IMG/VR virus record: IMGVR_UViG_3300042879_004844
DNA: 64,000 bases
From: an uncultured virus (IMG/VR IMGVR_UViG_3300042879_004844)
Taxonomy: Duplodnaviria; Heunggongvirae; Uroviricota; Caudoviricetes
Direction: 5' to 3' (one strand)
Notes under the pieces: model-generated
Databases searched by the model: none
Told to the model about the DNA's origin: nothing
The model's input: the letters and a program-made list of their open reading frames with translations, nothing else
Part shown: positions 1 to 64,000 of the stretch, piece by piece
How positions within the stretch are numbered: position 1 is the stretch's first letter
Layout: every line of letters begins with the position of its first letter
Position numbers and translations under genes: made by a program

Positions 1-1018
1 GAATGGTAAAAGTCCACACCGATCCGCTGCCGCCCGTTGCGCCTGCTGGGGCGGTTGCGTAGTAGAAGTCGAAGACTTGGTTGGACAGTGCGATGGTTCC
101 GGAGCTATCGGGGACGGTGAGCGTGCAGGTCTGGCCGGCGCTGATGCCGGAGAGTTGGAAGGCTAGATTCTTGGAGCTGTCGCCGTTGTCGAACAGCCGG
201 AAATCGGCATCGTTGAAATCCGACTTACCGCCATTCCCGAAATAAGGCACGACTTTCCACCCCACCGTGGAGCCGACATAGACCAGCGTGAAGGCCGCAT
301 CTTCGACCTCGCAGGTCATATTCTCGGCCAAGGATTCGATGTTCGATCCGTTGCGGGCGATGGTGAGGTTGTTGGTGTCGAAGGTTCCTGCGTAGTCGAG
401 GACGGTGACTGTGTCGCCATTCGACGGGGTCGCGGGCAGCGTGAGGGTGAAGGCTCCGGCTGTGGTGTCGGCGGCAACTTTGTCTCCGGTGACGGCGTTC
501 GCGTTGGCGCTCAGGAGGCGGTAGTCGGAGACGGCGATTCTTCCGTCACGATTCGGCGCATCGAGGGTTCTGGTGGTCCCGGAAGATATTCCAGAGACAT
601 CGAAGGCAAGTTCCTTCGTGGGATCTGCCGTGTCGTAGATCCTGAAATACTGGCTGTCGTTGACCGAGGGGAACTCTCCGGCATAGTCCCAGTCGGCCAG
701 GGTCCCGTTGTTAAAGAGCCTGACATAGATGCCGGCGGGCTTCCGATTGATGAACCAGACGCCGGAGTCCTCGCGAACGAGGTAGGCGGTGTTGACGGGC
801 GGGGTCCCGACGGTGACCGGGAGATCGGCGTAGAACTGGACAGACCCGTTGACGTATCCGGCTCCGCCGCCACCTCCTCCCTCTGAGATGGCCACGAGGG
901 CCGCGATCATGAGACGGCGCCAGGTGGCGGTGTCGAGGATGGCCGGAATCTGAGACGGGTCGACCCCGGCCGCCAGGAGTGCCAGGCGGCGGTATTCGGC
1001 GGTGTCTAGGACGCTCAT
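1..1018 (-). CDS. Tail fibre-like protein, runs off the window edge (absent from ORF track)
   Basis: Manual translation from ATG at 1018 (overlaps upstream stop) is open to base 1: MSVLDTAEYRRLALL...; T4 gp34-like segment ADTTAGAFTLTLPATPSNGDTVTVLDYAGTFDTNNLTIARNG; two copies of an FR(I/L)xDxxDxxKxLAFxxSGISxGxTxTL unit. Confidence 0.8.
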   Translation of the reverse strand, partial: MSVLDTAEYRRLALLAAGVDPSQIPAILDTATWRRLMIAALVAISEGGGGGGAGYVNGSVQFYADLPVTVGTPPVNTAYLVREDSGVWFINRKPAGIYVRLFNNGTLADWDYAGEFPSVNDSQYFRIYDTADPTKELAFDVSGISSGTTRTLDAPNRDGRIAVSDYRLLSANANAVTGDKVAADTTAGAFTLTLPATPSNGDTVTVLDYAGTFDTNNLTIARNGSNIESLAENMTCEVEDAAFTLVYVGSTVGWKVVPYFGNGGKSDFNDADFRLFDNGDSSKNLAFQLSGISAGQTCTLTVPDSSGTIALSNQVFDFYYATAPAGATGGSGSVWTFTI

Positions 1019-1353
1019 GGCCTGAGGTGCTGGGTCACGGACTTCTCGAGAGACTGGATGGACTTGTCGATGCTGTGGAGATCAGAATTGATGGCCGTGA
1101 AGTGGCGCTCTCGGACGACGCGCTCGTCTCGCAGTTCTGCGATGAAGGCGTCGCGTGACTTGTCGAGGTGTCGGATGAATTCCGGGGCCACTCTCATGAG
1201 GACATACACTGCCGCGAAGGCGATGATTCCAAAACTCCCGAGTTCCACGACGGGTCTCAGCCAGCCGAGATCGAATGTCGGGGTGCTCGTGGCGAAGAGC
1301 CCGGTGACGCCGGCAAGAATGCTTCCGGCCGCTAGTTTTGCCTCGAAGATCAT
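1015..1353 (-). CDS. Small membrane protein, holin-like
   Basis: Two hydrophobic segments followed by a charged coiled-coil-like C-terminus; coupled to both neighbours. Confidence 0.5.
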   Translation of the reverse strand: MIFEAKLAAGSILAGVTGLFATSTPTFDLGWLRPVVELGSFGIIAFAAVYVLMRVAPEFIRHLDKSRDAFIAELRDERVVRERHFTAINSDLHSIDKSIQSLEKSVTQHLRP

Positions 1354-1724
1354 TTCAGGTATTCGGCCGAGGTGATCGGCCCGTAGAGGTTTCGGCTGGT
1401 GTTTGCCGCCCAGGCGACGGCGCGGGGATCGTCCCTGTAGGCGCGGACTCTGGTGCTTCCCCAGTCGCGGTCATAGGCCCATAGCTGGTTTTTGGCCGGC
1501 GGATAGAGATAGACGGCATAGGCATGCCCGCGTGGCCTCTGATTTTCAGTCCAGTGAACGACCAGCACTTCGGACCACACGCCGCTCCTGGTCAACCCCT
1601 CGCGCATCGTGATGGCGGCCGGGAGACAGGCGTTGACCTGCCGCTCGACCTCGCGCTCCGGGTTCTTTGGAGTCGAGGTGCAGGCCGCAAGAAAAAGAAT
1701 CGCGACTGCCGCCAGATTTTTCAT
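1350..1724 (-). CDS. Predicted lipoprotein with transglutaminase/papain-like Cys-His-Asp triad
   Basis: Lipobox-like FLAAC at the N-terminus; NAC, GHAYAVY and WAYD motifs in catalytic order. Confidence 0.55.
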   Translation of the reverse strand: MKNLAAVAILFLAACTSTPKNPEREVERQVNACLPAAITMREGLTRSGVWSEVLVVHWTENQRPRGHAYAVYLYPPAKNQLWAYDRDWGSTRVRAYRDDPRAVAWAANTSRNLYGPITSAEYLK

Positions 1725-2263
1725 TGAGTCCAGCCGCGGATGATTCCGTTTGTGATTGAGACGACGTTGGTGTTTGTTCCCGCGACAAAAGTGATGTTTG
1801 TCGTGATTCCCATGTTGGTCGGGCGTGTCACGATCGCCGTGGCCCGATCATACATGACTGAGGCCAACGAGGCAGCCACAGTTCCCGTGACAGTAGTCGT
1901 GTTGGTATTTGCGCCCGCGCTCGTGAGCGTCACCGTGTTGGTGAATGTCCCGACATTTGATCCGCTCATCCTCACCCACAAGAGGGCGTTGGAGGAATTG
2001 CTCGCCATTGACAGGGTATTGGTGAAGGCGGTGTTGTTCGTCGATACTTGCCAGTTTGTAGAGTCGGAAAGAGCCACCGTGATGTTGGTCGTGAGATTGG
2101 ATGCTGTCACCCGAAACGCCTTGCTCGCGTTGGTTATGCCCTGAAATCCCGAAAACGAAGTAGACCAAGGAACCGTCAAGTCATTGGTGTTTGTGGCGAT
2201 GGTCTGTCCCAAAAGCGATGAAGACATCGCCAGCAATGCTAAAAGTATATTTTTAAGGTTCAT
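1721..2263 (-). CDS. Thr/Asn-rich beta-strand protein with signal-peptide-like N-terminus
   Basis: ATG at 2263 gives MNLKNILLALLAMSSSLLGQ; many TN dipeptides; Ig-like strand pattern. Confidence 0.6.
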   Translation of the reverse strand: MNLKNILLALLAMSSSLLGQTIATNTNDLTVPWSTSFSGFQGITNASKAFRVTASNLTTNITVALSDSTNWQVSTNNTAFTNTLSMASNSSNALLWVRMSGSNVGTFTNTVTLTSAGANTNTTTVTGTVAASLASVMYDRATAIVTRPTNMGITTNITFVAGTNTNVVSITNGIIRGWTQ

Positions 2264-5213
2264 AAGCTCCAAGTGGTCTCCATTGATCTCCCGCTCTCAC
2301 ATATACGGTGCTAGAAGCATCGCCGTCAGTTCTAAGATATATAGAACCATTGGGCGCGGTCGCACTGGGTGCGCCTGTGCCCGAAAGAACATTGGTTAAG
2401 TTGTATTGATCTAGCGAGGTAATCGTCAGATTTGTGTCAACTGGTTTATTTGAGCCGACATTAAATATCTTGACAGCGGCGGTTTGGCCAGAAGCTTCGG
2501 CAATACATCTGTCTTGCGCGGCATCCATATTAAAGATGCAATTGTAAACCTCGTTACCTGATCCAGAAAATACCAGCCTTGTGTTTTTAAATGTTGTGTT
2601 TGTTATTAAACAATTAGAACTTAAAAGAATGTTTGGATTTGTCTCTCCAGACGGAGCATAAATTCTGCAATTTTCAATTGTGACGTTAGCCGCCTCAGTC
2701 AAATTAAACAGTCTACCAACAATGGTCGTGTCTTTGAATATGGCATTAGTCCCAGGAAGACCTTGAGCGCTAAATCCTCCGAGCCATTGGCACTCATAAC
2801 ACTCTCCGCCAAACACCCCCTGAGTATTTGAACCATAAAATGGATGCGCCGAAAAACAGCGAATAAATTTCGCTCTATGCGTCCAAGCTCCGCTTGCCAC
2901 AATTGTGCCAGATCCCTCTTTTTCAAAAATAATATTTTCAAAGACAATGCCAATTCCGTTAGATTGCTGCAATGCCACACGCCCAGTCGCTCCAACAATT
3001 GTTATGTTTTTGAAAGTGATATAGTCAGATTGAGATGAAATATTGAAAGTATATGATTGTGAATTTTTAATGCGAATGCTATCTGGCGAACAGAGACCAA
3101 CAATATCTACTCCATCTATCACATTAAAATTTCCAGCAACGTCTTCACCAGTGTTACTGGTTCCAGCAGAAATATCATATTCTCCAGCATCAACATATAC
3201 CGCGAATCTGTTGGTTGCAGATTTTTCGACATAGTTTGGGTTGGCCCCTTTTGCGGCCAACAAGGCTCTAGTCAACTCGAGTCCATTCAGCAAAACAGAC
3301 TTGTTTCCACGAACAATGCAAGATCTTGCGTTCCGACAGTATTCAAATCTTTGTATTCCATTCTGATCTGTGTTGTTTTCAGAAACCCAAGAATCCACGT
3401 TTGGCCCAAATTCATTGCCATTAAATTGAATGTTTGTGTGGATTACATTATCCTTAAAAACTGCTTGTTTTGCACGCGAAACATACCAACCAAGTTCTGG
3501 GCCAGCGGTTCCATCATAAGTATCGAGATAATTGCTTGTAACAAAAACATTGTTGACATATGTGAATCTTCCAGCAACACCACCAATAATGTTATTGATA
3601 GATTGTCTGAAGGTGTTGTTGTGGACACGAAGATTGTCAAGACGCCTTAAAACTCCAAGACCACCATCTCCAGCATCACCAAATGTTATATTTATTGATC
3701 TCTGACAATTCCTGAAATAATTACTCTCAATAATGAGATTTCCGTTATTCCAGCTATCACCATTGAATCCAGCGCCAATATTTACAATGTGATTATTTTG
3801 CACATACAGAGTATCAAAAGTTCCTCCGGCGATAATCCCCATGCTTCCTTCATAAAACTGATTTGGCTGATTATAGTTTGTGGCCGTTCCTTCTGGATAA
3901 GACCCAACAACTGAATTGTTTTGAATCCAAGCATTTCCCCCTCCATCAATTCTCCCAATCACGGCGGCAGTAATTGTGGTAAAATCTATTGGAGAACCAT
4001 TAGGCGTTAAAGATAGTTGAAAGTTATTTCCGTTTACGCCGACAACATAATATGTGGTATCTATTGCAAACGGAGAACCTCCAGTTATCGATAGAAATCT
4101 TACTTGGTGTCCATTTTGAAAATAAGGAAATCCAACACTGAGCGTATTGTTAGAGGCATCTGATGAGGCAACGGATCGAACTTGTTGCTGGGTGCTTGTT
4201 CCAAAAAGGCTGATATAGGTAGCGTAGGTTCCCTGTTCAGTCTGTCTTAATGTGGCAGAAGGCTGATTCTGCGATTGATTGACTGTATATGTCCCAACGC
4301 CGCCAGCGGTTCCAGAAATTTGTGCCGTGATCAAAGTTCCTTCCAAAATAGACCCGCTGCTTAATAGCAATTCTCCGATTTTATTGATGCCGATTGTTCC
4401 AGAAGTGATGCTTGTGACCGTTAGTGTTGTTCCATTAATGCTGCCCGTAAATACTGCCCCAATCCCAACAACGGGAAGTTCCACAACATTATCTCGGATA
4501 ATTGCATTTCTTCCGCGAATAACAATAGGAAATGATTCTACTAAAGCTTTTCCGCTTCCTCCAAATTGAATCACCCTGCATTTTTTTACAGTGCAATTAT
4601 TTCCGTCTAAATTCATAGCACCAATAATCTTGCCGTAAGCCCTCAAAGTCTGCCAATTGCAATCAAATGTTATGTTGGAAATTGTCAAGTTGTTGCCCAC
4701 GCTATTTAAAAGAGCGCCACTGCCATCCGCGGTTGCTGCCCGAGCTTTTACCGTGACACTTGTTTTATCTTCTCCAACAAAAGAAACATTTGTGTGGTAG
4801 GTGAAATTTGCATCTTTCAGATAGGTTCCTCGTGGAAAATAAAGAACTCCGCCACCGATAGAAGTAAGATATGCCGCTGCGGCATTGATTGCCGCTGTAT
4901 CATCAGCCACGCCATCGCCTGCGGCCCCAAAGTCTTTGACGTTTACTGTTTCGGCAAATCTGTTAGCTAAAGTTCTTGCTGTAGTAGACCCAGTAGCAAC
5001 AATGGGAGCTATCGTTGGATTAGGATATGTGCCCGCAAGCCCGCCTCCCGCGGGCTTGCCTTGCAGACCCTCAACAGGAAATCCCCCGACAGTTGCTCCA
5101 TCATGAACCACCGGGACCTTCTTGTCGGTATCAACCGTGACCTCGCCGGGTGCTCCTGTGAAAACCGCATGCTGCGCCGTCGTTCCGCGTCTGAGTTGTA
5201 GTTGGCTTGCCAT
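2253..5213 (-). CDS. Tailspike / beta-helix depolymerase-like receptor-binding protein
   Basis: N-terminal LQLRRGTTAQH...GEVTVDTDKK...HDG (Mtd_N-like); VNVKDFGAAGDGVADDTAAINAA pectate-lyase-3-type start; Asn/Ile-rich beta-helix repeats; visibly AT-rich. Confidence 0.8.
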   Translation of the reverse strand: MASQLQLRRGTTAQHAVFTGAPGEVTVDTDKKVPVVHDGATVGGFPVEGLQGKPAGGGLAGTYPNPTIAPIVATGSTTARTLANRFAETVNVKDFGAAGDGVADDTAAINAAAAYLTSIGGGVLYFPRGTYLKDANFTYHTNVSFVGEDKTSVTVKARAATADGSGALLNSVGNNLTISNITFDCNWQTLRAYGKIIGAMNLDGNNCTVKKCRVIQFGGSGKALVESFPIVIRGRNAIIRDNVVELPVVGIGAVFTGSINGTTLTVTSITSGTIGINKIGELLLSSGSILEGTLITAQISGTAGGVGTYTVNQSQNQPSATLRQTEQGTYATYISLFGTSTQQQVRSVASSDASNNTLSVGFPYFQNGHQVRFLSITGGSPFAIDTTYYVVGVNGNNFQLSLTPNGSPIDFTTITAAVIGRIDGGGNAWIQNNSVVGSYPEGTATNYNQPNQFYEGSMGIIAGGTFDTLYVQNNHIVNIGAGFNGDSWNNGNLIIESNYFRNCQRSINITFGDAGDGGLGVLRRLDNLRVHNNTFRQSINNIIGGVAGRFTYVNNVFVTSNYLDTYDGTAGPELGWYVSRAKQAVFKDNVIHTNIQFNGNEFGPNVDSWVSENNTDQNGIQRFEYCRNARSCIVRGNKSVLLNGLELTRALLAAKGANPNYVEKSATNRFAVYVDAGEYDISAGTSNTGEDVAGNFNVIDGVDIVGLCSPDSIRIKNSQSYTFNISSQSDYITFKNITIVGATGRVALQQSNGIGIVFENIIFEKEGSGTIVASGAWTHRAKFIRCFSAHPFYGSNTQGVFGGECYECQWLGGFSAQGLPGTNAIFKDTTIVGRLFNLTEAANVTIENCRIYAPSGETNPNILLSSNCLITNTTFKNTRLVFSGSGNEVYNCIFNMDAAQDRCIAEASGQTAAVKIFNVGSNKPVDTNLTITSLDQYNLTNVLSGTGAPSATAPNGSIYLRTDGDASSTVYVRAGDQWRPLGAYEP

Positions 5214-5225
5214 ATTCTGATGCTT

Positions 5226-5585
5226 TTAATTATATCCCACCGAGCCCAGATCATACATGAAAAAGAGAATCTGATCAGCAACAAACCCCATGTCGAAGGG
5301 AAAGGTGAGTGCCGGCTGGCCATATGCAAATGCCGCCCACTGTGCATCTCCCGGTGTAGAATCCATGCACATCCATACGATCTGGGTCTGCTGGTAGTCC
5401 TGAAGCCAAACAGAACCTCGGCGATAGCCGGCATTGGCATCGTCAGACGGAGTCGGGGGACTGTCTGACCTGAGATTACTGCGACGGACGAAGGACTGCC
5501 GACCCTCGAGACCAGTCGCGTAGTCACGAATGGTTGTGGCGCCGGGAAGATAGACCGACGGATCTAGGCTGGAGTCCTTGAACAT
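5226..5585 (-). CDS. Small virion protein (head decoration or fibre anchor-like)
   Basis: Directly after the capsid gene; PTPSDDANAGYRRGSVW...WMCMDSTPGDAQW motif typical of phage fibre N-termini. Confidence 0.5.
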   Translation of the reverse strand: MFKDSSLDPSVYLPGATTIRDYATGLEGRQSFVRRSNLRSDSPPTPSDDANAGYRRGSVWLQDYQQTQIVWMCMDSTPGDAQWAAFAYGQPALTFPFDMGFVADQILFFMYDLGSVGYN

Positions 5586-5612
5586 GTCTCAGGTTTCTTT
5601 TCTGGGTCGATT

Positions 5613-5660
5613 ATCGGAGAGGGGGCTTCCCACTGCTTGCCCGCTGACCCCCTCCCCGAT
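5613..5660 (-). other. GC-rich stem-loop downstream of the major capsid gene
   Basis: Inverted repeat ATCGGAGAGGGGG...CCCCCTCCCCGAT; no clear U-tract, so attenuator or stabiliser rather than a certain terminator. Confidence 0.55.
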
Positions 5661-5673
5661 GTATCGAACCAGA

Positions 5674-6882
5674 TTAGAGTCCCGTTGAACTGGTCAGGCA
5701 GGTCTCGAGGCCGGTGTCGAAGGTGCAGCGCTTGTAGGCGAAGGGCACCACGGCATGCGGCCGGATCGGCTGGTATGCCCGGCTGATCTGGTAGATGTGC
5801 TGCCCGTAGTCGAGGAACAGGTTGCAGTCGTTGTCACGCTGCGCGACCCATTCGAGCTCGCCCATGTGGAGCTGAGGCGCGAACTTGAACGATCCCTCGC
5901 CGGTGTAGCGCTCGGGCGTGAGCCGCGAGAAGCTGTCGCCGGCAACGAGGAAGCCGATCTCATACTGCGCCGAGACCCACGCGGGGTTGCGACGAGAACC
6001 CTTGCCGTTGGTGACGGACACGCCGATTTCAGGCTCGATCAGGATGGGCTGACCGCTGCCGTTGAGGGCGTTGAAGCGCAGAGGCTGGCTGTCGACGCCG
6101 AGGGCGAATCCGCGATACCCCTGGAACGAGTAACCCGTGAGGGCCTCATTGCCGAGGCGGAACGAACCGGCCGTGACATAGAGCAGGTCTTCCTTGACGT
6201 CTGCGTCGTTGCGGAAGGCTTCAATCTGGTCGATCGAGGCGATCACCATGAAGAAGTCACCGCGCTCGGTGCCGAAGGGCTCCGCGAGGAGATCCTCACG
6301 CAGGAGAGTTCCGAGCTTGTAGAGCGTGCGGAAGTTCATCTGCGCGTCGGGCAGCGAGTTGTAGAACGGAGTGTCGATCTGCTGGGAATCGCCGGTGACA
6401 AGATTGTCAAAGGAGACGCCCTTCTTGGCGACGAACTTGACACCGGAGCGACGCAGGAGCGTGGCACGGATGTCGGAGTTCATGATCTGCAGGATTCCCT
6501 TTTCCAGGGCCATCTGGGCCTGGAGATAGGCGCCCTTGAACGCGGTGCGACTGGTCTTCACGCAGACGCGAGGACCGCGGCCACGGAGGGACTGCAGCTG
6601 ATATTGGTATTCGGTCGAGCCGACTTCATCCGGGTCGGCGCCGACACCGCAGAGTTCGACGTCGTTGGTGAACGAGGGCTCTGAGAGCGATGCGTTCATC
6701 ACGGCGCGTTCCTGCACGACTGAGCGGACGACATCCGAGACATTCGGAATGGTTCCGCCCTTGAGGACGTTCATATACGGACTCTTGCGAGCCAGGACCT
6801 TTGCGATCTGGCCGACAATACGGTTGACGTCCTTGGCCGCGAAATTCTGTACGGCCGACAGATCAATACAATCATTAGGCAT
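5674..6882 (-). CDS. Major capsid protein
   Basis: 402 aa from ATG at 6882 (MPNDCIDLS); position after portal and scaffold; own promoter upstream and hairpin downstream; strongly biased codons. Confidence 0.7.
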   Translation of the reverse strand: MPNDCIDLSAVQNFAAKDVNRIVGQIAKVLARKSPYMNVLKGGTIPNVSDVVRSVVQERAVMNASLSEPSFTNDVELCGVGADPDEVGSTEYQYQLQSLRGRGPRVCVKTSRTAFKGAYLQAQMALEKGILQIMNSDIRATLLRRSGVKFVAKKGVSFDNLVTGDSQQIDTPFYNSLPDAQMNFRTLYKLGTLLREDLLAEPFGTERGDFFMVIASIDQIEAFRNDADVKEDLLYVTAGSFRLGNEALTGYSFQGYRGFALGVDSQPLRFNALNGSGQPILIEPEIGVSVTNGKGSRRNPAWVSAQYEIGFLVAGDSFSRLTPERYTGEGSFKFAPQLHMGELEWVAQRDNDCNLFLDYGQHIYQISRAYQPIRPHAVVPFAYKRCTFDTGLETCLTSSTGL

Positions 6883-7042
6883 ATTGCTTGTGCTTTCTAA
6901 CTGAGGTTTAGGTTTGAATGGCAACGTGTCTTCAGACGCGTCGTCGTTCTCTCTGTCCTCGGCACGTTAGGACTGTGTGCGGCCTGTTTGCAGCGGCTGG
7001 ACCGCGGCTCCCCGATCGCTTTCGGCGATCAATCGCAAGAGC

Positions 7043-7071
7043 AAGCTATCCCTGCTGAGAGAGAATGGAAA
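7043..7071 (-). promoter_or_regulatory. Sigma70-like promoter for the capsid gene
   Basis: Minus strand TTTCCA-N17-TAGCTT with an upstream A-tract. Confidence 0.5.
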
Positions 7072-7798
7072 AGCTTTTTTTCTGCGAAGAAACCAGGCGT
7101 CGCCTCACCCAGTCGCGCGCGGTCGAATCCTTGACACCGTGCAGCCACACACAGTCGTCCTTCAGGAGATGCTCAAAGACAAAGGACTCGACGTTCCGGG
7201 CCTGGTAGAGATTTCTGATCTCCGAGATGTCCTCCCACCCGAGCTGATGAAACACGTTTGCCAGGTAGGTGTCCCAGGCGACTCTCGTGCTGCACCCCGC
7301 GAGGCGAGGATCGAGCGTCACGGTCAGCGGATCAAATAGGGCATTTCCGTTGATGTGCCCGACCCGGTGTTCGCCGTTCGGATGCCAACATCCGGCCACC
7401 ATGGACTCGGCCCGGTCCCAGGCGGCAAGAAGCCTCTGCGGCCAGTCGCGGACGAGCGGAACCGCGTCAGCCTCGGTCGTCAGGACGCAGTCATACTTCC
7501 ACTCTTTCGACCGATGCATTGCCGCCACGTGCTGCATCATGTCACACCAGACGCCGTTGGGACCAGCTGGAAATCCGGTCTCGTGACGCCTCGACCGATA
7601 CGGACGAACAACTGAAAAAGATTTGCCCAGCAGTTCCTCAAGCTCTCTTGGTCTCGGGCAGTCCCTGCGGTAGACGAGCATGGCGTCGACGTCCTGATAC
7701 GGGGTTCCGTCGGTAATCTCGGCGTGGAGTCTTGCCACCTCGGTCGCCATGTCGACGTCGCCGTGCCAGACCTGAAGAATGTAGAGAAGGCGGCTCAT
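7046..7798 (-). CDS. Glycosyltransferase-like protein (GT-A type)
   Basis: Likely start MSRLLYILQ at 7798 (ATGA overlap); GFPAGPN, TTEADAVP (DxD-like), HINGNALF and HGVKD motifs. Confidence 0.55.
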   Translation of the reverse strand: MSRLLYILQVWHGDVDMATEVARLHAEITDGTPYQDVDAMLVYRRDCPRPRELEELLGKSFSVVRPYRSRRHETGFPAGPNGVWCDMMQHVAAMHRSKEWKYDCVLTTEADAVPLVRDWPQRLLAAWDRAESMVAGCWHPNGEHRVGHINGNALFDPLTVTLDPRLAGCSTRVAWDTYLANVFHQLGWEDISEIRNLYQARNVESFVFEHLLKDDCVWLHGVKDSTARDWVRRRLVSSQKKSFSILSQQG

Positions 7799-8487
7799 TT
7801 CAGCGTCTCCTCGAGTTCGGCCCTCGCCGCGTCGATTCCTCCCCAGCTCCAGAACTGGCGGGCATGGACCCGCCCCTGCTCCGGAAGACGCCAGACAAAC
7901 TGGCCGTAAAAATACTTCCATGCGACGGCTCCGAGCACGTTGAATTCGCTGAAACTCCGGTGGGGACGAGAGATGACATACTTCTCGAATGGCATCCCGT
8001 GGATCTGCTCGATCAGCCGGCGCGTCTCGCCGTAGAGCCACCTGGGATACATGAAGGGATGACGGCGCATGAATTCATGTTCTGGGGCCCATCCAAGAAT
8101 CTCGGCCACGACCGGCTGCCACGGGCTGCCCGTCTTTTCATAGGGCTCGTGAAACAGAACGACCCGGCCGTCTTCCATGAAGTCCTCGGGCGACGTCTCT
8201 CTGGTCAGCATGACGTCCGAATCCATGTGCATGATTAGATCTGCGTCCGTGAACGTGTCGGCCAGCATCTTCGTGATCTGCTGCCCGATGTAGTCATCAT
8301 GATAGCGGGGACACTCATGGATGATCTCCTCGGTCAGGTGCCGAAGAGGACCAGAGTCTCCCTCTGGCACCACGATGTGCACCTTCCGAAATCCCCTGGC
8401 GTGGCGCCTGATCTGGTCAAGGCAGTGCCACAGCCAGCAGAAGTCACCGGGATAGGTCCTGATCAGGATGTCGGCGACGGGATGCAT
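7795..8487 (-). CDS. Glycosyltransferase-like protein
   Basis: QQITKM followed by IMHMDSDVML (DxD) and SEFNVLG, typical of nucleotide-diphospho-sugar transferases. Confidence 0.65.
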   Translation of the reverse strand: MHPVADILIRTYPGDFCWLWHCLDQIRRHARGFRKVHIVVPEGDSGPLRHLTEEIIHECPRYHDDYIGQQITKMLADTFTDADLIMHMDSDVMLTRETSPEDFMEDGRVVLFHEPYEKTGSPWQPVVAEILGWAPEHEFMRRHPFMYPRWLYGETRRLIEQIHGMPFEKYVISRPHRSFSEFNVLGAVAWKYFYGQFVWRLPEQGRVHARQFWSWGGIDAARAELEETLK

Positions 8488-9119
8488 AGGATGTCATACT
8501 GGAGGCCTCGCTCGGGCGGAAACGACCGCGTCGTGTAGCCGAGAGACCCGATGAACTCAAGAAGCTGGTCTGGCGTGGTGCCACGCCTCTCGAGAGCGTG
8601 CTCATTGACCTCGATCCACATGGACGGGCGGCATCGGCGAATCGTGTCGACGGCCCCGTGAAGGGCCTCGAGCTCGCATCCCTCGATGTCAAGCTTGATG
8701 AAGTCGCATCTCTCGAGGTTGATCGCATCAAGCGGGATCAGGTGGATCTCACCCGGGGTCTCAACGACGTGTCCGGCTCCGGCGTTGAGGGCCTGCGCGT
8801 ATCCAATCAGGCGTTCCTGGTCAGAGAGGCCTCCCTTCACGAGAATCGCCTCAGGACAGTTGTGCTCGAGACACTCGAGAGCCTCTGGATTGATCTCGAA
8901 GGCCACGACGTGCCCGTCTGGACCGACCCTGTCGAGATAGGCTCTCGTGTGATCTCCGATGAAGGCTCCGGCGTCGACCACCCAGTCTCCTGGCCTGACG
9001 TGCTCAAGGATGACCGGAAGAGCATATTGGTCATGGTCGAGACGACCCGCCTGCTCGACCCACGCCGAGATGTGGGTGTCGTGCTCGATGACGGCGATGT
9101 TGTTTGGCAGAATCTTCAT
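8463..9119 (-). CDS. FkbM-family SAM methyltransferase
   Basis: Start MKILPNN at 9119; VVDAGAFIGDHT, VVAFEINP, FIKLDIEGCELEALHGA and WIEVN motifs. Confidence 0.85.
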   Translation of the reverse strand: MKILPNNIAVIEHDTHISAWVEQAGRLDHDQYALPVILEHVRPGDWVVDAGAFIGDHTRAYLDRVGPDGHVVAFEINPEALECLEHNCPEAILVKGGLSDQERLIGYAQALNAGAGHVVETPGEIHLIPLDAINLERCDFIKLDIEGCELEALHGAVDTIRRCRPSMWIEVNEHALERRGTTPDQLLEFIGSLGYTTRSFPPERGLQYDILCIPSPTS

Positions 9120-9958
9120 AGAACCTCGTCCAGCGCCGACGTGTGCATGCCATAGACCCCGTGGCCGACATGGAGGGCGTGGAGCATCGTGTCGACGTGC
9201 GGCTGGAATCCGCATTCTTTTGCTCTTGCGCAGAAGGCAATGTCCTCGCCGCGTCCGTCGTTCTCTGGCTGAAAGAAGTTGAAGGGCATCTCGGGATTGG
9301 TCGGATTGAGCTTTGGAAACTTGGTCTGCATCGTCTCAAAGACCCGCCGGTGGATCAGAAGACAGCCAGTCCCGATCCAGTCGCAGGGCATTGTGCCATC
9401 GTGGAACGAGGCCGCCCTCGCCCGGTAGGTCTGATCGAGCGCCAGACTGTTGACGGCGCGTCCCCGGGGATGCCTGGTAAAATAGGTGGCTCCGACAATA
9501 TCCGCACCGTGGCCGATGAGCCGGTGCGCGACGTGCAGCGCCGTGGGAGCCGTGGGATACGAATCTGGCAGTCGGCACATCGCACGAAGGAAATCTGGGC
9601 GTCCGATCGGAGGAATCATGTCATCGTCGAGAAACAGGATCCACTGGGCCTGGGTCGCGAGAAACTTCATGGCGAGCTCGTTGCGGGCGTGGTAGATCAT
9701 CGCGTCGCCGACCTGCATGTCGAACCGGACTTTCTCCTTGCCGAGATCGAGCGCAATCGCGAGAAGACACCAGGCCGTGGCCGGGTTGGTCTGCTTGTAG
9801 CACGGAAAGCCGACAAACAGATCCCTGCCCAGCCACTCGGCCTCCTGCTTCCAGCCCAGCGGAGCCTGGGTCTGGATGACAGTCGTGGGCCCGAGATCGA
9901 GATCGTCGGGGTCGATCCCGTCGATTCGTCCGGCATTGGCCATACCGGTGTGGCTCAT
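9116..9958 (-). CDS. GT2-like glycosyltransferase
   Basis: IYHARNEL, ILFLDDDM, GTGCLLIHRRVFE, GEDIAFC and HVG motifs. Confidence 0.8.
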   Translation of the reverse strand: MSHTGMANAGRIDGIDPDDLDLGPTTVIQTQAPLGWKQEAEWLGRDLFVGFPCYKQTNPATAWCLLAIALDLGKEKVRFDMQVGDAMIYHARNELAMKFLATQAQWILFLDDDMIPPIGRPDFLRAMCRLPDSYPTAPTALHVAHRLIGHGADIVGATYFTRHPRGRAVNSLALDQTYRARAASFHDGTMPCDWIGTGCLLIHRRVFETMQTKFPKLNPTNPEMPFNFFQPENDGRGEDIAFCARAKECGFQPHVDTMLHALHVGHGVYGMHTSALDEVL

Positions 9959-11247
9959 GACATGGCAGACTCGGCGGCCATGAGGCCGACCTCGATGGCA
10001 TCCTCGTCAGAGAGCTTGTTGGGATCGGCTGACTCGGTGGCGGGCTTGCGTCCGCCCTGACGGGCAGATGGCGCCTTGCCAGCCGCTCGGACTGCCTCAA
10101 GAGCCTTTTCTGCCTTCTCGGCGCGCTCGTTGGCGGCCTGAAGACGAGCTCCAAGATCAGTGACTGACTCGGCGAGCTTGACGCTCGCGACGGCGGCGGC
10201 CGCGACCTCTGCCCGCGCCTGCGGGGTCTGCGGATACAGAGCCTCGCGGAAGCGCGTCTCAAGTTCCTCGACAGCCTTGTTGTGCTCGGTGATTCTCTTT
10301 GCCTCGTCTGGCTTGGCCCCAGGAGGAATTTCCTGATACCGCGCCCACGGAACCTTCTCAGTCATCTGGTCGACGTGCGTGAAGATCTGCTGCTCGGCCT
10401 GATACTGCTGCTGTTCCTGCTGGTTCTGCAGATACTGGCCATAGGCCTCGCGGTCTGCCTGAAATTTTTCGATCGTCTTTGAACGATTCTCTGACAGGTC
10501 GGCCCGATCAGCAAGACGCTTGCGGACGCGCTCCTGATCGACAAACGAGAGCTTGTTGAGGACCGAGTCCTCCCACCACTTGGGAGACACCTTGTCGAGG
10601 CCGAGCTGTCTCAGCTGCTTCTCGGTGTCCTCTGGCAGGCCGTTCTTGCGAAGGATCGCCAGGACATCATTGTCGATGTTGCCGATCTGCTCGTCAAACT
10701 GTCTCTTGAACTCGGGGTCGTTCTCGGTGTCCCAGAGTTTTCGCATGAGACGCAGTTCTGTGAGCTCGTTGAGAACTTCTTCAGGAAGCTGCGCCTGGTT
10801 CTTCTGGACCTCGGCGAGCTGCTGCTCCATCTCCGCGGCGCGGGATGCCTGGGCCTTGAAATGACGGGCGACGTCACGCAGTTTGTCAAAGTTGACGAGA
10901 TTGCGGGGACTGATGTCGGCCGGCGGCTGGATCGCATCGAGATCGATCTGCTCGAGTTCTCTGGCGACGTCCTCCGGAGACGGCTCTGGGGCCTTTTCTT
11001 CGGGCGGTTTCTTGCCGTCTGGCTGACTGTCGGGCGGCTGCTCGTCGGCAGGCGGCTGATCTGCCGGTTTCTCATCGGACAGAGGGGCCGCCGAGGTCTC
11101 GGGCATCTCTTCTCCCGGATCAAGAATTCCGGCCGCTCGCATCGCCTCGTCGAGGCTGTTCATGTCGTCCTGTGTGGGTGGTTCGACATGCCCGAGGTCA
11201 AGTTCCTGGGGCACGCCCTCGCTGGTCACTGGTTTTTCTGCTGACAT
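9955..11247 (-). CDS. Capsid scaffolding protein (putative)
   Basis: Acidic Pro-rich N-terminus and long coiled coils; lies between portal and capsid genes. Confidence 0.6.
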   Translation of the reverse strand: MSAEKPVTSEGVPQELDLGHVEPPTQDDMNSLDEAMRAAGILDPGEEMPETSAAPLSDEKPADQPPADEQPPDSQPDGKKPPEEKAPEPSPEDVARELEQIDLDAIQPPADISPRNLVNFDKLRDVARHFKAQASRAAEMEQQLAEVQKNQAQLPEEVLNELTELRLMRKLWDTENDPEFKRQFDEQIGNIDNDVLAILRKNGLPEDTEKQLRQLGLDKVSPKWWEDSVLNKLSFVDQERVRKRLADRADLSENRSKTIEKFQADREAYGQYLQNQQEQQQYQAEQQIFTHVDQMTEKVPWARYQEIPPGAKPDEAKRITEHNKAVEELETRFREALYPQTPQARAEVAAAAVASVKLAESVTDLGARLQAANERAEKAEKALEAVRAAGKAPSARQGGRKPATESADPNKLSDEDAIEVGLMAAESAMS

Positions 11248-11252
11248 AATCT

Positions 11253-11423
11253 TTATTTCTTTTTGGCCGTCCTGGCCGAGTCACGAAAATCCTTGGCAGA
11301 GGGAGCCTTTTTTGATCCCGGCTTTCTCATTTGCTCGCCAGAGCCCGCCTTGATCCGGCGGCGCTTGGCATGAATGTTGGCATAGAGACCCACGGCCTCC
11401 TTGATCTTGTCGGCACCTTTCAT
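11253..11423 (-). CDS. 56-aa basic phage protein (absent from ORF track)
   Basis: Manual translation MKGADKIKEAVGLYANIHAKRRRIKAGSGEQMRKPGSKKAPSAKDFRDSARTAKKK; fills the gap with an ATGA overlap; resembles a GLYANIHAK family I recall from aquatic phages. Confidence 0.75.
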   Translation of the reverse strand: MKGADKIKEAVGLYANIHAKRRRIKAGSGEQMRKPGSKKAPSAKDFRDSARTAKKK

Positions 11424-11686
11424 GTCATGTCTCGGTATTCTGGGTTGACCTGCTCACGGCGCTGGACATCGGCGAGCGCGAAGAAATTTTTCTCGTAGTC
11501 GTCCCAGCCGGCGCGCATCGCGGCCACTCGGGCGACGGCCTCGGCATCGTTCTTGAGAACTGTCTCGGCATCAACGACGGCCGGACACATGTCTCGCATC
11601 ACCTCGGCGATTCGTTCACGCGGGACACGCCGAAAGAACTCACGCAGGGACGTCGAATCCTCTGAAGACCATGGAACAGAGCTCAT
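11420..11686 (-). CDS. Hypothetical protein after portal
   Basis: 88 aa, tightly packed in the head operon. Confidence 0.6.
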   Translation of the reverse strand: MSSVPWSSEDSTSLREFFRRVPRERIAEVMRDMCPAVVDAETVLKNDAEAVARVAAMRAGWDDYEKNFFALADVQRREQVNPEYRDMT

Positions 11687-11691
11687 TCAGT

Positions 11692-13980
11692 TCATCCTCC
11701 TGCGGGCGGGGTGGGACGCGCGGGCGACGCGACAGAAGCGACGGCAGACTGAATTCCTCCGGCCACGCCGGAGGGCGTGGTCTCCGCGGGCGCGGCAGAA
11801 GACGGAGAGACGGAGGTCACCGGGGCCGCACCCGGAGAGGTCGCGGGCGCGACGGCCGTGGCGGCACGTCCCTCGGTCGTGGGACCCTGGATCAGGGCCC
11901 GTGCCTCCTCGAGGATTCCTGTGATCTCCGAGAGCATGGCGGGCTTGATTCCCTTCTGGAGGGCAGACTGGACGTGCTGATCGGCGTGCTGCAGGGCGAC
12001 CTCGAGCATCTGGGCGCTGGAATCGAGCGGCATCTCGGAAGACAGGAGCGGAGCAAGCCTGCTCAGCATCGCGTTGAGATGGACCATGTCGTCGTCGGTG
12101 GTGTCGACTGGCACGGGAGTTCCGTTGAGAAGAGTGGTCAGCTCAATGAGCTGCTGGCGGTGCTGCTTGAGGGCAGAAAGGGGACTGAGATCCACGTTGA
12201 GCAGGCGCTCGGCGGCCGCTCCTCCGAGCTTGGAGGCGATGTCACGCCGCTTGAGCTCGACCGTGTCGATGGTCGGGTCTGCGGAATAGCGGCTCACGAT
12301 CATCTCGAGGACACCGGACTGAGACGCGATGGCATCCTCGACGCTCGCACGGCTCGACGAGTTGGCAAGAATCGCGATCTGCGAGACGGTCATTCCCTTT
12401 TCCAGCATCTCGAGGACTGCCTCGACGGCATCGGTGTCGAGCGACCGTGGAATCTCGACAAAGAAATACATGGCAGACTCTCCGACGGACTCGAGAGACG
12501 TCCAGGTCTCGATGTCAAAGATTGGGGTCAGACCGGTCTGTCTTGACTCGATCATGACCTGGTTTGAAAACTGAAGAATGTCGGCACGGCAGATGCGGCG
12601 CTGCAGCTGGTCGATGAGGGCAAACATCTGGTCAGCAAAGCGAGACAGCATCCCGGCGCGGATCTGCGCGTCGATCGAGGCCGTGTAGTTCACCTCTGAC
12701 GCCGTGCGGCGCTGTCCCTGCTGGTCAAGAATCTGTCCGGGCATGAAGGCGCCGACCGCGATCTCAGCCTGCATCGTCGCGTGGCGGTCAAGCGCAAAGA
12801 ACGCCTCCGAGTTGATCTCAAAGGAAACCTTCTCGAGAACCTCGTAGCCCTCGCCGACGATCGCGAACGGATGGTTGACGGTGAGGCTCGGGGTCTCCAC
12901 AGAACCGGCGCCGGCTCTGCTCGTGCGGCGCAGGACCATCAGACCAGAGAGGTGGAGGGCATCCTGGATGAGGTTGCGCGCCTGCTCGACCGAGACGTGC
13001 GTGTTGTAGAGTGCGCGGCCCGCTCCGCGAGAACCATGGAGCGTGCGGTCACCGACCTCGGCAGAAAAGAGACTCAGACACTGCTCCATCTTGTCGTAGC
13101 GGGCACGGCGGAAGAACAGCGGGACGCCATCCTCGCGGTCAAAGATGTAGTGGTCTATGCCGCCGGCCGGGTTGGTCGCGAAGATGTGGCCGGCCTTGAC
13201 GACGCGGATCGACGAGGTGAAGCTGCTGGCGAGGTTGTTTTCGCGGATCAGGTCCTCGTAGACTCGCTCGTTCTCGGTGTTGGCCCGGTCCTCGAACTGC
13301 TTGGTCGACGTGTTGAGCTTCTTGACAAGATTCTCGACGCGCCAACCGGCAAGAGAGGCGACCTCGGGATCACGGATCGTGTCAACGACGTCGTCGACAA
13401 AGAAATCCTCCTTGAGGCCCCAGATCTTCACTCGATTCGATTCCTGGGGACAGCCGACATAGAACAGGGCCTCGTCAGACCGATACATCTTCGGTTTCCA
13501 GGTGAACTCGTCTTCCCGACCGACTGCGGCATAGCCGTAGGTCAGGTTCTCATCGATGAGCTGAGAGAGGAAATCAGGCCAGCCCGTCCACTTACGAATG
13601 CAGTCCGTGATTGCCGTTCGGAAAGTATCCTCCAAGGCTTCGGTTCCGGAAGCTTCGTTCGGAAAGCGGCTGTAGGTCAAGAGGGGGAGCTGGTCGACCA
13701 CCTGTCGGTATGGAGGAGTCAGGCGCTTGATCAGGGACGACATGAATCCCGTGGGCCGATTGCTCCGCCAGGATTGCCCCGCGCCTCGCAGCTTGCGCGG
13801 ATTCCACGGCTGCTCGCCGTTGATCTTGCGAGCGATCGCCGCGTTCTTGTTGTTGCGCTCCCGGTTGTCCTGCGTGAAGTTTTTGTAGGTCTGATAGGCC
13901 TGATCGAAGGTCAGGACTGCCGGAAGCACGGATCCCGTCTGCGGGTCGACTATATCGGCTGTTGAGGCGTCGTTTGGCAT
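11692..13980 (-). CDS. Portal protein (putative)
   Basis: 762 aa; position after terminase; RRTASEV motif and low-complexity C-terminal tail as in podoviral portals. Confidence 0.7.
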   Translation of the reverse strand: MPNDASTADIVDPQTGSVLPAVLTFDQAYQTYKNFTQDNRERNNKNAAIARKINGEQPWNPRKLRGAGQSWRSNRPTGFMSSLIKRLTPPYRQVVDQLPLLTYSRFPNEASGTEALEDTFRTAITDCIRKWTGWPDFLSQLIDENLTYGYAAVGREDEFTWKPKMYRSDEALFYVGCPQESNRVKIWGLKEDFFVDDVVDTIRDPEVASLAGWRVENLVKKLNTSTKQFEDRANTENERVYEDLIRENNLASSFTSSIRVVKAGHIFATNPAGGIDHYIFDREDGVPLFFRRARYDKMEQCLSLFSAEVGDRTLHGSRGAGRALYNTHVSVEQARNLIQDALHLSGLMVLRRTSRAGAGSVETPSLTVNHPFAIVGEGYEVLEKVSFEINSEAFFALDRHATMQAEIAVGAFMPGQILDQQGQRRTASEVNYTASIDAQIRAGMLSRFADQMFALIDQLQRRICRADILQFSNQVMIESRQTGLTPIFDIETWTSLESVGESAMYFFVEIPRSLDTDAVEAVLEMLEKGMTVSQIAILANSSSRASVEDAIASQSGVLEMIVSRYSADPTIDTVELKRRDIASKLGGAAAERLLNVDLSPLSALKQHRQQLIELTTLLNGTPVPVDTTDDDMVHLNAMLSRLAPLLSSEMPLDSSAQMLEVALQHADQHVQSALQKGIKPAMLSEITGILEEARALIQGPTTEGRAATAVAPATSPGAAPVTSVSPSSAAPAETTPSGVAGGIQSAVASVASPARPTPPAGG

Positions 13981-13983
13981 TGT

Positions 13984-14235
13984 TCACCATTTTCCCTTCG
14001 GGCAGGATTCAGAAGCTAGCATGGTCTTGGCGAGGATAAAACACTCGCAGACCGAGCATTGCATGTCCGATCGATACTCGCACTGATCGCAGACAGACAG
14101 CCTTTTTTTCTTCGTAGAACTATCGACAAGCAGGACCTCCCGACGAGCGGCGCGGGCGGCGGCTCGCCCGACGGCTCCGGCAAAGTTCTTGATTCCCTTG
14201 GTCGTGATCTCCATGCGGCACCTCTTGCAACTCAT
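13984..14235 (-). CDS. Small Cys-rich protein (DUF6171-like)
   Basis: Start MSCKRC at 14235; RLSVCDQC...QCSVCECFILAK...CPKGKW pattern. Confidence 0.65.
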   Translation of the reverse strand: MSCKRCRMEITTKGIKNFAGAVGRAAARAARREVLLVDSSTKKKRLSVCDQCEYRSDMQCSVCECFILAKTMLASESCPKGKW

Positions 14236-14831
14236 CGCCTCGCCCAGCAGTATCCAGGAAGATCTGGACTCGTGCCGATCCTGTCCATGCGCAGCCACAC
14301 GGCAGACCTGTTCTCGTGCTTTAGAATCTGACAGGCGCGAAGTTCTCTTTCGTGGTGGACTGTCTGACCGGCTCGCAGGATCGCCGACATGCGGTTCACG
14401 GCCTCGACGCAGGATCCGCAGTTGCTGTTCCACCTGACGTTGAACCTGCAGCCCGCACAGACATCGGCGCGTCTCTGCGCCTCCTGCTTCAGCTCGAGAT
14501 TCTCGGTCGAGTGATCCTGGATCTGCCTGTCCATCGTCTGGATCATCTCGTCTGTGAGAGTGCGGATCGGCGACACGGAGTGCGCGACCTCGATCCGGGC
14601 CACTCCCTCGAACTGGTGGCACATGCGCGGAAAATTCTTGCAGATGTATTCATCGACCTCAGCCCTGACGTCGCCGATCGGGATGACGTTGTCGGCCCTG
14701 AACTTGATCACGGCATCGATGAGGGCTCGATAGGTCGGGGCACGGATGGGTTCAGGCATGTCGCGGCCGAGACGATCCTTCTCGGGCTTGTGCCATCCTC
14801 CGGGCATCACCATGGATTCGATCACGTTCAT
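14232..14831 (-). CDS. Cys-rich hypothetical protein
   Basis: RADVCAGC, CGSC and terminal CW; coupled between terminase and the next Cys-rich gene. Confidence 0.65.
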   Translation of the reverse strand: MNVIESMVMPGGWHKPEKDRLGRDMPEPIRAPTYRALIDAVIKFRADNVIPIGDVRAEVDEYICKNFPRMCHQFEGVARIEVAHSVSPIRTLTDEMIQTMDRQIQDHSTENLELKQEAQRRADVCAGCRFNVRWNSNCGSCVEAVNRMSAILRAGQTVHHERELRACQILKHENRSAVWLRMDRIGTSPDLPGYCWARR

Positions 14832-14832
14832 G

Positions 14833-16773
14833 CTAGTCGGTCATGTCGATGAAGTCGAGCTGGTCGACGATTCCGTGCTCGACGCGCTCTGGTCTCGGTG
14901 CCGGCACGCGCGCCTCCTCGACCATGCGGCCAGAGATGCCGCCGTTCATGCGGATCGCGTGAATCGCGACGAGCAGGCTGTCGAAGCGATCAGGCGAGAC
15001 GTCGTTGTGGCGCTTCTTGAAGTCCTTCTTGGGCTCGAGTCTGAGAACACCACGGCCGACCTGCATGTAGCGACGAGTGACCGTCTCGCGGCCGAGCTGG
15101 TTCCAGTTGATCCCCGGATTGAGCTTGAGGAGATCAGTCTCGATGAACTTGCGGACACTGAACGCCATCTCGGTCACGACGTCATTGTAGCGCTCGGCGC
15201 AGGTCTCTGAGTCGTCGTCAAGAATGCGAGTGTCTGAGGCAGCCCAGCTGAACATGACCCCGAAGACATCTGGTCCAAACATCGACTTGAGGGCATCGTG
15301 GACTCCGGTGCCGTTGCCGGTTCGATCGACCGCGAGCCACCTGGGCTTCACTCCCATGTCGTTGCTCAGGCGGATGATCGCCCTGGTCTGCTCGATCGTG
15401 TCTCTCTTGTCGAGACTGATCTGCTGCTCGACCTGGATGACACGACGCTCAGACTTGAAGCGCTGGAATGAACCCTGCATGTCTGTCCATCCGATTGCCT
15501 GGCCGAATCGTGCAGCCGTGAAGAATGCCAGGTCATTGCCCTCGAACGCAAGGTCGATTCCGGCTGCCATGACTGTCGGTCCTGAGAAGGTGTAGAGACC
15601 CTTGGCCCTCTCGAACATCGACTCGTTGACGATGACGACCGAGGCAGACGACTCGGGGAACCATCCCCTCGCCATCGTGAAATACTCTGGGTTGTCCGAC
15701 CCGAGTTTGAGAAGTCGCTCGAATCCCTCCCAGGTCTGCAGGCCAGGATAGACGACTTTTTTCTCGGTGACGTTCTCGCACTTGGCCCCGTCGAGTCGGA
15801 TGACGTTGTAGCCCCGGCCAGATTCCCAGGTCTCGTCGACGTCGATGTCGATCGATGCCCATCCTCTCTTGGGCTCTGCCAGAACTCCGAACTTGCTGTT
15901 GCGGTCCTTGGGGTTCGTGGCAGCAAACACCCTGACGTGGCTGTTGTCTGCTTCTTCAGTCAGGAGCACGTTGTTGACATCCTCCCAAACGCCCTCTGGA
16001 ATCTCCTCTGCCTCGTCAAGGATCAGCGCGATGCGGCTGAGCTTGCCAAACCTCGGATGGGGACTGGGACGAGGGACCGGGTGGAAACCTCGCAGGCGTC
16101 CCTTGCCGTCGTCTCCCATCGGGATCGAGGTGAGATGGATTCCCTGCTTGTCGTCGTTGTTGACCCTGACTGACTCGGCCTTGATCGAGAGATTCGGGAC
16201 AGGAACGAGGACGTTGGCGAGCAGGTTCTTGATGTGCGCGAAGACGTTGGTGACCGCGTGCTGCCGGGTGACCGACATGACCTTGATGCAGGTCCACTCG
16301 GGATCGCGAAGAAAATCGAGGCCAAAGAACACGGCACCGGAATACGACTTGGAGAGCGATCCTCCTCCCATGATCAGGTTCTTGGCATGGTCTCTGAGTC
16401 CGTTCCACACCAGCTTCGTGCAGTGCGGCTCTGGCGTGAAGAGCTCTGGCCCCCAGCAGACGATGGCCGCCGCCTGATACTGGTCGAGATCAAGAAGTTT
16501 CTGGATGTATCTCCAGATGAGATACTCGCACTCGTGGCTGGCGAGGCGGATCTGTTCCTTCGGCGGGTTCTTCACGCAGTAGCGAAGCAGATACTCGGTC
16601 GGTCCAAACAGGTCTCCGGTCTTCTGGTGGGCCTCTCTCATCGCATAGGCATGCTCGAGATACTGCCGTCCGTCGAGTGCCTGCTCGATCGATGCCGACT
16701 CCTCTGGCGTCACCTCGGAGCGCTTCTTTTTTCGCACCCCGGTCTTGGCATAGCGGGTGCGGACAACGCTCAT
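14833..16773 (-). CDS. terL: Terminase large subunit
   Basis: Walker A-like MGGGSLSKS, Walker B LILDEAEE, ATNP coupling motif, nuclease motifs GIDLAFEGND, VDRTGNG and SPDRFDS. Confidence 0.85.
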   Translation of the reverse strand: MSVVRTRYAKTGVRKKKRSEVTPEESASIEQALDGRQYLEHAYAMREAHQKTGDLFGPTEYLLRYCVKNPPKEQIRLASHECEYLIWRYIQKLLDLDQYQAAAIVCWGPELFTPEPHCTKLVWNGLRDHAKNLIMGGGSLSKSYSGAVFFGLDFLRDPEWTCIKVMSVTRQHAVTNVFAHIKNLLANVLVPVPNLSIKAESVRVNNDDKQGIHLTSIPMGDDGKGRLRGFHPVPRPSPHPRFGKLSRIALILDEAEEIPEGVWEDVNNVLLTEEADNSHVRVFAATNPKDRNSKFGVLAEPKRGWASIDIDVDETWESGRGYNVIRLDGAKCENVTEKKVVYPGLQTWEGFERLLKLGSDNPEYFTMARGWFPESSASVVIVNESMFERAKGLYTFSGPTVMAAGIDLAFEGNDLAFFTAARFGQAIGWTDMQGSFQRFKSERRVIQVEQQISLDKRDTIEQTRAIIRLSNDMGVKPRWLAVDRTGNGTGVHDALKSMFGPDVFGVMFSWAASDTRILDDDSETCAERYNDVVTEMAFSVRKFIETDLLKLNPGINWNQLGRETVTRRYMQVGRGVLRLEPKKDFKKRHNDVSPDRFDSLLVAIHAIRMNGGISGRMVEEARVPAPRPERVEHGIVDQLDFIDMTD

Positions 16774-17267
16774 GCGAAGCTCTCTGCGAGATTGAGCACC
16801 TTCTCAGACACGTCGAGTCTGACCGAGTCCTTGAATTCTCCCATGATGCGGGCATCGAGCTCGAGCGCCTTGAGCTTGGAGGGAACCTTCACCGACGTCG
16901 TGCCGTCAGTGGAGGTGCGCACCTCCTCGGCGAGCTCAGACTCCTCGTCGATGTCTCCGATCGGAGTTCGAACGAGCCTGGCAAGAAATTCGCGCTTCTC
17001 GTCGAGACTCAGAAAGCGCTTCTGCTGGGCGCGCTCGGCCACGCGGGTCTTGAGTTCCTCGACGTAGGTCTTGGCATGTTCCTTCTGGAGAATGATTCCG
17101 CCGGCCCGACAGGCAGAACCCGCCGTGATCTTCCCGTTGTATTTGGCCGCGATGACGTCATCGAAGGCGAGGAGATAGGCCCGATACATCGGGAGCCCGT
17201 CGAGCACGTGGAGTTCAATGAACTCTCGCTGCTGAGGGGTGAGTCGTCTTGCTGCTCTGCTCGCCAT
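16770..17267 (-). CDS. terS: Terminase small subunit
   Basis: LTPQQREFIE HTH-like start and KVPSKLKALEL motif; immediately upstream of terL. Confidence 0.75.
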   Translation of the reverse strand: MASRAARRLTPQQREFIELHVLDGLPMYRAYLLAFDDVIAAKYNGKITAGSACRAGGIILQKEHAKTYVEELKTRVAERAQQKRFLSLDEKREFLARLVRTPIGDIDEESELAEEVRTSTDGTTSVKVPSKLKALELDARIMGEFKDSVRLDVSEKVLNLAESFA

Positions 17268-17285
17268 GGTCAGAAGATGGCCGTG

Positions 17286-17768
17286 TCACTCCTTCGAAGT
17301 AAACGCATCTCTGCTGAGAAGAATCCCGGCCCTCGCGATGAGCGGGGCGTCGCAGGTCTGCAGGGTCAGTCGGGTCCTGGGCCAGATCTTCTTCGCGGCA
17401 TCCAGAAGTTGCCGCTTCCTCGCAGAACGCTCACGGCTTCTCTGTGACTGCTCGATGGTCAGATTCATCCACTTCAGAAGCGAGAGCTCGACCAGCTCAG
17501 ACCCGCCGTGCATGAGAGCCGCCCCGCACACCAGCTTGTAGTTTCCATAGAGCACTGCCATGAAGGCAGCAGACCGGTTCTCGCCCGCGAACTTCGGGAT
17601 CTGCTCGATGAAGAGATGGGATGCCTTGTTCATTTTTTCTCGAACAAGCTCTACCACCTCCCGGTCTGTCTCGGGCATCTGGTGCAGACTCACGATTGCC
17701 ATCGACTCTGGATCGAGGACTGCGATTGCCCCGTGCCTGCCCGGATCTACCCCGATCACGTGTTTCAT
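17286..17768 (-). CDS. RuvC-like Holliday junction resolvase
   Basis: VIGVDPGRHGAIAVL, FIEQ and DAPLIA RNase H-fold acidic motifs. Confidence 0.8.
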   Translation of the reverse strand: MKHVIGVDPGRHGAIAVLDPESMAIVSLHQMPETDREVVELVREKMNKASHLFIEQIPKFAGENRSAAFMAVLYGNYKLVCGAALMHGGSELVELSLLKWMNLTIEQSQRSRERSARKRQLLDAAKKIWPRTRLTLQTCDAPLIARAGILLSRDAFTSKE

Positions 17769-18162
17769 GGCTCGGATGCTACATCAGAATGCCATCGAGG
17801 CACACCTGGAGTTTCTTTGGAGACAATCTCGGGCATAAGTAGTTCAGAATACAGGACAAGACTAAGTGGAAGATCTAGAATTACTCAAATATCATTAAGT
17901 CACAAAGATAAGTAGTTAATATAGAATATATTAGAAAGAAGTTAATAGGTATTTGAATGCTTTTCTGTTTTTTTAGATTTCAACCACTTTTTTTGCATGC
18001 CTAAAAAATTGCCCCGTTATAGCTTTTCCCATTTTGTTCGATTACCGGATCATTTTGTCATAAGTCATTTGTGGTCAACAACTCTTTTCTGTGCCATGGT
18101 CAGTCGTGTGAAAAAACAGTTCTGGCACCTGCCATTCCGTGCTATGATGCTTCTCTGACACC
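17769..18162. promoter_or_regulatory. AT-rich divergent control region
   Basis: About 390 bp non-coding strand switch; leftward TAGCAT 7 nt before ATG 17768; rightward TGCTATGAT extended -10 at 18140-18148; ATAAGTAGTT repeated at 17835 and 17908. Confidence 0.65.
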
Positions 18163-18930
18163 ATGAAGACTCCATCTGACCACATCACCGTCCACTTCCC
18201 TATGACCGGCCGCACTCTCCGCAACTCCAGCCACGTCTGGCGACGAGCCCGTCCCTCACGCGCCATGGCCTACATGGTCCTCCTTTTCTTCACCAGCACT
18301 CCCGATTCGCTCGTCCACGACACGGCCCGTCGCTGGCTTCGACAGTTCTGGTCGTCTGCCCGGCTCAACTGGCAGGCCACCATGGCCGCCATGTTCGGAG
18401 TCTCCTGGATCAGACAGCAGGACGAGCGAGTCCTGGCTCTCCGCGCCGCCTCCGAACGCGACTGCCCGGCGATAGAGGATTCGCACGACCGATTCATCGT
18501 TCCGTTCATCCTCGCGATGATCGGACAGGTCCCGCTTCGAGGACTTCTTGAGCTCATCAGGGAGAACCGGGGACAGTGGGATTCTGACCGCTCCGACATC
18601 CTTCGGCTTCCCGGCGCCGTCGACTTCTGCCGCGACATCGACTGCATTCTCGAGGGCCGGTCTGATGACGTCAGTTGGGCCAGATCTTCTGAGAACCTGC
18701 ACGACCGATCCCATGTCTCTGGAATCAATCACCGACAGATGCGCTCTCTTCGCGCCGGCGACTCGGTGCTTCTTGACCCGCTCTCGCGCGGCCTTTCACT
18801 CAAGGAGCTTGAGCGACGCTGCCAGGCCATCGCGCTGCGCGAGTCTGACGACCGCCATCTCTACTCGGTCTCGACAGTCGAGATGCCCGAGACTGGAAAA
18901 CTCTGCGTGGCAATTCATCGCAGAAGTTAG
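18163..18930 (+). CDS. Hypothetical protein
   Basis: First ORF of the plus-strand arm, 255 aa; no motif recognised. Confidence 0.6.
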   Translation: MKTPSDHITVHFPMTGRTLRNSSHVWRRARPSRAMAYMVLLFFTSTPDSLVHDTARRWLRQFWSSARLNWQATMAAMFGVSWIRQQDERVLALRAASERDCPAIEDSHDRFIVPFILAMIGQVPLRGLLELIRENRGQWDSDRSDILRLPGAVDFCRDIDCILEGRSDDVSWARSSENLHDRSHVSGINHRQMRSLRAGDSVLLDPLSRGLSLKELERRCQAIALRESDDRHLYSVSTVEMPETGKLCVAIHRRS

Positions 18931-18980
18931 TCACGTTCCTGTTTACATCGCAGAAGTTGCGGATTAAATGGCAGCCTGTC

Positions 18981-19271
18981 ATGAAAAAGACACAACCACC
19001 AAAAAGGCCGGTCACGGCCGACCGGATTCCCGACGCTCCCCCAGTCGATCGCGGAGTCATGAAGTCCCCCTACAATCACCGGACACGCAGTCTCGTTCGG
19101 ACATTCATCGACACCTTCGAGGACGAGGCGGCAAAGCGCCGTCTCCGTTCTCAGATGCGTGACCTCACCACATTCACCCAGATCCGCGACTACATGCAAC
19201 TCCTCGTCTCGACAGAGACCATCGATGCTCTCGTCGTCTCGTGGTTCGACGACGGAATGAAGGACGACTGA
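18981..19271 (+). CDS. Hypothetical protein
   Basis: ATG at 18981 (MKKTQPPK) preceded by the shared promoter geometry and CTGTC-ATG. Confidence 0.6.
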   Translation: MKKTQPPKRPVTADRIPDAPPVDRGVMKSPYNHRTRSLVRTFIDTFEDEAAKRRLRSQMRDLTTFTQIRDYMQLLVSTETIDALVVSWFDDGMKDD

Positions 19272-19272
19272 C

Positions 19273-19380
19273 ATGCGTGTCTTTGCGATGATCGGACTCG
19301 TCGTTTCCTGGGCAGGGCTTCTGCTCTTCGGCGGCTGGCTCGCATTCAGAGAGAAGGAGAACAACAAATGGCCATCATGA
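19273..19380 (+). CDS. 35-aa membrane peptide
   Basis: Manual translation MRVFAMIGLVVSWAGLLLFGGWLAFREKENNKWPS fills the gap between two ORFs. Confidence 0.45.
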   Translation: MRVFAMIGLVVSWAGLLLFGGWLAFREKENNKWPS

Positions 19381-19616
19381 CTGACAAGGAACGAGAGGCA
19401 GAGGTCGCGCGCCTGCGCGCCGTTCTGCAGAAGGGAAAATTTACCGTCGTCGAGATGGCATCGATTCGAGGCCGCATCGGAGGATTGGTCGGCGCAGGAC
19501 ATCCCGGACGTCGACTCGGAGGGATACGTGGGGCCGAGGCCCGCTGGGGAAAGACTCGCAAGAGTTCGGACCGGCGGAAGGACTCCGCGTCACCGAGAGG
19601 CAAGAGGAAGAAGTGA
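19368..19616 (+). CDS. Basic Gly/Arg-rich hypothetical protein
   Basis: GRIGG / RLGGIRG..ARWGK motifs. Confidence 0.5.
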   Translation: MAIMTDKEREAEVARLRAVLQKGKFTVVEMASIRGRIGGLVGAGHPGRRLGGIRGAEARWGKTRKSSDRRKDSASPRGKRKK

Positions 19617-19702
19617 CGCCGACCCGTGCCGGGCGAGGGAGCTCCGATCGTCGTGGGTTTCGATCCCTCCCTCCCCGGCCAAAACTTTTTTGAAAAAAAA
19701 GA

Positions 19703-19744
19703 TTCGCATGTGGCTGGCAGCTTGGTAGTATCTTCTCTGTCATG
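19703..19744 (+). promoter_or_regulatory. Early promoter, short-leader family
   Basis: A/T tract, TTCGCA-N17-TAGTAT-N10-ATG; spacer contains TGGCTGGCAGC. Confidence 0.65.
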
Positions 19745-20245
19745 AGTCAAAAACCCGCAATAACCACAGGCTCTCCGTGTGCAGTCAAGATCAACGGAGA
19801 ATTCACGCCAGCGACCTACGTCGACTGGTCAGACAAGTATAACCTGCCGATCGTGATGGTCAGAGGACGCCGCATGTATCGTCGCATCTTCGATGCCGGC
19901 GCGACCGGCGTTCTGCGAGCCAGTTCTTCCAAGAAGACCGTGCCGCTGATCGACAGGCTGCCTCCTCCGCCGGCTCCGTCCGAGTCAGACCGCCCGAGTC
20001 TGCTCGAGATGAACCGCGTGCGAGTCGTGCCACTCAACACGCGACTCCGTGAGGGCGACATCATCGACCACTACGGAGTCCGCGCCACCGTCGTCCGCGT
20101 CAGCGACTGCTCGGCAGACGTCGAGCTGCCTCGTCAGGCGCGCGAGATCACGACCAGAGACGGCGACAGCCGCACCGTGATCGGCAGCCCGCGCGTCATC
20201 CGCATCAGCCCCAACTCCGAACTCCCGATCCTCGGACGCCGATGA
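19742..20245 (+). CDS. Hypothetical early protein
   Basis: 167 aa directly behind the promoter. Confidence 0.65.
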   Translation: MSQKPAITTGSPCAVKINGEFTPATYVDWSDKYNLPIVMVRGRRMYRRIFDAGATGVLRASSSKKTVPLIDRLPPPPAPSESDRPSLLEMNRVRVVPLNTRLREGDIIDHYGVRATVVRVSDCSADVELPRQAREITTRDGDSRTVIGSPRVIRISPNSELPILGRR

Positions 20246-20487
20246 AGATCACCGACACCACGCCCTGCCTCGAGGTCTATCTCGACGAGGAGACCGGCCA
20301 CGCCGCTCGCCTGATCGTCGACCGTGAGGGAGAACTGTTCGGCGAACCAGGGAGATACTGGATCGCCTACCGGCTCGGTCACGGCAACGGCGAGGACATC
20401 ACCGAGTTCTCGGCGCACAGGACTCGCAAGAGTGTTAAGGCGTTTCTTCGCGGCATCCGCCAGGCCAGAATGAGGAAGGCAGCATGA
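20242..20487 (+). CDS. Hypothetical protein
   Basis: ATGA-coupled 81-aa ORF. Confidence 0.6.
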   Translation: MKITDTTPCLEVYLDEETGHAARLIVDREGELFGEPGRYWIAYRLGHGNGEDITEFSAHRTRKSVKAFLRGIRQARMRKAA

Positions 20488-20738
20488 GCGACTCCAAGCC
20501 ACATCCCAAGTTCATCGGCACGTTTGCTCTCACGCCCACCGAGGCGTGGGAGCAGTATCGTGACACGCTGTTCGCGCACCACATCGAGGACATGCCTGAC
20601 CACATGGACTCGGCGCTTCATCTGGCCTTCATGGTCGGACTGTCGCATGGCGCGATGCTGCAGGGCGAGCTCGCCCGCGGCTGCGTTGAGTTTGTCAATG
20701 ACCGCATCCACGAGATGCTTGATCCCACGAAACAATGA
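20484..20738 (+). CDS. Hypothetical protein
   Basis: ATGA-coupled 84-aa ORF. Confidence 0.6.
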   Translation: MSDSKPHPKFIGTFALTPTEAWEQYRDTLFAHHIEDMPDHMDSALHLAFMVGLSHGAMLQGELARGCVEFVNDRIHEMLDPTKQ

Positions 20739-20893
20739 GCACATCCGAAGACACCCAGAGACCGCCAGACGAGATCCCATGCCGTGGCACTCGCCCGCGA
20801 CGCACGCCGGAGGAGGACGCCGAGTGGGAGGCAGAGAAGCGCCTCGAGCACGACGCCGACCGCTGCTGCGGCCACGACTGGAGCAACATCTGA
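20735..20893 (+). CDS. 52-aa hypothetical protein (absent from ORF track)
   Basis: ATGA-coupled; MSTSEDTQRPPDEIPC...HDWSNI ends 2 nt before the helicase start. Confidence 0.5.
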   Translation: MSTSEDTQRPPDEIPCRGTRPRRTPEEDAEWEAEKRLEHDADRCCGHDWSNI

Positions 20894-20895
20894 CC

Positions 20896-22257
20896 ATGGC
20901 CGAGTTCCGCCCATACCAGCAGGAGGCTGCCCGCCGACTCTCGGAGATTCTCTCTGAGAGGGGTTTTGCCCTTGATGCCTCTGACACCGGCATCGGCAAG
21001 ACCTTCACGGCCATTGCCACGGCACTCGAGTTCGAAGACCAGGACGGGCACATTCCGCGGATCGCCGTGATCTGCCGCGCCCGCGCCATCACAAAGTGGA
21101 AGGTCGCCCTCGGGCAATTCGGCATCGTGCCAGAGTTTGTCATGAGCTGGGAAAAGGCCCGCGGCGGCCGCAACGAGGACTTCATCCCGATCCGCAACCG
21201 ACTCGGCCGCGTCCGCGCCTTCAATTTTGTCATGCCCCATCCGATGATCCTCATCATCGACGAGATCCATGCCGGCGGAGGTCTCAAGAGTCAGAACGCC
21301 GAGCTCGTCATCGCGGCGCAGCGAAATCCGAATGTCCTCGTGCTCGGCCTCTCTGCGACTCCGGCAGACTCGCCCCTCAAGATGCGAGCCCTCGGCTTCT
21401 GCACCGGAATGCACCGGCTCGACAACGACTTCTGGAACTGGTGCCGCAGGAACGGCTGCGTGCGCAGTCCGTTCGGTGGTCTCTACTTCCGCAAGGGAGA
21501 CCGTGACCGAGTGCTCGGCGACATCCACCGGACTCTCTTCGACGGTCCCGACTGCTGGGGACTCCGTCTCCGCAAGAAAGATCTCTTTGAGGCCGGACAG
21601 TTCCCCGAGGCCCAGACCACGGTCGAGCTGTGGGATCTTCCAGATTCCCCGCCGTCCTGGCTCGGATCCTGGCTCAGTCTGGTCGACGACGACGAGCAGG
21701 CCGACGTGGAGCGTCACGAGGGAAATCCCAGTCCCGGCATCCTCGCGATTCGAGACCGGCAGCGCGCCGAGCTCTTCAAGGTCCCGGCCCTGATCGAGGA
21801 GATCGAGGACCGGTTCGAGGAAGGCGAGTCCGTCATCGTGTTTGTCCAGTTCACCAGGACGATCCAGGTCATCTCCGAGCGTCTCGGCACGATTGACCAT
21901 AGGGTGCTCGACGGCAAGAGGTCTCGGCGCGACCAGGAGGCGGCCGTGCATGATTTCCAGTCCGGCCTGGTCAGGGTCCTGGTCTGCCAGGTCGACGCGG
22001 GATCCGAGTCGATCGACCTGCACGACACGCACGGGTCGAGACCTCGCCACGTGATCGTGTTCCCGACCTACAAGGCCGTGACCCTCATCCAGGTCCTTGG
22101 TCGGGCCGTCCGATCGGGAGCCAAGAGTCCCGTCGTCCAGCGCATCGTCTACTCGTCGACCGGCATCGAGTCGAAGATAGCCAGGGCCGTGGAGCGCCGA
22201 CTCGAGAACCTTTCCTTGCTGACAGATGGTGAACTCAACATGGAGGGAATGATATGA
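20896..22257 (+). CDS. Superfamily 2 (SNF2-like) helicase
   Basis: Start MAEFRPYQ; DTGIGKT, IIDEIH, LSATP and QVLGRAVR motifs. Confidence 0.9.
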   Translation: MAEFRPYQQEAARRLSEILSERGFALDASDTGIGKTFTAIATALEFEDQDGHIPRIAVICRARAITKWKVALGQFGIVPEFVMSWEKARGGRNEDFIPIRNRLGRVRAFNFVMPHPMILIIDEIHAGGGLKSQNAELVIAAQRNPNVLVLGLSATPADSPLKMRALGFCTGMHRLDNDFWNWCRRNGCVRSPFGGLYFRKGDRDRVLGDIHRTLFDGPDCWGLRLRKKDLFEAGQFPEAQTTVELWDLPDSPPSWLGSWLSLVDDDEQADVERHEGNPSPGILAIRDRQRAELFKVPALIEEIEDRFEEGESVIVFVQFTRTIQVISERLGTIDHRVLDGKRSRRDQEAAVHDFQSGLVRVLVCQVDAGSESIDLHDTHGSRPRHVIVFPTYKAVTLIQVLGRAVRSGAKSPVVQRIVYSSTGIESKIARAVERRLENLSLLTDGELNMEGMI

Positions 22258-22454
22258 AACGAATGATCGATCGAATCGTCGGCTGGCTCGACAGGGCCAG
22301 TGAGTGCCCCAGGCTTCATGCCGCGGGATTCCGCTTCTGCCATGAGCAGTCTCGGTGGATGCTGGAAGACCGGGTCTTTCCGACTCGCCACTCGGCCATG
22401 GAACACCTGCGTGACCTCACGGTCAGGGCCGCTCTCAGGAGGATGGCGTCATGA
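22254..22454 (+). CDS. Hypothetical protein
   Basis: Coupled 66-aa ORF. Confidence 0.5.
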   Translation: MKRMIDRIVGWLDRASECPRLHAAGFRFCHEQSRWMLEDRVFPTRHSAMEHLRDLTVRAALRRMAS

Positions 22455-22642
22455 CGCGGGGATTCAGTCTCAACGCCGTGCTTGCGGCCCTGTGCCTGTT
22501 CTGGGCGGCCGCCGTGTCGCTCGCGATCCTGCATCTCGGATCTCGCCACCGTCCAGAACCTGATCTCAGTCTCTGTCCACTGTGCAGCAGACCTGTTCCT
22601 CCATCGCAGACAGAGTGGCAGCTTCATCCAGAGACTCCATGA
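22451..22642 (+). CDS. Small membrane protein with CPLC motif
   Basis: N-terminal hydrophobic helix; coupled on both sides. Confidence 0.5.
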   Translation: MTRGFSLNAVLAALCLFWAAAVSLAILHLGSRHRPEPDLSLCPLCSRPVPPSQTEWQLHPETP

Positions 22643-23184
22643 ACTGCCAGATCGGATCACTGCCTCGGCACCAGTATGTCTGGGTCGACTCGAGATTCAC
22701 CCACGAGGAGCCGTGCGGCTTCGTGCCCGCCGTCTGGTTTGGTCTCGTCTCGATCCCGGGTCGTGCCTGGGGCTGCAACGTCATGTTTGAATCTGGAGCC
22801 GTCTACCGCTCGGTGCCGCCGCACGCGATCGCGTTCAGCGAGAATCCCGAGACCGACTGGGAGATCGACGACGCCGAGCTGTGGGACTGCTACGGATACG
22901 ACTGGCACGCGACCGAATACACCTATCTCCGTGGCCTCAAGTGCGATGCCATCATCAAGGGAGAAGATCATCCGGGCACGTATCTCTTTACCGCAGTCCC
23001 GATCGGCGACGGCTTTTCCGACGCGCCCGACCAGGCGAAGGAATTCATGTTCATCTGGCTCGACAACGACCGCCTCACGATTCAGCCGACGAACCGCGTT
23101 CTCTTTGAGGACCGCAGCTTCACCGATGCGTCTCATGGAGTGCCGCGTCTTCGCCTGCAGAGCGAGATCTATTCCTGCGAGTGA
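22639..23184 (+). CDS. Phage hypothetical protein
   Basis: Start MNCQIGSLP at 22639; SIPGRA, ELWDC, YLFT and QPTNR motifs resemble a family I recall from aquatic phages. Confidence 0.65.
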   Translation: MNCQIGSLPRHQYVWVDSRFTHEEPCGFVPAVWFGLVSIPGRAWGCNVMFESGAVYRSVPPHAIAFSENPETDWEIDDAELWDCYGYDWHATEYTYLRGLKCDAIIKGEDHPGTYLFTAVPIGDGFSDAPDQAKEFMFIWLDNDRLTIQPTNRVLFEDRSFTDASHGVPRLRLQSEIYSCE

Positions 23185-23213
23185 TGAAAAGTTTTCTGCG
23201 CAGAAAATATGCA

Positions 23214-23254
23214 TTTACTTGGCAGCCAGCCACGATAATGTCGCGCATGTCATG
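23214..23254 (+). promoter_or_regulatory. Promoter, short-leader family
   Basis: TTTACT-N16-TAATGT-N10-ATG; spacer begins TGGCAGCCAGCC. Confidence 0.65.
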
Positions 23255-23728
23255 AGTATCCATCTTCGCCCAACTGTCGACGAGTATGCGATGGTCCTGG
23301 CCTGTGCCGCTGCCCTCCGTTCCGAGGATCCCAGTCGCAAGGTCGGAGCCGTCGCGCTCGATCATGAGAACCGCGTCATCGCCACCGCCTACAACGGACT
23401 CCCATCTGGATGGGACGTCGCCGACGACTGGTGGCAGAACGACGACCAGCGCCGCAAGTTTGTCGTGCACGCCGAGTCCAATCTCTGCAGCCTGACCCAC
23501 CGCGGAGCCGTCAGGACCGTCGCCTGCACGACGATCCCGTGCGGTCCCTGCGCGCTCAATCTCATCGCGCACGGCGTCAAGCGCGTCGTCTATGGTCTGA
23601 CCTATCCGCGCGACGTCGCCGGCATGGAGATTCTCGACGAATACGGCGTCGAGCTCATCCACATGCCACTCAACCACATCAAGAGCTACATCACTCGCCT
23701 CTCCGATTCCCATGAACTCCCAGGTTGA
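23252..23728 (+). CDS. dCMP deaminase
   Basis: Start MSIHLRP; RSEDPSRKVGA, AYNG, HAESN and PCGPC zinc motifs. Confidence 0.9.
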   Translation: MSIHLRPTVDEYAMVLACAAALRSEDPSRKVGAVALDHENRVIATAYNGLPSGWDVADDWWQNDDQRRKFVVHAESNLCSLTHRGAVRTVACTTIPCGPCALNLIAHGVKRVVYGLTYPRDVAGMEILDEYGVELIHMPLNHIKSYITRLSDSHELPG

Positions 23729-24875
23729 TCACACGTCACGAGGCCACTCGCGCATCAGTCCGTCAAGGCTGAAGCCGCTGCAGATCTGCCCCGGCTACGA
23801 GTCCGACGACACGCCGTCTGCGGCAGCCGCTCGCGGAACCACGCTGCATGAGGTCATGGACACCGGCAAGATTCCTGCCACGCTGACAGACGAGGACCGC
23901 GAGGTCGCAGAGCAGACGCTCGCCCTGCTCGCCGACGCCGAGAGTCAGTCACCTTATGAGCCTCTGAAGGAGGTCGAGCTCGACTTTCGACCCCTCAAGT
24001 TCCGTGACTTCGACAAGGGGCATGCCGACCGGGTCATCGTGCTCGAGGCAGACGCCGACCACGAGCCGGTCTCTGTCGAGCTGATCGACTTCAAGTTTGG
24101 CCGCTGGGAGGTCGACCATGTGTCAGAGAACATCCAGTTCCGGGCCTACGCCCTCGGTCTGTTCATCCTGTTTCCGACCATCGAGAAGATCCGAGTCCGC
24201 CTGATTCAGCCGGCCCTGAAGGTCGACGACACGCACCTTTTCACCCGCAAGAAGGACTATGAGGTGATCGTGTCGCAGGTCGGAGCAATTGTTCGTCGCC
24301 GCCACCGGTGGCTGGAGACACAGGACAACGACATGCTGCGTCCGCATCCAGACATCTGTGGCTTCTGCGCCCGCCAGGCCAGCTGCTCGGCGTGGCAGCG
24401 CTACATGGTCAAGCTCGCCAACGACGCAGATCTGTTTGGCCACGAGATCGCGCCTCTCACGAGCCTCGAGTCGCCCGAGACCGCCGACCCAGAGGAGGTC
24501 GTCAGGGCGTTTCGCTGGATCAAGCCCATGGAGGACTATCTCAAGAAGTTCAAGCGTTTCGTGCTGGCAGTCCATGACGCGGGCCGACTGTCCGAGGGAG
24601 TCACAATCGTCGAGAAGTCTGGGGACACCTCAATCGTCGATCCCATCGCCGCGGCGAAGCTCTTGGAGTCTGAATTTGGCGTCACGTTTGACGAATTCTT
24701 GTCGGCCTGCGATGTCTCGGTCACGAAGATCAAGCAGCTCGTGGGTCAGCACGCAAAGACCGGAGAAAAGGGCGGCATGCAGTCGCTCGCGGTCGACCGG
24801 CTCCACGAGACCGGACTAATCCAGCACGGCGCCAGAGTGCGCTATGCACAACTCAGCAGGGGGAAAAAATCATGA
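23712..24875 (+). CDS. PD-(D/E)XK exonuclease (DUF2800/Cas4-like)
   Basis: HSRISPS..CPG, GTTLH, GHAD...IDFKFG, QFRAYALG and CGFCARQASC motifs. Confidence 0.85.
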   Translation: MNSQVDHTSRGHSRISPSRLKPLQICPGYESDDTPSAAAARGTTLHEVMDTGKIPATLTDEDREVAEQTLALLADAESQSPYEPLKEVELDFRPLKFRDFDKGHADRVIVLEADADHEPVSVELIDFKFGRWEVDHVSENIQFRAYALGLFILFPTIEKIRVRLIQPALKVDDTHLFTRKKDYEVIVSQVGAIVRRRHRWLETQDNDMLRPHPDICGFCARQASCSAWQRYMVKLANDADLFGHEIAPLTSLESPETADPEEVVRAFRWIKPMEDYLKKFKRFVLAVHDAGRLSEGVTIVEKSGDTSIVDPIAAAKLLESEFGVTFDEFLSACDVSVTKIKQLVGQHAKTGEKGGMQSLAVDRLHETGLIQHGARVRYAQLSRGKKS

Positions 24876-25153
24876 GCAGAGAAGAGGCAATGCAAAAATT
24901 TCACGAGGTGCTGCACGAGATGCTGCCAGAACTGGGAGTCATCACCGAGGACACCGACATGCTCGACGACCTCGGTCTGCTCGATCTCGACCTCATCGAG
25001 GTGCAGCTCATGCTCGAGGAAAAATTTTCGATCCAGCTCGACGACGCGGACACTGATGCCATTGGCATCGGCAACTACCGAGTCGGCGACTGGCTCGACA
25101 GGATCATGACGATCCGAACACAGCAAGAACAACAAACCAAGGAAACCAAATAA
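24872..25153 (+). CDS. Acyl-carrier-protein-like protein lacking the pantetheine serine
   Basis: ITEDTDMLDDLGLLDLDLIEVQLMLEEKFSIQLDD aligns by eye with ACP [20 protein letters not shown], with DSL replaced by LDL. Confidence 0.7.
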   Translation: MSREEAMQKFHEVLHEMLPELGVITEDTDMLDDLGLLDLDLIEVQLMLEEKFSIQLDDADTDAIGIGNYRVGDWLDRIMTIRTQQEQQTKETK

Positions 25154-25154
25154 A

Positions 25155-26114
25155 ATGGCACTGATACAGAAACTGTCTCTCCGTCGCAAGACGGCCGAGA
25201 CTCCGAAGACATCCGACGCGCCCGTCGCCGAGGAAACACCAGTCGAGACACCCGAGGTGTCCGAAACACCGCAGCCCGCTGCACAGCCCGCGAAGCGCCT
25301 GATCACCAAGAAGGCACTCGCCCCGGAACCCGATGAGGACATCATCGAGGCCGAGGTCGAGCCGGCTCCCGCGCCATCGAAGAAACTGGCGACTCGCCAG
25401 CCCATCATCGAGGCAGACGAGGACGATGTCGCATCCGAGACGGCCGTCGTGTCCTACCGCCCCATGGCGATGGGTCAGATCGACGGAGCCATCTCCGAGC
25501 GCGATCTCATGCGCCCGCGCGTCAACATGGTGCAGTCCAACAGCTCGGATCTCGAGTCGAAGGGTTTCACCGTCGGACAGATCGTCGTCAATGGCGAGGT
25601 CCTCGTGTGGGACAAGGGCTACGACCCGCTCAACCTGATCCTCATGACCGGGCGCAAGAAGTTCATCCAGCGCCTGACCGACGAGGAATACAAGGATGGC
25701 GTCACCCCGATGATCTTCGACTCGCCGAAGGACGCGGAGAGCGCCGGATTCTCGACCAACTGGGACGGCAAGGAACCTCCCACGGCCGACCCGGGACTGT
25801 TCTGCCTCTTCCTGCTCGAGCAGCCCGAATACATCGAGCCAGACCCGATCTTCAGCCTCGAGCACGCGGAGCGCAAGTTCTGTCTGGCTGAAATGAAGTT
25901 CACCGGCGTCAACTATCGTGCGGCCACGGCGGCGCGCTGGCTGATGACTCAGTCGCAGACCAGCCTGATCCCCGATACCCGCATGTTCATGCTCGGACTC
26001 ACCTGCAGCCGTGAGAAGCAGAAGTCCGGCAACATCGTGACCGTGGCCAACTTCAAGAATCTCGGACGCCACAAGGATCCGGGCTTCGCCGAGTGGGTCC
26101 TCAGTCTGGGATAA
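25155..26114 (+). CDS. ssDNA-binding / recombination-type protein (putative)
   Basis: Low-complexity N-terminus then DLMRPRVNMVQSNS; position between exonuclease and polymerase. Confidence 0.55.
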   Translation: MALIQKLSLRRKTAETPKTSDAPVAEETPVETPEVSETPQPAAQPAKRLITKKALAPEPDEDIIEAEVEPAPAPSKKLATRQPIIEADEDDVASETAVVSYRPMAMGQIDGAISERDLMRPRVNMVQSNSSDLESKGFTVGQIVVNGEVLVWDKGYDPLNLILMTGRKKFIQRLTDEEYKDGVTPMIFDSPKDAESAGFSTNWDGKEPPTADPGLFCLFLLEQPEYIEPDPIFSLEHAERKFCLAEMKFTGVNYRAATAARWLMTQSQTSLIPDTRMFMLGLTCSREKQKSGNIVTVANFKNLGRHKDPGFAEWVLSLG

Positions 26115-26163
26115 ACATTTGGGTGACCGGGCGTCCTCTTTGCAGTGGCGCGCCCGGCAGCTC

Positions 26164-26877
26164 ATGACACCCGCGCTGGCAGACCGCGGCCAAAACGTCT
26201 GCCCCACTTTCATGCTTCTTCCGCATCTTCCATTTCATGTCCACCGTGTCCTCGTGACCGACTGCGAGTTCAAGAAGAACCGCCAGCCGATCGGGGTCAT
26301 CTACAGGTTTCTCGCGAACCTCACCGATGTCGCGACGATTCCCCGTCTCGACGTCACCAATGTCATCATCGGGGGACCGACGACCAGGTCTGAGCCATGG
26401 ATCTGGCGGGCCGCCGCCGAGAATCCGGCCGTCTGTGTCTCTGTCGAGGAGACGTCCGACGCCGGCGCGACTTCTCTCGAGGCCGAGGCCCGCAAGGCCT
26501 GGCAGTCGATGGCCGAAGAGTTTCAGCGCCGCGGACACTGGATGTCGCTCATTGGACTCCATGAGGATATCGTCATGCGGGCCGCCGAGCCGTTCCATCT
26601 GCGCGCCATCGAGATCCGCACGATGCATGACGACATGCTTGCTCGCATGTTCGCGACCGGCTCTGCCGAGATCGCCAGGGTCGCGTCGATGCTGCACTCG
26701 ATCGAAGAAAAACAGCAGGACCGCGAGCCAGAGTTCAAGACCACCCTGCAGAGGTTCATGTGGCCCGTCGTCGATGAGCTTCCAGACTGGGCCCAGAAGA
26801 GATATGACGAGGCACTCGCCGGCGGATACACAGTCCTGCAGAGCCGCTTCGCGCCACAGGAGGAGATGAGCGAATGA
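26164..26877 (+). CDS. Hypothetical protein
   Basis: ATG at 26164; coupled to the polymerase. Confidence 0.6.
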   Translation: MTPALADRGQNVCPTFMLLPHLPFHVHRVLVTDCEFKKNRQPIGVIYRFLANLTDVATIPRLDVTNVIIGGPTTRSEPWIWRAAAENPAVCVSVEETSDAGATSLEAEARKAWQSMAEEFQRRGHWMSLIGLHEDIVMRAAEPFHLRAIEIRTMHDDMLARMFATGSAEIARVASMLHSIEEKQQDREPEFKTTLQRFMWPVVDELPDWAQKRYDEALAGGYTVLQSRFAPQEEMSE

Positions 26878-28643
26878 CCAGAGATCACGTCGCCGTCGAC
26901 TTCGAGAGCAGCTTTTTCCCCAAGAAGAAGATCGGGCTGCGCAACATGGGTGTCGACCAGTATCTCCGGCATCCCGAGGTCGAGATCTATCTCGTGGCAG
27001 TCCACGCCGAGGAGGGCTCGTTTGTCGGTCATCCCTCAGAGTTTGACTGGGAGTCGATCAATGACCGAACCTGGGTCAGCCACAACGCCGCGTTCGATGC
27101 CCGCGTCTGGCGACGCTATCAGGAACTTCATCCAGAGGTCCAGGACATCGATCCATCGGAATGGCACTGCACCGCGAACCTGTCATGCTGGCTCGGGCAT
27201 CCCAGAGATCTCAAGAAGTCCTGCTTGGCCATGTTCAACGTCGACGTGTCAAAGGATGCCCGCAAGAAGATGGAGAACAAGACATACCGCGAGCTGCGAG
27301 TCAGTCCCGACTGGCGAGAGGTTGTCGAATATGCCGAGCGAGACGCCGAGTGGTGCTGGAAGATCTGGGAGTCCCACGCGCATCTGTGGCCAGACGCCGA
27401 GAAGAAGATCAGCCTCATGACCACCCTGCAGTGTCTGCGTGGACTTCCCGCCGACCGCGAGTATCTTGACCGGTCGATCCAGACACTCGACCGCGCCTGC
27501 TGGGAGGCCAGAAACCTCCTGCCCTGGGCCAACGGCAAGGCCGAGGAGCGCGCCGTCCTTTCTCCGATCGCCGTCGCCGAGGAGTGCCGCAAGCTCGGGA
27601 TCACTCCCCCGAAGTCGCTCGCCGAGGATTCGACCGACTGCCAGCGCTGGGAAGACGAGCATCCCGAGATCCCGTGGGTGCGCGAGATGCGCCGGTATCG
27701 CAAGGCCAATCTTCTCATGACCAAGCTCATGACGATGCGTGACCGCATCCGCCCAGACGGCCGGATTGACTTCAGTCAGAAATACTGCGGAGCCCACACC
27801 AAGCGCACCAGTGGAGACCAGGGCTTCAACGTCCAGGGATTCCAGCGAGATCCTTTCGAGGGAGTCGACATGCGCCGCGCCATCCACGCGATGCACGGCG
27901 GCCAGATCGTGATCGCCGACCTGGCACAGATCGAGCCGCGCACTCTTGCCTGGCTCGTCGACGACGAGCGCAAGATCGAGATGATCAACCGCGGCATCTC
28001 AGTCTACCAGGTCCATGCGATCCAGACGCTCAACTGGAAGGGCACCAGCCTCAAGAAGGAGGATCCCAACCTCTATGCGATGTGCAAGATGCGTGTCCTT
28101 GGTCTTTCTTACGGCTGCGGCGCCGAGCGCTTCGTCGATTACTGCTGGAACCAGTATGGCCACCGAATCTCTCTCAGAGACGCCAAGCTGCAGGTCGGCG
28201 ACTTCCGCCGCAAGGAGCGACTCATCGTGGATTTCTGGAACCGCATCCAGCGCAGGTTCGAGACGTCCGTTGGCCAGGACCTCGAGATCGACCTGCCGTC
28301 ATGGAACACGATGCGCTACCGCGACGTCCGCCGCGACAAGGGGCAGCTCACCGCCACCCTGGCGACCGGCCGGGTCAACCGCATGTGGGGAAGTCTTGGA
28401 GTGGAAAACATCATCCAGGCGACGGCCCGCGACTGCTTCTACGAGAAGCTTCTCAAGATCGAGGAGGCCGGAATCCCGACTCTCTTCGCCGTGCACGACG
28501 AGGTCGTGACCGACGAGATTCCCGCCGACCAGGTCGACGACGCCCTCGAGACCGTCAGAGAGATCATGGCCCAGGAATGTGAATGGATGCCAGGAATCGC
28601 TCTCGACTCGGAGGCCCACGCGAGTCCGCACTATCTCAAATGA
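26874..28643 (+). CDS. polA: Family A DNA polymerase with 3'-5' exonuclease
   Basis: VDFES, HNAAFD, YAERD exonuclease motifs; ADLAQIEPR (A), KMRVLGLSYG (B), VHDE (C). Confidence 0.92.
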   Translation: MTRDHVAVDFESSFFPKKKIGLRNMGVDQYLRHPEVEIYLVAVHAEEGSFVGHPSEFDWESINDRTWVSHNAAFDARVWRRYQELHPEVQDIDPSEWHCTANLSCWLGHPRDLKKSCLAMFNVDVSKDARKKMENKTYRELRVSPDWREVVEYAERDAEWCWKIWESHAHLWPDAEKKISLMTTLQCLRGLPADREYLDRSIQTLDRACWEARNLLPWANGKAEERAVLSPIAVAEECRKLGITPPKSLAEDSTDCQRWEDEHPEIPWVREMRRYRKANLLMTKLMTMRDRIRPDGRIDFSQKYCGAHTKRTSGDQGFNVQGFQRDPFEGVDMRRAIHAMHGGQIVIADLAQIEPRTLAWLVDDERKIEMINRGISVYQVHAIQTLNWKGTSLKKEDPNLYAMCKMRVLGLSYGCGAERFVDYCWNQYGHRISLRDAKLQVGDFRRKERLIVDFWNRIQRRFETSVGQDLEIDLPSWNTMRYRDVRRDKGQLTATLATGRVNRMWGSLGVENIIQATARDCFYEKLLKIEEAGIPTLFAVHDEVVTDEIPADQVDDALETVREIMAQECEWMPGIALDSEAHASPHYLK

Positions 28644-28822
28644 ACCCAAACCACAACACCAAGAAGTCACCCGACATCGATGAGGTCAACATGCGCGACG
28701 TGCTTGTCATGTTCTGCGCCGCCGGAATCCTGTCGGGCAAGATCAGCGTCAACCCAACCAAGGCCATCGATCTCGCGATCGAGGCGGCCGACCACTACCT
28801 CGAGAAGAGGGCCCAGTCATGA
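28640..28822 (+). CDS. Small phage protein
   Basis: ATGA-coupled; MRD...AAGIL...AIEAADHYLEKR pattern. Confidence 0.55.
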   Translation: MNPNHNTKKSPDIDEVNMRDVLVMFCAAGILSGKISVNPTKAIDLAIEAADHYLEKRAQS

Positions 28823-29310
28823 CCGAGCCAAGATCACTCCCAGATCCGCTGCCGCACTTCACCGTCATGGCCGTGCCCTATGATCCGATCACCCGAATGG
28901 TTGCGATGATGTGGCGCGGCGACCGCGTCCGCTCTGCCAAGAACTGCCTGTCGACCCCGGCGGGACTTCTTGAGCATGGCGAACCGTTCGAGGAGGGTCT
29001 TCTTCGTGAGCTCCGCGAGGAGATGGCGATCGAGCCAGACAACTGCTTCCGTGTCGAGTTTCAGACGATCTACCGCAATGACAATGGGGATGGTCTGGAC
29101 TGGGTGATCGGTGTATGGTCTGTCGCCGCCCGTGATCTCCAGCTCGTCGCCCGCAACGTCGAGCCCGACAAGCACGACTACCTTGTCTTCATGTCACTCG
29201 ATGATCTCGCCTCGCCCAATCCCATGCTTGACGGAAAGCCGGCGATGTTCGCGAGCTCTCTTCAGCCAGTTCTCAGGACCGTCGCCAAGCGCCTGATCCA
29301 GACCCTATGA
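28819..29310 (+). CDS. Nudix hydrolase
   Basis: Nudix box GLLEHGEPFEEGLLRELREEMAI. Confidence 0.88.
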   Translation: MTEPRSLPDPLPHFTVMAVPYDPITRMVAMMWRGDRVRSAKNCLSTPAGLLEHGEPFEEGLLRELREEMAIEPDNCFRVEFQTIYRNDNGDGLDWVIGVWSVAARDLQLVARNVEPDKHDYLVFMSLDDLASPNPMLDGKPAMFASSLQPVLRTVAKRLIQTL

Positions 29311-29993
29311 AGCGCCACCCGATCATTGTCCTTGAGGGACCCGATGCCGTCGGCAAGACGACGTGGGGACGCGAATACATGCGCCAGACCGGGGCCCGCT
29401 ACCTGCATCTTCCGCTGCGCAAGAGAATGTATGAGCATCAGGCGATGTCTCTCGCCCTGGCAGTCCACTGGTCGATCGAGAAGCCCGTCTTGATCGACAG
29501 ACACTGGCCCTCGGAGCAGCTGTATGCCGCCGCCTACCGTGGCGGGTCACCGATCTCTGCCGAGGCCGCCGTTCTCGATCGGGTCATGTCGTGTCTCGGA
29601 GTGACCTATGTCGTCTGTCTGCTCTCGAGTCCCGAACGGATGTTTGAGTCGCTGCGTCGCTCCCGCGAGGAACGTCATGAGATGTATGAGCCAGACGATC
29701 GCTACCGCGACCTGGTCTGCTGCTATTTTGACTGGTGGCACGGAACCGACCACACCACGACCAATCTCGGCCACTGCGAGACACTACGTGGATTCGGCAA
29801 CGCTCGTCCCCTGATGGCACACCTCTATGACTACGAGCAGATGGGACAGACGTCTCATGACATGTCCATGCACGTCCAGGACGTCCAGGACATTGCCTCG
29901 GCCATGCTCGAGGCGACTGACTTCAACGTGCATGCCGAGGACCTCGTGAAAGATCGCGTGCTTCTTCTCAACGAACTGAATCTCATCAAATGA
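29307..29993 (+). CDS. Thymidylate-kinase-like dNMP kinase
   Basis: IIVLEGPDAVGKTT P-loop and LIDRHWPSEQLY motif. Confidence 0.85.
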   Translation: MKRHPIIVLEGPDAVGKTTWGREYMRQTGARYLHLPLRKRMYEHQAMSLALAVHWSIEKPVLIDRHWPSEQLYAAAYRGGSPISAEAAVLDRVMSCLGVTYVVCLLSSPERMFESLRRSREERHEMYEPDDRYRDLVCCYFDWWHGTDHTTTNLGHCETLRGFGNARPLMAHLYDYEQMGQTSHDMSMHVQDVQDIASAMLEATDFNVHAEDLVKDRVLLLNELNLIK

Positions 29994-30847
29994 ACAACGA
30001 CAAGATCCCAAAGACCGCCACCGAGGCGTGGCTTCAGCTCATCGCAGACGTGTCTCTCAACGGCCGTCGATACAGTCCACGCGGCATGCCGGTCCGCGAG
30101 ATCATCAACAACACGGTGGCAGTCGACATGGCGTTTCCGGTCGTTCTGACAAAGAAGCGCCGGCTGAGCTACCGCTTCATGGCGGCCGAGGCCTGGTGGA
30201 TTCTTGCCGGCCGCCGCGACGTCGAATCGATCGGACGATACTGCTCGGCGATCAAGAAGTTTTCCGACGACGGGGAGACATTCTTTGGGGCCTACGGACC
30301 CAAGATCGCGCGGCAGGTCGAATACGTCGTGAACACGCTCAAGAGAGACCGCGACACGCGCCAGGCAGTTCTCACGATATGGAGAGAGAATCCGCCGCAC
30401 ACGAAGGACGTGCCCTGCACGGTGGCCGTCCAGTGGCTGATCCGCGACGGGCTGCTCCACTGCATCGACACGATGCGTTCAAGTGACGTCTGGCTCGGGT
30501 TTCCGTATGATGTCTTCAACTTCTCGATGCTGTCGTGGCACATTCTCGAGGCGCTGCGCGACGAGGGCATGGACCTCCAGCTCGGCACCCTGCATCTCAA
30601 CGCCGGATCTCATCACATCTACGAGAAGGATCTCGAGACCCTTTCCGGCTGGCACAACCACGACTGGTCAGAGGGACATGACTTTGATGCCGTCGCTGGT
30701 CATCGAATTGAGCGCGGCTTTGTCCACGGCTACCTTGCCGCGATCATCGGCGAGTATTCCGTCACCCCGAATCTCAACGAGCCTCATGGATTTTTTAAGT
30801 CCTTTGAGGATCGTCTCCTGAACACAAACAACCAACCCACAAAATAA
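29990..30847 (+). CDS. Thymidylate synthase homologue, dCMP (hydroxy)methylase-type
   Basis: GAYGP, DRDTRQA, catalytic PCT, MRSSDVWLGFPYD and HIYE motifs; Asp at the ThyA Asn177 position. Confidence 0.85.
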   Translation: MNNDKIPKTATEAWLQLIADVSLNGRRYSPRGMPVREIINNTVAVDMAFPVVLTKKRRLSYRFMAAEAWWILAGRRDVESIGRYCSAIKKFSDDGETFFGAYGPKIARQVEYVVNTLKRDRDTRQAVLTIWRENPPHTKDVPCTVAVQWLIRDGLLHCIDTMRSSDVWLGFPYDVFNFSMLSWHILEALRDEGMDLQLGTLHLNAGSHHIYEKDLETLSGWHNHDWSEGHDFDAVAGHRIERGFVHGYLAAIIGEYSVTPNLNEPHGFFKSFEDRLLNTNNQPTK

Positions 30848-30853
30848 AACGTC

Positions 30854-31711
30854 ATGGCAAACAAAAGAGGAAAAACCGTAGACACGACATTCTTGTCGCT
30901 CGACACCGCCGAGAAACGCGGATTCTTGCATCGCGACTACATCGCCCACTGTCTGAGATGGAGCCACATCATGCGCCGCCTGTCAGAGGGCAAGGCCTAT
31001 GCCGAGGCGACCATTCTCGACGTCGGCTGCGGCCGTGAACTCCCGATGGCAAAGACGCTCTACAGCTCTCGCTACATCCCGAAGCGCTACATTGGGATCG
31101 ACGTCGGGCCGATCCTCGACGAGGCGATCGAGGTGTTCCACTCGGGCAAGTTTCCGCTCGAGGCATACGAGAAGACCGACATCTGCGACGCGACCGACGA
31201 GTTTGCCAACCAGGTCGACATCATCGTGTGTCTCGAGGTCCTTGAACACGTCGAACCGGAGCACATGCTCCGCATGCTTGACTCGTTCAGAGAGATGCTG
31301 AAAAAGGACGGGCGCGCCTTCATCTCGACTCCCTGCTGGGACGTCAAGACCTGTGCCGACAACCACGTCAACGAGATGCGTCACGAGACTCTCGGGGCCG
31401 TCTTCGAGCGCGAGGGCTGGATGATCCAGGCCGTCCACGGGACATTCGCCTCGATCAAGGACTACAAGGAAGAATTCACGCCGGCCCAGCGCGAGATCTT
31501 CGAGCGTCTTCGCGGCTACTACGACACCAACTACCTGGCCACGATCTTTGCCCCGATGTTCCCGCGGCAGTCCCGCAACTGCATCTGGGAGATCGTCGAT
31601 TCTGGGAAGAATCCCGAGCTCGTGGAGTCCTATGAGTGTCAGTATCCCGAGATCACGGAGGTTCCGGAGCCCTGGGGGTCGTCAGAAAACTGGAAAGAAC
31701 TCGCTCGGTGA
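30854..31711 (+). CDS. Class I SAM-dependent methyltransferase
   Basis: ILDVGCG, YIGID, CLEVLEHV and ISTP motifs. Confidence 0.85.
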   Translation: MANKRGKTVDTTFLSLDTAEKRGFLHRDYIAHCLRWSHIMRRLSEGKAYAEATILDVGCGRELPMAKTLYSSRYIPKRYIGIDVGPILDEAIEVFHSGKFPLEAYEKTDICDATDEFANQVDIIVCLEVLEHVEPEHMLRMLDSFREMLKKDGRAFISTPCWDVKTCADNHVNEMRHETLGAVFEREGWMIQAVHGTFASIKDYKEEFTPAQREIFERLRGYYDTNYLATIFAPMFPRQSRNCIWEIVDSGKNPELVESYECQYPEITEVPEPWGSSENWKELAR

Positions 31712-31759
31712 AGTCGACATTTCACAGCGACAGCCAGCCAACCTACAATCGAGCACGTC

Positions 31760-32245
31760 ATGAGCCTCGCCCACACCACCGTCATCTTCCTGCAGAACCC
31801 ATGGTTTCCGCCTGAGACAGACCCCGCGATTCTGCAGTCCTACATGCACGACGTCCAGTTCCGCCGCGAACTTCTCGCGACGACGATGACCGGACGTCGC
31901 CTTCTTGGCCTGTTCGGCCCGATGTTTCACGACATCTGGTGGGACAACGCGCATCCTCAGCCCCTGCTCGGCGACCACCGGGCCGCCGGAGATCCCGACC
32001 ACGAGCACATGCTGCGAGTCATTCTCGAGCAGCGCCCGAAGACCATCGGGGTTCTCGGAAGGCGCGCGGCCGCGGGCATTGACCGGCTTCGACAGGAGAT
32101 GCCGCTGTTTTTCTGGGATGACCAGTTTCTGGGAGCCCGCATCGTGGAAGCCCGGCATCCCAATGCCATGGGCTGCACCACCGAGGAACTCGAGAAGTTC
32201 AGCAACATTGTCATCAACCGCGCCATCGGCTGTGTCGGCGTATGA
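31760..32245 (+). CDS. Uracil-DNA-glycosylase-superfamily-like protein
   Basis: IFLQNP, TGRRL, RPKTIGVLGRRA and RHPNA motifs in UDG order. Confidence 0.6.
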   Translation: MSLAHTTVIFLQNPWFPPETDPAILQSYMHDVQFRRELLATTMTGRRLLGLFGPMFHDIWWDNAHPQPLLGDHRAAGDPDHEHMLRVILEQRPKTIGVLGRRAAAGIDRLRQEMPLFFWDDQFLGARIVEARHPNAMGCTTEELEKFSNIVINRAIGCVGV

Positions 32246-34356
32246 AGTTCCCGTGCATCACGAATCTCGTCACGCAGGACGTGGAGATGCTCAGGCCCTG
32301 GGAGTTTGTTTCCGAGGTGCCCAAGTTCAAGACCAAGCGACTCTACAAGGAATGGCTCGCGCAGGACACGACCGAGCACTGCCTCTATTGCGGCTTCACG
32401 GGGCTCATCCCGAGCCTGCGGCTGCACAAGGACGCAAATCCGGTCCATTCCATCCACGCCCTGGTGGCCGACTACGATTCCGAGATTGACATCTCTGACC
32501 TCGAGTCGATGCTGGGCAGGTGCGATGCCACTCCGCCGACCTGGGCCCACAGGACACCATCCGGGGGAGCCAGACTGGTGTGGATTCTGGACCGCCCGGT
32601 TCTTGTCGCGTCGGGATCTGTCCTGATCAAGACGCTCAGGGCGGCGGCCAAGTCGCTCGACCTGCGTGGCCTCCTGCCCGGCTTCGACTTCGACTCGGCC
32701 TTTCTCAACCCGACCATCTACTACGACGTCGGCCGCGACTGGATGGAGATCGATGGGGCGCCGCCCCTCGATGCCGCGGTCGTCGAGGGCTGGATGCTGA
32801 AGTCATCCGAGTCAGTCAAGTGGACCGGCGACTCGATCCCGCTCGACGTTCTCGAGAACGAGCTCCATCAGCGCTTTCCCGGTCGCTGGAACGGACCCTT
32901 TGTCGAGGGATCTCGAGGAGTGCGGTTCTGGGACCCGATGGCAGACAACCCGACTGCCGCGATCGTCAGGCCAACCGGGATGCAGTGCTTCACCGGCTCG
33001 TCTGGCTTCGTGCCGTGGTCGAAGATCTTCGGAAGTCGCTTCGTTGAGCAGTTCACGTCGAGCAGGCTCAGCGAGGTGATCGACGGAGTCTGGTATGACG
33101 GCAAGAACTACTGGTATCAGTCGGCCGACGGCAAGTGGGAGGCGCGTGCCGAGAGGGAGATGGGTCGCTGGCTCAAGGTCGAGCAGGGGCTGGCCGCCGA
33201 GAAAGAAAAGAACGCGACCTTCTCAGAAGTCGAGCACGCGCTCTTCACGGTCGACCAGCACAGGCGCGTCGTGGGAGCGGCCCCGTTCGTCTACCTGCCG
33301 CCGGGCATGATCGAGTTCATGGGCAAGCGAGTCCTCAACACGGCCAGGGTCATGCCGCTCAGGCCGGCCGAATCGGTCGCCGACTGGGGAGACCGCTTTC
33401 CGTGGCTCAGTGGATTTCTTGAGAAGTTCTTTGACAACGACGAGCAGCTGCTCTATTTTCTGTCGTGGCTCAAGAGGTTCTACTGCTCGGCGCTCGACGG
33501 GGCCCCGAAGCAGGGACAGGCCCTGTTCATCGCCGGTGAGCCCGGGCAGGGCAAGACCCTGCTGTCCAACAGGATCGTCTCTGGTCTGGTCGGAGGTCAC
33601 CAGGACGCGACCCAGTTTCTTCTGGGAGCATCCTCGTTCAACAAGGAGCTGTTCCATCACGGCCTGTGGTCAGTCGACGACGCGACGCCCGGCGACAGCT
33701 CGGCAGACCACAAGAAGTTCTCGAGCCTGCTCAAGAAGGTCACGGCCAACACGACCTTTGAATACCATGCCAAGTTCCAGGATTCGGTCATGGTCGAGTG
33801 GACTGGCCGCGTGATCATCACCGGAAACCTCGACGCCGAGTCGCTCCGCATCCTGCCTGATCTCGACACGTCGATCCTTGACAAGATCATGCTCTTCAGG
33901 GCCGCCACCGTCGACAAGATGTTTCCAGAGAGGCACGTCCTCCAGGACACGATCATCCGAGAACTTCCCTATCTCGCCGCGTGGCTGGTCGAGTTTGACG
34001 TGCCAGAGGAATGCATCTCAGAACAGGCGCGATACGGAATCAGGGGATACCACCATCCAGAACTTCGGCTCGCGGCCGGCGAGAGCACGGACGCGGCGGT
34101 GCTCGACGAGGTGCTGTCGGCCTTCATGCTCGAGAGATCTCGCAACGGCGAGAATGAGGCGTGGTCTGGAACCGCGACAGCTCTCATGCAGGACATCTTC
34201 CTCTATGACAGCCTGCGCAACATCGTCGGCCGCAACTCGGCGAGGTGGTTCGGCATCCAGCTCGGCAAGCTCGAGGCCCAGGGCCGCGGGGTGGTCTCGA
34301 TCCGAGTCGGCGGCAAGAAGTCCTACACGATCTTCCCCGAGGGGGCCAAAAAGTAG
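32242..34356 (+). CDS. Primase-helicase
   Basis: N-terminal VADYD and TPSGGARLVW primase-like motifs; C-terminal SF3-like GEPGQGKT, VDD and ITGN. Confidence 0.8.
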   Translation: MKFPCITNLVTQDVEMLRPWEFVSEVPKFKTKRLYKEWLAQDTTEHCLYCGFTGLIPSLRLHKDANPVHSIHALVADYDSEIDISDLESMLGRCDATPPTWAHRTPSGGARLVWILDRPVLVASGSVLIKTLRAAAKSLDLRGLLPGFDFDSAFLNPTIYYDVGRDWMEIDGAPPLDAAVVEGWMLKSSESVKWTGDSIPLDVLENELHQRFPGRWNGPFVEGSRGVRFWDPMADNPTAAIVRPTGMQCFTGSSGFVPWSKIFGSRFVEQFTSSRLSEVIDGVWYDGKNYWYQSADGKWEARAEREMGRWLKVEQGLAAEKEKNATFSEVEHALFTVDQHRRVVGAAPFVYLPPGMIEFMGKRVLNTARVMPLRPAESVADWGDRFPWLSGFLEKFFDNDEQLLYFLSWLKRFYCSALDGAPKQGQALFIAGEPGQGKTLLSNRIVSGLVGGHQDATQFLLGASSFNKELFHHGLWSVDDATPGDSSADHKKFSSLLKKVTANTTFEYHAKFQDSVMVEWTGRVIITGNLDAESLRILPDLDTSILDKIMLFRAATVDKMFPERHVLQDTIIRELPYLAAWLVEFDVPEECISEQARYGIRGYHHPELRLAAGESTDAAVLDEVLSAFMLERSRNGENEAWSGTATALMQDIFLYDSLRNIVGRNSARWFGIQLGKLEAQGRGVVSIRVGGKKSYTIFPEGAKK

Positions 34357-34403
34357 CCCTCCGAGGGCCCCGAAAAAAAGTTGAAAAAAGTTTCATTCTG
34401 GGG

Positions 34404-34445
34404 TTTACACGTGCCTGGCAGCCAGCTATATTATCCCTCGTTATG
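34404..34445 (+). promoter_or_regulatory. Early promoter, short-leader family
   Basis: A-tracts, TTTACA-N17-TATATT-N10-ATG; spacer contains TGGCAGCCAGC. Confidence 0.75.
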
Positions 34446-35297
34446 AGCAATACTGCAAACACAACTACGGCCCAGGTCCTCCTGGGAGAACTGAACGACA
34501 CCCGCCTCCGTGAGCTCGCCCCGGCGATCTTCGCGAAGAAACCCGCCCCTGACGTCTCCGAGCGCTACACGTTCGTGAGCACGTCCGAGGTCCTCCCGGT
34601 CCTGCGCGACCACGGCTTCGTGCCGGTCAATGCGCGCCAGCGCCGCGAGGCCGGGATCACCGGACAGCACCGCGTGGAGCTGTTTCACCGCAACCACCTC
34701 GAGAAGCTGCAGTCGGGCAAGATGGAGTCCGCCCCGCGCGTCATCCTCGAGAACAGCCACGACCGCACGCGCCGTCTGTCTGCCATGGCCGGTTTCTACC
34801 GCCTGGTCTGCAGCAACGGCATGGTCGTCGCCTCGGGCATGGCCTCGAGCTTCGTCGCGACCCACGTGTCGCTCGATTCCGAGGCCGTCCGCTCGATGAT
34901 CGCCAACATGGCCAAGCTGCTCGATGAGTCCGAGGGCCGCGTCGAGGCCTTCCGCGAGCGGAGGCTGAACAAGATCGAGCAGAGCATGTATGCCAAGTTC
35001 GCGATCGAGGCCCGCTACAAGGGCTATGCCGACATGCCCATCGAGGCCAAGGACGTTCTCGTCGCCCGCCGCGACGTCGACAAGCACGACGACCTCTGGA
35101 CCGTGTTCAACCGCGTCCAGGAGAACGTCATCAAGGGCGGCATCGAGACTCGCCTGGGTCGTCGCAGCCGCGGGGTCACGTCCTTCCACATGGACACCCT
35201 CGTCAACCGCCGCCTCTGGGCCGGTGCCGAGGCCCTGCTCGCCGGCGGGACCCACGGCCTCCAGAAGTTCCGCAAGGAGATGCTGGCCGCCGAATAA
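34443..35297 (+). CDS. DUF932-family protein
   Basis: Start MSNTANT; SERYTFVST, ENSHD, GFYRLVCSNGMV and LWTVFNRVQEN motifs. Confidence 0.85.
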   Translation: MSNTANTTTAQVLLGELNDTRLRELAPAIFAKKPAPDVSERYTFVSTSEVLPVLRDHGFVPVNARQRREAGITGQHRVELFHRNHLEKLQSGKMESAPRVILENSHDRTRRLSAMAGFYRLVCSNGMVVASGMASSFVATHVSLDSEAVRSMIANMAKLLDESEGRVEAFRERRLNKIEQSMYAKFAIEARYKGYADMPIEAKDVLVARRDVDKHDDLWTVFNRVQENVIKGGIETRLGRRSRGVTSFHMDTLVNRRLWAGAEALLAGGTHGLQKFRKEMLAAE

Positions 35298-35316
35298 TCC
35301 ACGAAAACCTCAGCCA

Positions 35317-35348
35317 AGGGGGCCCTCCGGGGCCCCCTATTTTTTTTT
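35317..35348 (+). terminator. Rho-independent terminator
   Basis: AGGGGGCCC-TCCG-GGGCCCCCT hairpin followed by a long T-run. Confidence 0.85.
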
Positions 35349-35368
35349 CATTTTTTTGCTTTTTGGGG

Positions 35369-35409
35369 TTTACTTGGCTGCCAGCCATGGTAGACTAGGT
35401 CCTGTCATG
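35369..35409 (+). promoter_or_regulatory. Early promoter, short-leader family
   Basis: TTTACT-N16-TAGACT-N10-ATG; spacer begins TGGCTGCCAGCC. Confidence 0.75.
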
Positions 35410-36129
35410 AACACATCCAACATCATCGAAAAAATCCGCAACCTCTTCAAGATGGCCGATCCCTCGAGCGGGGCCACGGCCAACGAGATGGAGGTCGCTC
35501 TCCGCAAGGCACGCGAGCTGATGACGCGCCACGGCATCGAACAGATGCAGGTGGGCGAGGCACGCGAGGCCGAGACCATCAACAAGGTGTCCGTCAACAC
35601 CGGCCGCAAGAAGCGCGACGAGGATCGCTGGATCCCCGCCGTCATCCACCAGGTCTTCGACGTCAAGGTCGTCTACTCGGCGCAGTGGGACTCGACCGTC
35701 GGCCGCTCTGGCGGCTACCGGCACGTCTACATCTTCGTCGGGGAGTCGCTCGACATCGAGGCCGCCCGCATGGCGCTGCCGCTCGTCTATGACGCGATGA
35801 AGAACGGCCTCAACCACCACCTCAAGATGACTGGCAAGTCGTGGAACACGACGACGGCCAACTCGTTCTTCCGCGGAGTCGCTGATGGATTCATCAACGA
35901 GTCGACCCATGGCCGCCAGGCCGCGATGCGCCGCTTCAAGAAGGAGGAGCAGGACCGCTTCGCGATCGTGATCGCCGACAAGAAGAAACGCATCAAGGAC
36001 TGGGTCGACCAGAACATGGACCTCCGCTCGAGTCGCAGCCGCAGCCGCGCGAGCCATGACGCCGGCGCCCACGAGCACGGCAAGCAGGTCGGGGCCTCGA
36101 TCGACTTCACCTCCAAGATCGCCGCCTGA
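35407..36129 (+). CDS. DUF2786-domain protein
   Basis: Start MNTSNIIEKIRNLFKMA...NEMEVALRKARELMTRHGI; SFFRG motif. Confidence 0.8.
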   Translation: MNTSNIIEKIRNLFKMADPSSGATANEMEVALRKARELMTRHGIEQMQVGEAREAETINKVSVNTGRKKRDEDRWIPAVIHQVFDVKVVYSAQWDSTVGRSGGYRHVYIFVGESLDIEAARMALPLVYDAMKNGLNHHLKMTGKSWNTTTANSFFRGVADGFINESTHGRQAAMRRFKKEEQDRFAIVIADKKKRIKDWVDQNMDLRSSRSRSRASHDAGAHEHGKQVGASIDFTSKIAA

Positions 36130-36131
36130 CC

Positions 36132-36332
36132 ATGACCGCCCTCCGCGTCATCAACTCGGTCGAGCCCCTGCTCGAGGCCCACGTCAAGATGGCCCGCCGC
36201 CACGGATTCGAAGAAATTCGGATCCCGGTCGGCCGGGCGGTCTCGGTCATGAACGAACTGCGCCGTCTGAAAGAGACCATCCGCCGCGAACAGCGACCGC
36301 GTCCCTTCATGCGCGACATCCACCCCGTCTGA
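36132..36332 (+). CDS. Hypothetical protein
   Basis: 66-aa ORF in the operon. Confidence 0.55.
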   Translation: MTALRVINSVEPLLEAHVKMARRHGFEEIRIPVGRAVSVMNELRRLKETIRREQRPRPFMRDIHPV

Positions 36333-36334
36333 TC

Positions 36335-36463
36335 ATGGACCCCGACATTCTCATCATCCTGCGGGCGTTCATCCAGATCGCCTGGAACTTCTGGCCAGCC
36401 CTGGTGTTCATTGCACTGGGGCTGGCCGTGGTCCTGGCCTGGGAACGGGCAGACCGAGACTAG
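36335..36463 (+). CDS. 42-aa membrane peptide
   Basis: MDPDILIILRAFIQIAWNFWPALVFIALGLAVVLAWERADRD; stop overlaps the convergent giant gene. Confidence 0.5.
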   Translation: MDPDILIILRAFIQIAWNFWPALVFIALGLAVVLAWERADRD

Positions 36464-39400
36464 CCGCCGCGGATCACGTCTCGCATCGTCTCACGAATGG
36501 CGCGCTTCCACTCTTCCTCATTGGGAAAGTCCTTCCGGGTGATGCCCATGCGATCTCGCAGATAGGCGATGGTCTTGCGGCGGTCCTCGGAATAGAGACC
36601 ATAGTCAAAGTTGCCGTCGTCATCGGTGTAGCGGGGGTTGTAGCCGGGCATGAATCTGGCCCCCGACAGAGGAGCCTGATCAGACACCGGGGCCGCGACT
36701 CCGGCAAGACTCTGGTCATCCTGGGATGATCCGGATGGGCCCGCGGGCATGAATCTGGCCGCCATGGAACGTCCGCGGTCATCCTGAATCTCATAGTCAT
36801 GATCGAGTCGCAGTCTCGTGAGGGTGTCCCTCTGGGATGAGTTCGGAGTCCGTCCGCCAATGTTGACGCGACTGCCCTGCCGGACAACTCGCAGATAACC
36901 CTCATTCTCGGCGGCCATCTGGGCCTTTTCGTCGGACTCGACGTTGGGATAAAACGACCGCGCGGCGATGCGGTGTTCGGATCCCGGATCCACGTTCACG
37001 ATCTCGCCATCTGGAGTGATCCAGGCCTTTTGGCGAAGAGACGGGACATCCTCATCGGGATCATAGAAGCCCGCCGGCATGAATCTGGCAGAACTTCCGT
37101 AGGGTTCTATCCGATCCTCTTCCAGCTTGAGCTTCTTCTCGATGGCCGTGTCTTTCAGCTCTTTGAGCATCTTCGGAGTCGGACGTCCCTCATACCAGAG
37201 AGTCCTGCCCATCCTGCGGACGCGCACGAAGCGGCGATCCTTGAGATCGTCGTAGTTCACTCGGCGGAGATCAAACAGATCCTCAGGAAAAATGTCGAGA
37301 TGGTCGTCCACGTTGACCCAGCCCCTCGGGGAGAGCCACGCCGATTCGCCCTTGAGCCGGTCCTCGACCCTGGCATTGGCATCCTTCACGATCCGATCCA
37401 CGAGTGAGGCCCGGCTTGCCGGCATGAACTTGACTCCAGATGTGTCAAATTTGTCGTCCGTGTCCCAATCCCAAACGGCCTTGATTGCCAAGGATGGTAT
37501 TTTTCCAGTATAGACAAAATTTCCATCCCCAAAAATAGAGTCTTCATCTGATGAAGCTTGTGACATTTGGCTCCGGATATAGTCAAACACCTTATTCCAG
37601 TCTTTAGATTTTGTGGTTCTATAATGATAGATCCCGGCTTGTTCTGGATCAGGAAACATGCGTTTTGGGTCCAGTTTGGATGTATCTACCGAAATGTGGA
37701 ACGTGTTTTTATCGTCGACGTCCCATCCCCCATCAAAATCTGGATCCAGGGCAAAATAAGTGTTTCCCTTGAAACCTTGTGACAAGATTTTTTTTGCGTT
37801 TTTGCGCGTTGTCCCATGACTAACAATGAAACCTTTTTTCACTCGCTCTTGAAACGCATCAAAAATTTTTTGATTTTCTTCAGAAAGTTCGGATCTATTT
37901 ACGGGCATGAACTTGGCCCCGGGCCCCGTGCCGCCACCGCCCTTGTCCGGTGGATTGTTCTCAAGAAACTCGCTGATCTTGTCGTAGAACGCGTCGAGCA
38001 TGTCCGAGGGCTCGCGATACTCGCCCGGGTCGAGCATGAAATAGCCGACCGAGTCCTCCATGCCGGGCTCGACGTAGATGTTGACCCTGGTTCCTCCGAG
38101 TCCAGAGGCGATCGGCTCAAACGTGTATTTGCCGAGTGACGTCGTTTCGTCGTTCATCAGGGCCTCGGCGGCCTCGTTGATCATCTGCGTTGTGATTGAC
38201 TTGGTCTTGGATGCCGGCGCAGACGTGGCTCCGAGAGTCGACAGGGCCTCGTAGATGGCCGCCTCGAGGTCCATGGGTTCCATGTTCTGCGATCCCTGGA
38301 TCGGGATGATGCCGAGAACTTCATTGTCCTTGTTGTAAGCAGAGATTGCCACAGATCCAGACTGCGTGACGCCCTTGGCAAACTTCTTGCCGCCGATCTC
38401 GACGACCTCGATGTCTGGGTCCATCAACTGGGCCGCCGCCTGCATCGCGAAGTCCTGCTCCGGAGTCAGGAGCGACTGGGCCTCGGGTGTCTTCCAGTCC
38501 TTCATCCAGTCAAGCGCGAAATAGTCGTCGTAGATTCCCTTAGGACCGGTCATGGGAGTCGCCGTCTCTGGCTCAAACGGAATGGTGTTTGACACGGCAA
38601 CGCCATTAAGTTTTACGACGGCCGCGGTGATTTCACCAGAGTCGTCCTCGATGCCCTCGAGCTCCCATGTGTTTCCGTCGATCGTGGTTGGCTCGTCGAG
38701 CAGCGCGTCATTGAGAAATTCCATGGCCTGTTTCTGGGCCGCGGTCTCGTCTTTTTTCTCCGGGCTTTTTTGATTCAGATACTTCGCGGCCTCTCGGATG
38801 ACGTAGGCAAACGGCCCGATCGCGAAATTCTTGTCGTCCTTGATGAACTGATACATTCCGTCCTCCGCGACCTGCTTGACGATCTTGACCTCGTCTCCCT
38901 GGCCGTTCGTGAGAACCACGGACTTCCACTTGCCATCCTTGGTGGCCTGTGCATCGTCAAGAGTCACTCCCAGATTGTCGACAAATTTCATCAGTGCGTC
39001 GGAGTCGGCAAGAATCACGGGATCCGCCTCATTCTCCGAGGGTTTCAGATACGGGTGGCTGGGATTCGCGGCATCGAAGATTGCCAGGGCCGTCTCAGAG
39101 ACAGACGGGAGGACTCCGTTGTCGGCCCAGTATTGCATGATGGCTGTCTTGTTGCCGGGCGCCCACTCGGTCACAAACGGATCGCCCTGCTCGTCCTCGT
39201 ATGGATTTGTCACGGCCGTGCCCGAGTTCGCCGTGAAATACACGTGGTTGGTCCCGCCGATCTCACCCTCTTCAAACGGTCCGACCATGGCGGCCGCCTC
39301 GGCGACGGTCATGAGGGTGTCGTCTGCCTTGGCATATCCGACTGCCGGAGAATCCAGGGTCAGCCCCTCTTCCTCGACCTCTTCGATCATGTCGGCCGCC

Positions 39401-42400
39401 TTGCGCTTCTCAAGCTTGTCGGATGCCCACTTGCCGACGTCGTAGAGATACTTGCCGAGGGCCTCGACATCGCCCGCCCCGATTGAGTCAGTGATCATGG
39501 CCTTGGCCGGAGCGCCGGCCCCGCTGAGCAGCAGGGTCTCGACATACTCGGCCGAGGCGTCGATGTCCGAGGGCGGGAGATTTGCCAGGTTGACATCAAC
39601 CCACTCGAGATCCTGGAGATTCTTGATCAGCTGGTTGACTCTGGCTTTGGCCGAGACCGGCAGGACCGCAATGAGGTCTGAGACTTTCTGGCTCGGTGCC
39701 GGCATCTGCGGCTTCATCTCGGCCTTCAGATTCTGCTGCATCCAGTCGGCGGTGTTGCCATAGCCGTTCATCTTGGCACGCATGAGCGCATACTCGGCGA
39801 GCCAGTCGACGATGTCACGCTTCTTGCCGCCTGGAATCGTGGCCGTGGTCAGAAGATTGCCCTCAGACACAGAGTCTCCCTGATAGACCTTGAGAGTCGC
39901 GGCCTGTCCAGACCCACCGGCGTTGACAACCGTGACGTCGCCGAGCTTCAGGCCGTTAAATCCGTTGAACAGCAACCCCGTGACAAACTCATTGAGATTT
40001 GAGGGAGTCGACTTGTCAAGCTTGGGCTGGAACACATTTCCTATGAACCATTGGTCTGACCACGATGACGTTTTGGCCGCGCTAGGAGCATTGAGCGCGC
40101 TCTTCGCGATGTCCTTGTTGATCATCTCGGTCGCGAGCTCGATGCTGCCCACCATCGGCTTTCCTTTTGTGGTCATCGCTATGCTGTAGCTGTTGACCGG
40201 CTTGCCGTTCTTGTAGAGAGTCAGCGTGTTCAGTTCGGAATTCTTGGAAACAAGCTTCACCGTCCATTCTCCCTCTCCGAAGCCGTCTCCGACCACCTTG
40301 GAACTTGCCGCCATGTTGACCATGTTCTTGGTTGCCTTCAGGACCCCAGAGGATGAAGACTTCTCGGAGAGACCAGTCTCCATCTTCGTCGGAAGCGAAG
40401 GTGTCTTGCCAGTGACGCGCGGGTCCCGGCCCTCGACGAGCAGCATGCGGAAGAGCTTGACGGCGTCGGTCCTGGCGACCCCGAGATCTCCAAAATGATC
40501 GTCGAGGATGATCCCAATGTGCGCGTTCTGGTCCTTCTTGATCGCCTTCCAGTCGTCGTTCTTTCCGCCATTCTTGCGAAAGATTCCCTCGGCCGCGTTG
40601 GCAATGTTTTCAAACGGGGCCTCGCGACGAACTCCGCTCGATGACTTGCGATAGTAATCTGAGACCAGGTCCTTGAGAAGATCAGTGAACTGGGACGGGT
40701 CCATGTTTTCGACCAGCGTGGGCGGAAGCTGCTCGATGACCTTGGCTTCGAGATCCTGTGTGAGGGGCGCATCGGCGCGCATGTCGGCAAACCAGGCGTC
40801 GGCCAGTTTCCCCATGGTGCCGCTCACGAATCCGCGGAGTTCTCGAGGATTTGCCACATTGGCCTTGAAGTCAAGCATCTTGGCGATCCAGCCGTATCCC
40901 TCGACCCCGAGATAGTATTTCTTGAGCTTGTTGAAGACCGTGTTCGTGTTGTGCTGCAGGTCGTAGGCCCGGTCGATCTCCTGGAACATGGCGTTGTAGG
41001 CGCCCGGGTCGCGGAACTCGTTGGTCTCGATGATCTGCATGCGGCCGGTCTCTGGATCGGTCGCGACGGCGCGGACTCGCTCGGTGGAATATGTCGGATC
41101 TGACATCTGGGCGAGATGGGCCGCGATGTCGCCCCATGGGTTTCCGCCGTAGCTCGACGACCAGTCGCCGCGACGATACAGCTGCTCGGCAAAGCGCGCC
41201 ACGTCGGCGATGCCCATGCCCAGTTTCTTGCGAGCATTTTCCATCGCGACAAAAGAGGCCCGGTAGCCCTCGCTCTCTCCCTTGTAGCGGCGCGGTCCCT
41301 TCTCTTTCTTGAGATCTGGCATGCCGGCACCCTGGATCGCATACTGCCGCATGTATTCCTGATAGAATTCGGTCTCGGCGAGATCGGCTGGCTGTCTGCG
41401 CGGAATGGCATGGCGAAGTTCGGCCGCGATCGCAAAATGCAGTGCCTTCTGGATCTTGCTGTGGAGAGACGGGATGAGCGTCTGCTTGGCCTCATCGAGG
41501 GCGTCCTGATATTTCTCGGCGCGCACTCCGGCATAGCGTCCGGTCGGGTCTGCCGAGGGAGCATACATGGTGGCCTCGCCGCCAAACTTGCCCATGCTCC
41601 ATCCGGTCGGCGGGGTCGTGATCATGGCGTTAAGCATGTAGAAGTCGGCCATGGTCTTCTTCGGATCGTCGGGAAGCGACGTGTAGCGGATGCCGGGAAG
41701 GAACCGAGGCATGGCGCCGCCGACAATGTCGTTCTCGACCGGAGCATCCTGAAACTGGTCGAGACGAAGCGACCGTGCCTCGTTCTCTGGGAAAAAATTG
41801 ACGAGCATCTTGCCGTAGTCGACAGGAAGCTTCTGGGCGTTGCTGATCTGCATCTGGTTGATGCGGTCCATGCGAGCCGACATGATCAGGCGGTCGGCCG
41901 AGTCCTTCCCGCGTCGCGCCGGAAGCGTGGTCCTCGATGGATTCAGCGACTCAGTCTCCTTGGTGAACAGATTGAAAAAGTCGTTGATGCGGTTCTTTTT
42001 CTGCATCGCGATGTCGGGATCGACGTCAAGTCCGGTCTGTCCAGCCAGTCCCCGGTTGTGGTTGTCGAGCACCCGGGTCACGTCCTCCCAGAACTTGCCG
42101 AGATCGCGTCCCCAGAGATTGAGATTCTCTGGCCGCTTCTGTGACCAGAGATTCATCTTGTCGAACATGCGGCTGACCGAGATGGTCGTGGCCAGAAAGT
42201 TGCCCTGCTTGCTGAACTGATACCCAATCGGCACGACGTCGCGGATGCGCGGACTGAGGGCCCGATACCTTCCGCCGCGAAGGGCCGCCTGGTATTCCAT
42301 CAGGATGCGAGTCCCGTCGCGTTTCTGGAGCACCTCGTTGAAGGCGGCTATGTTCTTCTTGAGAGACGGGGGAATCACGCTGTTGGGCAGTGCCATGACG

Positions 42401-45400
42401 GCCTCGAGCTGCGACGGGCTCATGACCCCGCGATAGCTCCCGTTTCCGGTGTCGCGGAGTCGTCCCTCGAAGCCGTCCTCTGGCGCGTTGTCGATCGCGT
42501 CCTTGATCATCTGGTCGCGCTGGCGAGCCCGCGCCTGGATCTCCTTGTTTGTCAGAATCTTGGGACTGCCGTCAGGATTCCTGGCGATGCGACTGTCGAT
42601 CGAGGCGCGCGATCCGTCTGGGAGACCGGACAGGTCGATGGTCGGTGTGAGTGGCAGGGCATTGCCATTCTCGTCAACCAGCCGCCCGTTGACAATCCGG
42701 TATTCTCCGGTGGCAGAATCGGTCGTGGGGTCATCGGGAATCACGATCTGCGCGACGGTGTTTCCCTCGTCGTCCTGGACATCAAGAACGGTCTCCTTGT
42801 CCCAGATGACATCATCCTTGTATGCCTCCTGCAGGGCTCGGTTTGTCATCAGCTCAGTGACGCTGATCTCGACCTCGCCTTCAGTGGTGCCGCCGGCATA
42901 GGTGAGCATGTCGTTGAACTCGCGAAGGTTTCTCTTGTATTGGCGCATGATCGCCAGGGCATCGGGATCAAAGGGTGCCTGGTCTCCAAAGATCACGGAC
43001 TTCACGTCTCCCTTTGAGTCGAGTTCAACTCCCATGGCCTCGAGGGCCTGGCGGAGTCGCCCGAGCATGGAATTTTTTCGAGAAATGAGAAGACGGTCGA
43101 CAACGGCCTGACCAGGCGAATCGAGTGCCTCGCGGATCGTGGAATAGCCGGTCTCGGACAGCGCCGACAGTTCGGACATGAGCTCGGAACGGACATACTC
43201 GACGGCCTGCTGCGGCGACGCGAAAGAATCACGAAACTTGGTCTCGCCTCCGGGACCGTAGAGTCGCTCGGCATACATCGGGATTCCAACGTCGTTGATC
43301 CAGTCGTCGGTGATAATTCCCGGGGTCGCCTCGAGCACCGTGCCGTCGGGACGGACGATTCGCTTGCCGAACCACAGGTCTCTCACCGGGCGCTGCATCT
43401 CCTGGACCTCGCGGAACTGCTCAAGAATGTGGTTGCTCTCGTGCTGCAGCAGATAACGAAGACCCACGCGGCGCGGATCACGCATCAGCTGCTCGGTGTT
43501 CATCACGATCGTCGGGGCCCCGATGTTGGCCATCCGAAGATGGGCCGGGGCATCGGCCTGGTCGGAGTCTGACAGCGCGAATCCCGTCTGTTGTGGCCAG
43601 AGCTGCACCTGCTCCTGAAATTTTTGGACGGCCTGGTTGGCACGCAGGAGTGACTGTTCCTCGGATGGACTGAGATCGGTGCGGCCTCCGAGCTGTGTGA
43701 CGATCGCCTCGGCCTGTTCAAGATTCTGTCCCCAGCGCTCGCGAATGAACGACTCGATCTGAGACGGGTCAAGAATCTTCACGTTCACGCCGTTGAGACC
43801 CGCGGCCCTGCCGTTTGACTTAAGAAGATCGAGGCCGTCTGCCATGATGAGCTCGACGGCCCGGCGGCGCTCGTCGCGGTCTTCCTGCGTCAGATCCTTG
43901 GTGCTCTCCTGCAGGGCCGACAGTTCATCGGCCTTTTGGGTGATGACGGCATCGAGCTCGGCCGTGTCTTCCTCGGCATAGTCGGCCTCGGCCTTGCGCT
44001 GGAACAGTTCGTCGAGCTCTCGCATGCGAGACGCGACCTGTTCCTCTGGGCTCGAGAGCTTTTCAACCTGCCGCACAAGCTCCGGATCGGCCGTCGCCCG
44101 GAAGCGCTTGAGATCGGCATCCTCGTCGAGACGACGATCGAGCGGGTCGATCTCGGTCACCCGGTCGATCTTTGTGGCAAGGCCGGTTGTCGGATCAAGG
44201 GCTGCCCCGATGCGCTCGGGCACGCGGCCGGCCATGTAGGAGCCGATGCCGAAGCCCACGCCGGTGGAGCGGCCAAATTCTTCTGCGGTCTCGATGTCGG
44301 CTGCCCCGATGATACCGTTCAGCGCGGCGCCAGAGACACCCGACTTGGTGAGACTGTTCGCGAGACGCAGACCGTAGTCGGCGGTGCGGGCTCGCATGAC
44401 CCCGCCGCGTCCGGGTCTGATCGGTTCCTTGCCCTCGGCAACGCGCTGCTTGTTCTTGCGCTCCATCTTCTCGAGCCGCTTCTGTGCGCCGGGTCCAAAG
44501 AGGTCGCGGATCCAGTCGGCAGACTGGGGGTCTCTTCCGAGTCGCTCGACGATGCCGGTCCGTCCGCGAATCCCGCCCTCGTCGATCTGGCGGCCGACAT
44601 CGCGAAGCGTGCGGCCGACTCCCTCGACCAGCTGACCAGGTCTCTTGGTGAATGCCGAGACGATCGTGCCAGGTGCCGCCAGGAAGGTGTCGGGACGTCC
44701 CGTGATTGCCTGGCTGATGCCTGCTCCGACCTTCTCGGCTCCCTCGCCGACCCTCCGGATTCCGATGCCAACACCTTCAAGAGGATTGACGCCCCTGATC
44801 GTGGGCTTTGTCACGCCTCGCACGGCGAGTCCGCCCGCGGCCTCCATGGTTCCGCCGAGCGCGCTCGTGACGGGCTTCACCAGCCTGGCCGGAAGACCGA
44901 CCGGAGACAGGACCTCGCCGAGCATCGAGATGTCCTCGTCTGGTCTGAACTTGGCCTCCTGAAGCAGAGATTCTTCGTATCCGGCAAGAGCGGCTCGTTT
45001 CGCCTCTGGCGTCAGGGCTCCCTGTCCAGACAACATCGCGGCTCCCTCGATCACGGTCCCGGCGAGCGGGTTTCTGGCCAGCAGGGTCGCGGCACGATCG
45101 GGATTCTCCTGGATGTCCTCAGCCTCGCCGCGGCGCATGTCCTCGCGAGCAAGATAGTTGTTAAAAGATTGTTCTGGCGTGACGAGTCCGAGTTTCTCGG
45201 CGGCACGGTCAGTGATGCTGGTTCCAAACATCGCGGCCCTCGTCGCGGCATTTGCCGTTTCTTCCATGTCCTGCGCGACCCCGGAGGCCAGCGAACGCAC
45301 GGCCCGGTTTGCGCCGCCATACGTCTGCGACAGGGCTCGCTCATACTCGTCTGATCCGGGCTCATACTGCAGCCCGGCAAGCACGGTCTGGCCGATGGGC

Positions 45401-45807
45401 TTGAGAGCTCCCTCATAGGCAAATTTGCCTGTTCCCCTGACGAGCTGCCCGACGGTCTCCGGGACGGCCTGAATGAAGGCACCCGCGGCCCCGAGTGCAA
45501 CATCGGTCAGTGGCCTCGCCCGCTCTGCCTCGAAGGCGATGCGCTGTTGATCGGTCGTGAGCGGTTGTCCCTCGGCCCGCATGCGGCGGACGGTCTCGGG
45601 ATCGGTCTCGGTCTCGCGCATGACCTGGGCCAGGGCACCCTCAGGGACCGGCTCCTTCGACACCTCCTCGGTGACCTCGTCGAGAATCGATGCGGGCTTC
45701 TTCTTGCGGCGACGCCCGACGGCGCCGCGCGAGACTCCGCCGACCATGCCGGATTTTGGCCTGGTCTCAGACGTGACCTCGCCGATGACTTCCTCGAGAA
45801 CGGCCAT
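36460..45807 (-). CDS. Giant (3115 aa) polyvalent, probably virion-injected protein
   Basis: Last gene of the ejection module; zincin-like HESNH plus downstream SELMSE; ART-like HGT module; modules bounded by (R/K)F(M/L)P. Confidence 0.75.
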   Translation of the reverse strand: MAVLEEVIGEVTSETRPKSGMVGGVSRGAVGRRRKKKPASILDEVTEEVSKEPVPEGALAQVMRETETDPETVRRMRAEGQPLTTDQQRIAFEAERARPLTDVALGAAGAFIQAVPETVGQLVRGTGKFAYEGALKPIGQTVLAGLQYEPGSDEYERALSQTYGGANRAVRSLASGVAQDMEETANAATRAAMFGTSITDRAAEKLGLVTPEQSFNNYLAREDMRRGEAEDIQENPDRAATLLARNPLAGTVIEGAAMLSGQGALTPEAKRAALAGYEESLLQEAKFRPDEDISMLGEVLSPVGLPARLVKPVTSALGGTMEAAGGLAVRGVTKPTIRGVNPLEGVGIGIRRVGEGAEKVGAGISQAITGRPDTFLAAPGTIVSAFTKRPGQLVEGVGRTLRDVGRQIDEGGIRGRTGIVERLGRDPQSADWIRDLFGPGAQKRLEKMERKNKQRVAEGKEPIRPGRGGVMRARTADYGLRLANSLTKSGVSGAALNGIIGAADIETAEEFGRSTGVGFGIGSYMAGRVPERIGAALDPTTGLATKIDRVTEIDPLDRRLDEDADLKRFRATADPELVRQVEKLSSPEEQVASRMRELDELFQRKAEADYAEEDTAELDAVITQKADELSALQESTKDLTQEDRDERRRAVELIMADGLDLLKSNGRAAGLNGVNVKILDPSQIESFIRERWGQNLEQAEAIVTQLGGRTDLSPSEEQSLLRANQAVQKFQEQVQLWPQQTGFALSDSDQADAPAHLRMANIGAPTIVMNTEQLMRDPRRVGLRYLLQHESNHILEQFREVQEMQRPVRDLWFGKRIVRPDGTVLEATPGIITDDWINDVGIPMYAERLYGPGGETKFRDSFASPQQAVEYVRSELMSELSALSETGYSTIREALDSPGQAVVDRLLISRKNSMLGRLRQALEAMGVELDSKGDVKSVIFGDQAPFDPDALAIMRQYKRNLREFNDMLTYAGGTTEGEVEISVTELMTNRALQEAYKDDVIWDKETVLDVQDDEGNTVAQIVIPDDPTTDSATGEYRIVNGRLVDENGNALPLTPTIDLSGLPDGSRASIDSRIARNPDGSPKILTNKEIQARARQRDQMIKDAIDNAPEDGFEGRLRDTGNGSYRGVMSPSQLEAVMALPNSVIPPSLKKNIAAFNEVLQKRDGTRILMEYQAALRGGRYRALSPRIRDVVPIGYQFSKQGNFLATTISVSRMFDKMNLWSQKRPENLNLWGRDLGKFWEDVTRVLDNHNRGLAGQTGLDVDPDIAMQKKNRINDFFNLFTKETESLNPSRTTLPARRGKDSADRLIMSARMDRINQMQISNAQKLPVDYGKMLVNFFPENEARSLRLDQFQDAPVENDIVGGAMPRFLPGIRYTSLPDDPKKTMADFYMLNAMITTPPTGWSMGKFGGEATMYAPSADPTGRYAGVRAEKYQDALDEAKQTLIPSLHSKIQKALHFAIAAELRHAIPRRQPADLAETEFYQEYMRQYAIQGAGMPDLKKEKGPRRYKGESEGYRASFVAMENARKKLGMGIADVARFAEQLYRRGDWSSSYGGNPWGDIAAHLAQMSDPTYSTERVRAVATDPETGRMQIIETNEFRDPGAYNAMFQEIDRAYDLQHNTNTVFNKLKKYYLGVEGYGWIAKMLDFKANVANPRELRGFVSGTMGKLADAWFADMRADAPLTQDLEAKVIEQLPPTLVENMDPSQFTDLLKDLVSDYYRKSSSGVRREAPFENIANAAEGIFRKNGGKNDDWKAIKKDQNAHIGIILDDHFGDLGVARTDAVKLFRMLLVEGRDPRVTGKTPSLPTKMETGLSEKSSSSGVLKATKNMVNMAASSKVVGDGFGEGEWTVKLVSKNSELNTLTLYKNGKPVNSYSIAMTTKGKPMVGSIELATEMINKDIAKSALNAPSAAKTSSWSDQWFIGNVFQPKLDKSTPSNLNEFVTGLLFNGFNGLKLGDVTVVNAGGSGQAATLKVYQGDSVSEGNLLTTATIPGGKKRDIVDWLAEYALMRAKMNGYGNTADWMQQNLKAEMKPQMPAPSQKVSDLIAVLPVSAKARVNQLIKNLQDLEWVDVNLANLPPSDIDASAEYVETLLLSGAGAPAKAMITDSIGAGDVEALGKYLYDVGKWASDKLEKRKAADMIEEVEEEGLTLDSPAVGYAKADDTLMTVAEAAAMVGPFEEGEIGGTNHVYFTANSGTAVTNPYEDEQGDPFVTEWAPGNKTAIMQYWADNGVLPSVSETALAIFDAANPSHPYLKPSENEADPVILADSDALMKFVDNLGVTLDDAQATKDGKWKSVVLTNGQGDEVKIVKQVAEDGMYQFIKDDKNFAIGPFAYVIREAAKYLNQKSPEKKDETAAQKQAMEFLNDALLDEPTTIDGNTWELEGIEDDSGEITAAVVKLNGVAVSNTIPFEPETATPMTGPKGIYDDYFALDWMKDWKTPEAQSLLTPEQDFAMQAAAQLMDPDIEVVEIGGKKFAKGVTQSGSVAISAYNKDNEVLGIIPIQGSQNMEPMDLEAAIYEALSTLGATSAPASKTKSITTQMINEAAEALMNDETTSLGKYTFEPIASGLGGTRVNIYVEPGMEDSVGYFMLDPGEYREPSDMLDAFYDKISEFLENNPPDKGGGGTGPGAKFMPVNRSELSEENQKIFDAFQERVKKGFIVSHGTTRKNAKKILSQGFKGNTYFALDPDFDGGWDVDDKNTFHISVDTSKLDPKRMFPDPEQAGIYHYRTTKSKDWNKVFDYIRSQMSQASSDEDSIFGDGNFVYTGKIPSLAIKAVWDWDTDDKFDTSGVKFMPASRASLVDRIVKDANARVEDRLKGESAWLSPRGWVNVDDHLDIFPEDLFDLRRVNYDDLKDRRFVRVRRMGRTLWYEGRPTPKMLKELKDTAIEKKLKLEEDRIEPYGSSARFMPAGFYDPDEDVPSLRQKAWITPDGEIVNVDPGSEHRIAARSFYPNVESDEKAQMAAENEGYLRVVRQGSRVNIGGRTPNSSQRDTLTRLRLDHDYEIQDDRGRSMAARFMPAGPSGSSQDDQSLAGVAAPVSDQAPLSGARFMPGYNPRYTDDDGNFDYGLYSEDRRKTIAYLRDRMGITRKDFPNEEEWKRAIRETMRDVIRGG
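36646..37917 (-). repeat. Five dispersed ~15-nt direct repeats encoding (R/K)FMP
   Basis: Plus-strand (G/C)GGCATGAA(TC/CT)TG(G/A)C at 36646, 36745, 37075, 37420 and 37903. Confidence 0.85.
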
Positions 45808-45810
45808 GGG

Positions 45811-47223
45811 TCATTGTCCTCTCTGGCGACGAACCAGCTCCTTGAGCCGTTCTCTCCCGGCGCGATATTCCTCAGAATTCCTGTCGGGCATGTCATCGAG
45901 CTGCTCGGCGAGGCTGTTGATCTCGGCAGTCAGATCGAACTGTGACGTGCCGGCTCCCATCGAGGCAAGCTTGCCGCCCCACATCTTGATCAGCTCCTTG
46001 CGCGCCTTGCTGATGTCCTGCAGATTGCGCTTGAAAATCGGCCAGCTGAGAGACGGGTTGATCGAGCCCTCGGCGGCCGCAAGAAGAGCGAGTTCTCGGT
46101 CAGAGATGGCTCCGAGCGCGCCACCCGTCTTGCTGTTGCGCCGCATGTCGGCTAGGGTCTTGAATGCCACGTCGGCCTCGATGTTCTTGATGAGGGCTCG
46201 GACGTCGCTTGCTCCCGTGGTGACGGGCAGCGTTGCGATCCAGTCAGAAAATTTTCCAGTCGCCGGGAGTCTGGCTCCCTGCGCCGTGTCGACGATCGTG
46301 TCGATGTCTCGCACGACGCGGTTGGCCTGCTCGATGCTCGACTGCATCGTGCTGATCTCCTTCTCCTGGTCCGCGTCGGCCGTGCTCGGCTCGTAGGTGG
46401 TCGAGACCTCTCCCTTGGCGTTGACGGTCACGCCCTTGAGACGGAGTTCATCCTTGAGTTCCTCGGGAAGTCCAGAGGCCGTGGTCTCGGTCCGTCCGCC
46501 GGCTCCCTTGTCGATCGTCGTGGCGCCGGTGGCCCGATTGATGATCATGCGACCCCCGCCAGATTCCTCAGGAATCGGGACCACAAGAAGCATTCCTCCT
46601 GGACCGGCCGTCGTGTAGCCCTCTGGGGCGGCGCCGGGCGCGGGTTCCTCGCCGGGAGGACGGGCTCCCTGAAGAGGCGGGAGCGGGACGTCACCCGACG
46701 GGAGTTCTGGCTCGGCATTCTCGGGCGCATTCGGGTCGAATGGCTCAAGAGGCAGATCCTCGGGTCTCAGACCGAGATTGGGATCTGGAATGTCGCCGAG
46801 TGGCGACGGGCCCTTTTCACCGAGAAACTCGGCATAGGGATCCTCGAGTTCGCGAATCTGCTCGATGTTCCGCAGGCGCTGTCCGAGCAGGCGCTCGCGG
46901 TCGAGCGGGCTGAGAACGTTCCCGAGAAGACTGCGCTCACGAGCAATCTCAAGGGCGCGCTCATGGGCGAGCTCGTCCTCGTCGCGCTTCTGCCTTCTCT
47001 CGAGAATCCCGAGGCCGGCACCGAGCACGCTCTCGAGGGCCACGTTGACCCCAGAGAGCAGACTGGCCGTCGCGAGACGCGATCCCTCGGTGATGGCGTT
47101 GATCCCGATGTCTCCCGGGGCAAGGATGCTTCCAGACACAAACGACAGCGGCGCCGGGGCGGCGGGCTGAATCTGAGCCCCTCCGCCCCGCGCCACGTTG
47201 AAGCCGCCGGTCCGAATCGCCAT
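45811..47223 (-). CDS. Internal virion / DNA ejection protein (putative)
   Basis: Pro-rich linker; C-terminal GGALGAISDRELALL motif typical of podoviral ejection proteins; position before the giant gene. Confidence 0.6.
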   Translation of the reverse strand: MAIRTGGFNVARGGGAQIQPAAPAPLSFVSGSILAPGDIGINAITEGSRLATASLLSGVNVALESVLGAGLGILERRQKRDEDELAHERALEIARERSLLGNVLSPLDRERLLGQRLRNIEQIRELEDPYAEFLGEKGPSPLGDIPDPNLGLRPEDLPLEPFDPNAPENAEPELPSGDVPLPPLQGARPPGEEPAPGAAPEGYTTAGPGGMLLVVPIPEESGGGRMIINRATGATTIDKGAGGRTETTASGLPEELKDELRLKGVTVNAKGEVSTTYEPSTADADQEKEISTMQSSIEQANRVVRDIDTIVDTAQGARLPATGKFSDWIATLPVTTGASDVRALIKNIEADVAFKTLADMRRNSKTGGALGAISDRELALLAAAEGSINPSLSWPIFKRNLQDISKARKELIKMWGGKLASMGAGTSQFDLTAEINSLAEQLDDMPDRNSEEYRAGRERLKELVRRQRGQ

Positions 47224-47226
47224 GAG

Positions 47227-47730
47227 TTACCTCGAGAAATACTGTCTCAGGAAGTCAAATCCGCCGCCTCCGAGGCCGACCTGTGCCGGCGCGGTTGGCA
47301 GATTGCCGGCCATCGGGGCCGTCGGACCCACCGGGGCCGTCGGACTCGGGGCAAACGTTCCAGACGACATCGGACGAGACGTCGACATGGCAGACGTGGG
47401 AGTGAGCCCTGGCGCCGTGGCACGAGACGACGTCGGGGTGACAGAGCCGACTCCTCCGACGGCCTGTGCGGCCGCCGCCTGCTTCATCTTCGTGAAGTCG
47501 GTCATGGCGGCCTCGTCGCGGGCCTTCTGCTGAACGTTGTGCTGTTCCTGCATGCGGCGCGCCTCTTCTTCCTGGCGCTGCTGCGCCTCGCGCTGTCTCT
47601 GCGCCTCGGCCTCGGCCCGCTGCTGGTCCATGATTCGTTGATTTGCCGCACGCTCGGCCGCAAAGATCCCAGCCCAGTCGGGCTGCGGCGGTGGCGGCGG
47701 TGCTGATCCTCCTCCTCTTCCTCCTCCCAT
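47227..47730 (-). CDS. MGG-start low-complexity protein (putative ejection protein)
   Basis: MGGGRGGGSAPPPPPQP followed by a coiled coil. Confidence 0.65.
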   Translation of the reverse strand: MGGGRGGGSAPPPPPQPDWAGIFAAERAANQRIMDQQRAEAEAQRQREAQQRQEEEARRMQEQHNVQQKARDEAAMTDFTKMKQAAAAQAVGGVGSVTPTSSRATAPGLTPTSAMSTSRPMSSGTFAPSPTAPVGPTAPMAGNLPTAPAQVGLGGGGFDFLRQYFSR

Positions 47731-47763
47731 GATGCTATCCTCTCTTTCTGTTTGTTGGCGTTT

Positions 47764-48216
47764 TCATAGAGCGACGGCGCCAGCTGCCATGTTGGCGTTC
47801 GCAGAGTTCCAGACATTGGGAACCGGCGTGATCGGACCCGCCGTTGTCGGCGATGATCCGGTTGATCCCGAGAGACGTCCGCCCGCGGTTGGATTCCTTG
47901 ATCCAGTCGGCTGAAGTCTGGGACGTGACGGAGTCATGCCAGATGATTCAGAAATTTCGCGTGGAATTGCTCCGGACTGTCCATAGAGCTGAGATCCAAA
48001 ATCAGGAACCGCGAATGAGCGGAACGGGGCGTATTCGGGAGTAGGGGGTTCAGCTGGTGCCGGAGTCGGGGCGGGCGCCGGTGCCGAAACTGGGGCCGGG
48101 GCGGGCGCCGGGGCAGGAGCCGGCCTGGCCGCGGCCTGTTGCTGTTGAACACGATTCTGCATCCGCTCGCGCATCTGCGCGATCGCCCCGAATGGTCCCT
48201 GTCGGCTTCCTCCCAT
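47764..48216 (-). CDS. MGG-start Pro/Ala-rich protein
   Basis: Likely start MGGSRQG at 48216, 4 nt after the upstream stop. Confidence 0.6.
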   Translation of the reverse strand: MGGSRQGPFGAIAQMRERMQNRVQQQQAAARPAPAPAPAPAPVSAPAPAPTPAPAEPPTPEYAPFRSFAVPDFGSQLYGQSGAIPREISESSGMTPSRPRLQPTGSRNPTAGGRLSGSTGSSPTTAGPITPVPNVWNSANANMAAGAVAL

Positions 48217-48220
48217 GGTC

Positions 48221-48631
48221 TCAGATTGAATATCCCATTCCTGTCTGCTGAAGCGGTCCCGCGGACGCGCTGGCAAGACGAAAACCTCTCGACTGGACTC
48301 GTGGCATCTCCCGAGTCAGTCCCGCGAACGGAAACGGTCCCTGGGGCGAGAACGGACTCGGCGCGGATTGTCCGCCGAGACCATACTGCTGGCCGGCGAC
48401 GGCCTTTCCAAACTGACCGGATGAGTCTCCGAGGGCGCCGCCAAAGAGTTTTGCGAGTTCCATGTAGTTTGTCCCGCCAGAGCCGGCCGCCTGGGCCTTC
48501 GGAACCCATCCCATCCCGGAGACGTTGCTGCCGGTCGTTCCGCCGACCGTCGCGGCCGACATGGCTCCCTTGCTGGCGTATCCGCCCGCGGCCGAGGCCG
48601 CCGGAGCGGCAGATGCGGAGGCTCCTCCCAT
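48221..48631 (-). CDS. MGG-start Gly/Ala-rich protein
   Basis: Likely start MGGASAS at 48631, 1 nt after the upstream stop. Confidence 0.6.
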   Translation of the reverse strand: MGGASASAAPAASAAGGYASKGAMSAATVGGTTGSNVSGMGWVPKAQAAGSGGTNYMELAKLFGGALGDSSGQFGKAVAGQQYGLGGQSAPSPFSPQGPFPFAGLTREMPRVQSRGFRLASASAGPLQQTGMGYSI

Positions 48632-48632
48632 G

Positions 48633-48989
48633 TCAGTATCCTCCTCCGACTCGATATTGAAAGGCTGGGCTGTTCGACAGGCCGCTGAATCCGCCGGCAA
48701 CTCCGCCTCCGATTCCGCCCCACGGTCCGAAGGCGCTGCCGTCTGCCGTTCCGGTCGTCGCGCCCTGCATCATGCGGTCAAAGGATGATCCGAATCCGGA
48801 GGATCCGCCGGTCTTGGCACGGTAGATCGGGCCATTCACGGCGCCGTCGAGTCCGCCAAACACGGCGCCTCCGAGTGCGCCATAGGCAGATCCAACAGGG
48901 CCACCGAGTCCTCCTCCAGAAAAGCCCTCAGAGGCGCCGATGCTTGCGCCCTTTCCGGCTCTCTCGAATGCCTTGTTTGCTCCTCCCAT
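48633..48989 (-). CDS. MGG-start glycine-zipper protein
   Basis: MGGANK; two GP(V/W)GxxxGxxxG glycine-zipper segments. Confidence 0.65.
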   Translation of the reverse strand: MGGANKAFERAGKGASIGASEGFSGGGLGGPVGSAYGALGGAVFGGLDGAVNGPIYRAKTGGSSGFGSSFDRMMQGATTGTADGSAFGPWGGIGGGVAGGFSGLSNSPAFQYRVGGGY

Positions 48990-48995
48990 GATCGG

Positions 48996-49283
48996 TCACC
49001 TCACGCCCATCGGGGCGGCTCGCATCGGGACTGTCGGGGGCGGGACGACGCTCACGCTGGGGCTGGGTCCTCCCATCGGACGAAAGAGGGGCAGACGCTG
49101 GAGCGCCATCATTTCCTGATCTGAGATGGATCCAGTCATGCCATATGGCTGCCGGAGGGCCGTCTGTGACATCTCGGTCGCGCCCTCGCTCATCGGATCC
49201 ATGAGCATGTATTCCTGACGCGAAGGAAGAGGACGAGTGATCCTCTCCATCTTCATCATTTTGTTCTGTGACGCGCCTCCCAT
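48996..49283 (-). CDS. MGG-start Met/Pro-rich protein
   Basis: MGGASQNK; preceded by TACATT 9 nt upstream. Confidence 0.6.
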   Translation of the reverse strand: MGGASQNKMMKMERITRPLPSRQEYMLMDPMSEGATEMSQTALRQPYGMTGSISDQEMMALQRLPLFRPMGGPSPSVSVVPPPTVPMRAAPMGVR

Positions 49284-49332
49284 GTCTCTGAGAATGTAAC
49301 TCGCTTCTGCCAGGATTCAGAACCAGAAAATT

Positions 49333-50163
49333 CTATGCAGAATCCTCGCGGCTGAGTCCGCAGTAGGCAAAGTTGGGCTCGACCCAGGGCACCCGGTGTG
49401 ACACGTTGTTCACGTCGATGCCATACTTGGGACACCTGACAAAGGAGGCCGAGGTCGGGTCGCAGCACTTCGTGCAGGTGTGAAAATAGTCGGAATTCGT
49501 CGAGTTCTTCTTGAGAACCTGCCGGTTCTTGACGTCATAGCGCGTCTCGTCGTGCGGCACCGAGTGCCTCTCATGGTATTCAAAGACGTCATCGTCGGTC
49601 CATTCCCGGATCGGATAGAGGATCGTCCCGGCATTCTCGAGCTGGAGTCGGTCGACCTGAAGTGGCACACGGCCGACGGTCGGGTCGTCGTCCGACGACT
49701 TGTGGCCCATGACCATGCAGTCCCACGGAAAGTTGTAGGTCCCAAGCGGACGAGAAAGAAACGTCTCGAGGGCGCAGAGAAACGGATGCCCCTCCTCTGG
49801 GACGATCGTCCCACGGGCCACCATGATGTATTCTGGCTTCTGGGCCGCCGAGCTGACCTGGTAGCATTCCATGATGTCGACCCGGCTCTCCTTCCCTCGA
49901 CAGAGACTGACGGCAGACGGGGCATAGTCGTGGGCCTCGAGATTCCACTCGTCGATGATCCTGTTGATGAAGCGCAGCTTCTCGGGCATCCAGGGCTCTC
50001 GCCAGCAAACGACTGGAAGTTCTCTCTTCATGAGAAACTTCAGCATGTGCAGGACCACCATTGAGTCCTTGCCGCCCGACCAGAGAATGACCGGGTTCCT
50101 TGCCGTCTTCAGCATGCGGTCAAGAAAGTCGACCGCGACCTCGACCTTTCGGTCGAGCGTCAT
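49333..50163 (-). CDS. PAPS-reductase-family (PP-loop) protein
   Basis: LWSGGKDSMV, GHKSSD, YPIREWTDDDVFEY and Cys-rich CTKCC...C...C tail. Confidence 0.8.
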   Translation of the reverse strand: MTLDRKVEVAVDFLDRMLKTARNPVILWSGGKDSMVVLHMLKFLMKRELPVVCWREPWMPEKLRFINRIIDEWNLEAHDYAPSAVSLCRGKESRVDIMECYQVSSAAQKPEYIMVARGTIVPEEGHPFLCALETFLSRPLGTYNFPWDCMVMGHKSSDDDPTVGRVPLQVDRLQLENAGTILYPIREWTDDDVFEYHERHSVPHDETRYDVKNRQVLKKNSTNSDYFHTCTKCCDPTSASFVRCPKYGIDVNNVSHRVPWVEPNFAYCGLSREDSA

Positions 50164-50927
50164 AGGGCGAGGGCCGTGATTCCTGCTCCGGCAAGCTGAC
50201 CGCCCGCGCCGATTCCGGCTCCCATCAAAGACGCCTGATTCGAGGCGGCCGCGGCGCTCGCGGCATTGGCGGCCGCCGCGTTTTGCGACCTGCGGGCCAT
50301 TTCCATCTGCGACTGCTGCTGGAAGGCATTCGAGGCGTTCTGTGCCTGGGCCCCAAGGTATCCAAGGACCTGCTGCTGATACGCGTTGCGAAGATTGATG
50401 TTGTCGGCCGAGACCTGGCTGACGATTCCGGCGAGTGATCCGGGATCGATTCCGGCGACCGGCATCGGGTTTGCCTGGAGATATGCGGCGACCCGATCCT
50501 GGAGTCCCTGGCGATTCGCAAAATAGTCGCGGCGGCTGCGATCAGCCAGTGCCGAGCGGGCAAATCCAGACTCGGTCCTTGCCCCGGTCCCGACCACGTC
50601 TGACAGTCCCTGGCGAAGCCACAGGTTGGAAAGTTCTCGGCTCGGGCCTCCCGCAAAATCTTGCTCGAGCTGCTGGCGCAGACCCGTCCGCATCCTGGCG
50701 GTCTCCGGGGCGAGCTGACGCTCAAGAGCCTCTGAGTTCAGGGCGTTGATGATGGCCTCGCGTCTTGCCGTCTCCTGGAGATACGGGATGTCGGCGCGCA
50801 TCGTCTCTGGTGTCGCCCGAACGGCCGCCTCGGCGAGTCCCCTCCCGAGAGCGATCTGTCCCTGCAGACCCGCGTTGTATCCCTCAAGCGGCTGCGTGTA
50901 TTGAACTGACGGAGATCCTCCACCCAT
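50160..50927 (-). CDS. MGG-start DNA ejection/pilot protein (putative)
   Basis: MGGGSPS; Gln/Ala-rich helices; C-terminal GAGIGAGGQLAGAG segment; position equivalent to P22 gp7. Confidence 0.65.
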   Translation of the reverse strand: MGGGSPSVQYTQPLEGYNAGLQGQIALGRGLAEAAVRATPETMRADIPYLQETARREAIINALNSEALERQLAPETARMRTGLRQQLEQDFAGGPSRELSNLWLRQGLSDVVGTGARTESGFARSALADRSRRDYFANRQGLQDRVAAYLQANPMPVAGIDPGSLAGIVSQVSADNINLRNAYQQQVLGYLGAQAQNASNAFQQQSQMEMARRSQNAAAANAASAAAASNQASLMGAGIGAGGQLAGAGITALAL

Positions 50928-50939
50928 ATCGGTCGAAAC

Positions 50940-51326
50940 CTACACGGCTCCCTCCATCAAGTAAATCTCTCTGTTCATCTTTGAGTATCCGGTCTTCTCA
51001 ATCATCTCCGTGGGAAATGTCTTTCGGGTCTCATCGAGGGGCACCCCGATCCAGCCCTCGCCGCCATGGTTGAACTGGGCCACGGCCCTCCACGCCAAGA
51101 CCACCTCCATGATCCCACGCGGCGTCGCGACCTCGGGATGAAACGCCGGAAAGGCGACCGGAAGATAGACGATGTCGGCATAACCGAATGTCTTCTCGTC
51201 TCGCTCGAAGGCGACGACCTTGCCGTTCTTCCAGTGCCCGATCTCGTGGTCGAAGGTCCTGGCAAACTGCTGCATTCTCTTGAAGTCGTCGGAATACGGG
51301 TTGACGTCGATGAATCTGGTCTTCAT
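50940..51326 (-). CDS. Small protein, possibly GNAT-fold (position of T7 gp13 / P22 gp14)
   Basis: Start MKTRFIDV at 51326; VVAFERDEKTFGYA hairpin and MIEKTGYSK end are GNAT-like; lies between nozzle and first ejection gene. Confidence 0.45.
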   Translation of the reverse strand: MKTRFIDVNPYSDDFKRMQQFARTFDHEIGHWKNGKVVAFERDEKTFGYADIVYLPVAFPAFHPEVATPRGIMEVVLAWRAVAQFNHGGEGWIGVPLDETRKTFPTEMIEKTGYSKMNREIYLMEGAV

Positions 51327-51613
51327 GATACGGATGTGGGTGGCTGGGGTTCTGGCGGGATGGTCGGCAGCGTCTGCGAGGTCGAGATGCTGTTTGAGAG
51401 CGGAAGCGGAATCTCCGAGGCGAGATCCTGGATGAACTGGTTGACGGTCGACGTCGAGTATCCGGTCATGGCACACGGAAGACACTCCTGGGTCGGCATG
51501 TTGGGGACCGTGATCGACGAATAGAACGACATCGGGAGACGGTCGGAGAACGGACTCACGAAGGCGTTCGGAGTCGTTCCGTTGAAGAGCGTGACTGAGG
51601 TTGCCTTGGGCAT
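51323..51613 (-). CDS. Hypothetical virion-module protein
   Basis: 96 aa with CLPC; coupled to neighbours. Confidence 0.55.
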   Translation of the reverse strand: MPKATSVTLFNGTTPNAFVSPFSDRLPMSFYSSITVPNMPTQECLPCAMTGYSTSTVNQFIQDLASEIPLPLSNSISTSQTLPTIPPEPQPPTSVS

Positions 51614-51615
51614 GG

Positions 51616-54600
51616 TCAGGTGCAGGGGAGTTCTGTGATGGCCCTGGCATTTGCGAGGGCGAGGGCCTGGGTGTCAGAGTCGGCCTGGGAAATCGTGCCA
51701 CGATGACGTCCGGTGACGTTCACGGTCTGGCGCGTGTCAAGGGCGGCTCCCGTCGTCTGGTCGACGCGCCCGAATCTCTCATAGGAGTCCGCGTTGCCGT
51801 TGTAGGACGTGAAGTCGCCGGCAGCAAAGAAAAAGGTCCCGGTCGAGGGCAGCATGAGGGCGCGGACGGTCGCGTTGAACCCGGTTCCGGGGTTGAACGC
51901 CCCGACGGCCGCCCCCAGCGCCGTGGTCTTGACGATCCGCGGAACCGCAACAGAGTTGTAGGTCGTGAAGTTGCCCCCAAGGATGACGGTTCCATCTGCA
52001 AGAACCAAGATCGCCCGCGCCGCGGTGTTGAGCCCGGTCCCTACGTTGTAGGTCGCGTCGACAGAACCGTTGGTGTTGAGTCTCACCAGATCCTTGGCAG
52101 AATTGGCGCCGTCAAACGAGACAATGATCTTGCCATCGGCCTGCAGGGCCATCGAGGCAAATCCGGGATCGGCGACCGTGACCTCATACGGCGTGAATGC
52201 CGGATCCTCGATGCCGGTCGACAGGAGTCTCGCCACGCGGACTTTTCCGGCGACAGACTCGTATCCGGCCGCATAGACAAGATTCCCCGTGATGGGGATC
52301 AGGGCAAATATCTTCGTGAAGCCCGTCGGGAGATAGTCGGCATCTCTTGTTCCGTTTGCCTCGATCAGAACAATTGGCTTTGATACGGCCACGGAGTTGT
52401 ATGTGGTGAATGTTCCACCGACGATGAGAGATCCGGCAGACGTCCCAAGCGCCGTGGTGTCCACCACAAAATAGGTGCCAGAATCTGGCTCGGTGACATG
52501 AAGCCGGTGGCCGGCCGAGGCGGCCGTGATTGTCACGGTGTCGGTCAAAACTGTCGCAACGAACTGGGCATCTGCGTCGACGGCAAGCTGGATCTTCGTT
52601 GCGAGTTGCGAGGCCGTGTCAATGTTCACGCCCTGCTGGGTCACAAGAAACGTGAATCCGGTCGGGTCTGTCCCATCAACTACGTCTGCCACGACTCCAA
52701 TATAGACATTCGTGATGGTCACCTGGTTTCCGCTCACGGCCGCCGAGAACTGGGCATCCGCGTCGACCGCGTTTCTGAGCTTGGTCGCGACCGTGTTGGC
52801 CGAGTCATTGTTGTTGATGTCGACCTTCAGGTTTCTTGTGTATCCCGTGGGGGCCGTGGATCCTCCGGAGTGTGCGAACCAGACCGCCACGGTCGTTGCC
52901 GCCCCGTCACGAATGACAAAGTAGGCCTCATCAAGAGATCCAGCGACGTCAGCAAGAGTGGTGACTCGGGTGATCTCCGGAAGACCGGCCGACATGTCTA
53001 CCTCAAGCAGACGGCCACCCGACGGAGCTGCTGGAGGAGTTGAGGTATTGTTGTTGTCCATCCAGACGCGGACTGGACCATTGGCATCTCCAAGATCAAA
53101 ATACTTGCCACCACTGCCAGACGCCGTTGCGACCTGGACAGTCGAAACCTCGGTGAGTGCCGACGGAAGAATGCACGCGGCAGTCGGTGCCGTGTTGAAT
53201 CCGGTTCCAAATGTCACGGTCGTGTCGAGCGCCCCGGCCGATGTCAGTCGGGCGATCCGGGTCCGCGCGACATTGTTGTATTCGCTGAATTCTCCGAGGG
53301 CGTAGATGCCGTTGCTGTCATTGAGCAGGACGTTGATCTGCTCGGAACTCGGCTCGGCTCCAAAGTTCGACACAAAGCCGTCTCCCTGCGTGAAGGTCAG
53401 GCTCCTGATGCCGCCGGAAGTTCTCTCGGTGATCTTGCCCTGGTTGGTCGTGTTGTCTCTCCAGAACTGACCCCCAAGGATGACGCGGCCATCAGACAGT
53501 CTCGTCATTGCCAGGGCATCATCGTTGAGTTCAGAATAACAGTGGTGGGTCACGGACTGCACCGAGTCATAGTAGCACGGATAGATTGTCCTGAGGTAGT
53601 CGGCCTGCGCCTGGGCGGCCGTCTGGGCAGACGCGAGAGCCTGGACATCGGCATCTGCCTGAGAGATTCTCGACCTGTATGTCGAGGTGGCCGTGACAGT
53701 GAGCGGCCCGGTCGTGACAGACCCCGCCGGGCAGGTCAGGGTGACGGTCGAGGACCTCGTCGAGGCCCACGCGTTGCCGCCGACCTCATAGAGATCCTCG
53801 AGAGGCACGAATCCCTCTTCTCGGCTGTAGATGTGGTTCTGACCGTCCTCCCCGACGAGGCAGACACGGATCTCGTCTTCCTCGCAGCGACCCTCTGCCC
53901 GCTCGGCCCACGGTTCCATGAAGAGACGGATCGACTCGACGGCCATCTGGCCGCACCACCGGACAAGAATGCTGAAGGCCTTGTCGATGTTCTCAGAATA
54001 CTCGGACTCGCAGGTCGGGCAGCCATCGGTCGGCAGGGCATTCTCCGTCGTGACACGACGGCTCTGTTTCTTGAGACCATCGAGAATGTCGAGCTCGGAA
54101 GGCGGAATGTCGGCCCCGGCAGAGGCGGCCGTGATTGGAGCAATGATGCGCTTGCAGAGAACTGGCTTGTAGGCGCCGCGGATTCCGCGGTAGTCTGCCG
54201 TGACATACGCGTCTCCGGCGATCTCCATCAGATTGATGTCGGCATACTGGAAGGACTTGAGATCGTGGCCGTCTCCCATGAGGCGGGTCTCAAACTCGCA
54301 GAAGATCGGCCTCGTGAAGTCGATCCTCGTGAAGTCGCTGCCCAGTTCAAAAAAGGTGTCTTCTCTCTCGGGCATGAACGCCTCCCAGACATGGTTGTGG
54401 CTTCCGTCAGACAGAGCCCGGTAGTCGACCGAGGCCGCGAAGGCGCGCCGCTTTCCGTTGATCACCGGGGATGCCCACTGGATCGGGCGGATCCCCGTCC
54501 ACACTCCAGACCACGCCGGGATTTTTTCAGAAGAAAATTCGCTCAGGGGAGAATAGTCGAGCACAAACGTCTCAGAGTTGAGATTCTGCCCGATCGGCAT

Positions 54601-55644
54601 CGACATGAGAAGGTAGTTCTCAAAGCTGAGACCGCAGATCATCGACGAGTCATCGTTGAGAAACTGCTTGCTGAAGGCCATCTCGGCGTCTCGATAGTTG
54701 ATCTGGCTCGTCAGGTTGCTCGAGGCCGCCGCGTCAGAGGCCACGAGACCTCCAGAGCTATACCACCACATCAGGCCCGCCTGGAACACGACGCTTCGTC
54801 CCGCGACGCATCCGGTGCTCGGGAACAGGATCGACTGCATTCCCTGGGTCGTGGCCCACTGGGCGCGATCTCGGATGCCAGAGAGCACGATCTCGCTCCT
54901 CTCGTCGGTGAACACCACGACGACCTCGACTCGCTCGTCTCCGATGAAGCTGGTGACCCCGGTGATCTGTTTCGGGAAAGAAAAATCGCCTCGGCCCTCG
55001 CCCTCGACTCGCTCGGTGAACTTGATCGGATCAAACAGATCAGACGCCAGAAGAACATTGCCGCGCGCGACCCAGAGACGTCCCCCAGAGAAGGTCATCC
55101 AGGTCCCGGTCGGGGTCTCGAGATTCGGAGCCGCCTCGACGAGGTGCCGCGATTCCTCCCCGTCCCAGTATGCGGCCGGGGTCACGCCGTCCTGGATCAT
55201 CAGCACGTTGTGCGACGGCACGATCTGCAGCGTCTGATCGGGCGCGGTCGTGACGGTCTTCTCGGCGACCGCAAAATGGACCATGTCGGCATCTGCCGAA
55301 AACTGAAGATTCTTAAGACGAAAATCTTCCCAGAATCTTGGCTGCTCAAGAGGAAACGGCGCAAAATAGATCTTTCCATCGACGGCAAGAACAAGGTGAT
55401 CGTCGCGGCGCCCGTCTTTGGTGACCTGAAAGTGCGCCATTCCCTGAAAGTTTCCTTCGGGAAGAGTGAGCCGCATGCGAAATCCGGGTCTCGTCTGGAT
55501 CACGCCGCCGCGGTTCACGACGTTGACTCCGCGTCGATACTGATCCTGCCGAAGAAACCACGGATGCCGGACAGAGTTCATTCCCGACATCCATCCGGCG
55601 TCGACACTCACGAGCCGTCCCTGGGTTATCGCGGGAGATTGCAT
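51616..55644 (-). CDS. Tail nozzle / tubular protein B-like with C-terminal accessory domains
   Basis: N-terminal beta-propeller-like region (GRLWVARGN...SD); two ISQAD(A/S)DxQALA (DUF5977-like) units; delta-60-like repeats (ALQADGKII, LADGTVILGGNFTTYN). Confidence 0.7.
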   Translation of the reverse strand: MQSPAITQGRLVSVDAGWMSGMNSVRHPWFLRQDQYRRGVNVVNRGGVIQTRPGFRMRLTLPEGNFQGMAHFQVTKDGRRDDHLVLAVDGKIYFAPFPLEQPRFWEDFRLKNLQFSADADMVHFAVAEKTVTTAPDQTLQIVPSHNVLMIQDGVTPAAYWDGEESRHLVEAAPNLETPTGTWMTFSGGRLWVARGNVLLASDLFDPIKFTERVEGEGRGDFSFPKQITGVTSFIGDERVEVVVVFTDERSEIVLSGIRDRAQWATTQGMQSILFPSTGCVAGRSVVFQAGLMWWYSSGGLVASDAAASSNLTSQINYRDAEMAFSKQFLNDDSSMICGLSFENYLLMSMPIGQNLNSETFVLDYSPLSEFSSEKIPAWSGVWTGIRPIQWASPVINGKRRAFAASVDYRALSDGSHNHVWEAFMPEREDTFFELGSDFTRIDFTRPIFCEFETRLMGDGHDLKSFQYADINLMEIAGDAYVTADYRGIRGAYKPVLCKRIIAPITAASAGADIPPSELDILDGLKKQSRRVTTENALPTDGCPTCESEYSENIDKAFSILVRWCGQMAVESIRLFMEPWAERAEGRCEEDEIRVCLVGEDGQNHIYSREEGFVPLEDLYEVGGNAWASTRSSTVTLTCPAGSVTTGPLTVTATSTYRSRISQADADVQALASAQTAAQAQADYLRTIYPCYYDSVQSVTHHCYSELNDDALAMTRLSDGRVILGGQFWRDNTTNQGKITERTSGGIRSLTFTQGDGFVSNFGAEPSSEQINVLLNDSNGIYALGEFSEYNNVARTRIARLTSAGALDTTVTFGTGFNTAPTAACILPSALTEVSTVQVATASGSGGKYFDLGDANGPVRVWMDNNNTSTPPAAPSGGRLLEVDMSAGLPEITRVTTLADVAGSLDEAYFVIRDGAATTVAVWFAHSGGSTAPTGYTRNLKVDINNNDSANTVATKLRNAVDADAQFSAAVSGNQVTITNVYIGVVADVVDGTDPTGFTFLVTQQGVNIDTASQLATKIQLAVDADAQFVATVLTDTVTITAASAGHRLHVTEPDSGTYFVVDTTALGTSAGSLIVGGTFTTYNSVAVSKPIVLIEANGTRDADYLPTGFTKIFALIPITGNLVYAAGYESVAGKVRVARLLSTGIEDPAFTPYEVTVADPGFASMALQADGKIIVSFDGANSAKDLVRLNTNGSVDATYNVGTGLNTAARAILVLADGTVILGGNFTTYNSVAVPRIVKTTALGAAVGAFNPGTGFNATVRALMLPSTGTFFFAAGDFTSYNGNADSYERFGRVDQTTGAALDTRQTVNVTGRHRGTISQADSDTQALALANARAITELPCT

Positions 55645-55647
55645 GGC

Positions 55648-58623
55648 CTAGTCCATCCAGTCATCTGGCCTGGTTGTCACGTCGGCGTTGATCTGGAATG
55701 TCGGGGCGCGTGGTCCGTCGAGCGCCCGGTTTCTCTTGTTGAGGTATTCCACCGCGATCAGGCGATACTGCTCCGACTCGGCGATGAACTTCTTGAAGAG
55801 CAGTTCCTGCGACTGGACCATCATGAGAATCGCCATGCGAGAATCCAGGTTGATGAAGTCTCTCTCGGTCAGCACGTCGAAGGCCCGGCGGCGATACTTT
55901 AGACGGACGGAGGTGGCCGACTTGCTGACTCTGATGCGGCGGTATGCCGGGACTGTCTCGGTGGGATGGATGTCTCCAAGAAGCGCGATGTTTCCGGTTC
56001 TCGACGTGTCCCAGGCATAGAGTCGGATGTATCCGTCGGTGATCGGTTTTTCAATGGAAGAGACGGTCTGAACGGACACCGGCGCGCGGGAAACAATGAC
56101 TCGCTGGGTTCCTGTTCCAGACGACAGAAAGGTGATGCGTCCGGCCGTCGAGGGAGCGGCATTTGCCTGCGCCTGCGAGGGATACAGCTCGATCTGGTCG
56201 TCATCGATGGACCTGAGATAGTAGGTGGTCGACGGAAGAAGCGGCGACGGAAGCGCCGAGCTCGTCACCGCCGTGAGAGCGGTTCCAGTGACAAATCCAT
56301 GGTCTAGAATGTCAAGCGACGTCGCGGCCGGAGCCGTCACGGAACGAGAGATCAGCATCTCGTGAGTCCCTGATCCCGCGGTCGTCAGCGGAACAAGCGC
56401 GCCTGCCGTCGTGTAGACCTCGATGGTGTCTCCCACCACGTTGGCCCGGTAGTCTGTCGCGGTTGCAAGGGGAGCGGGCAGTGTCCCGGTGGTCGTGAAG
56501 CGAACAATCGTGAGGTTCTCGAGAAACGCCGTGAAATCGACATCGAGGCTGTTGTCTCGGGGCGACACGGTCACTGATCTTGCCCTCGAGAGATACAGCG
56601 TCTCGGCGCCGGCGGTCGTGGCCGAGAATCTTCCTGTCACCGTGGGAGGAGCCGCGTTTGCGTTGACGGCCGAGTCATAGATCTCAACGAGCGAGTTGCT
56701 GATCTTGCGGACATAGTAGAGAGTCGACTGGTCGACCTGCGACGGAGCAGTTCCCGGCAGAATTCCGGGCGTGTAGAATCGGACGGCATCGCCGGTCGAG
56801 AGGGCCGTGGCGTCCACCGACCACTGCGGAAGAAATCCCACCGAGAACGAGCGCGAGATGGCCACGTAGAGCTGCCCAGATCCTCCAGAACTGATTGCGA
56901 CCGGATTCGGGATCGTGTCATTGAGCGAGAATGTCGTCGCGGTCAGCGGGGCCTCTCCACGGTAGACGGTCTCGGCCTTGATGGGATCTGGAAGTGTTCC
57001 GTTGGTCGTGAACCGAACCAGACTCCCGCCCTGCGGCGTGAAGGTCACGGCCGGGGCCGAGGTGTATCCCGTCCCACCGGTGATGACACGAACCGAAACC
57101 ACGGCTCCACCGGCAACGATCGCCTCGGCCGTTGCGCCGGTTCCTCCGCCTCCCGAGATGGTGACCTTTGGCGAGACGTTGTAGGCACTCCCACCGGCAC
57201 CGACCGAGACGGCGACAACGGTCTGACTCGAGAGCACGGCAGTTCCGGTCGCTCCCGAGCCGCTGGGGGCACTGAGGTTGTGCGGACTCGCCGTCGTCAC
57301 GGTGCTGCTTCCGCCGCCAGCGACGGTTGCCGCGATGAGTTTCACGAGCGAGTTCGTGCCGACTCCAAGCGAGGTCAGCGCGATCGGATTGGCCCCAGTC
57401 GAGGAATCGACCGCGGTGGAATGCAGCGACACGGTCGTCGCGCTCAGGGCCCTGACAAAGTATGGCGTGTTGGCGATCAGAGGCTGCGGAAGTTCTCCTC
57501 CGGAATTTGAGGCCGTCACCTGGTCTCCTGTGACAAAATTGTGCAACAGGGAAAAAGTCAGCTGGGTGAGCGGATACATCGGCTTGAGAATGCGCGCCTC
57601 CGCCGAAGTTCCGGGAGTCGTGGCGTTGATCGGGTTGGTCGCGTTCTCGCGGTCGCTGTCGTCGCCGTAGACAATGAAGCGGTCGGTGGCGATGGGAGAC
57701 GCCGCATAGGTTCGAGAGGCCTCAAACGGCAGAGGAAGCGGTGATCCAGTGAAGGCCACAAGATCTCCCTCCGAGATGAGGTTGGCTCCCGAGGTCACGA
57801 AGCAGGTTCTGGCCCGGATGGCCCGCGTCTCTCGGAGCGTGATTGAGGCGGCTGGATCGACGGTCGTGAAGAGGATCGGGCGCTGGTTTGTCTGGGCATC
57901 AAGTCGGGTCGCATAGAGCAGCACGCTGGTCGAGTCGACGGCTCGAATGAAATAAAATGCCCCGTTGATCAGGGGCTGAGGAATCGACCCGGAGGCGAGC
58001 TGCACCTGCATCTGGGCGGCCGTGGCGAGACCGTGGGCCGTCCCTGAGACCAGCAGACCAGTCGGCGTGGTCTCGAAGAGACGAAGAAACGGGACAGAGG
58101 TCGGGGCGGCCGTGGGAGCTCCCGCGACATTGACTGCAAAGGTCTCGGTCCCGTCGATCCAGTCGCCATTCTCGAGCTGCTGACGAAGTTCTCGGCCATT
58201 CGCGTCGATTCCAAGGACTCGCACGACGACGCCGATGTCGGCCTCTGAGTCGCAGCGGGCGATCAGGGGACCGGGAGTCCCAATGTCCATGAAAGAGGGC
58301 ACGGTCCCAGAGTCATCCCACGCCCACGGGACGACGTGGTCGTCTGTCAGTCCGTCGCCATTGAGATGGAAGCGGAAAAATTCGTCTCGCATGAAGGCCG
58401 GAATGCCATTGACGGCAACTGCCAGCGGTGTCTCGACCTCGCGCGGAAGAGTGACGGTCTGACCGTCAGAGAGGGTCATGATGTCAAGGGCCCCGATGTT
58501 CGCGGCCCAGTCGCCCTCGTCCTGGAGGGCTCGAACTGCCTCGGAGATGCGACGAAGGGCCTTCTGCCGGTCGCACCGACCGAGGACCTCGATCACCTGG
58601 TCAATGATCTCCGAGACAAACAT
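55648..58623 (-). CDS. Head-tail adaptor / tubular protein A-like with inserted tandem repeats
   Basis: Start MFVSEIIDQV at 58623; helical N- and C-termini flank about seven LPxPL...Y(Y/F)xR repeats. Confidence 0.6.
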   Translation of the reverse strand: MFVSEIIDQVIEVLGRCDRQKALRRISEAVRALQDEGDWAANIGALDIMTLSDGQTVTLPREVETPLAVAVNGIPAFMRDEFFRFHLNGDGLTDDHVVPWAWDDSGTVPSFMDIGTPGPLIARCDSEADIGVVVRVLGIDANGRELRQQLENGDWIDGTETFAVNVAGAPTAAPTSVPFLRLFETTPTGLLVSGTAHGLATAAQMQVQLASGSIPQPLINGAFYFIRAVDSTSVLLYATRLDAQTNQRPILFTTVDPAASITLRETRAIRARTCFVTSGANLISEGDLVAFTGSPLPLPFEASRTYAASPIATDRFIVYGDDSDRENATNPINATTPGTSAEARILKPMYPLTQLTFSLLHNFVTGDQVTASNSGGELPQPLIANTPYFVRALSATTVSLHSTAVDSSTGANPIALTSLGVGTNSLVKLIAATVAGGGSSTVTTASPHNLSAPSGSGATGTAVLSSQTVVAVSVGAGGSAYNVSPKVTISGGGGTGATAEAIVAGGAVVSVRVITGGTGYTSAPAVTFTPQGGSLVRFTTNGTLPDPIKAETVYRGEAPLTATTFSLNDTIPNPVAISSGGSGQLYVAISRSFSVGFLPQWSVDATALSTGDAVRFYTPGILPGTAPSQVDQSTLYYVRKISNSLVEIYDSAVNANAAPPTVTGRFSATTAGAETLYLSRARSVTVSPRDNSLDVDFTAFLENLTIVRFTTTGTLPAPLATATDYRANVVGDTIEVYTTAGALVPLTTAGSGTHEMLISRSVTAPAATSLDILDHGFVTGTALTAVTSSALPSPLLPSTTYYLRSIDDDQIELYPSQAQANAAPSTAGRITFLSSGTGTQRVIVSRAPVSVQTVSSIEKPITDGYIRLYAWDTSRTGNIALLGDIHPTETVPAYRRIRVSKSATSVRLKYRRRAFDVLTERDFINLDSRMAILMMVQSQELLFKKFIAESEQYRLIAVEYLNKRNRALDGPRAPTFQINADVTTRPDDWMD

Positions 58624-58630
58624 GTCCAGA

Positions 58631-58909
58631 TCATGCCACTGGCGGAATCCCGAGTCGGCTGTCGGACATCGCCGAGAGCTCGGCCCCGAATCCAGAAAGA
58701 TCGGCACCGGTGGCAAGAACCTCGTTCATTGTCTCGTCGGCCTTCACGGCCTTCTCGTCGGCCTTGAGTTTTGCCTCGGCGGCTCCGATCGCCTGGCTCA
58801 GCCCGGCCAGGAATCCCTTGGCAAGGTCAAACGTCGATCTCGGCAGCGTCAGCTGAATCTGGGGTTCTGGCTCCTCGGCCATCGTGTCGGTCATTCCATT
58901 CATGGTCAT
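58631..58909 (-). CDS. Hypothetical protein
   Basis: Coupled 92-aa ORF. Confidence 0.55.
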   Translation of the reverse strand: MTMNGMTDTMAEEPEPQIQLTLPRSTFDLAKGFLAGLSQAIGAAEAKLKADEKAVKADETMNEVLATGADLSGFGAELSAMSDSRLGIPPVA

Positions 58910-59232
58910 TTCTCCTCGTCCTCGGTTTCCTCTTCGGACTCGCGGAGACCCTTCTCGATCTCATCCTCGCCGTCCTCGGAGATCTCTCCAAATTCGATTC
59001 CCATGACCTCAAGATCCAGCGACGAGGTCTTTCCGTTCGGGCCCTCAGAGTCGGTCTTCGAGACGATCCTGAAGCGGATCGTGGCCTCGCCCTCGGTCCC
59101 GACATCGGGCGCATCATCGATTCCCTCTCTTCCAGAGATGTAGAGAGACGGATAGGTCATTTTTTCATCCGGCATCGCGGAGACCATCTCGATCATGCCG
59201 GCGGATTCTGAAGATTTTCCAAGATTGATCAT
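58906..59232 (-). CDS. Acidic hypothetical protein
   Basis: 108 aa with an E/D-rich tail; first gene after a short intergenic gap. Confidence 0.6.
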   Translation of the reverse strand: MINLGKSSESAGMIEMVSAMPDEKMTYPSLYISGREGIDDAPDVGTEGEATIRFRIVSKTDSEGPNGKTSSLDLEVMGIEFGEISEDGEDEIEKGLRESEEETEDEEK

Positions 59233-59301
59233 GATCGTGACTCGTTGTGCAAAGTTATCTCTCGATGGAACATTCTGACATCACAGACTTCTGTGCAGAA
59301 G

Positions 59302-59736
59302 TCACAGAATCTTTCGGAAATAGAGGGCACTCCTGCCTCCCCAGACGTGGTGGGGAGAATACAGCCGGAAGCCGCAGGAAATGAGCGAATTCGCACTCGC
59401 AAGATTTGATGGAACCACGTAGGTCACGAGTTCTTTCAGTCCGACTCGGCGAGCCTGGGCGATCCGTCTCCGGATGAGTTCCTTCTGCCGTCCCTGGCCT
59501 CGCCAGTCTCGCAGGACTCCGACCCTCGATAGAAATCCCAGTCCGGCGTTGTGCCTGGACGTGCAGGGACGCAGGGCGGCATAGGCGACGGGCGTCCGGT
59601 CCTGTTCCTCGATCCACCAGTAGCAGCCCTCGACGCGGACGCGCCAGTCGGCAGGAAAGCACAGCTGGTCGAGACGCAGAATGGTGTCCCGGATCCACTC
59701 CGGGCACGAGTCTGGCCTGGCGACGAGCCGGGTCAT
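59302..59736 (-). CDS. GNAT-family acetyltransferase
   Basis: FLSRVGVLRDWRGQG acetyl-CoA motif A and NLASANSLISCGF. Confidence 0.88.
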   Translation of the reverse strand: MTRLVARPDSCPEWIRDTILRLDQLCFPADWRVRVEGCYWWIEEQDRTPVAYAALRPCTSRHNAGLGFLSRVGVLRDWRGQGRQKELIRRRIAQARRVGLKELVTYVVPSNLASANSLISCGFRLYSPHHVWGGRSALYFRKIL

Positions 59737-59739
59737 GGC

Positions 59740-60186
59740 TCACAGGATGTCGAGATCCCTCCCGAATGCCTTGCTCGAGGGATACGTGGGCTTGCAGTGG
59801 GGCCACGTGATCTTCCAGCGCTTTCCGTCCTTTGAAAGAATCCCGACCTTCCCGGAGCCGCGGCGGCGTCGCACCCGGGAGCCCTCCATCGGCTCTCTTG
59901 CGGGCGTGGGCTCGTCAGATTTTTTGAGATCTGCCGCGACCGGCGTCTCGTTCTTGCCGAGCTCCCGGTAGCCGGTGATCCGGACCAGGCGCTTGAGCTT
60001 GTTGTCCCAGACCGTGAAGTCCTGGCGCTCGACCGTGCCGGCACGGATGCCGGGGGCGAGAAGCGAGGCCACTCTCTCGGGACTGCACTCGAGCTGTTCG
60101 GCCACGTCGTCGCGGCTCGACCAGCCCCTCGGCCATGCATAGGCCGCGGCGTTTTGTTTTTCCAGTATGGATTTCCAGTTAGGCAT
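59740..60186 (-). CDS. Winged-helix-like hypothetical protein
   Basis: WSSRDDVAEQLECSPERVASLL HTH-like segment; follows the phosphoesterase. Confidence 0.5.
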   Translation of the reverse strand: MPNWKSILEKQNAAAYAWPRGWSSRDDVAEQLECSPERVASLLAPGIRAGTVERQDFTVWDNKLKRLVRITGYRELGKNETPVAADLKKSDEPTPAREPMEGSRVRRRRGSGKVGILSKDGKRWKITWPHCKPTYPSSKAFGRDLDIL

Positions 60187-61189
60187 CTGTGCGGTTTCCT
60201 TTCAGTAGCATGCCGGCATAGCTCTCTCCGGCGTTGATGGTGACGTTGAACATGCTGAAGTTGCCGGTGGCCCGGGAGATGAAGCGGACCAGGTAGCCGT
60301 GGGTCCACTCGGTCGGCCGGGTGTTGGCGTAGAGAGGCTGGCGCTTGCACAGACAGCCCGGATTCCAGGCACTGACCAGGCCGATGCCGGGAATGTGCTT
60401 GGGCTTGAAGCTCGCCCGGTGGGTGTCGAAGTAGCAGATGTTGCCGCCGGCCTTGGCCAGGGCCACGTCGGCCGCGTCCTTCGAGTTGCTGATCTTGTGC
60501 ACGTAGAACATCTTGTCGAGCTTCACCCAGCCCGGCGTGTCGCAGCCCTCGTGGAGGTGGCCCTGCCGGTAGTAGCGGATGCCACGTTCCCTGAGGCGCA
60601 GAACGTGCTCGGCACAGAAGGTCTTGCGCAGCAGCTCGACGTCCTTGTGGTGGGCGAGTCGCTGCGTGAGGGCCCAGCGCTCGACGCGCCACTCATGGTT
60701 GCCCTCGAGGTAGTGGATGTCCGGGCAGGAGCTTGACTCCATGATCGCGTCGAGCAGCCCGTTTGCCACGGCCATGTCGTCCTCGTAGCTGTCGTCGGCC
60801 TCGGACACGTAGCCCAGGACGTGGTGCTCGGCCAGGAATCCGCCGCAGTTGATGAAGTCGCCTCCGATGAAGATCCGGTCGGGGCGCAGGATCTTGAGAT
60901 CACCGAGCAGCGCCGAGAAGGCCGCGGGGTCGACCTGGTTGCCGTGCACGTCGGAGAAGATGACCTCGACGATGTCGCCCTTGCCGGCCCTGGGGCTCGA
61001 GGGCCTCGGCACCTGGATGGCCTTGCGGCCAGCGGTGCGGGCACGCTCGAGGGTCTTGACAGTCTCGGCGTGGGCCTTCCGCTCGGCCTCGAGCTGGGCC
61101 TGGGTCTCGGCCAGTCTGGTCTGGTGATCCGCGGCATGGGCCGCCTGCGCGACCTTGCCCCAGTTGGTGTCAGTGGTTTCTTTTTTCAT
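60179..61189 (-). CDS. Calcineurin-like metallophosphoesterase
   Basis: SDVHG, GGDFIN, EGNHE and DTHR motifs. Confidence 0.85.
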   Translation of the reverse strand: MKKETTDTNWGKVAQAAHAADHQTRLAETQAQLEAERKAHAETVKTLERARTAGRKAIQVPRPSSPRAGKGDIVEVIFSDVHGNQVDPAAFSALLGDLKILRPDRIFIGGDFINCGGFLAEHHVLGYVSEADDSYEDDMAVANGLLDAIMESSSCPDIHYLEGNHEWRVERWALTQRLAHHKDVELLRKTFCAEHVLRLRERGIRYYRQGHLHEGCDTPGWVKLDKMFYVHKISNSKDAADVALAKAGGNICYFDTHRASFKPKHIPGIGLVSAWNPGCLCKRQPLYANTRPTEWTHGYLVRFISRATGNFSMFNVTINAGESYAGMLLKGNRTDA

Positions 61190-61201
61190 GGATGTTTCCT
61201 C

Positions 61202-61783
61202 CTATTGTGTCGCCTGAAAGTGCATCGCGTCTCTCGACCAGAAGGCTCCCGCGGAGAGCCAGCCCTCACGGGCAAAGATCTCCATCACGTCGAGCGGCAT
61301 GTGGGCCCTGGTCGGCCAGTGCGCGTGCAGGCCATTCCGGCTCGCGTCGAGATCAATCGCGGCGGCCCGGGCATGCAGACTCGGGAGGGTTCCGCCTCGC
61401 ATGTTGCGGTTGGCGTAGATTCCAAAATAACGGTTGACCCCGGCCTCGGTCCTGGCCTCGTCGGTCTTATAGCGCTTCCCGAGCTCGTTGAGAATCCGGG
61501 AGAGACTGGGAGCGAGCCTCTCGTGGACTGCCAGCGTCCGGATGGTCTCCGGCCCGTTGTAGAGAAACATCCTGTAGGGAACAGAGATCCGGGCGGTCGA
61601 GACCGAGCCCGCCGGGCCGTAGAACGCCGTGAGACTCTTCTGATCCTGCCTCGGCCACGGATTCGGCCTCGGCATGAGGGCCCGAAGATGGCGCTGGCAG
61701 GCCAGGATGGACTTCGGTCCCCAGAAGCCGTCGGGTTCGACCCCGACCGACTCCTGGAGGATCTGGATCTGCGTCTTTTTCAT
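61202..61783 (-). CDS. Endolysin, M15-family peptidase
   Basis: N-terminal VGVEPDGFWGPKS peptidoglycan-binding-like segment; RNMRGG, SLHARAAAIDLD and DAMHFQ zinc motifs. Confidence 0.88.
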   Translation of the reverse strand: MKKTQIQILQESVGVEPDGFWGPKSILACQRHLRALMPRPNPWPRQDQKSLTAFYGPAGSVSTARISVPYRMFLYNGPETIRTLAVHERLAPSLSRILNELGKRYKTDEARTEAGVNRYFGIYANRNMRGGTLPSLHARAAAIDLDASRNGLHAHWPTRAHMPLDVMEIFAREGWLSAGAFWSRDAMHFQATQ

Positions 61784-61944
61784 CGCTCGGGCCTCACGAC
61801 CTGCTTGCCGTCGCCGGGCTCGACCGAGACGGTGACTCTCTGGTTGAGAAAGTCATAGCCGAACCCGATCCTCGGGGTCACGCAGCCCGAGAGCAGCGCC
61901 GCCACGATGAAGGCCAGGATGATGACCACGAGCGCCGTCTTCAT
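61780..61944 (-). CDS. 54-aa lipoprotein, spanin-like (absent from ORF track)
   Basis: Manual translation MKTALVVIILAFIVAALLSGCVTPRIGFGYDF...; LSGC lipobox; ATGA overlaps with holin-like gene and endolysin. Confidence 0.6.
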   Translation of the reverse strand: MKTALVVIILAFIVAALLSGCVTPRIGFGYDFLNQRVTVSVEPGDGKQVVRPER

Positions 61945-62117
61945 TTGCGCGAGAAGCGGCCAATGAAGGCCGCGATTGCACGCAGCGTCTTCTCAGGCTG
62001 TTCTCCCGGGATGAGCGCAAAGACCGCGATCAGGGCCAGGATGAGGCCGTTGGCGGCCGCGATGAGTTCGAGCCAGTTGAGCCGGCTGACGAGTTGGATG
62101 ATGTCGTTGATGTTCAT
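61941..62117 (-). CDS. Holin-like membrane protein
   Basis: Start MNINDII at 62117; hydrophobic helix and basic C-terminus; upstream of the endolysin. Confidence 0.55.
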   Translation of the reverse strand: MNINDIIQLVSRLNWLELIAAANGLILALIAVFALIPGEQPEKTLRAIAAFIGRFSRK

Positions 62118-62281
62118 TGTTGTTTCTCCTCTGTTGGTTGTTGGGTGAGTTGTTTTTCGATACTCATCGCCACCGGCAAGATGCCCGCAGCAGCGTTCAA
62201 GCCGCCCGCTTTGGTCGCAATGTCGAGGCACTGCATGACGACCTTGGCCTCGGCTTCCGTGAGTGTGACTTGCTTACTCAT
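62114..62281 (-). CDS. Small protein after tail fibre (chaperone-like)
   Basis: Start MSKQVTLTEAE at 62281; LDIATKAGGL motif. Confidence 0.55.
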   Translation of the reverse strand: MSKQVTLTEAEAKVVMQCLDIATKAGGLNAAAGILPVAMSIEKQLTQQPTEEKQQ

Positions 62282-62582
62282 TGGGCTGCTCCTGTTGCGC
62301 GGCAAGATAAGCCTGTGTCGCGGGAATCGCGGCGAGGACTGCCTCAAACGCGGCGGCGAGTTCGGGAACCGCTGCCATGATTTCGGGCGTCAGCGGCGCG
62401 GTCATCTTTTGGACGAGCGAGCCGTTGGCGAGTTCGCCGCTCTCGGTGGCGGGCAAAAGCTCCACGGTGATGCTGCCGGAATCAGCGGTCGGCTGGATGG
62501 CGGACAGACTGTAAACGTGGAGCCTGTCGTAGACCTTGGCGGCTACGGCGGGTGTTTCGATGGGTGTTGGATTCGGTATCAT
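62274..62582 (-). CDS. Hypothetical protein, tail-fibre associated
   Basis: 102 aa, 3 nt after the fibre stop. Confidence 0.55.
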   Translation of the reverse strand: MIPNPTPIETPAVAAKVYDRLHVYSLSAIQPTADSGSITVELLPATESGELANGSLVQKMTAPLTPEIMAAVPELAAAFEAVLAAIPATQAYLAAQQEQPNE

Positions 62583-62585
62583 AAA

Positions 62586-63980
62586 TTAGGTGGCGATGAG
62601 GCCCAAGGTGCGGAGGCGGGCGAGCAGATCGTTGAGGCGGTCTTGCGTGCTGGCGGCGTCGGTTGCGTCTGCCACGGCGGCTTGCTGGACTACGGGCGTT
62701 GCGTTGAAGAATCCGACCTTCTGCGTGGTGCCGGTGCCGATCTTGGTGCCGGTGGTGGTGTCGGTGACGATGTTCCGCGTGGAGGCGTCGAGGTTGCCGT
62801 GGAGCGTCAGCGCACCACATAAAAGCCCGCCAAAACCAAGGTCGTCAGCGGTTCTAATTTGTAAGGTATTTGAGTTTCTTTTTAGGGCCACATGAGCACT
62901 GGAGGCTCCTCCGATTTGTATCAATCCTGTGGTGCTAACGATAAGCCTCGTCACCCCATCCGTCTGAAACTCCAGCGCCCTCGCCGTTCCGCCGCCAGAT
63001 CCCTTCTCCGTGCCAACCTGAAACACGTTGCTGCTCCACTTGAGGAAACCGCGCTCGTGGTTCGTGTCACTGGTGAAGGTATTGTATATTCGGAAGGTTT
63101 GGGCGTTGGTGGTTTGTCGTTGCGCGAGGATATGATCTCCGTCTGCTATCAATGCGGTTGCTCCCCCAGAAGTAAATTGAAGCTCTCCTCCGCGAATCCT
63201 TACCGCGCTGCCTGTGAACAAAACTGGATTGCCGCCGCCAGAAGTGGCTATACGAAGTCCGCTCGACTCATAAAATCCCGAACCCGATCCCAACTCTAAC
63301 GATGGGCCAGTGAGCGTCGGGGCAAACGTGCCAAATGTCACGCGGTTGTCAGCATGGACTCTAAACACTGAAGTTCCGCTGGATTGAACATCAAGAAGAC
63401 TTGAGGAAGCTGCGCTTGCGGTATTGGTGACGTTGATGACGGCTGCGCTAAATCGTTGGCGACCAGTTAATGTGGCAGAGCTGCGATTCTGCGAGGTGCT
63501 GATGGTGTAAGTGCCGATGCCACCTGTTCCTGTGCCGAGGGCGGTGATGCGTGTATCAAGGGTAATTGTCCCACTGCTGGTAAGCACCATTCCCACCTCA
63601 ATAGTTCCAGAAGTGACGGCTGTTACGGTGAGCGTGGTGCCGCTGGTTGATCCTGTGAAAACTGCTTCAGAGTTCCAAGTCTGCGCCAGATCCAGCACAG
63701 GCGCGGACGCCGTGAGCGTGCCGTTGTTGGCGGTGAGGGTGGTGAAGGTGCCTGCGGCGGGCGTGGTGTTGCCGATGGCGGGCGGGGCGGCGAGGTAATT
63801 GCTAAAACCCGTCCCGCTCACCGTGCCGCTGGCCGAGAGATTCGTGGCCGCAACCGTCGATGCCGTGGTGCCCCCAATCGGCGTATTCTGGATCGAGGCA
63901 AACGTGACATTGTTCGCGGTGCCGAGTCCGAGCGCGGCGGCGTCGACGGGTTCTGGGTAGAAAGTGGAAAGGAGACTCAT
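62586..63980 (-). CDS. Tail fibre protein
   Basis: Thr/Gly/Ala-rich; [14 protein letters not shown] repeats; C-terminal [13 protein letters not shown]...[14 protein letters not shown] trimerisation-like end. Confidence 0.8.
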
Positions 63981-64000
63981 GGCGTGTTGAGAGTGGTGCG

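Follow-up and report, generated by a model that had tools for sequence, protein, structure and literature searches.

A conserved acyl carrier protein-like protein without the attachment serine in the replication operon of an uncultured phage

A small gene in the replication operon of an uncultured phage encodes a conserved, predicted non-loadable protein of acyl carrier protein (ACP) fold that looks like an ACP, fails ACP membership at its defining serine, and represents a family that is new, although its variant recurs among phage ACPs. Because the 93-aa protein combines an ACP fold, loss of the attachment serine, sequence conservation and a retained acidic docking helix II, it is non-loadable and probably a binding module, as the original prediction had proposed; we put the chances at roughly even that it mimics the ACP surface and acts on a host protein that binds ACP. 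In the literature, lipid-synthesis auxiliary metabolic genes regularly include phage 'acyl carrier proteins' (PMC8224337, PMC5463345), some of which cannot carry anything. Conservation of a non-loadable ACP implies a cofactor-independent target, and such a protein would naturally inhibit or modulate a process that depends on ACP.

The window (the whole stretch of DNA analysed, 64,000 nt, 59.8% G+C) reads as a phage genome, and the sequencing runs listed for it are all lake-water metagenomes (24/24), two of which may be its source. Its + strand carries genes for a helicase, a dCMP deaminase, a DUF2800 exonuclease, the ACP-like protein, a probable SSB and Pol A, together with a NUDIX protein, a kinase, a thymidylate-synthase-like enzyme, a methyltransferase and a primase, and the virion genes lie on the - strand. 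The start ATG of the ACP-like ORF shares ATGA with the stop of the upstream exonuclease gene (Table 1). The probable SSB downstream has no match in Pfam, PHROG or PDB sequences, and its fold matches are weak (BRCA2 OB, Z 5.7; gp32, Z 4.0). The long, disordered N-terminus of this SSB-like protein (25155-25500, + strand) begins with a conserved K-L-S-L, which in four related contigs (L034, L036, L037 and L040) is followed by repeats built of Glu runs and Lys-Lys motifs.

Table 1. Features of the ACP-like gene and its immediate neighbours in the window.
Feature	Position	Strand	Remarks
DUF2800 / PD-(D/E)XK exonuclease, upstream neighbour	23712-24875	+	PF10926 E 2.6e-12; phrog_69
ACP-fold protein, 93 aa	24872-25153	+	net charge -15, pI 4.1
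Leu37-Asp38 (CTC GAT) replacing the ACP Asp35-Ser36 attachment motif	24980-24985	+	
Helix II (residues 38-51), ACP recognition helix	24983-25024	+	
Ser53, invariant 48/48, C-terminal to helix II, with no D-S-L context	25028-25030	+	
Helices III (58-65) and IV (71-92), family motifs DxxTDAIG and RxGxWxxRI	25043-25147	+	
Probable SSB, downstream neighbour	25155-26114	+	disordered charged N-terminus, beta-rich core

The 93-aa product contains the motif DDLGLLDLDLIEVQLMLEEKF. When phmmer aligns it, without gaps, to helix II of T. maritima ACP (6lvt, E 1.7e-7), D38 is equivalent to E. coli Ser36 and L37 to Asp35, and codon 38 reads GAT (24983-24985), in agreement with the earlier claim that an Asp stands in place of the phosphopantetheine serine; the additional loss of Asp35 had been absent from that claim. 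By this alignment, neither the Asp nor the Ser of the D-S motif survives. Ser36 is necessary for conversion to the carrier form (PMC13159022, PMC3340395), and the attachment serine is described as invariant before helix II (PMC13159022). Because neither Ser36 nor Asp35 is present, phosphopantetheine at the canonical site is predicted to be impossible. A sequencing error at codon 38, an eventuality raised at the outset, is ruled out: the codon is GAT in all six close IMG/VR contigs and GAC or GAT in both metagenome relatives, and contigs of four lake-water runs from different studies, none of them marked as the window's source (4/4), carry no variant at 24983-24985 and show synonymous variants at 24973, 24976 and 24982. 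A wrong reading frame for the ORF was likewise rejected.

The AlphaFold model, based on a 48-sequence alignment (mean pLDDT 89.3), contains four predicted helices (residues 3-17, 38-51, 58-65 and 71-92). Its best match by VIA is T. maritima ACP (6lvt; Z 11.9, rmsd 1.7 Å, 79 residues aligned, 34% identity), tied for top rank with an ACP-sized chain of the chloroplast motor complex; Foldseek gives TM 0.70-0.75 to several ACPs, and the PDB fold matches listed are carrier proteins or carrier-domain-containing entries. Structure prediction thus returns the four-helix ACP fold that had been anticipated, and a non-ACP fold was rejected, the top Foldseek and VIA matches being ACPs. On the level of sequence families, Pfam PP-binding (PF00550) scores 16.3 bits, under its 20.8 cut-off, TIGR00517 scores 25.2 bits against a cut-off of 70.45, and all 12 NCBIfam ACP models match the protein, every one below cut-off. 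PHROG 5934 'acyl carrier protein' matches at E 3.8e-6, and the ESM Atlas returned only ACP-family clusters.

A homologue search kept 47 of 49 candidate proteins at 57-98% identity, making 48 sequences with the query; the search required shared 5-residue words, which biases the conservation estimates high, and in this set position 38 is Asp in 42 sequences, Trp in six and Ser in none, with no Asp at position 37 (0/48). The expectation that the Asp would be conserved in phage homologues is therefore borne out for the absence of serine and not for Asp itself, which is not universal. A profile search over 1.84 billion representatives yielded 150 proteins, including three distant family members whose residue at the serine site is Arg, Lys or Glu, and among 163 aligned domain rows Ser occurs in 134. 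The acidic character of helix II is maintained: D40, E43, E49 and E50, the counterparts of ACP D38, E41, E47 and E48, are present in 48, 46, 48 and 47 of the 48 sequences, and the residues matching ACP D31, D38, E41, E47, E48 and D56 are retained in 94-100% of the family. Q45, at the place of ACP Val43, is invariant in the family, and no more than 8 of the 134 Ser-bearing rows have Gln at that place; Leu at ACP position 35 is fixed in the family and found in 1/134. Because both residues are so rare in Ser-bearing rows, the surface of the family, as judged from these alignments, has drifted away from host ACPs. Furthermore, the family-specific L37, Q45, M47 and W74 suggest one specialised partner rather than a general decoy.

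Compared with AcpP (PF00550, TIGR00517; 6lvt/6lvu), the 93-aa protein has in common the four-helix fold, the acidic helix II/III and a DDLG motif before helix II, whereas it lacks Ser36 and Asp35, carries an invariant Gln at Val43, scores under the curated cut-offs and has a helix IV that is longer and contains a conserved Trp. Its genomic place also differs, the gene lying in a phage replication operon; the scanned window proteins include no fatty-acid synthesis families, no fab or acpS gene was found, and a PPTase is absent from all five related records. Helix II is the partner-recognition helix of ACP (PMC3340395), and the 93-aa protein probably docks as ACPs do. Cofactor-independent action of ACPs has precedents: apo- and holo-AcpP stimulate MukB equally (PMC8602292), and glycerol-3-phosphate acyltransferase is inhibited more by apo-ACP than by holo-ACP (review PMC3896788). 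In both cases the surface docks without an acyl chain, as proposed for the 93-aa protein, although they involve the host's own loadable ACP and the likeness is one of analogy. As for SpoT and MukB, the partners named in the original prediction, SpoT reportedly does not bind apo-ACP (review PMC3896788), and the V43E change in E. coli ACP abolishes binding of both (PMC3340395). Val43, which both need, is Gln in the family, so that the two proteins are poor candidates as specific targets. To our knowledge, MukB is limited to some gammaproteobacteria.

A canonical Ser-bearing ACP query has matches in 419 GenBank phage records, from which 16 complete-phage records were hand-picked from the top 60 rows (omitting small unannotated contigs, host-like contigs and duplicates) and a further eight from 40 rows distributed over the ranking. 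In this sample of 24 cultured phages, which was hand-picked from a Ser-biased query and is not a census, Ser is kept in 16/16 of the first set and in two of the second, the other six carrying Asp or Glu, for totals of 18/24 Ser-intact and 6/24 Asp/Glu-type. The Asp/Glu-type proteins, labelled 'acyl carrier protein' or 'hypothetical protein' in GenBank, belong to the Ackermannviridae IME250, XF4, BPS5 and KP6F1, to Pseudomonas phage Lu11 and to Vibrio phage K444. Like the 93-aa protein, they have an acidic residue at the serine site and keep the helix II acids; unlike it, with its L-D-L, all but one of the six retain Asp35 (D-D-L or D-E-L), and their gene neighbours differ from those in the window. 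Since tblastn at E 1 matches the 93-aa protein to no GenBank phage, the two groups are probably of separate origin. Acidic replacement of the attachment serine thus recurs independently among phages.

An Asp-forced pattern scan returned 19 IMG/VR loci, and the contexts of the 11 inspected varied, some being fusions; in L106, L108 and L099, Asp-type ACP domains are fused into longer proteins of unrelated phages. Ser-intact phage ACPs (P-HM2, pf16, RP13, Ccr29; PHROG 5934; the contigs L037, L039 and L040) are likewise phage-encoded, stand-alone ACP folds, but they keep D-S-L/I/F (18/24) and could be loaded, which the 93-aa protein cannot. Among them, the gene of Rhizobium phage RHph_X2_24 (L115, 707-1392) lies directly upstream of a MazG-like gene, and Pseudomonas phage HRDY3 (L123, 1-964) has tandem ACP genes. 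In the literature, the function of phage ACP homologues is called 'unclear' (PMC5463345) and the proteins are treated as lipid auxiliary genes (PMC8224337, PMC13573597); a search of full-text literature, whose coverage stops short of supplements and most subscription journals, found no published description of Ser-less phage ACPs.

The slot between exonuclease and SSB was surveyed by a scan with the SSB alignment, which gave 15 viral contigs. It holds a Ser-less ACP-like gene in six, a Ser-intact ACP in three (L037, with G-A-D-S-L-D, L039 and L040), a weakly similar ORF in four and no gene in two. The weakly similar ORF (L031-L033 and L035; 79-80 aa, with T-D-L-D) aligns to ACP with an hhalign probability of 4.9% (E 0.008; 36/500 shuffles score equally well) and has no NCBIfam match, and its ACP homology, argued from position, size and a short motif, is weakly supported. 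In L034 and L036 the slot is reduced to 50-70 bp without a gene, both neighbours being present, and no ACP was found elsewhere in these records, which are 64% and 31% complete; in L037 it carries an extra 91-aa ORF. Because the slot holds other content or nothing in related contigs, the Ser-less ACP gene is optional and not a required replication adaptor. The suggestion of an acidic adaptor for the exonuclease and SSB-like protein is weakened accordingly, both neighbours being kept without a gene between them in 2/15 contigs.

In an eight-gene tree, the Ser-less clade and the diverged-ORF clade split from the rest (79/80), and the two gene-less contigs group with the Ser-bearing L037 (100/100); rooting close to L039 is only weakly supported. 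A two-gene tree supports the Ser-less pairing at only 40-43%, and a tree of the ACP genes, built from 58 sequences and 81 columns, does not join the family to the Ser-intact genes of L037, L039 and L040 and lends no support to descent from them. Most simply, the slot would at first have held a Ser-bearing ACP, with one serine loss and one gene loss later; the ACP gene tree does not confirm this course, and the slot gene may instead have been replaced repeatedly. The distinct value of this family is that a single locus offers relatives with the serine, without it and without the gene, a natural comparison set among uncultured phages.

In the proposed mimicry of host ACP, the pseudo-ACP would be produced alongside the replication genes during infection and would occupy the basic ACP-docking patch on a host protein, candidates being a lipid-synthesis or ACP-modifying enzyme, an ACP-dependent regulator or a defence protein. 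Docking would block or retune this target without acyl-chain delivery, with Asp38 perhaps substituting for the cofactor phosphate or just capping the helix. Since unrelated phages with different gene neighbours also have Asp/Glu-type ACPs, a shared host target is favoured over a phage-specific one. The lack of a PPTase in the related records and the empty slot in two of the contigs also count for mimicry. Against it counts the replacement of the exposed Val43 by Gln, a position at which change to Glu breaks several E. coli interactions. In addition, a decoy would need higher affinity than the host's own ACP, which is present in large amounts (about 100 uM in E. coli; PMC8602292). Since Ser is kept in most of the phage ACPs sampled above, the ancestral phage role may have been cofactor-dependent and different from mimicry.

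The original description of the Asp as possibly phosphomimetic fits the comparison across phages, where the six Ser-less ACPs of cultured phages all carry Asp or Glu, better than the family itself, where Trp occurs in 6/48 and distant members have Arg or Lys. Because Trp, Arg and Lys occur at the site, phosphomimicry is not required in the family; Asp appears to be a recurrent serine substitute across phages that is not essential within the family, and phosphomimicry is possible and unproven. Asp and Glu are favoured at helix starts, which offers a plain structural rationale for an Asp at the first turn. A broader and more tentative proposal, which we regard as doubtful though worth stating, is that phages repeatedly turn a captured, loadable ACP into a Ser-to-Asp/Glu mimic of holo-ACP, directed against an ACP-dependent host checkpoint not recognised so far, possible examples being a lipid-stress sensor and an ACP-reading anti-phage system. 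The Ser-intact, Ser-less, heavily diverged and deleted states in one slot of this phage group would then be stages of that process, and, were it true, many 'fatty-acid auxiliary metabolic genes' of phages would be host-takeover or counter-defence proteins.

Among the competing explanations, the one that survives best, although we consider it unlikely, is that the protein is a structural cofactor dedicated to a phage replication protein (Pol A, helicase, primase, exonuclease or SSB), much as MukB uses AcpP or T7 polymerase uses thioredoxin. A host cofactor would have been captured, its serine would have become dispensable, and gene-less relatives would use host ACP. The fixed replication-operon slot with its ATGA overlap, the Ser-intact copies in the same slot of 3/15 contigs, and the drift from the host ACP surface, as expected from co-evolution with a private partner, all fit such a role, and by analogy the MukB-AcpP role needs no phosphopantetheine. 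The slot is nevertheless empty between intact neighbours in two contigs and accepts other small genes (the 91-aa ORF of L037), distant exonuclease loci contain no ACP-like ORF, and unrelated genes flank the Ser-less ACPs of other phages.

Less probable again is an acidic DNA mimic built on an ACP scaffold that would block a host DNA-binding defence enzyme. Ocr is a precedent for DNA mimicry, and the net charge and pI of the 93-residue protein (Table 1), as well as its position among DNA-metabolism genes, are compatible with such a function, yet the charge per residue lies near that of ordinary ACPs (-0.17 ± 0.02 in the family vs -0.14 ± 0.05), the conserved acids are ACP's own, and the PDB fold matches listed are all carrier-type entries. 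Slightly more improbable still is a decaying or near-neutral remnant of a captured ACP gene. The gene is optional, the sister-clade ORF has diverged almost past recognition, and in deeper pairs dN/dS reaches 0.35 vs 0.11-0.17 in the neighbours, about 2-3 times higher; however, dN/dS is well under 1 in every pair (0.03-0.35 in 6/6 family pairs; neighbours 0.06-0.17 in comparable pairs), the window and contig L001 differ by one non-synonymous and eight synonymous changes, and 17 columns are invariant across the 48 sequences at identities down to about 57%. By these sequence comparisons, the gene is kept by purifying selection and evolves faster than the replication core. Hardly credible, finally, is a protein that still acts as a carrier through a different residue, for example Ser53. 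This serine is invariant (48/48) but comes after helix II, at the end farthest from the PPTase site and without a D-S-L context, and ordinary ACPs often have Ser there too (26/134 rows). The attachment serine is described as invariant before helix II (PMC13159022), and related records lack a PPTase.

Searches by Pol A, terminase, capsid, SSB profile, L037 ACP and tblastn found no cultured relative or host. Against cultured phages, Pol A reaches about 25% identity or less and the terminase about 24%, and the probable capsid protein has no match; neither the SSB profile nor the L037 ACP found prophage relatives in genome contigs, and no tRNAs were found in the window. In a distant phage group (L064-L088; seven loci inspected), the DUF2800 exonuclease is apparently split into two ORFs, some loci having a small ORF between the halves, with no ACP-like gene detected. 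About 900 bp interrupt the Pol A match in L039 (6048-8804), possibly an intein or intron.

Elsewhere on the + strand, the thymidylate-synthase-like protein (29990-30847) matches CMP 5-hydroxymethylase 5b6d at E 2e-23 and thymidylate synthases at best at only E 4e-12, which, together with the adjacent NUDIX, kinase and methyltransferase genes (28819-29993, 30854-31711), suggests phage DNA cytosine modification. A link of the ACP-like protein to base hypermodification was considered; for SP-15, PMC5977210 lists only an ACP reductase. On the - strand, FkbM methyltransferase, DUF6492 and glycosyltransferase-like genes (7046-9958) adjoin the probable capsid gene and could decorate virion or DNA, and a 3115-aa ORF (36460-45807), with one short PHROG stretch as its near-sole family match, is probably an internal virion protein. 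The same strand encodes a PAPS-reductase-domain protein (49333-50163), a GNAT acetyltransferase (59302-59736), a metallophosphoesterase (60179-61189) and an M15 peptidase, a probable endolysin (61202-61783).

What the first reader, a model, noticed from the sequence alone, without database searches (positions are those of the whole stretch)
28819..32245. Candidate modified-cytosine pathway: Nudix, dNMP kinase, Asp-type TS homologue, SAM methyltransferase, UDG-like
Seen in sequence: five contiguous genes between polymerase and primase. The TS homologue reads PCT...RSSDVWLGFPYD where E. coli ThyA reads PCH...RSCDVFLGLPFN. Established: Asn at this position selects dUMP, while Asp selects dCMP as in T4 dCMP hydroxymethylase. 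Inference: the phage makes 5-methyl- or 5-hydroxymethyl-dCMP, phosphorylates it with its own kinase and removes a competing dNTP with the Nudix enzyme. The class I methyltransferase may add a further group, giving an unusual base.
Basis: partly seen in the sequence, partly recalled or inferred. Interest (0 to 1): 0.75.

Follow-up and report, generated by a model that had tools for sequence, protein, structure and literature searches.

The report
Phage hydroxymethylcytosine pathway with capping methyltransferase
A lake phage, like many relatives including the cultured phage AXL3, appears to build its DNA with hydroxymethylcytosine and carries an unstudied methyltransferase where related phages carry sugar- or carbamoyl-adding enzymes, so it may make a methylated cytosine not yet described in DNA.

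Summary
The five genes and the Asp are real. The thymidylate synthase (TS) homologue has Asp at ThyA positions 177 and 143, keeps Asp169 and has no DHFR partner. That predicts a dCMP hydroxymethylase, not a methylase. Making 5hmC this way is known (T4, MetaGPA). The new part is the SAM methyltransferase. It lies beside such a TS in 74 of 80 loci; the other six are cut short. It never occurs with alpha-glucosyltransferase, carbamoyltransferase or a PLP-enzyme trio, which sister phages carry instead (36 versus 13 groups, none with both). It has an invariant Hen1-like Glu/Glu/His/His set. My best reading is that it O-methylates 5hmC to 5-methoxymethylcytosine, a base my literature searches did not find in phage DNA. 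No chemistry was shown, and N4-methylation remains possible. Cultured phage AXL3 has the cassette and restriction-resistant DNA, so LC-MS can decide. The Nudix and UDG-fold genes are accessory. This scan reached a similar reading earlier on other DNA (e1-6193695).

The parts
   Evidence: PF00383 E 2.5e-15, phrog_174 E 1.5e-35; start read; a homologue lies in 78 of 84 TS-found loci
26874..28643 (+). Family A DNA polymerase (context; would incorporate the modified dNTP)
   Evidence: PF00476 E 4e-16
28819..29310 (+). Nudix hydrolase, inferred dCTPase; most relatives carry a MazG-like pyrophosphatase instead
   Evidence: PF00293 E 2e-9; intact Nudix box; Nudix cluster in 24 loci; AXL3 and PW916 have an NTP pyrophosphohydrolase in the cassette
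29307..29993 (+). P-loop dNMP kinase, inferred 5hm-dCMP kinase
   Evidence: phrog_761 E 5e-7; homologues lie beside the TS in relatives
29990..30847 (+). ThyA-fold enzyme, predicted dCMP 5-hydroxymethylase (D140 = ThyA 143, C143 = 146, T144 = 147, R124 = 126, S164 = 167, D166 = 169, D174 = 177)
   Evidence: best solved relative MilA CMP hydroxymethylase E 2e-23, against 4e-12 for the best true TS; residue census; alignment with Xp12 and PaMx74
30854..31711 (+). Class I SAM-dependent methyltransferase of a phage-restricted family; candidate 5hmC O-methyltransferase
   Evidence: PF13489; model pLDDT 93.8; 1450 homologues; E128, E131, H132, H171, E174 in 136 of 136 loci; linkage and exclusion
31760..32245 (+). 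Small UDG-superfamily-fold protein, accessory; may remove deaminated bases (inference)
   Evidence: model pLDDT 87; fold searches; 12 homologues found
32242..34356 (+). Primase-helicase (context)
   Evidence: phrog_1829 E 6e-8

Best explanation
The phage replaces C in its DNA with a capped 5-hydroxymethylcytosine. The Nudix enzyme turns dCTP into dCMP. The ThyA-fold enzyme makes 5hm-dCMP, the kinase phosphorylates it and the polymerase incorporates it. The deaminase diverts some cytosine nucleotide to dUMP for thymidine synthesis. The SAM methyltransferase then methylates the 5-hydroxymethyl oxygen, with a metal held by E128/E131/H132/H171, giving 5-methoxymethylcytosine. It thus does the job that glucosyl- or carbamoyltransferases do in sister phages: shielding 5hmC from modification-dependent nucleases. 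Shown here: genes, residues, linkage and exclusion. From established rules: dCMP specificity and hydroxymethyl product. Inferred: the Nudix and kinase substrates, the methyl acceptor, and whether methylation happens on the nucleotide or on DNA. My odds by step: modified C 0.93, hydroxymethyl 0.85, methyltransferase acts on that base 0.8, on the oxygen 0.5 overall.
For: D177 and D143 with D169 kept, in 150 of 150 best representatives. The published rule is N177D = dCMP, L143D/E = hydroxymethyl, D169N = 5-hydroxy (PMC13326640). S167 and R126 are the deoxyribose type (PMC5175136). The 5mC phages Xp12 and PaMx74 have N143 and a DHFR gene; DHFR was found in 0 of 48 records of this clade and 2 of 2 of those controls. 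A separate ThyX lies in 9 of 50 records, and a second, Asn177 ThyA in 2 of 80 methyltransferase loci. The methyltransferase has a D177 TS nearby in 74 of 80 loci, 72 with D143; in all 130 loci with both they share a strand, 129 within 3 kb. In 50,697 phage records it occurs in 5, the same five that rank first for the TS. Exclusion: of 51 TS-found groups, 36 have the methyltransferase only, 13 another candidate only, 0 both, 2 neither. Whole records: PLP enzyme 0 of 37 against 6 of 13, alpha-glucosyltransferase 0 of 37 against 2 of 13, carbamoyltransferase 0 of 37 against 1 of 13. The swap also occurs among sister phages with the same polymerase and primase and needs 7 changes on the tree, at least 4 forced. 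The two best NCBIfam matches are O-methyltransferases (UbiG E 4e-12, Hen1 E 2e-5), and the ExxEH aligns with HEN1, whose Mg ligands are Glu796, Glu799, His800, His860 (PMC10781085). AXL3 DNA was cut by only 2 of 37 enzymes, both with A/T-only sites (PMC7504290).
Against: No activity or base analysis exists for any member. Two of 74 methyltransferase loci (L093, L100) have N143, as in 5mC makers; if they make 5mC there is no hydroxyl to methylate. Only 3 of the 13 substitute groups belong to families shown to transfer onto 5hmC (p 0.02 for these alone, uncorrected). Seven are an uncharacterised PLP trio, one is HtrL/YibB, and two are unannotated singletons whose absence elsewhere is trivial. 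The substitutes were picked from methyltransferase-free loci, so their presence there is by construction. Fold searches do not single out Hen1 or any O-methyltransferase: HEN1 is rank 10 at Z 16.6, among N-, C- and carboxyl methyltransferases at Z 15-18.6. UbiG also has ExxEH, and H171 = His860 was not aligned residue by residue. The AXL3 digests fit plain 5hmC or 5mC as well. In MetaGPA, Methyltransf_23 was not significantly enriched in modified contigs (27 against 1436, corrected p 1). The window also holds glycosyltransferase-like genes near the capsid gene.
Confidence: 0.5

Rival explanations
1. The base is 5hm-dC, but the methyltransferase methylates another atom, most plausibly N4 (N4-methyl-5hmC, same mass as the methoxymethyl base), or transfers another group from a SAM analogue.
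For: Linkage and exclusion need only functional redundancy, not a shared hydroxyl. Two loci pair the enzyme with an N143 TS. Fold neighbours include N-methyltransferases and CmoM/CmoA.
Against: The best sequence-profile matches are O-methyltransferases. The invariant acidic/His set fits metal-assisted hydroxyl activation. 72 of 74 partners carry D143. No homologue appeared with the N143, DHFR-linked 5mC phages in GenBank.
Confidence: 0.17
2. The DNA holds plain 5hmC (or 5hmC modified by another gene), and the methyltransferase acts on something else, such as an RNA end, a protein or a cofactor.
For: Hen1 and UbiG act on RNA and quinones. HTVC200P has this TS with no recognised modifier. The enzyme is acidic overall (pI 5.2). 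A DUF6492 / FkbM / GT-like trio lies at 7798-9958.
Against: It would not explain 74 of 80 linkage, across two distant TS clades, or zero co-occurrence with other modifiers. DUF6492 was found in 1 of 50 records by family search, and the 280-aa GT-like gene occurs in sisters with and without the methyltransferase.
Confidence: 0.17
3. The TS homologue makes 5-methyl-dCMP as in Xp12, and the deaminase converts part of it to dT.
For: D177 alone allows it. Deaminase-linked TS homologues made 5mdC in 5 of 7 tests (bioRxiv 10.1101/2024.12.05.627091). This phage has no ThyX or second ThyA.
Against: D143 rather than N or L; 25% identity to the Xp12 enzyme; no DHFR in 48 records; partners such as alpha-glucosyltransferase and carbamoyltransferase need a hydroxyl.
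Confidence: 0.1
4. It is an ordinary thymidylate-synthesis cluster (dCMP to dUMP to dTMP to dTDP), as annotated for AXL3 and PW916.
For: The published annotation; Pfam name Thymidylat_synt.
Against: N177D in all 150 representatives; best structure match is a CMP hydroxymethylase; ThyX or true ThyA coexist in relatives; AXL3 DNA resists 35 of 37 enzymes.
Confidence: 0.04

Closest known systems
T4 5hmC pathway (gp56 dCTPase, gp42 dCMP hydroxymethylase, gp1 kinase, cd deaminase, alpha/beta-glucosyltransferases); gene roles partly recalled
   Same: Same logic and same diagnostic residues (D177, acidic 143); sister phages carry an alpha-glucosyltransferase homologue.
   Different: No T4 gp42 structure appeared among the 60 solved-structure hits shown. 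The dNTP pyrophosphatase is Nudix or MazG-like, the polymerase is family A, and a SAM methyltransferase replaces the glucosyltransferases.
MetaGPA 5-carbamoyloxymethylcytosine pathway (PMC8670742)
   Same: TS homologue, deaminase and pyrophosphohydrolase plus a transferase onto the 5hmC hydroxyl; one relative here (L023) has such a carbamoyltransferase with this TS clade.
   Different: The capping enzyme here is a class I methyltransferase, which the passages and table rows I saw do not single out.
MilA CMP 5-hydroxymethylase (PDB 5b6d, 5jnh)
   Same: Closest solved relative, E 2e-23; Asp at both 143 and 177.
   Different: MilA has Ala176/Lys133 for ribose; this enzyme has Ser/Arg, the dCMP type.
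Xanthomonas phage Xp12 / Pseudomonas phage PaMx74 5mC pathway
   Same: D177 TS homologue next to a deaminase.
   Different: They have N143 and P147, a DHFR gene and no homologue of this methyltransferase.
Stenotrophomonas phage AXL3 gp27-gp31 and Pseudoxanthomonas phage PW916 cassette
   Same: Methyltransferase (28-29% identical), pyrophosphohydrolase, kinase, D143/D177 TS (50-51%) and deaminase; same invariant methyltransferase residues.
   Different: Published as thymidylate synthesis with the modification unknown; MazG-like instead of Nudix; ThyX present; no UDG-like neighbour.
Hen1 RNA 2'-O-methyltransferase and UbiG
   Same: Class I fold, ExxEH and a later conserved His; weak profile matches.
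   Different: Scores far below family cut-offs (23.7 against 340 bits; 45.8 against 103); 17% identity; the context is DNA nucleotide metabolism.

Membership tests
dCMP 5-hydroxymethylase (T4 gp42 / MilA type) | ThyA fold with catalytic Cys146 | tested here: met
   C143; 150 of 150 representatives
dCMP 5-hydroxymethylase (T4 gp42 / MilA type) | Asp at ThyA 177 (cytosine selection) | tested here: met
   D174
dCMP 5-hydroxymethylase (T4 gp42 / MilA type) | Acidic residue at ThyA 143 (hydroxymethyl product) | tested here: met
   D140; rule from PMC13326640, which calls it a correlation
dCMP 5-hydroxymethylase (T4 gp42 / MilA type) | Ser167 and Arg126 (deoxyribose preference) | tested here: met
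   S164, R124
dCMP 5-hydroxymethylase (T4 gp42 / MilA type) | Forms 5hm-dCMP from dCMP and methylene-THF | not testable with these tools
   needs an enzyme or in vivo assay
Canonical thymidylate synthase ThyA | Asn177, His147, hydrophobic 143 | tested here: not met
   D, T, D; all NCBIfam TS models far below cut-off
Xp12-type dCMP methylase | Non-acidic 143 and a DHFR partner | tested here: not met
   D143; DHFR 0 of 48 records against 2 of 2 controls
5-hydroxy-dCMP synthase (RB69, DLP3) | D169N | tested here: not met
   D166 kept; 150 of 150
Class I SAM-dependent methyltransferase | Rossmann-like fold with glycine-rich motif I and acidic residue after strand 2 | tested here: met
   D56-x-G-C-G, D83; model and fold searches
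Hen1 2'-O-methyltransferase | Score above the family cut-off | tested here: not met
   TIGR04074 23.7 bits against 340
Hen1 2'-O-methyltransferase | Glu/Glu/His/His metal site | tested here: inconclusive
   E128/E131/H132 align with HEN1's ExxEH; H171 is invariant but its match to His860 is inferred; geometry not measured
Uracil-DNA glycosylase superfamily (161-aa gene) | UDG alpha/beta fold | tested here: met
   top nine rows UDG-superfamily, Z 10.8 to 7.8; Foldseek E 1.5e-3
Uracil-DNA glycosylase superfamily (161-aa gene) | Membership of a described UDG family and glycosylase activity | tested here: inconclusive
   no profile hit; 12-15% identity; activity untested
Nudix hydrolase | GX5EX7REXXEE box | tested here: met
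   substrate not testable

The most novel reading that the evidence does not exclude
A widespread group of freshwater, marine and soil phages, including cultured AXL3 and PW916, replaces cytosine with 5-methoxymethylcytosine, made by a family of metal-dependent, Hen1-like O-methyltransferases specific for 5hmC. This would be a new natural DNA base and a new route for capping 5hmC, apparently the commonest one in this TS clade.
Probability: 0.45. Interest if true: 0.82.

Novelty: new variant of a known kind. Interest (0 to 1): 0.63.

Why it matters
It would name the unknown modification of AXL3 DNA, reported in 2020 and left open in that paper. It would add methylation to glycosylation and carbamoylation as a way to cap 5hmC. 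In this sample it is the commonest partner of this TS clade (36 of 51 groups), so it may be abundant in nature. An enzyme that selectively methylates the 5hmC hydroxyl could be a reagent for mapping 5hmC. The prediction has a sharp, cheap test on a cultured phage. The first half of the pathway is not new.

Tried and rejected
Literature searches for the base found nothing relevant: 'methoxymethylcytosine' 0 papers; 'methoxymethyl + cytosine + bacteriophage + DNA modification' 0; 'phage + 5hmdCMP + methyltransferase' 1, the deaminase preprint; a four-term search with O-methyltransferase, 18 listed, none on this by title or abstract start; a last search, 1 unrelated review. The library lacks most subscription journals. 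Iyer et al. 2013 (recalled as a computational survey of DNA-modification neighbourhoods) was not held and may already note this pairing.

Fold searches of the methyltransferase gave no close structure. The PLP trio's other two proteins had no Pfam, NCBIfam or PDB match and only unnamed Atlas clusters (one protein). Two proteins that I first read as glycosyltransferases (L013, L040) could not be confirmed as such. BLAST with the Xp12 and PaMx74 DHFRs found no hit in the 164 loci held or the window; this weak test was replaced by a profile search. Palindrome avoidance does not tell modified from unmodified phages well and is not used as support. Sequencing runs: no RNA holder listed; no reads were laid. 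The whole-record search for the methyltransferase in 15 records lacking it had no distant-clade positive control. The tree is the quick one; the careful search did not finish. No complex was predicted.
Full report
Verdict. The first half is known biology. The second half is an inference from genomes and is untested.

Setting. The window is most of the genome of an uncultured tailed phage: a 95-99% identical relative is 66.6 kb and rated complete. Of 24 listed runs that hold the stretch or part of it, 23 are lake-water metagenomes. The window's own assembly is not held, so whole-genome statements rest on the window and on records G003 and G004.

The genes. Five same-strand ORFs lie between a family A polymerase and a primase, with overlapping or short junctions. 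They are a Nudix hydrolase, a dNMP kinase, a ThyA-fold enzyme, a class I methyltransferase and a 161-aa protein. The last has no profile match, but its model falls with uracil-DNA glycosylases. A homologue lies in 78 of 84 TS-found loci. Published work links such deaminases to modified-C phages: 104 of 149 in modified contigs lay near a TS, against 17 of 277 in unmodified ones (bioRxiv 10.1101/2024.12.05.627091, passages).

What the TS homologue makes. Its best solved relative is the CMP hydroxymethylase MilA (E 2e-23), well ahead of true TS (4e-12). PMC13326640 (passages) gives the rules: Asp at ThyA 177 selects dCMP, an acidic residue at 143 goes with a hydroxymethyl product, and D169N marks 5-hydroxy-dCMP synthases. 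This enzyme has D177, D143 and D169, as do all of the 150 best of 8423 representatives. Those were chosen by likeness to the query, so this shows a conserved clade, not independent origins. It has the Ser and Arg that PMC5175136 (passages) ties to deoxyribose. The 5mC phages Xp12 and PaMx74 have Asn at 143 and a DHFR gene. DHFR, which hydroxymethylation does not need, was found in 0 of 48 records of this clade and in both controls. Nine of 50 records carry a ThyX as well, and 2 of 80 methyltransferase loci carry a second, Asn177 ThyA, so the Asp enzyme is not the thymidylate source there. This phage's close relative has neither and would depend on its deaminase and the host synthase.

The methyltransferase is tied to this enzyme. 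It has 1450 homologues, its ten listed Atlas clusters are 95-100% viral, and a scan of prokaryote genomes returned three contigs. Of the 80 best of 208 viral loci found with it, 74 have a D177 TS within the flank, 72 with D143 and 2 with N143. The six without one end 74-1580 bp after the gene. Eight of the 80 are this phage's close kin. The link holds in two distant TS clades. Among 50,697 phage records the methyltransferase occurs in five, the same five that rank first for the TS.

It is exclusive with other modifiers. I grouped 158 TS-bearing loci at 85% TS identity into 91 groups. Among the 51 groups found through the TS, 36 have the methyltransferase only, 13 have another candidate only, 2 have neither (one cut short, and HTVC200P) and none has both. 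The 13 are: alpha-glucosyltransferase homologue (2), carbamoyltransferase (1), HtrL/YibB (1), a PLP-enzyme trio (7) and unannotated proteins (2). Whole-record searches agree: PLP enzyme 0 of 37 against 6 of 13, glucosyltransferase 0 of 37 against 2 of 13, carbamoyltransferase 0 of 37 against 1 of 13. The methyltransferase profile hit 0 of 15 records lacking it locally, many of them incomplete, with no distant-clade control. Pfam found no such transferase in 106 of 108 neighbour clusters scanned from methyltransferase loci (same strand, at least 140 aa; two over 700 aa left out). The swap is seen among sister phages that share polymerase, Nudix, kinase and primase: methyltransferase here and in L065, glucosyltransferase in L011 and L012, PLP trio in L009. 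The quick tree needs 7 changes for the substitutes, at least 4 forced by strong branches. Limits: I picked the substitutes from methyltransferase-free loci; only 3 of 13 belong to families shown to act on 5hmC (Fisher p 0.02 alone, 2e-10 for all 13, neither corrected for kinship); and one TS search pattern included the Asp.

What it might add. The model is a confident class I fold with no close structure. The best NCBIfam profile matches are the O-methyltransferases UbiG and Hen1, far below their cut-offs; against solved structures a lysine methyltransferase ranks first, then Hen1 and UbiG, all weak. E128, E131, H132, H171 and E174 are invariant in 136 of 136 loci, including a clade at about 28% identity. 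The first three align with HEN1's ExxEH; HEN1 binds Mg through Glu796, Glu799, His800 and His860 to methylate a hydroxyl (PMC10781085, passages). That H171 is the fourth ligand is my inference. Together with the exclusion, this points to methylation of the 5hmC hydroxyl. Against it, UbiG shares the motif, the fold search does not favour O-methyltransferases, and two loci pair the enzyme with an N143 TS. Whether it acts on the nucleotide or on DNA is open.

Cultured relatives. AXL3 and PW916 carry methyltransferase, pyrophosphohydrolase, kinase, D143/D177 TS and deaminase. Both papers read this as thymidylate synthesis (PMC7504290 and PMC9414467, passages). AXL3 DNA was cut by only 2 of 37 enzymes, both with A/T-only sites, and the modification was left unknown. 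That supports a modified C or G but does not say which.

Accessory parts. Nudix occurs in 24 loci, and a MazG-like enzyme takes its place in most others. In MetaGPA, NUDIX was enriched in modified contigs (corrected p 0.001) while Methyltransf_23 was not (PMC8670742, passages and rows of supplement 2). The UDG-fold gene was detected in 3 of 91 groups (this phage's group, L065, L097), so it is not core. A glycosyltransferase-like trio near the capsid gene (7798-9958) could in principle modify DNA, but its 280-aa member occurs in sisters with and without the methyltransferase and DUF6492 was found in 1 of 50 records; by protein search it was in both methyltransferase-bearing sisters and none of three without.

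Novelty. Five searches found no report of this base or enzyme in phage DNA. Subscription journals, bioRxiv supplements and one recalled computational survey (Iyer et al. 2013, nothing seen) were out of reach and could hold the same idea. I also read passages of PMC7653180. After I had recorded my reading, this scan's notes showed the same conclusion on another genome (e1-6193695) and a related one (e1-7003436); these are not independent evidence. I class it as a new variant of a known kind, interest 0.63: a specific, unreported base is predicted at about even odds and can be tested on a phage already in culture.

Noticed in passing
window 1-64000 (only site at 6849): GTAC occurs once against 64 expected, while CCGG, GGCC, GCGC, CGCG and GATC are not depleted. 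Among 91 groups, all 9 whose methyltransferase scores at least 458 bits on my profile avoid GTAC (observed/expected at most 0.14) and none of the other 82 falls below 0.24 (threshold chosen afterwards). They span two phage lineages. This may mark a shared host with a GTAC nuclease that tolerates modified C; RsaI partly cuts 5hmC DNA. Unexplained.
   Followed up: partly
L020:3871-6992, L044:9175-11862, L170:1585-4158: A three-gene set (phrog_13881 protein, an unannotated 320-395-aa protein, a PLP-dependent enzyme) sits with the same D143/D177 TS in 7 groups and never with the methyltransferase. It is a candidate for another undescribed 5hmC hypermodification.
   Followed up: partly
L031:10180-10926: An HtrL/YibB-family protein lies near the TS in one group of five methyltransferase-free loci; a possible 5hmC glycosyltransferase (inference).
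   Followed up: partly
L093:9140-9949, L100:10845-11627: Two clade members have Asn at ThyA 143 yet keep the methyltransferase and have no DHFR.
   Followed up: partly
L011:12191-13258, L012, L040:2942-4108, L058:5279-6595, L151: A C5 DNA-methyltransferase-like gene (PF00145) lies beside the cassette in five loci of phages predicted to have no free cytosine.
   Followed up: no
L083 (Pelagibacter phage HTVC200P, gp13-14); HTVC119P: Two cultured pelagiphages carry this TS clade. HTVC200P has D143/D177, a kinase and no recognised modifier, so it may hold plain 5hmC.
   Followed up: partly
window 7798-9958 (-): DUF6492, FkbM-type methyltransferase and GT-like genes lie between head genes; possibly virion glycosylation.
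   Followed up: partly
window 24872-25153 (+): Acyl-carrier-protein-like gene (phrog_5934, E 4e-6) in the replication operon.
   Followed up: no
window 36463-45807 (-): A 3115-aa protein with no Pfam match, probably an internal virion protein.
   Followed up: no
window 49336-50163 and 59305-59736 (-): PAPS-reductase-domain gene and GNAT acetyltransferase gene among structural genes.
   Followed up: no
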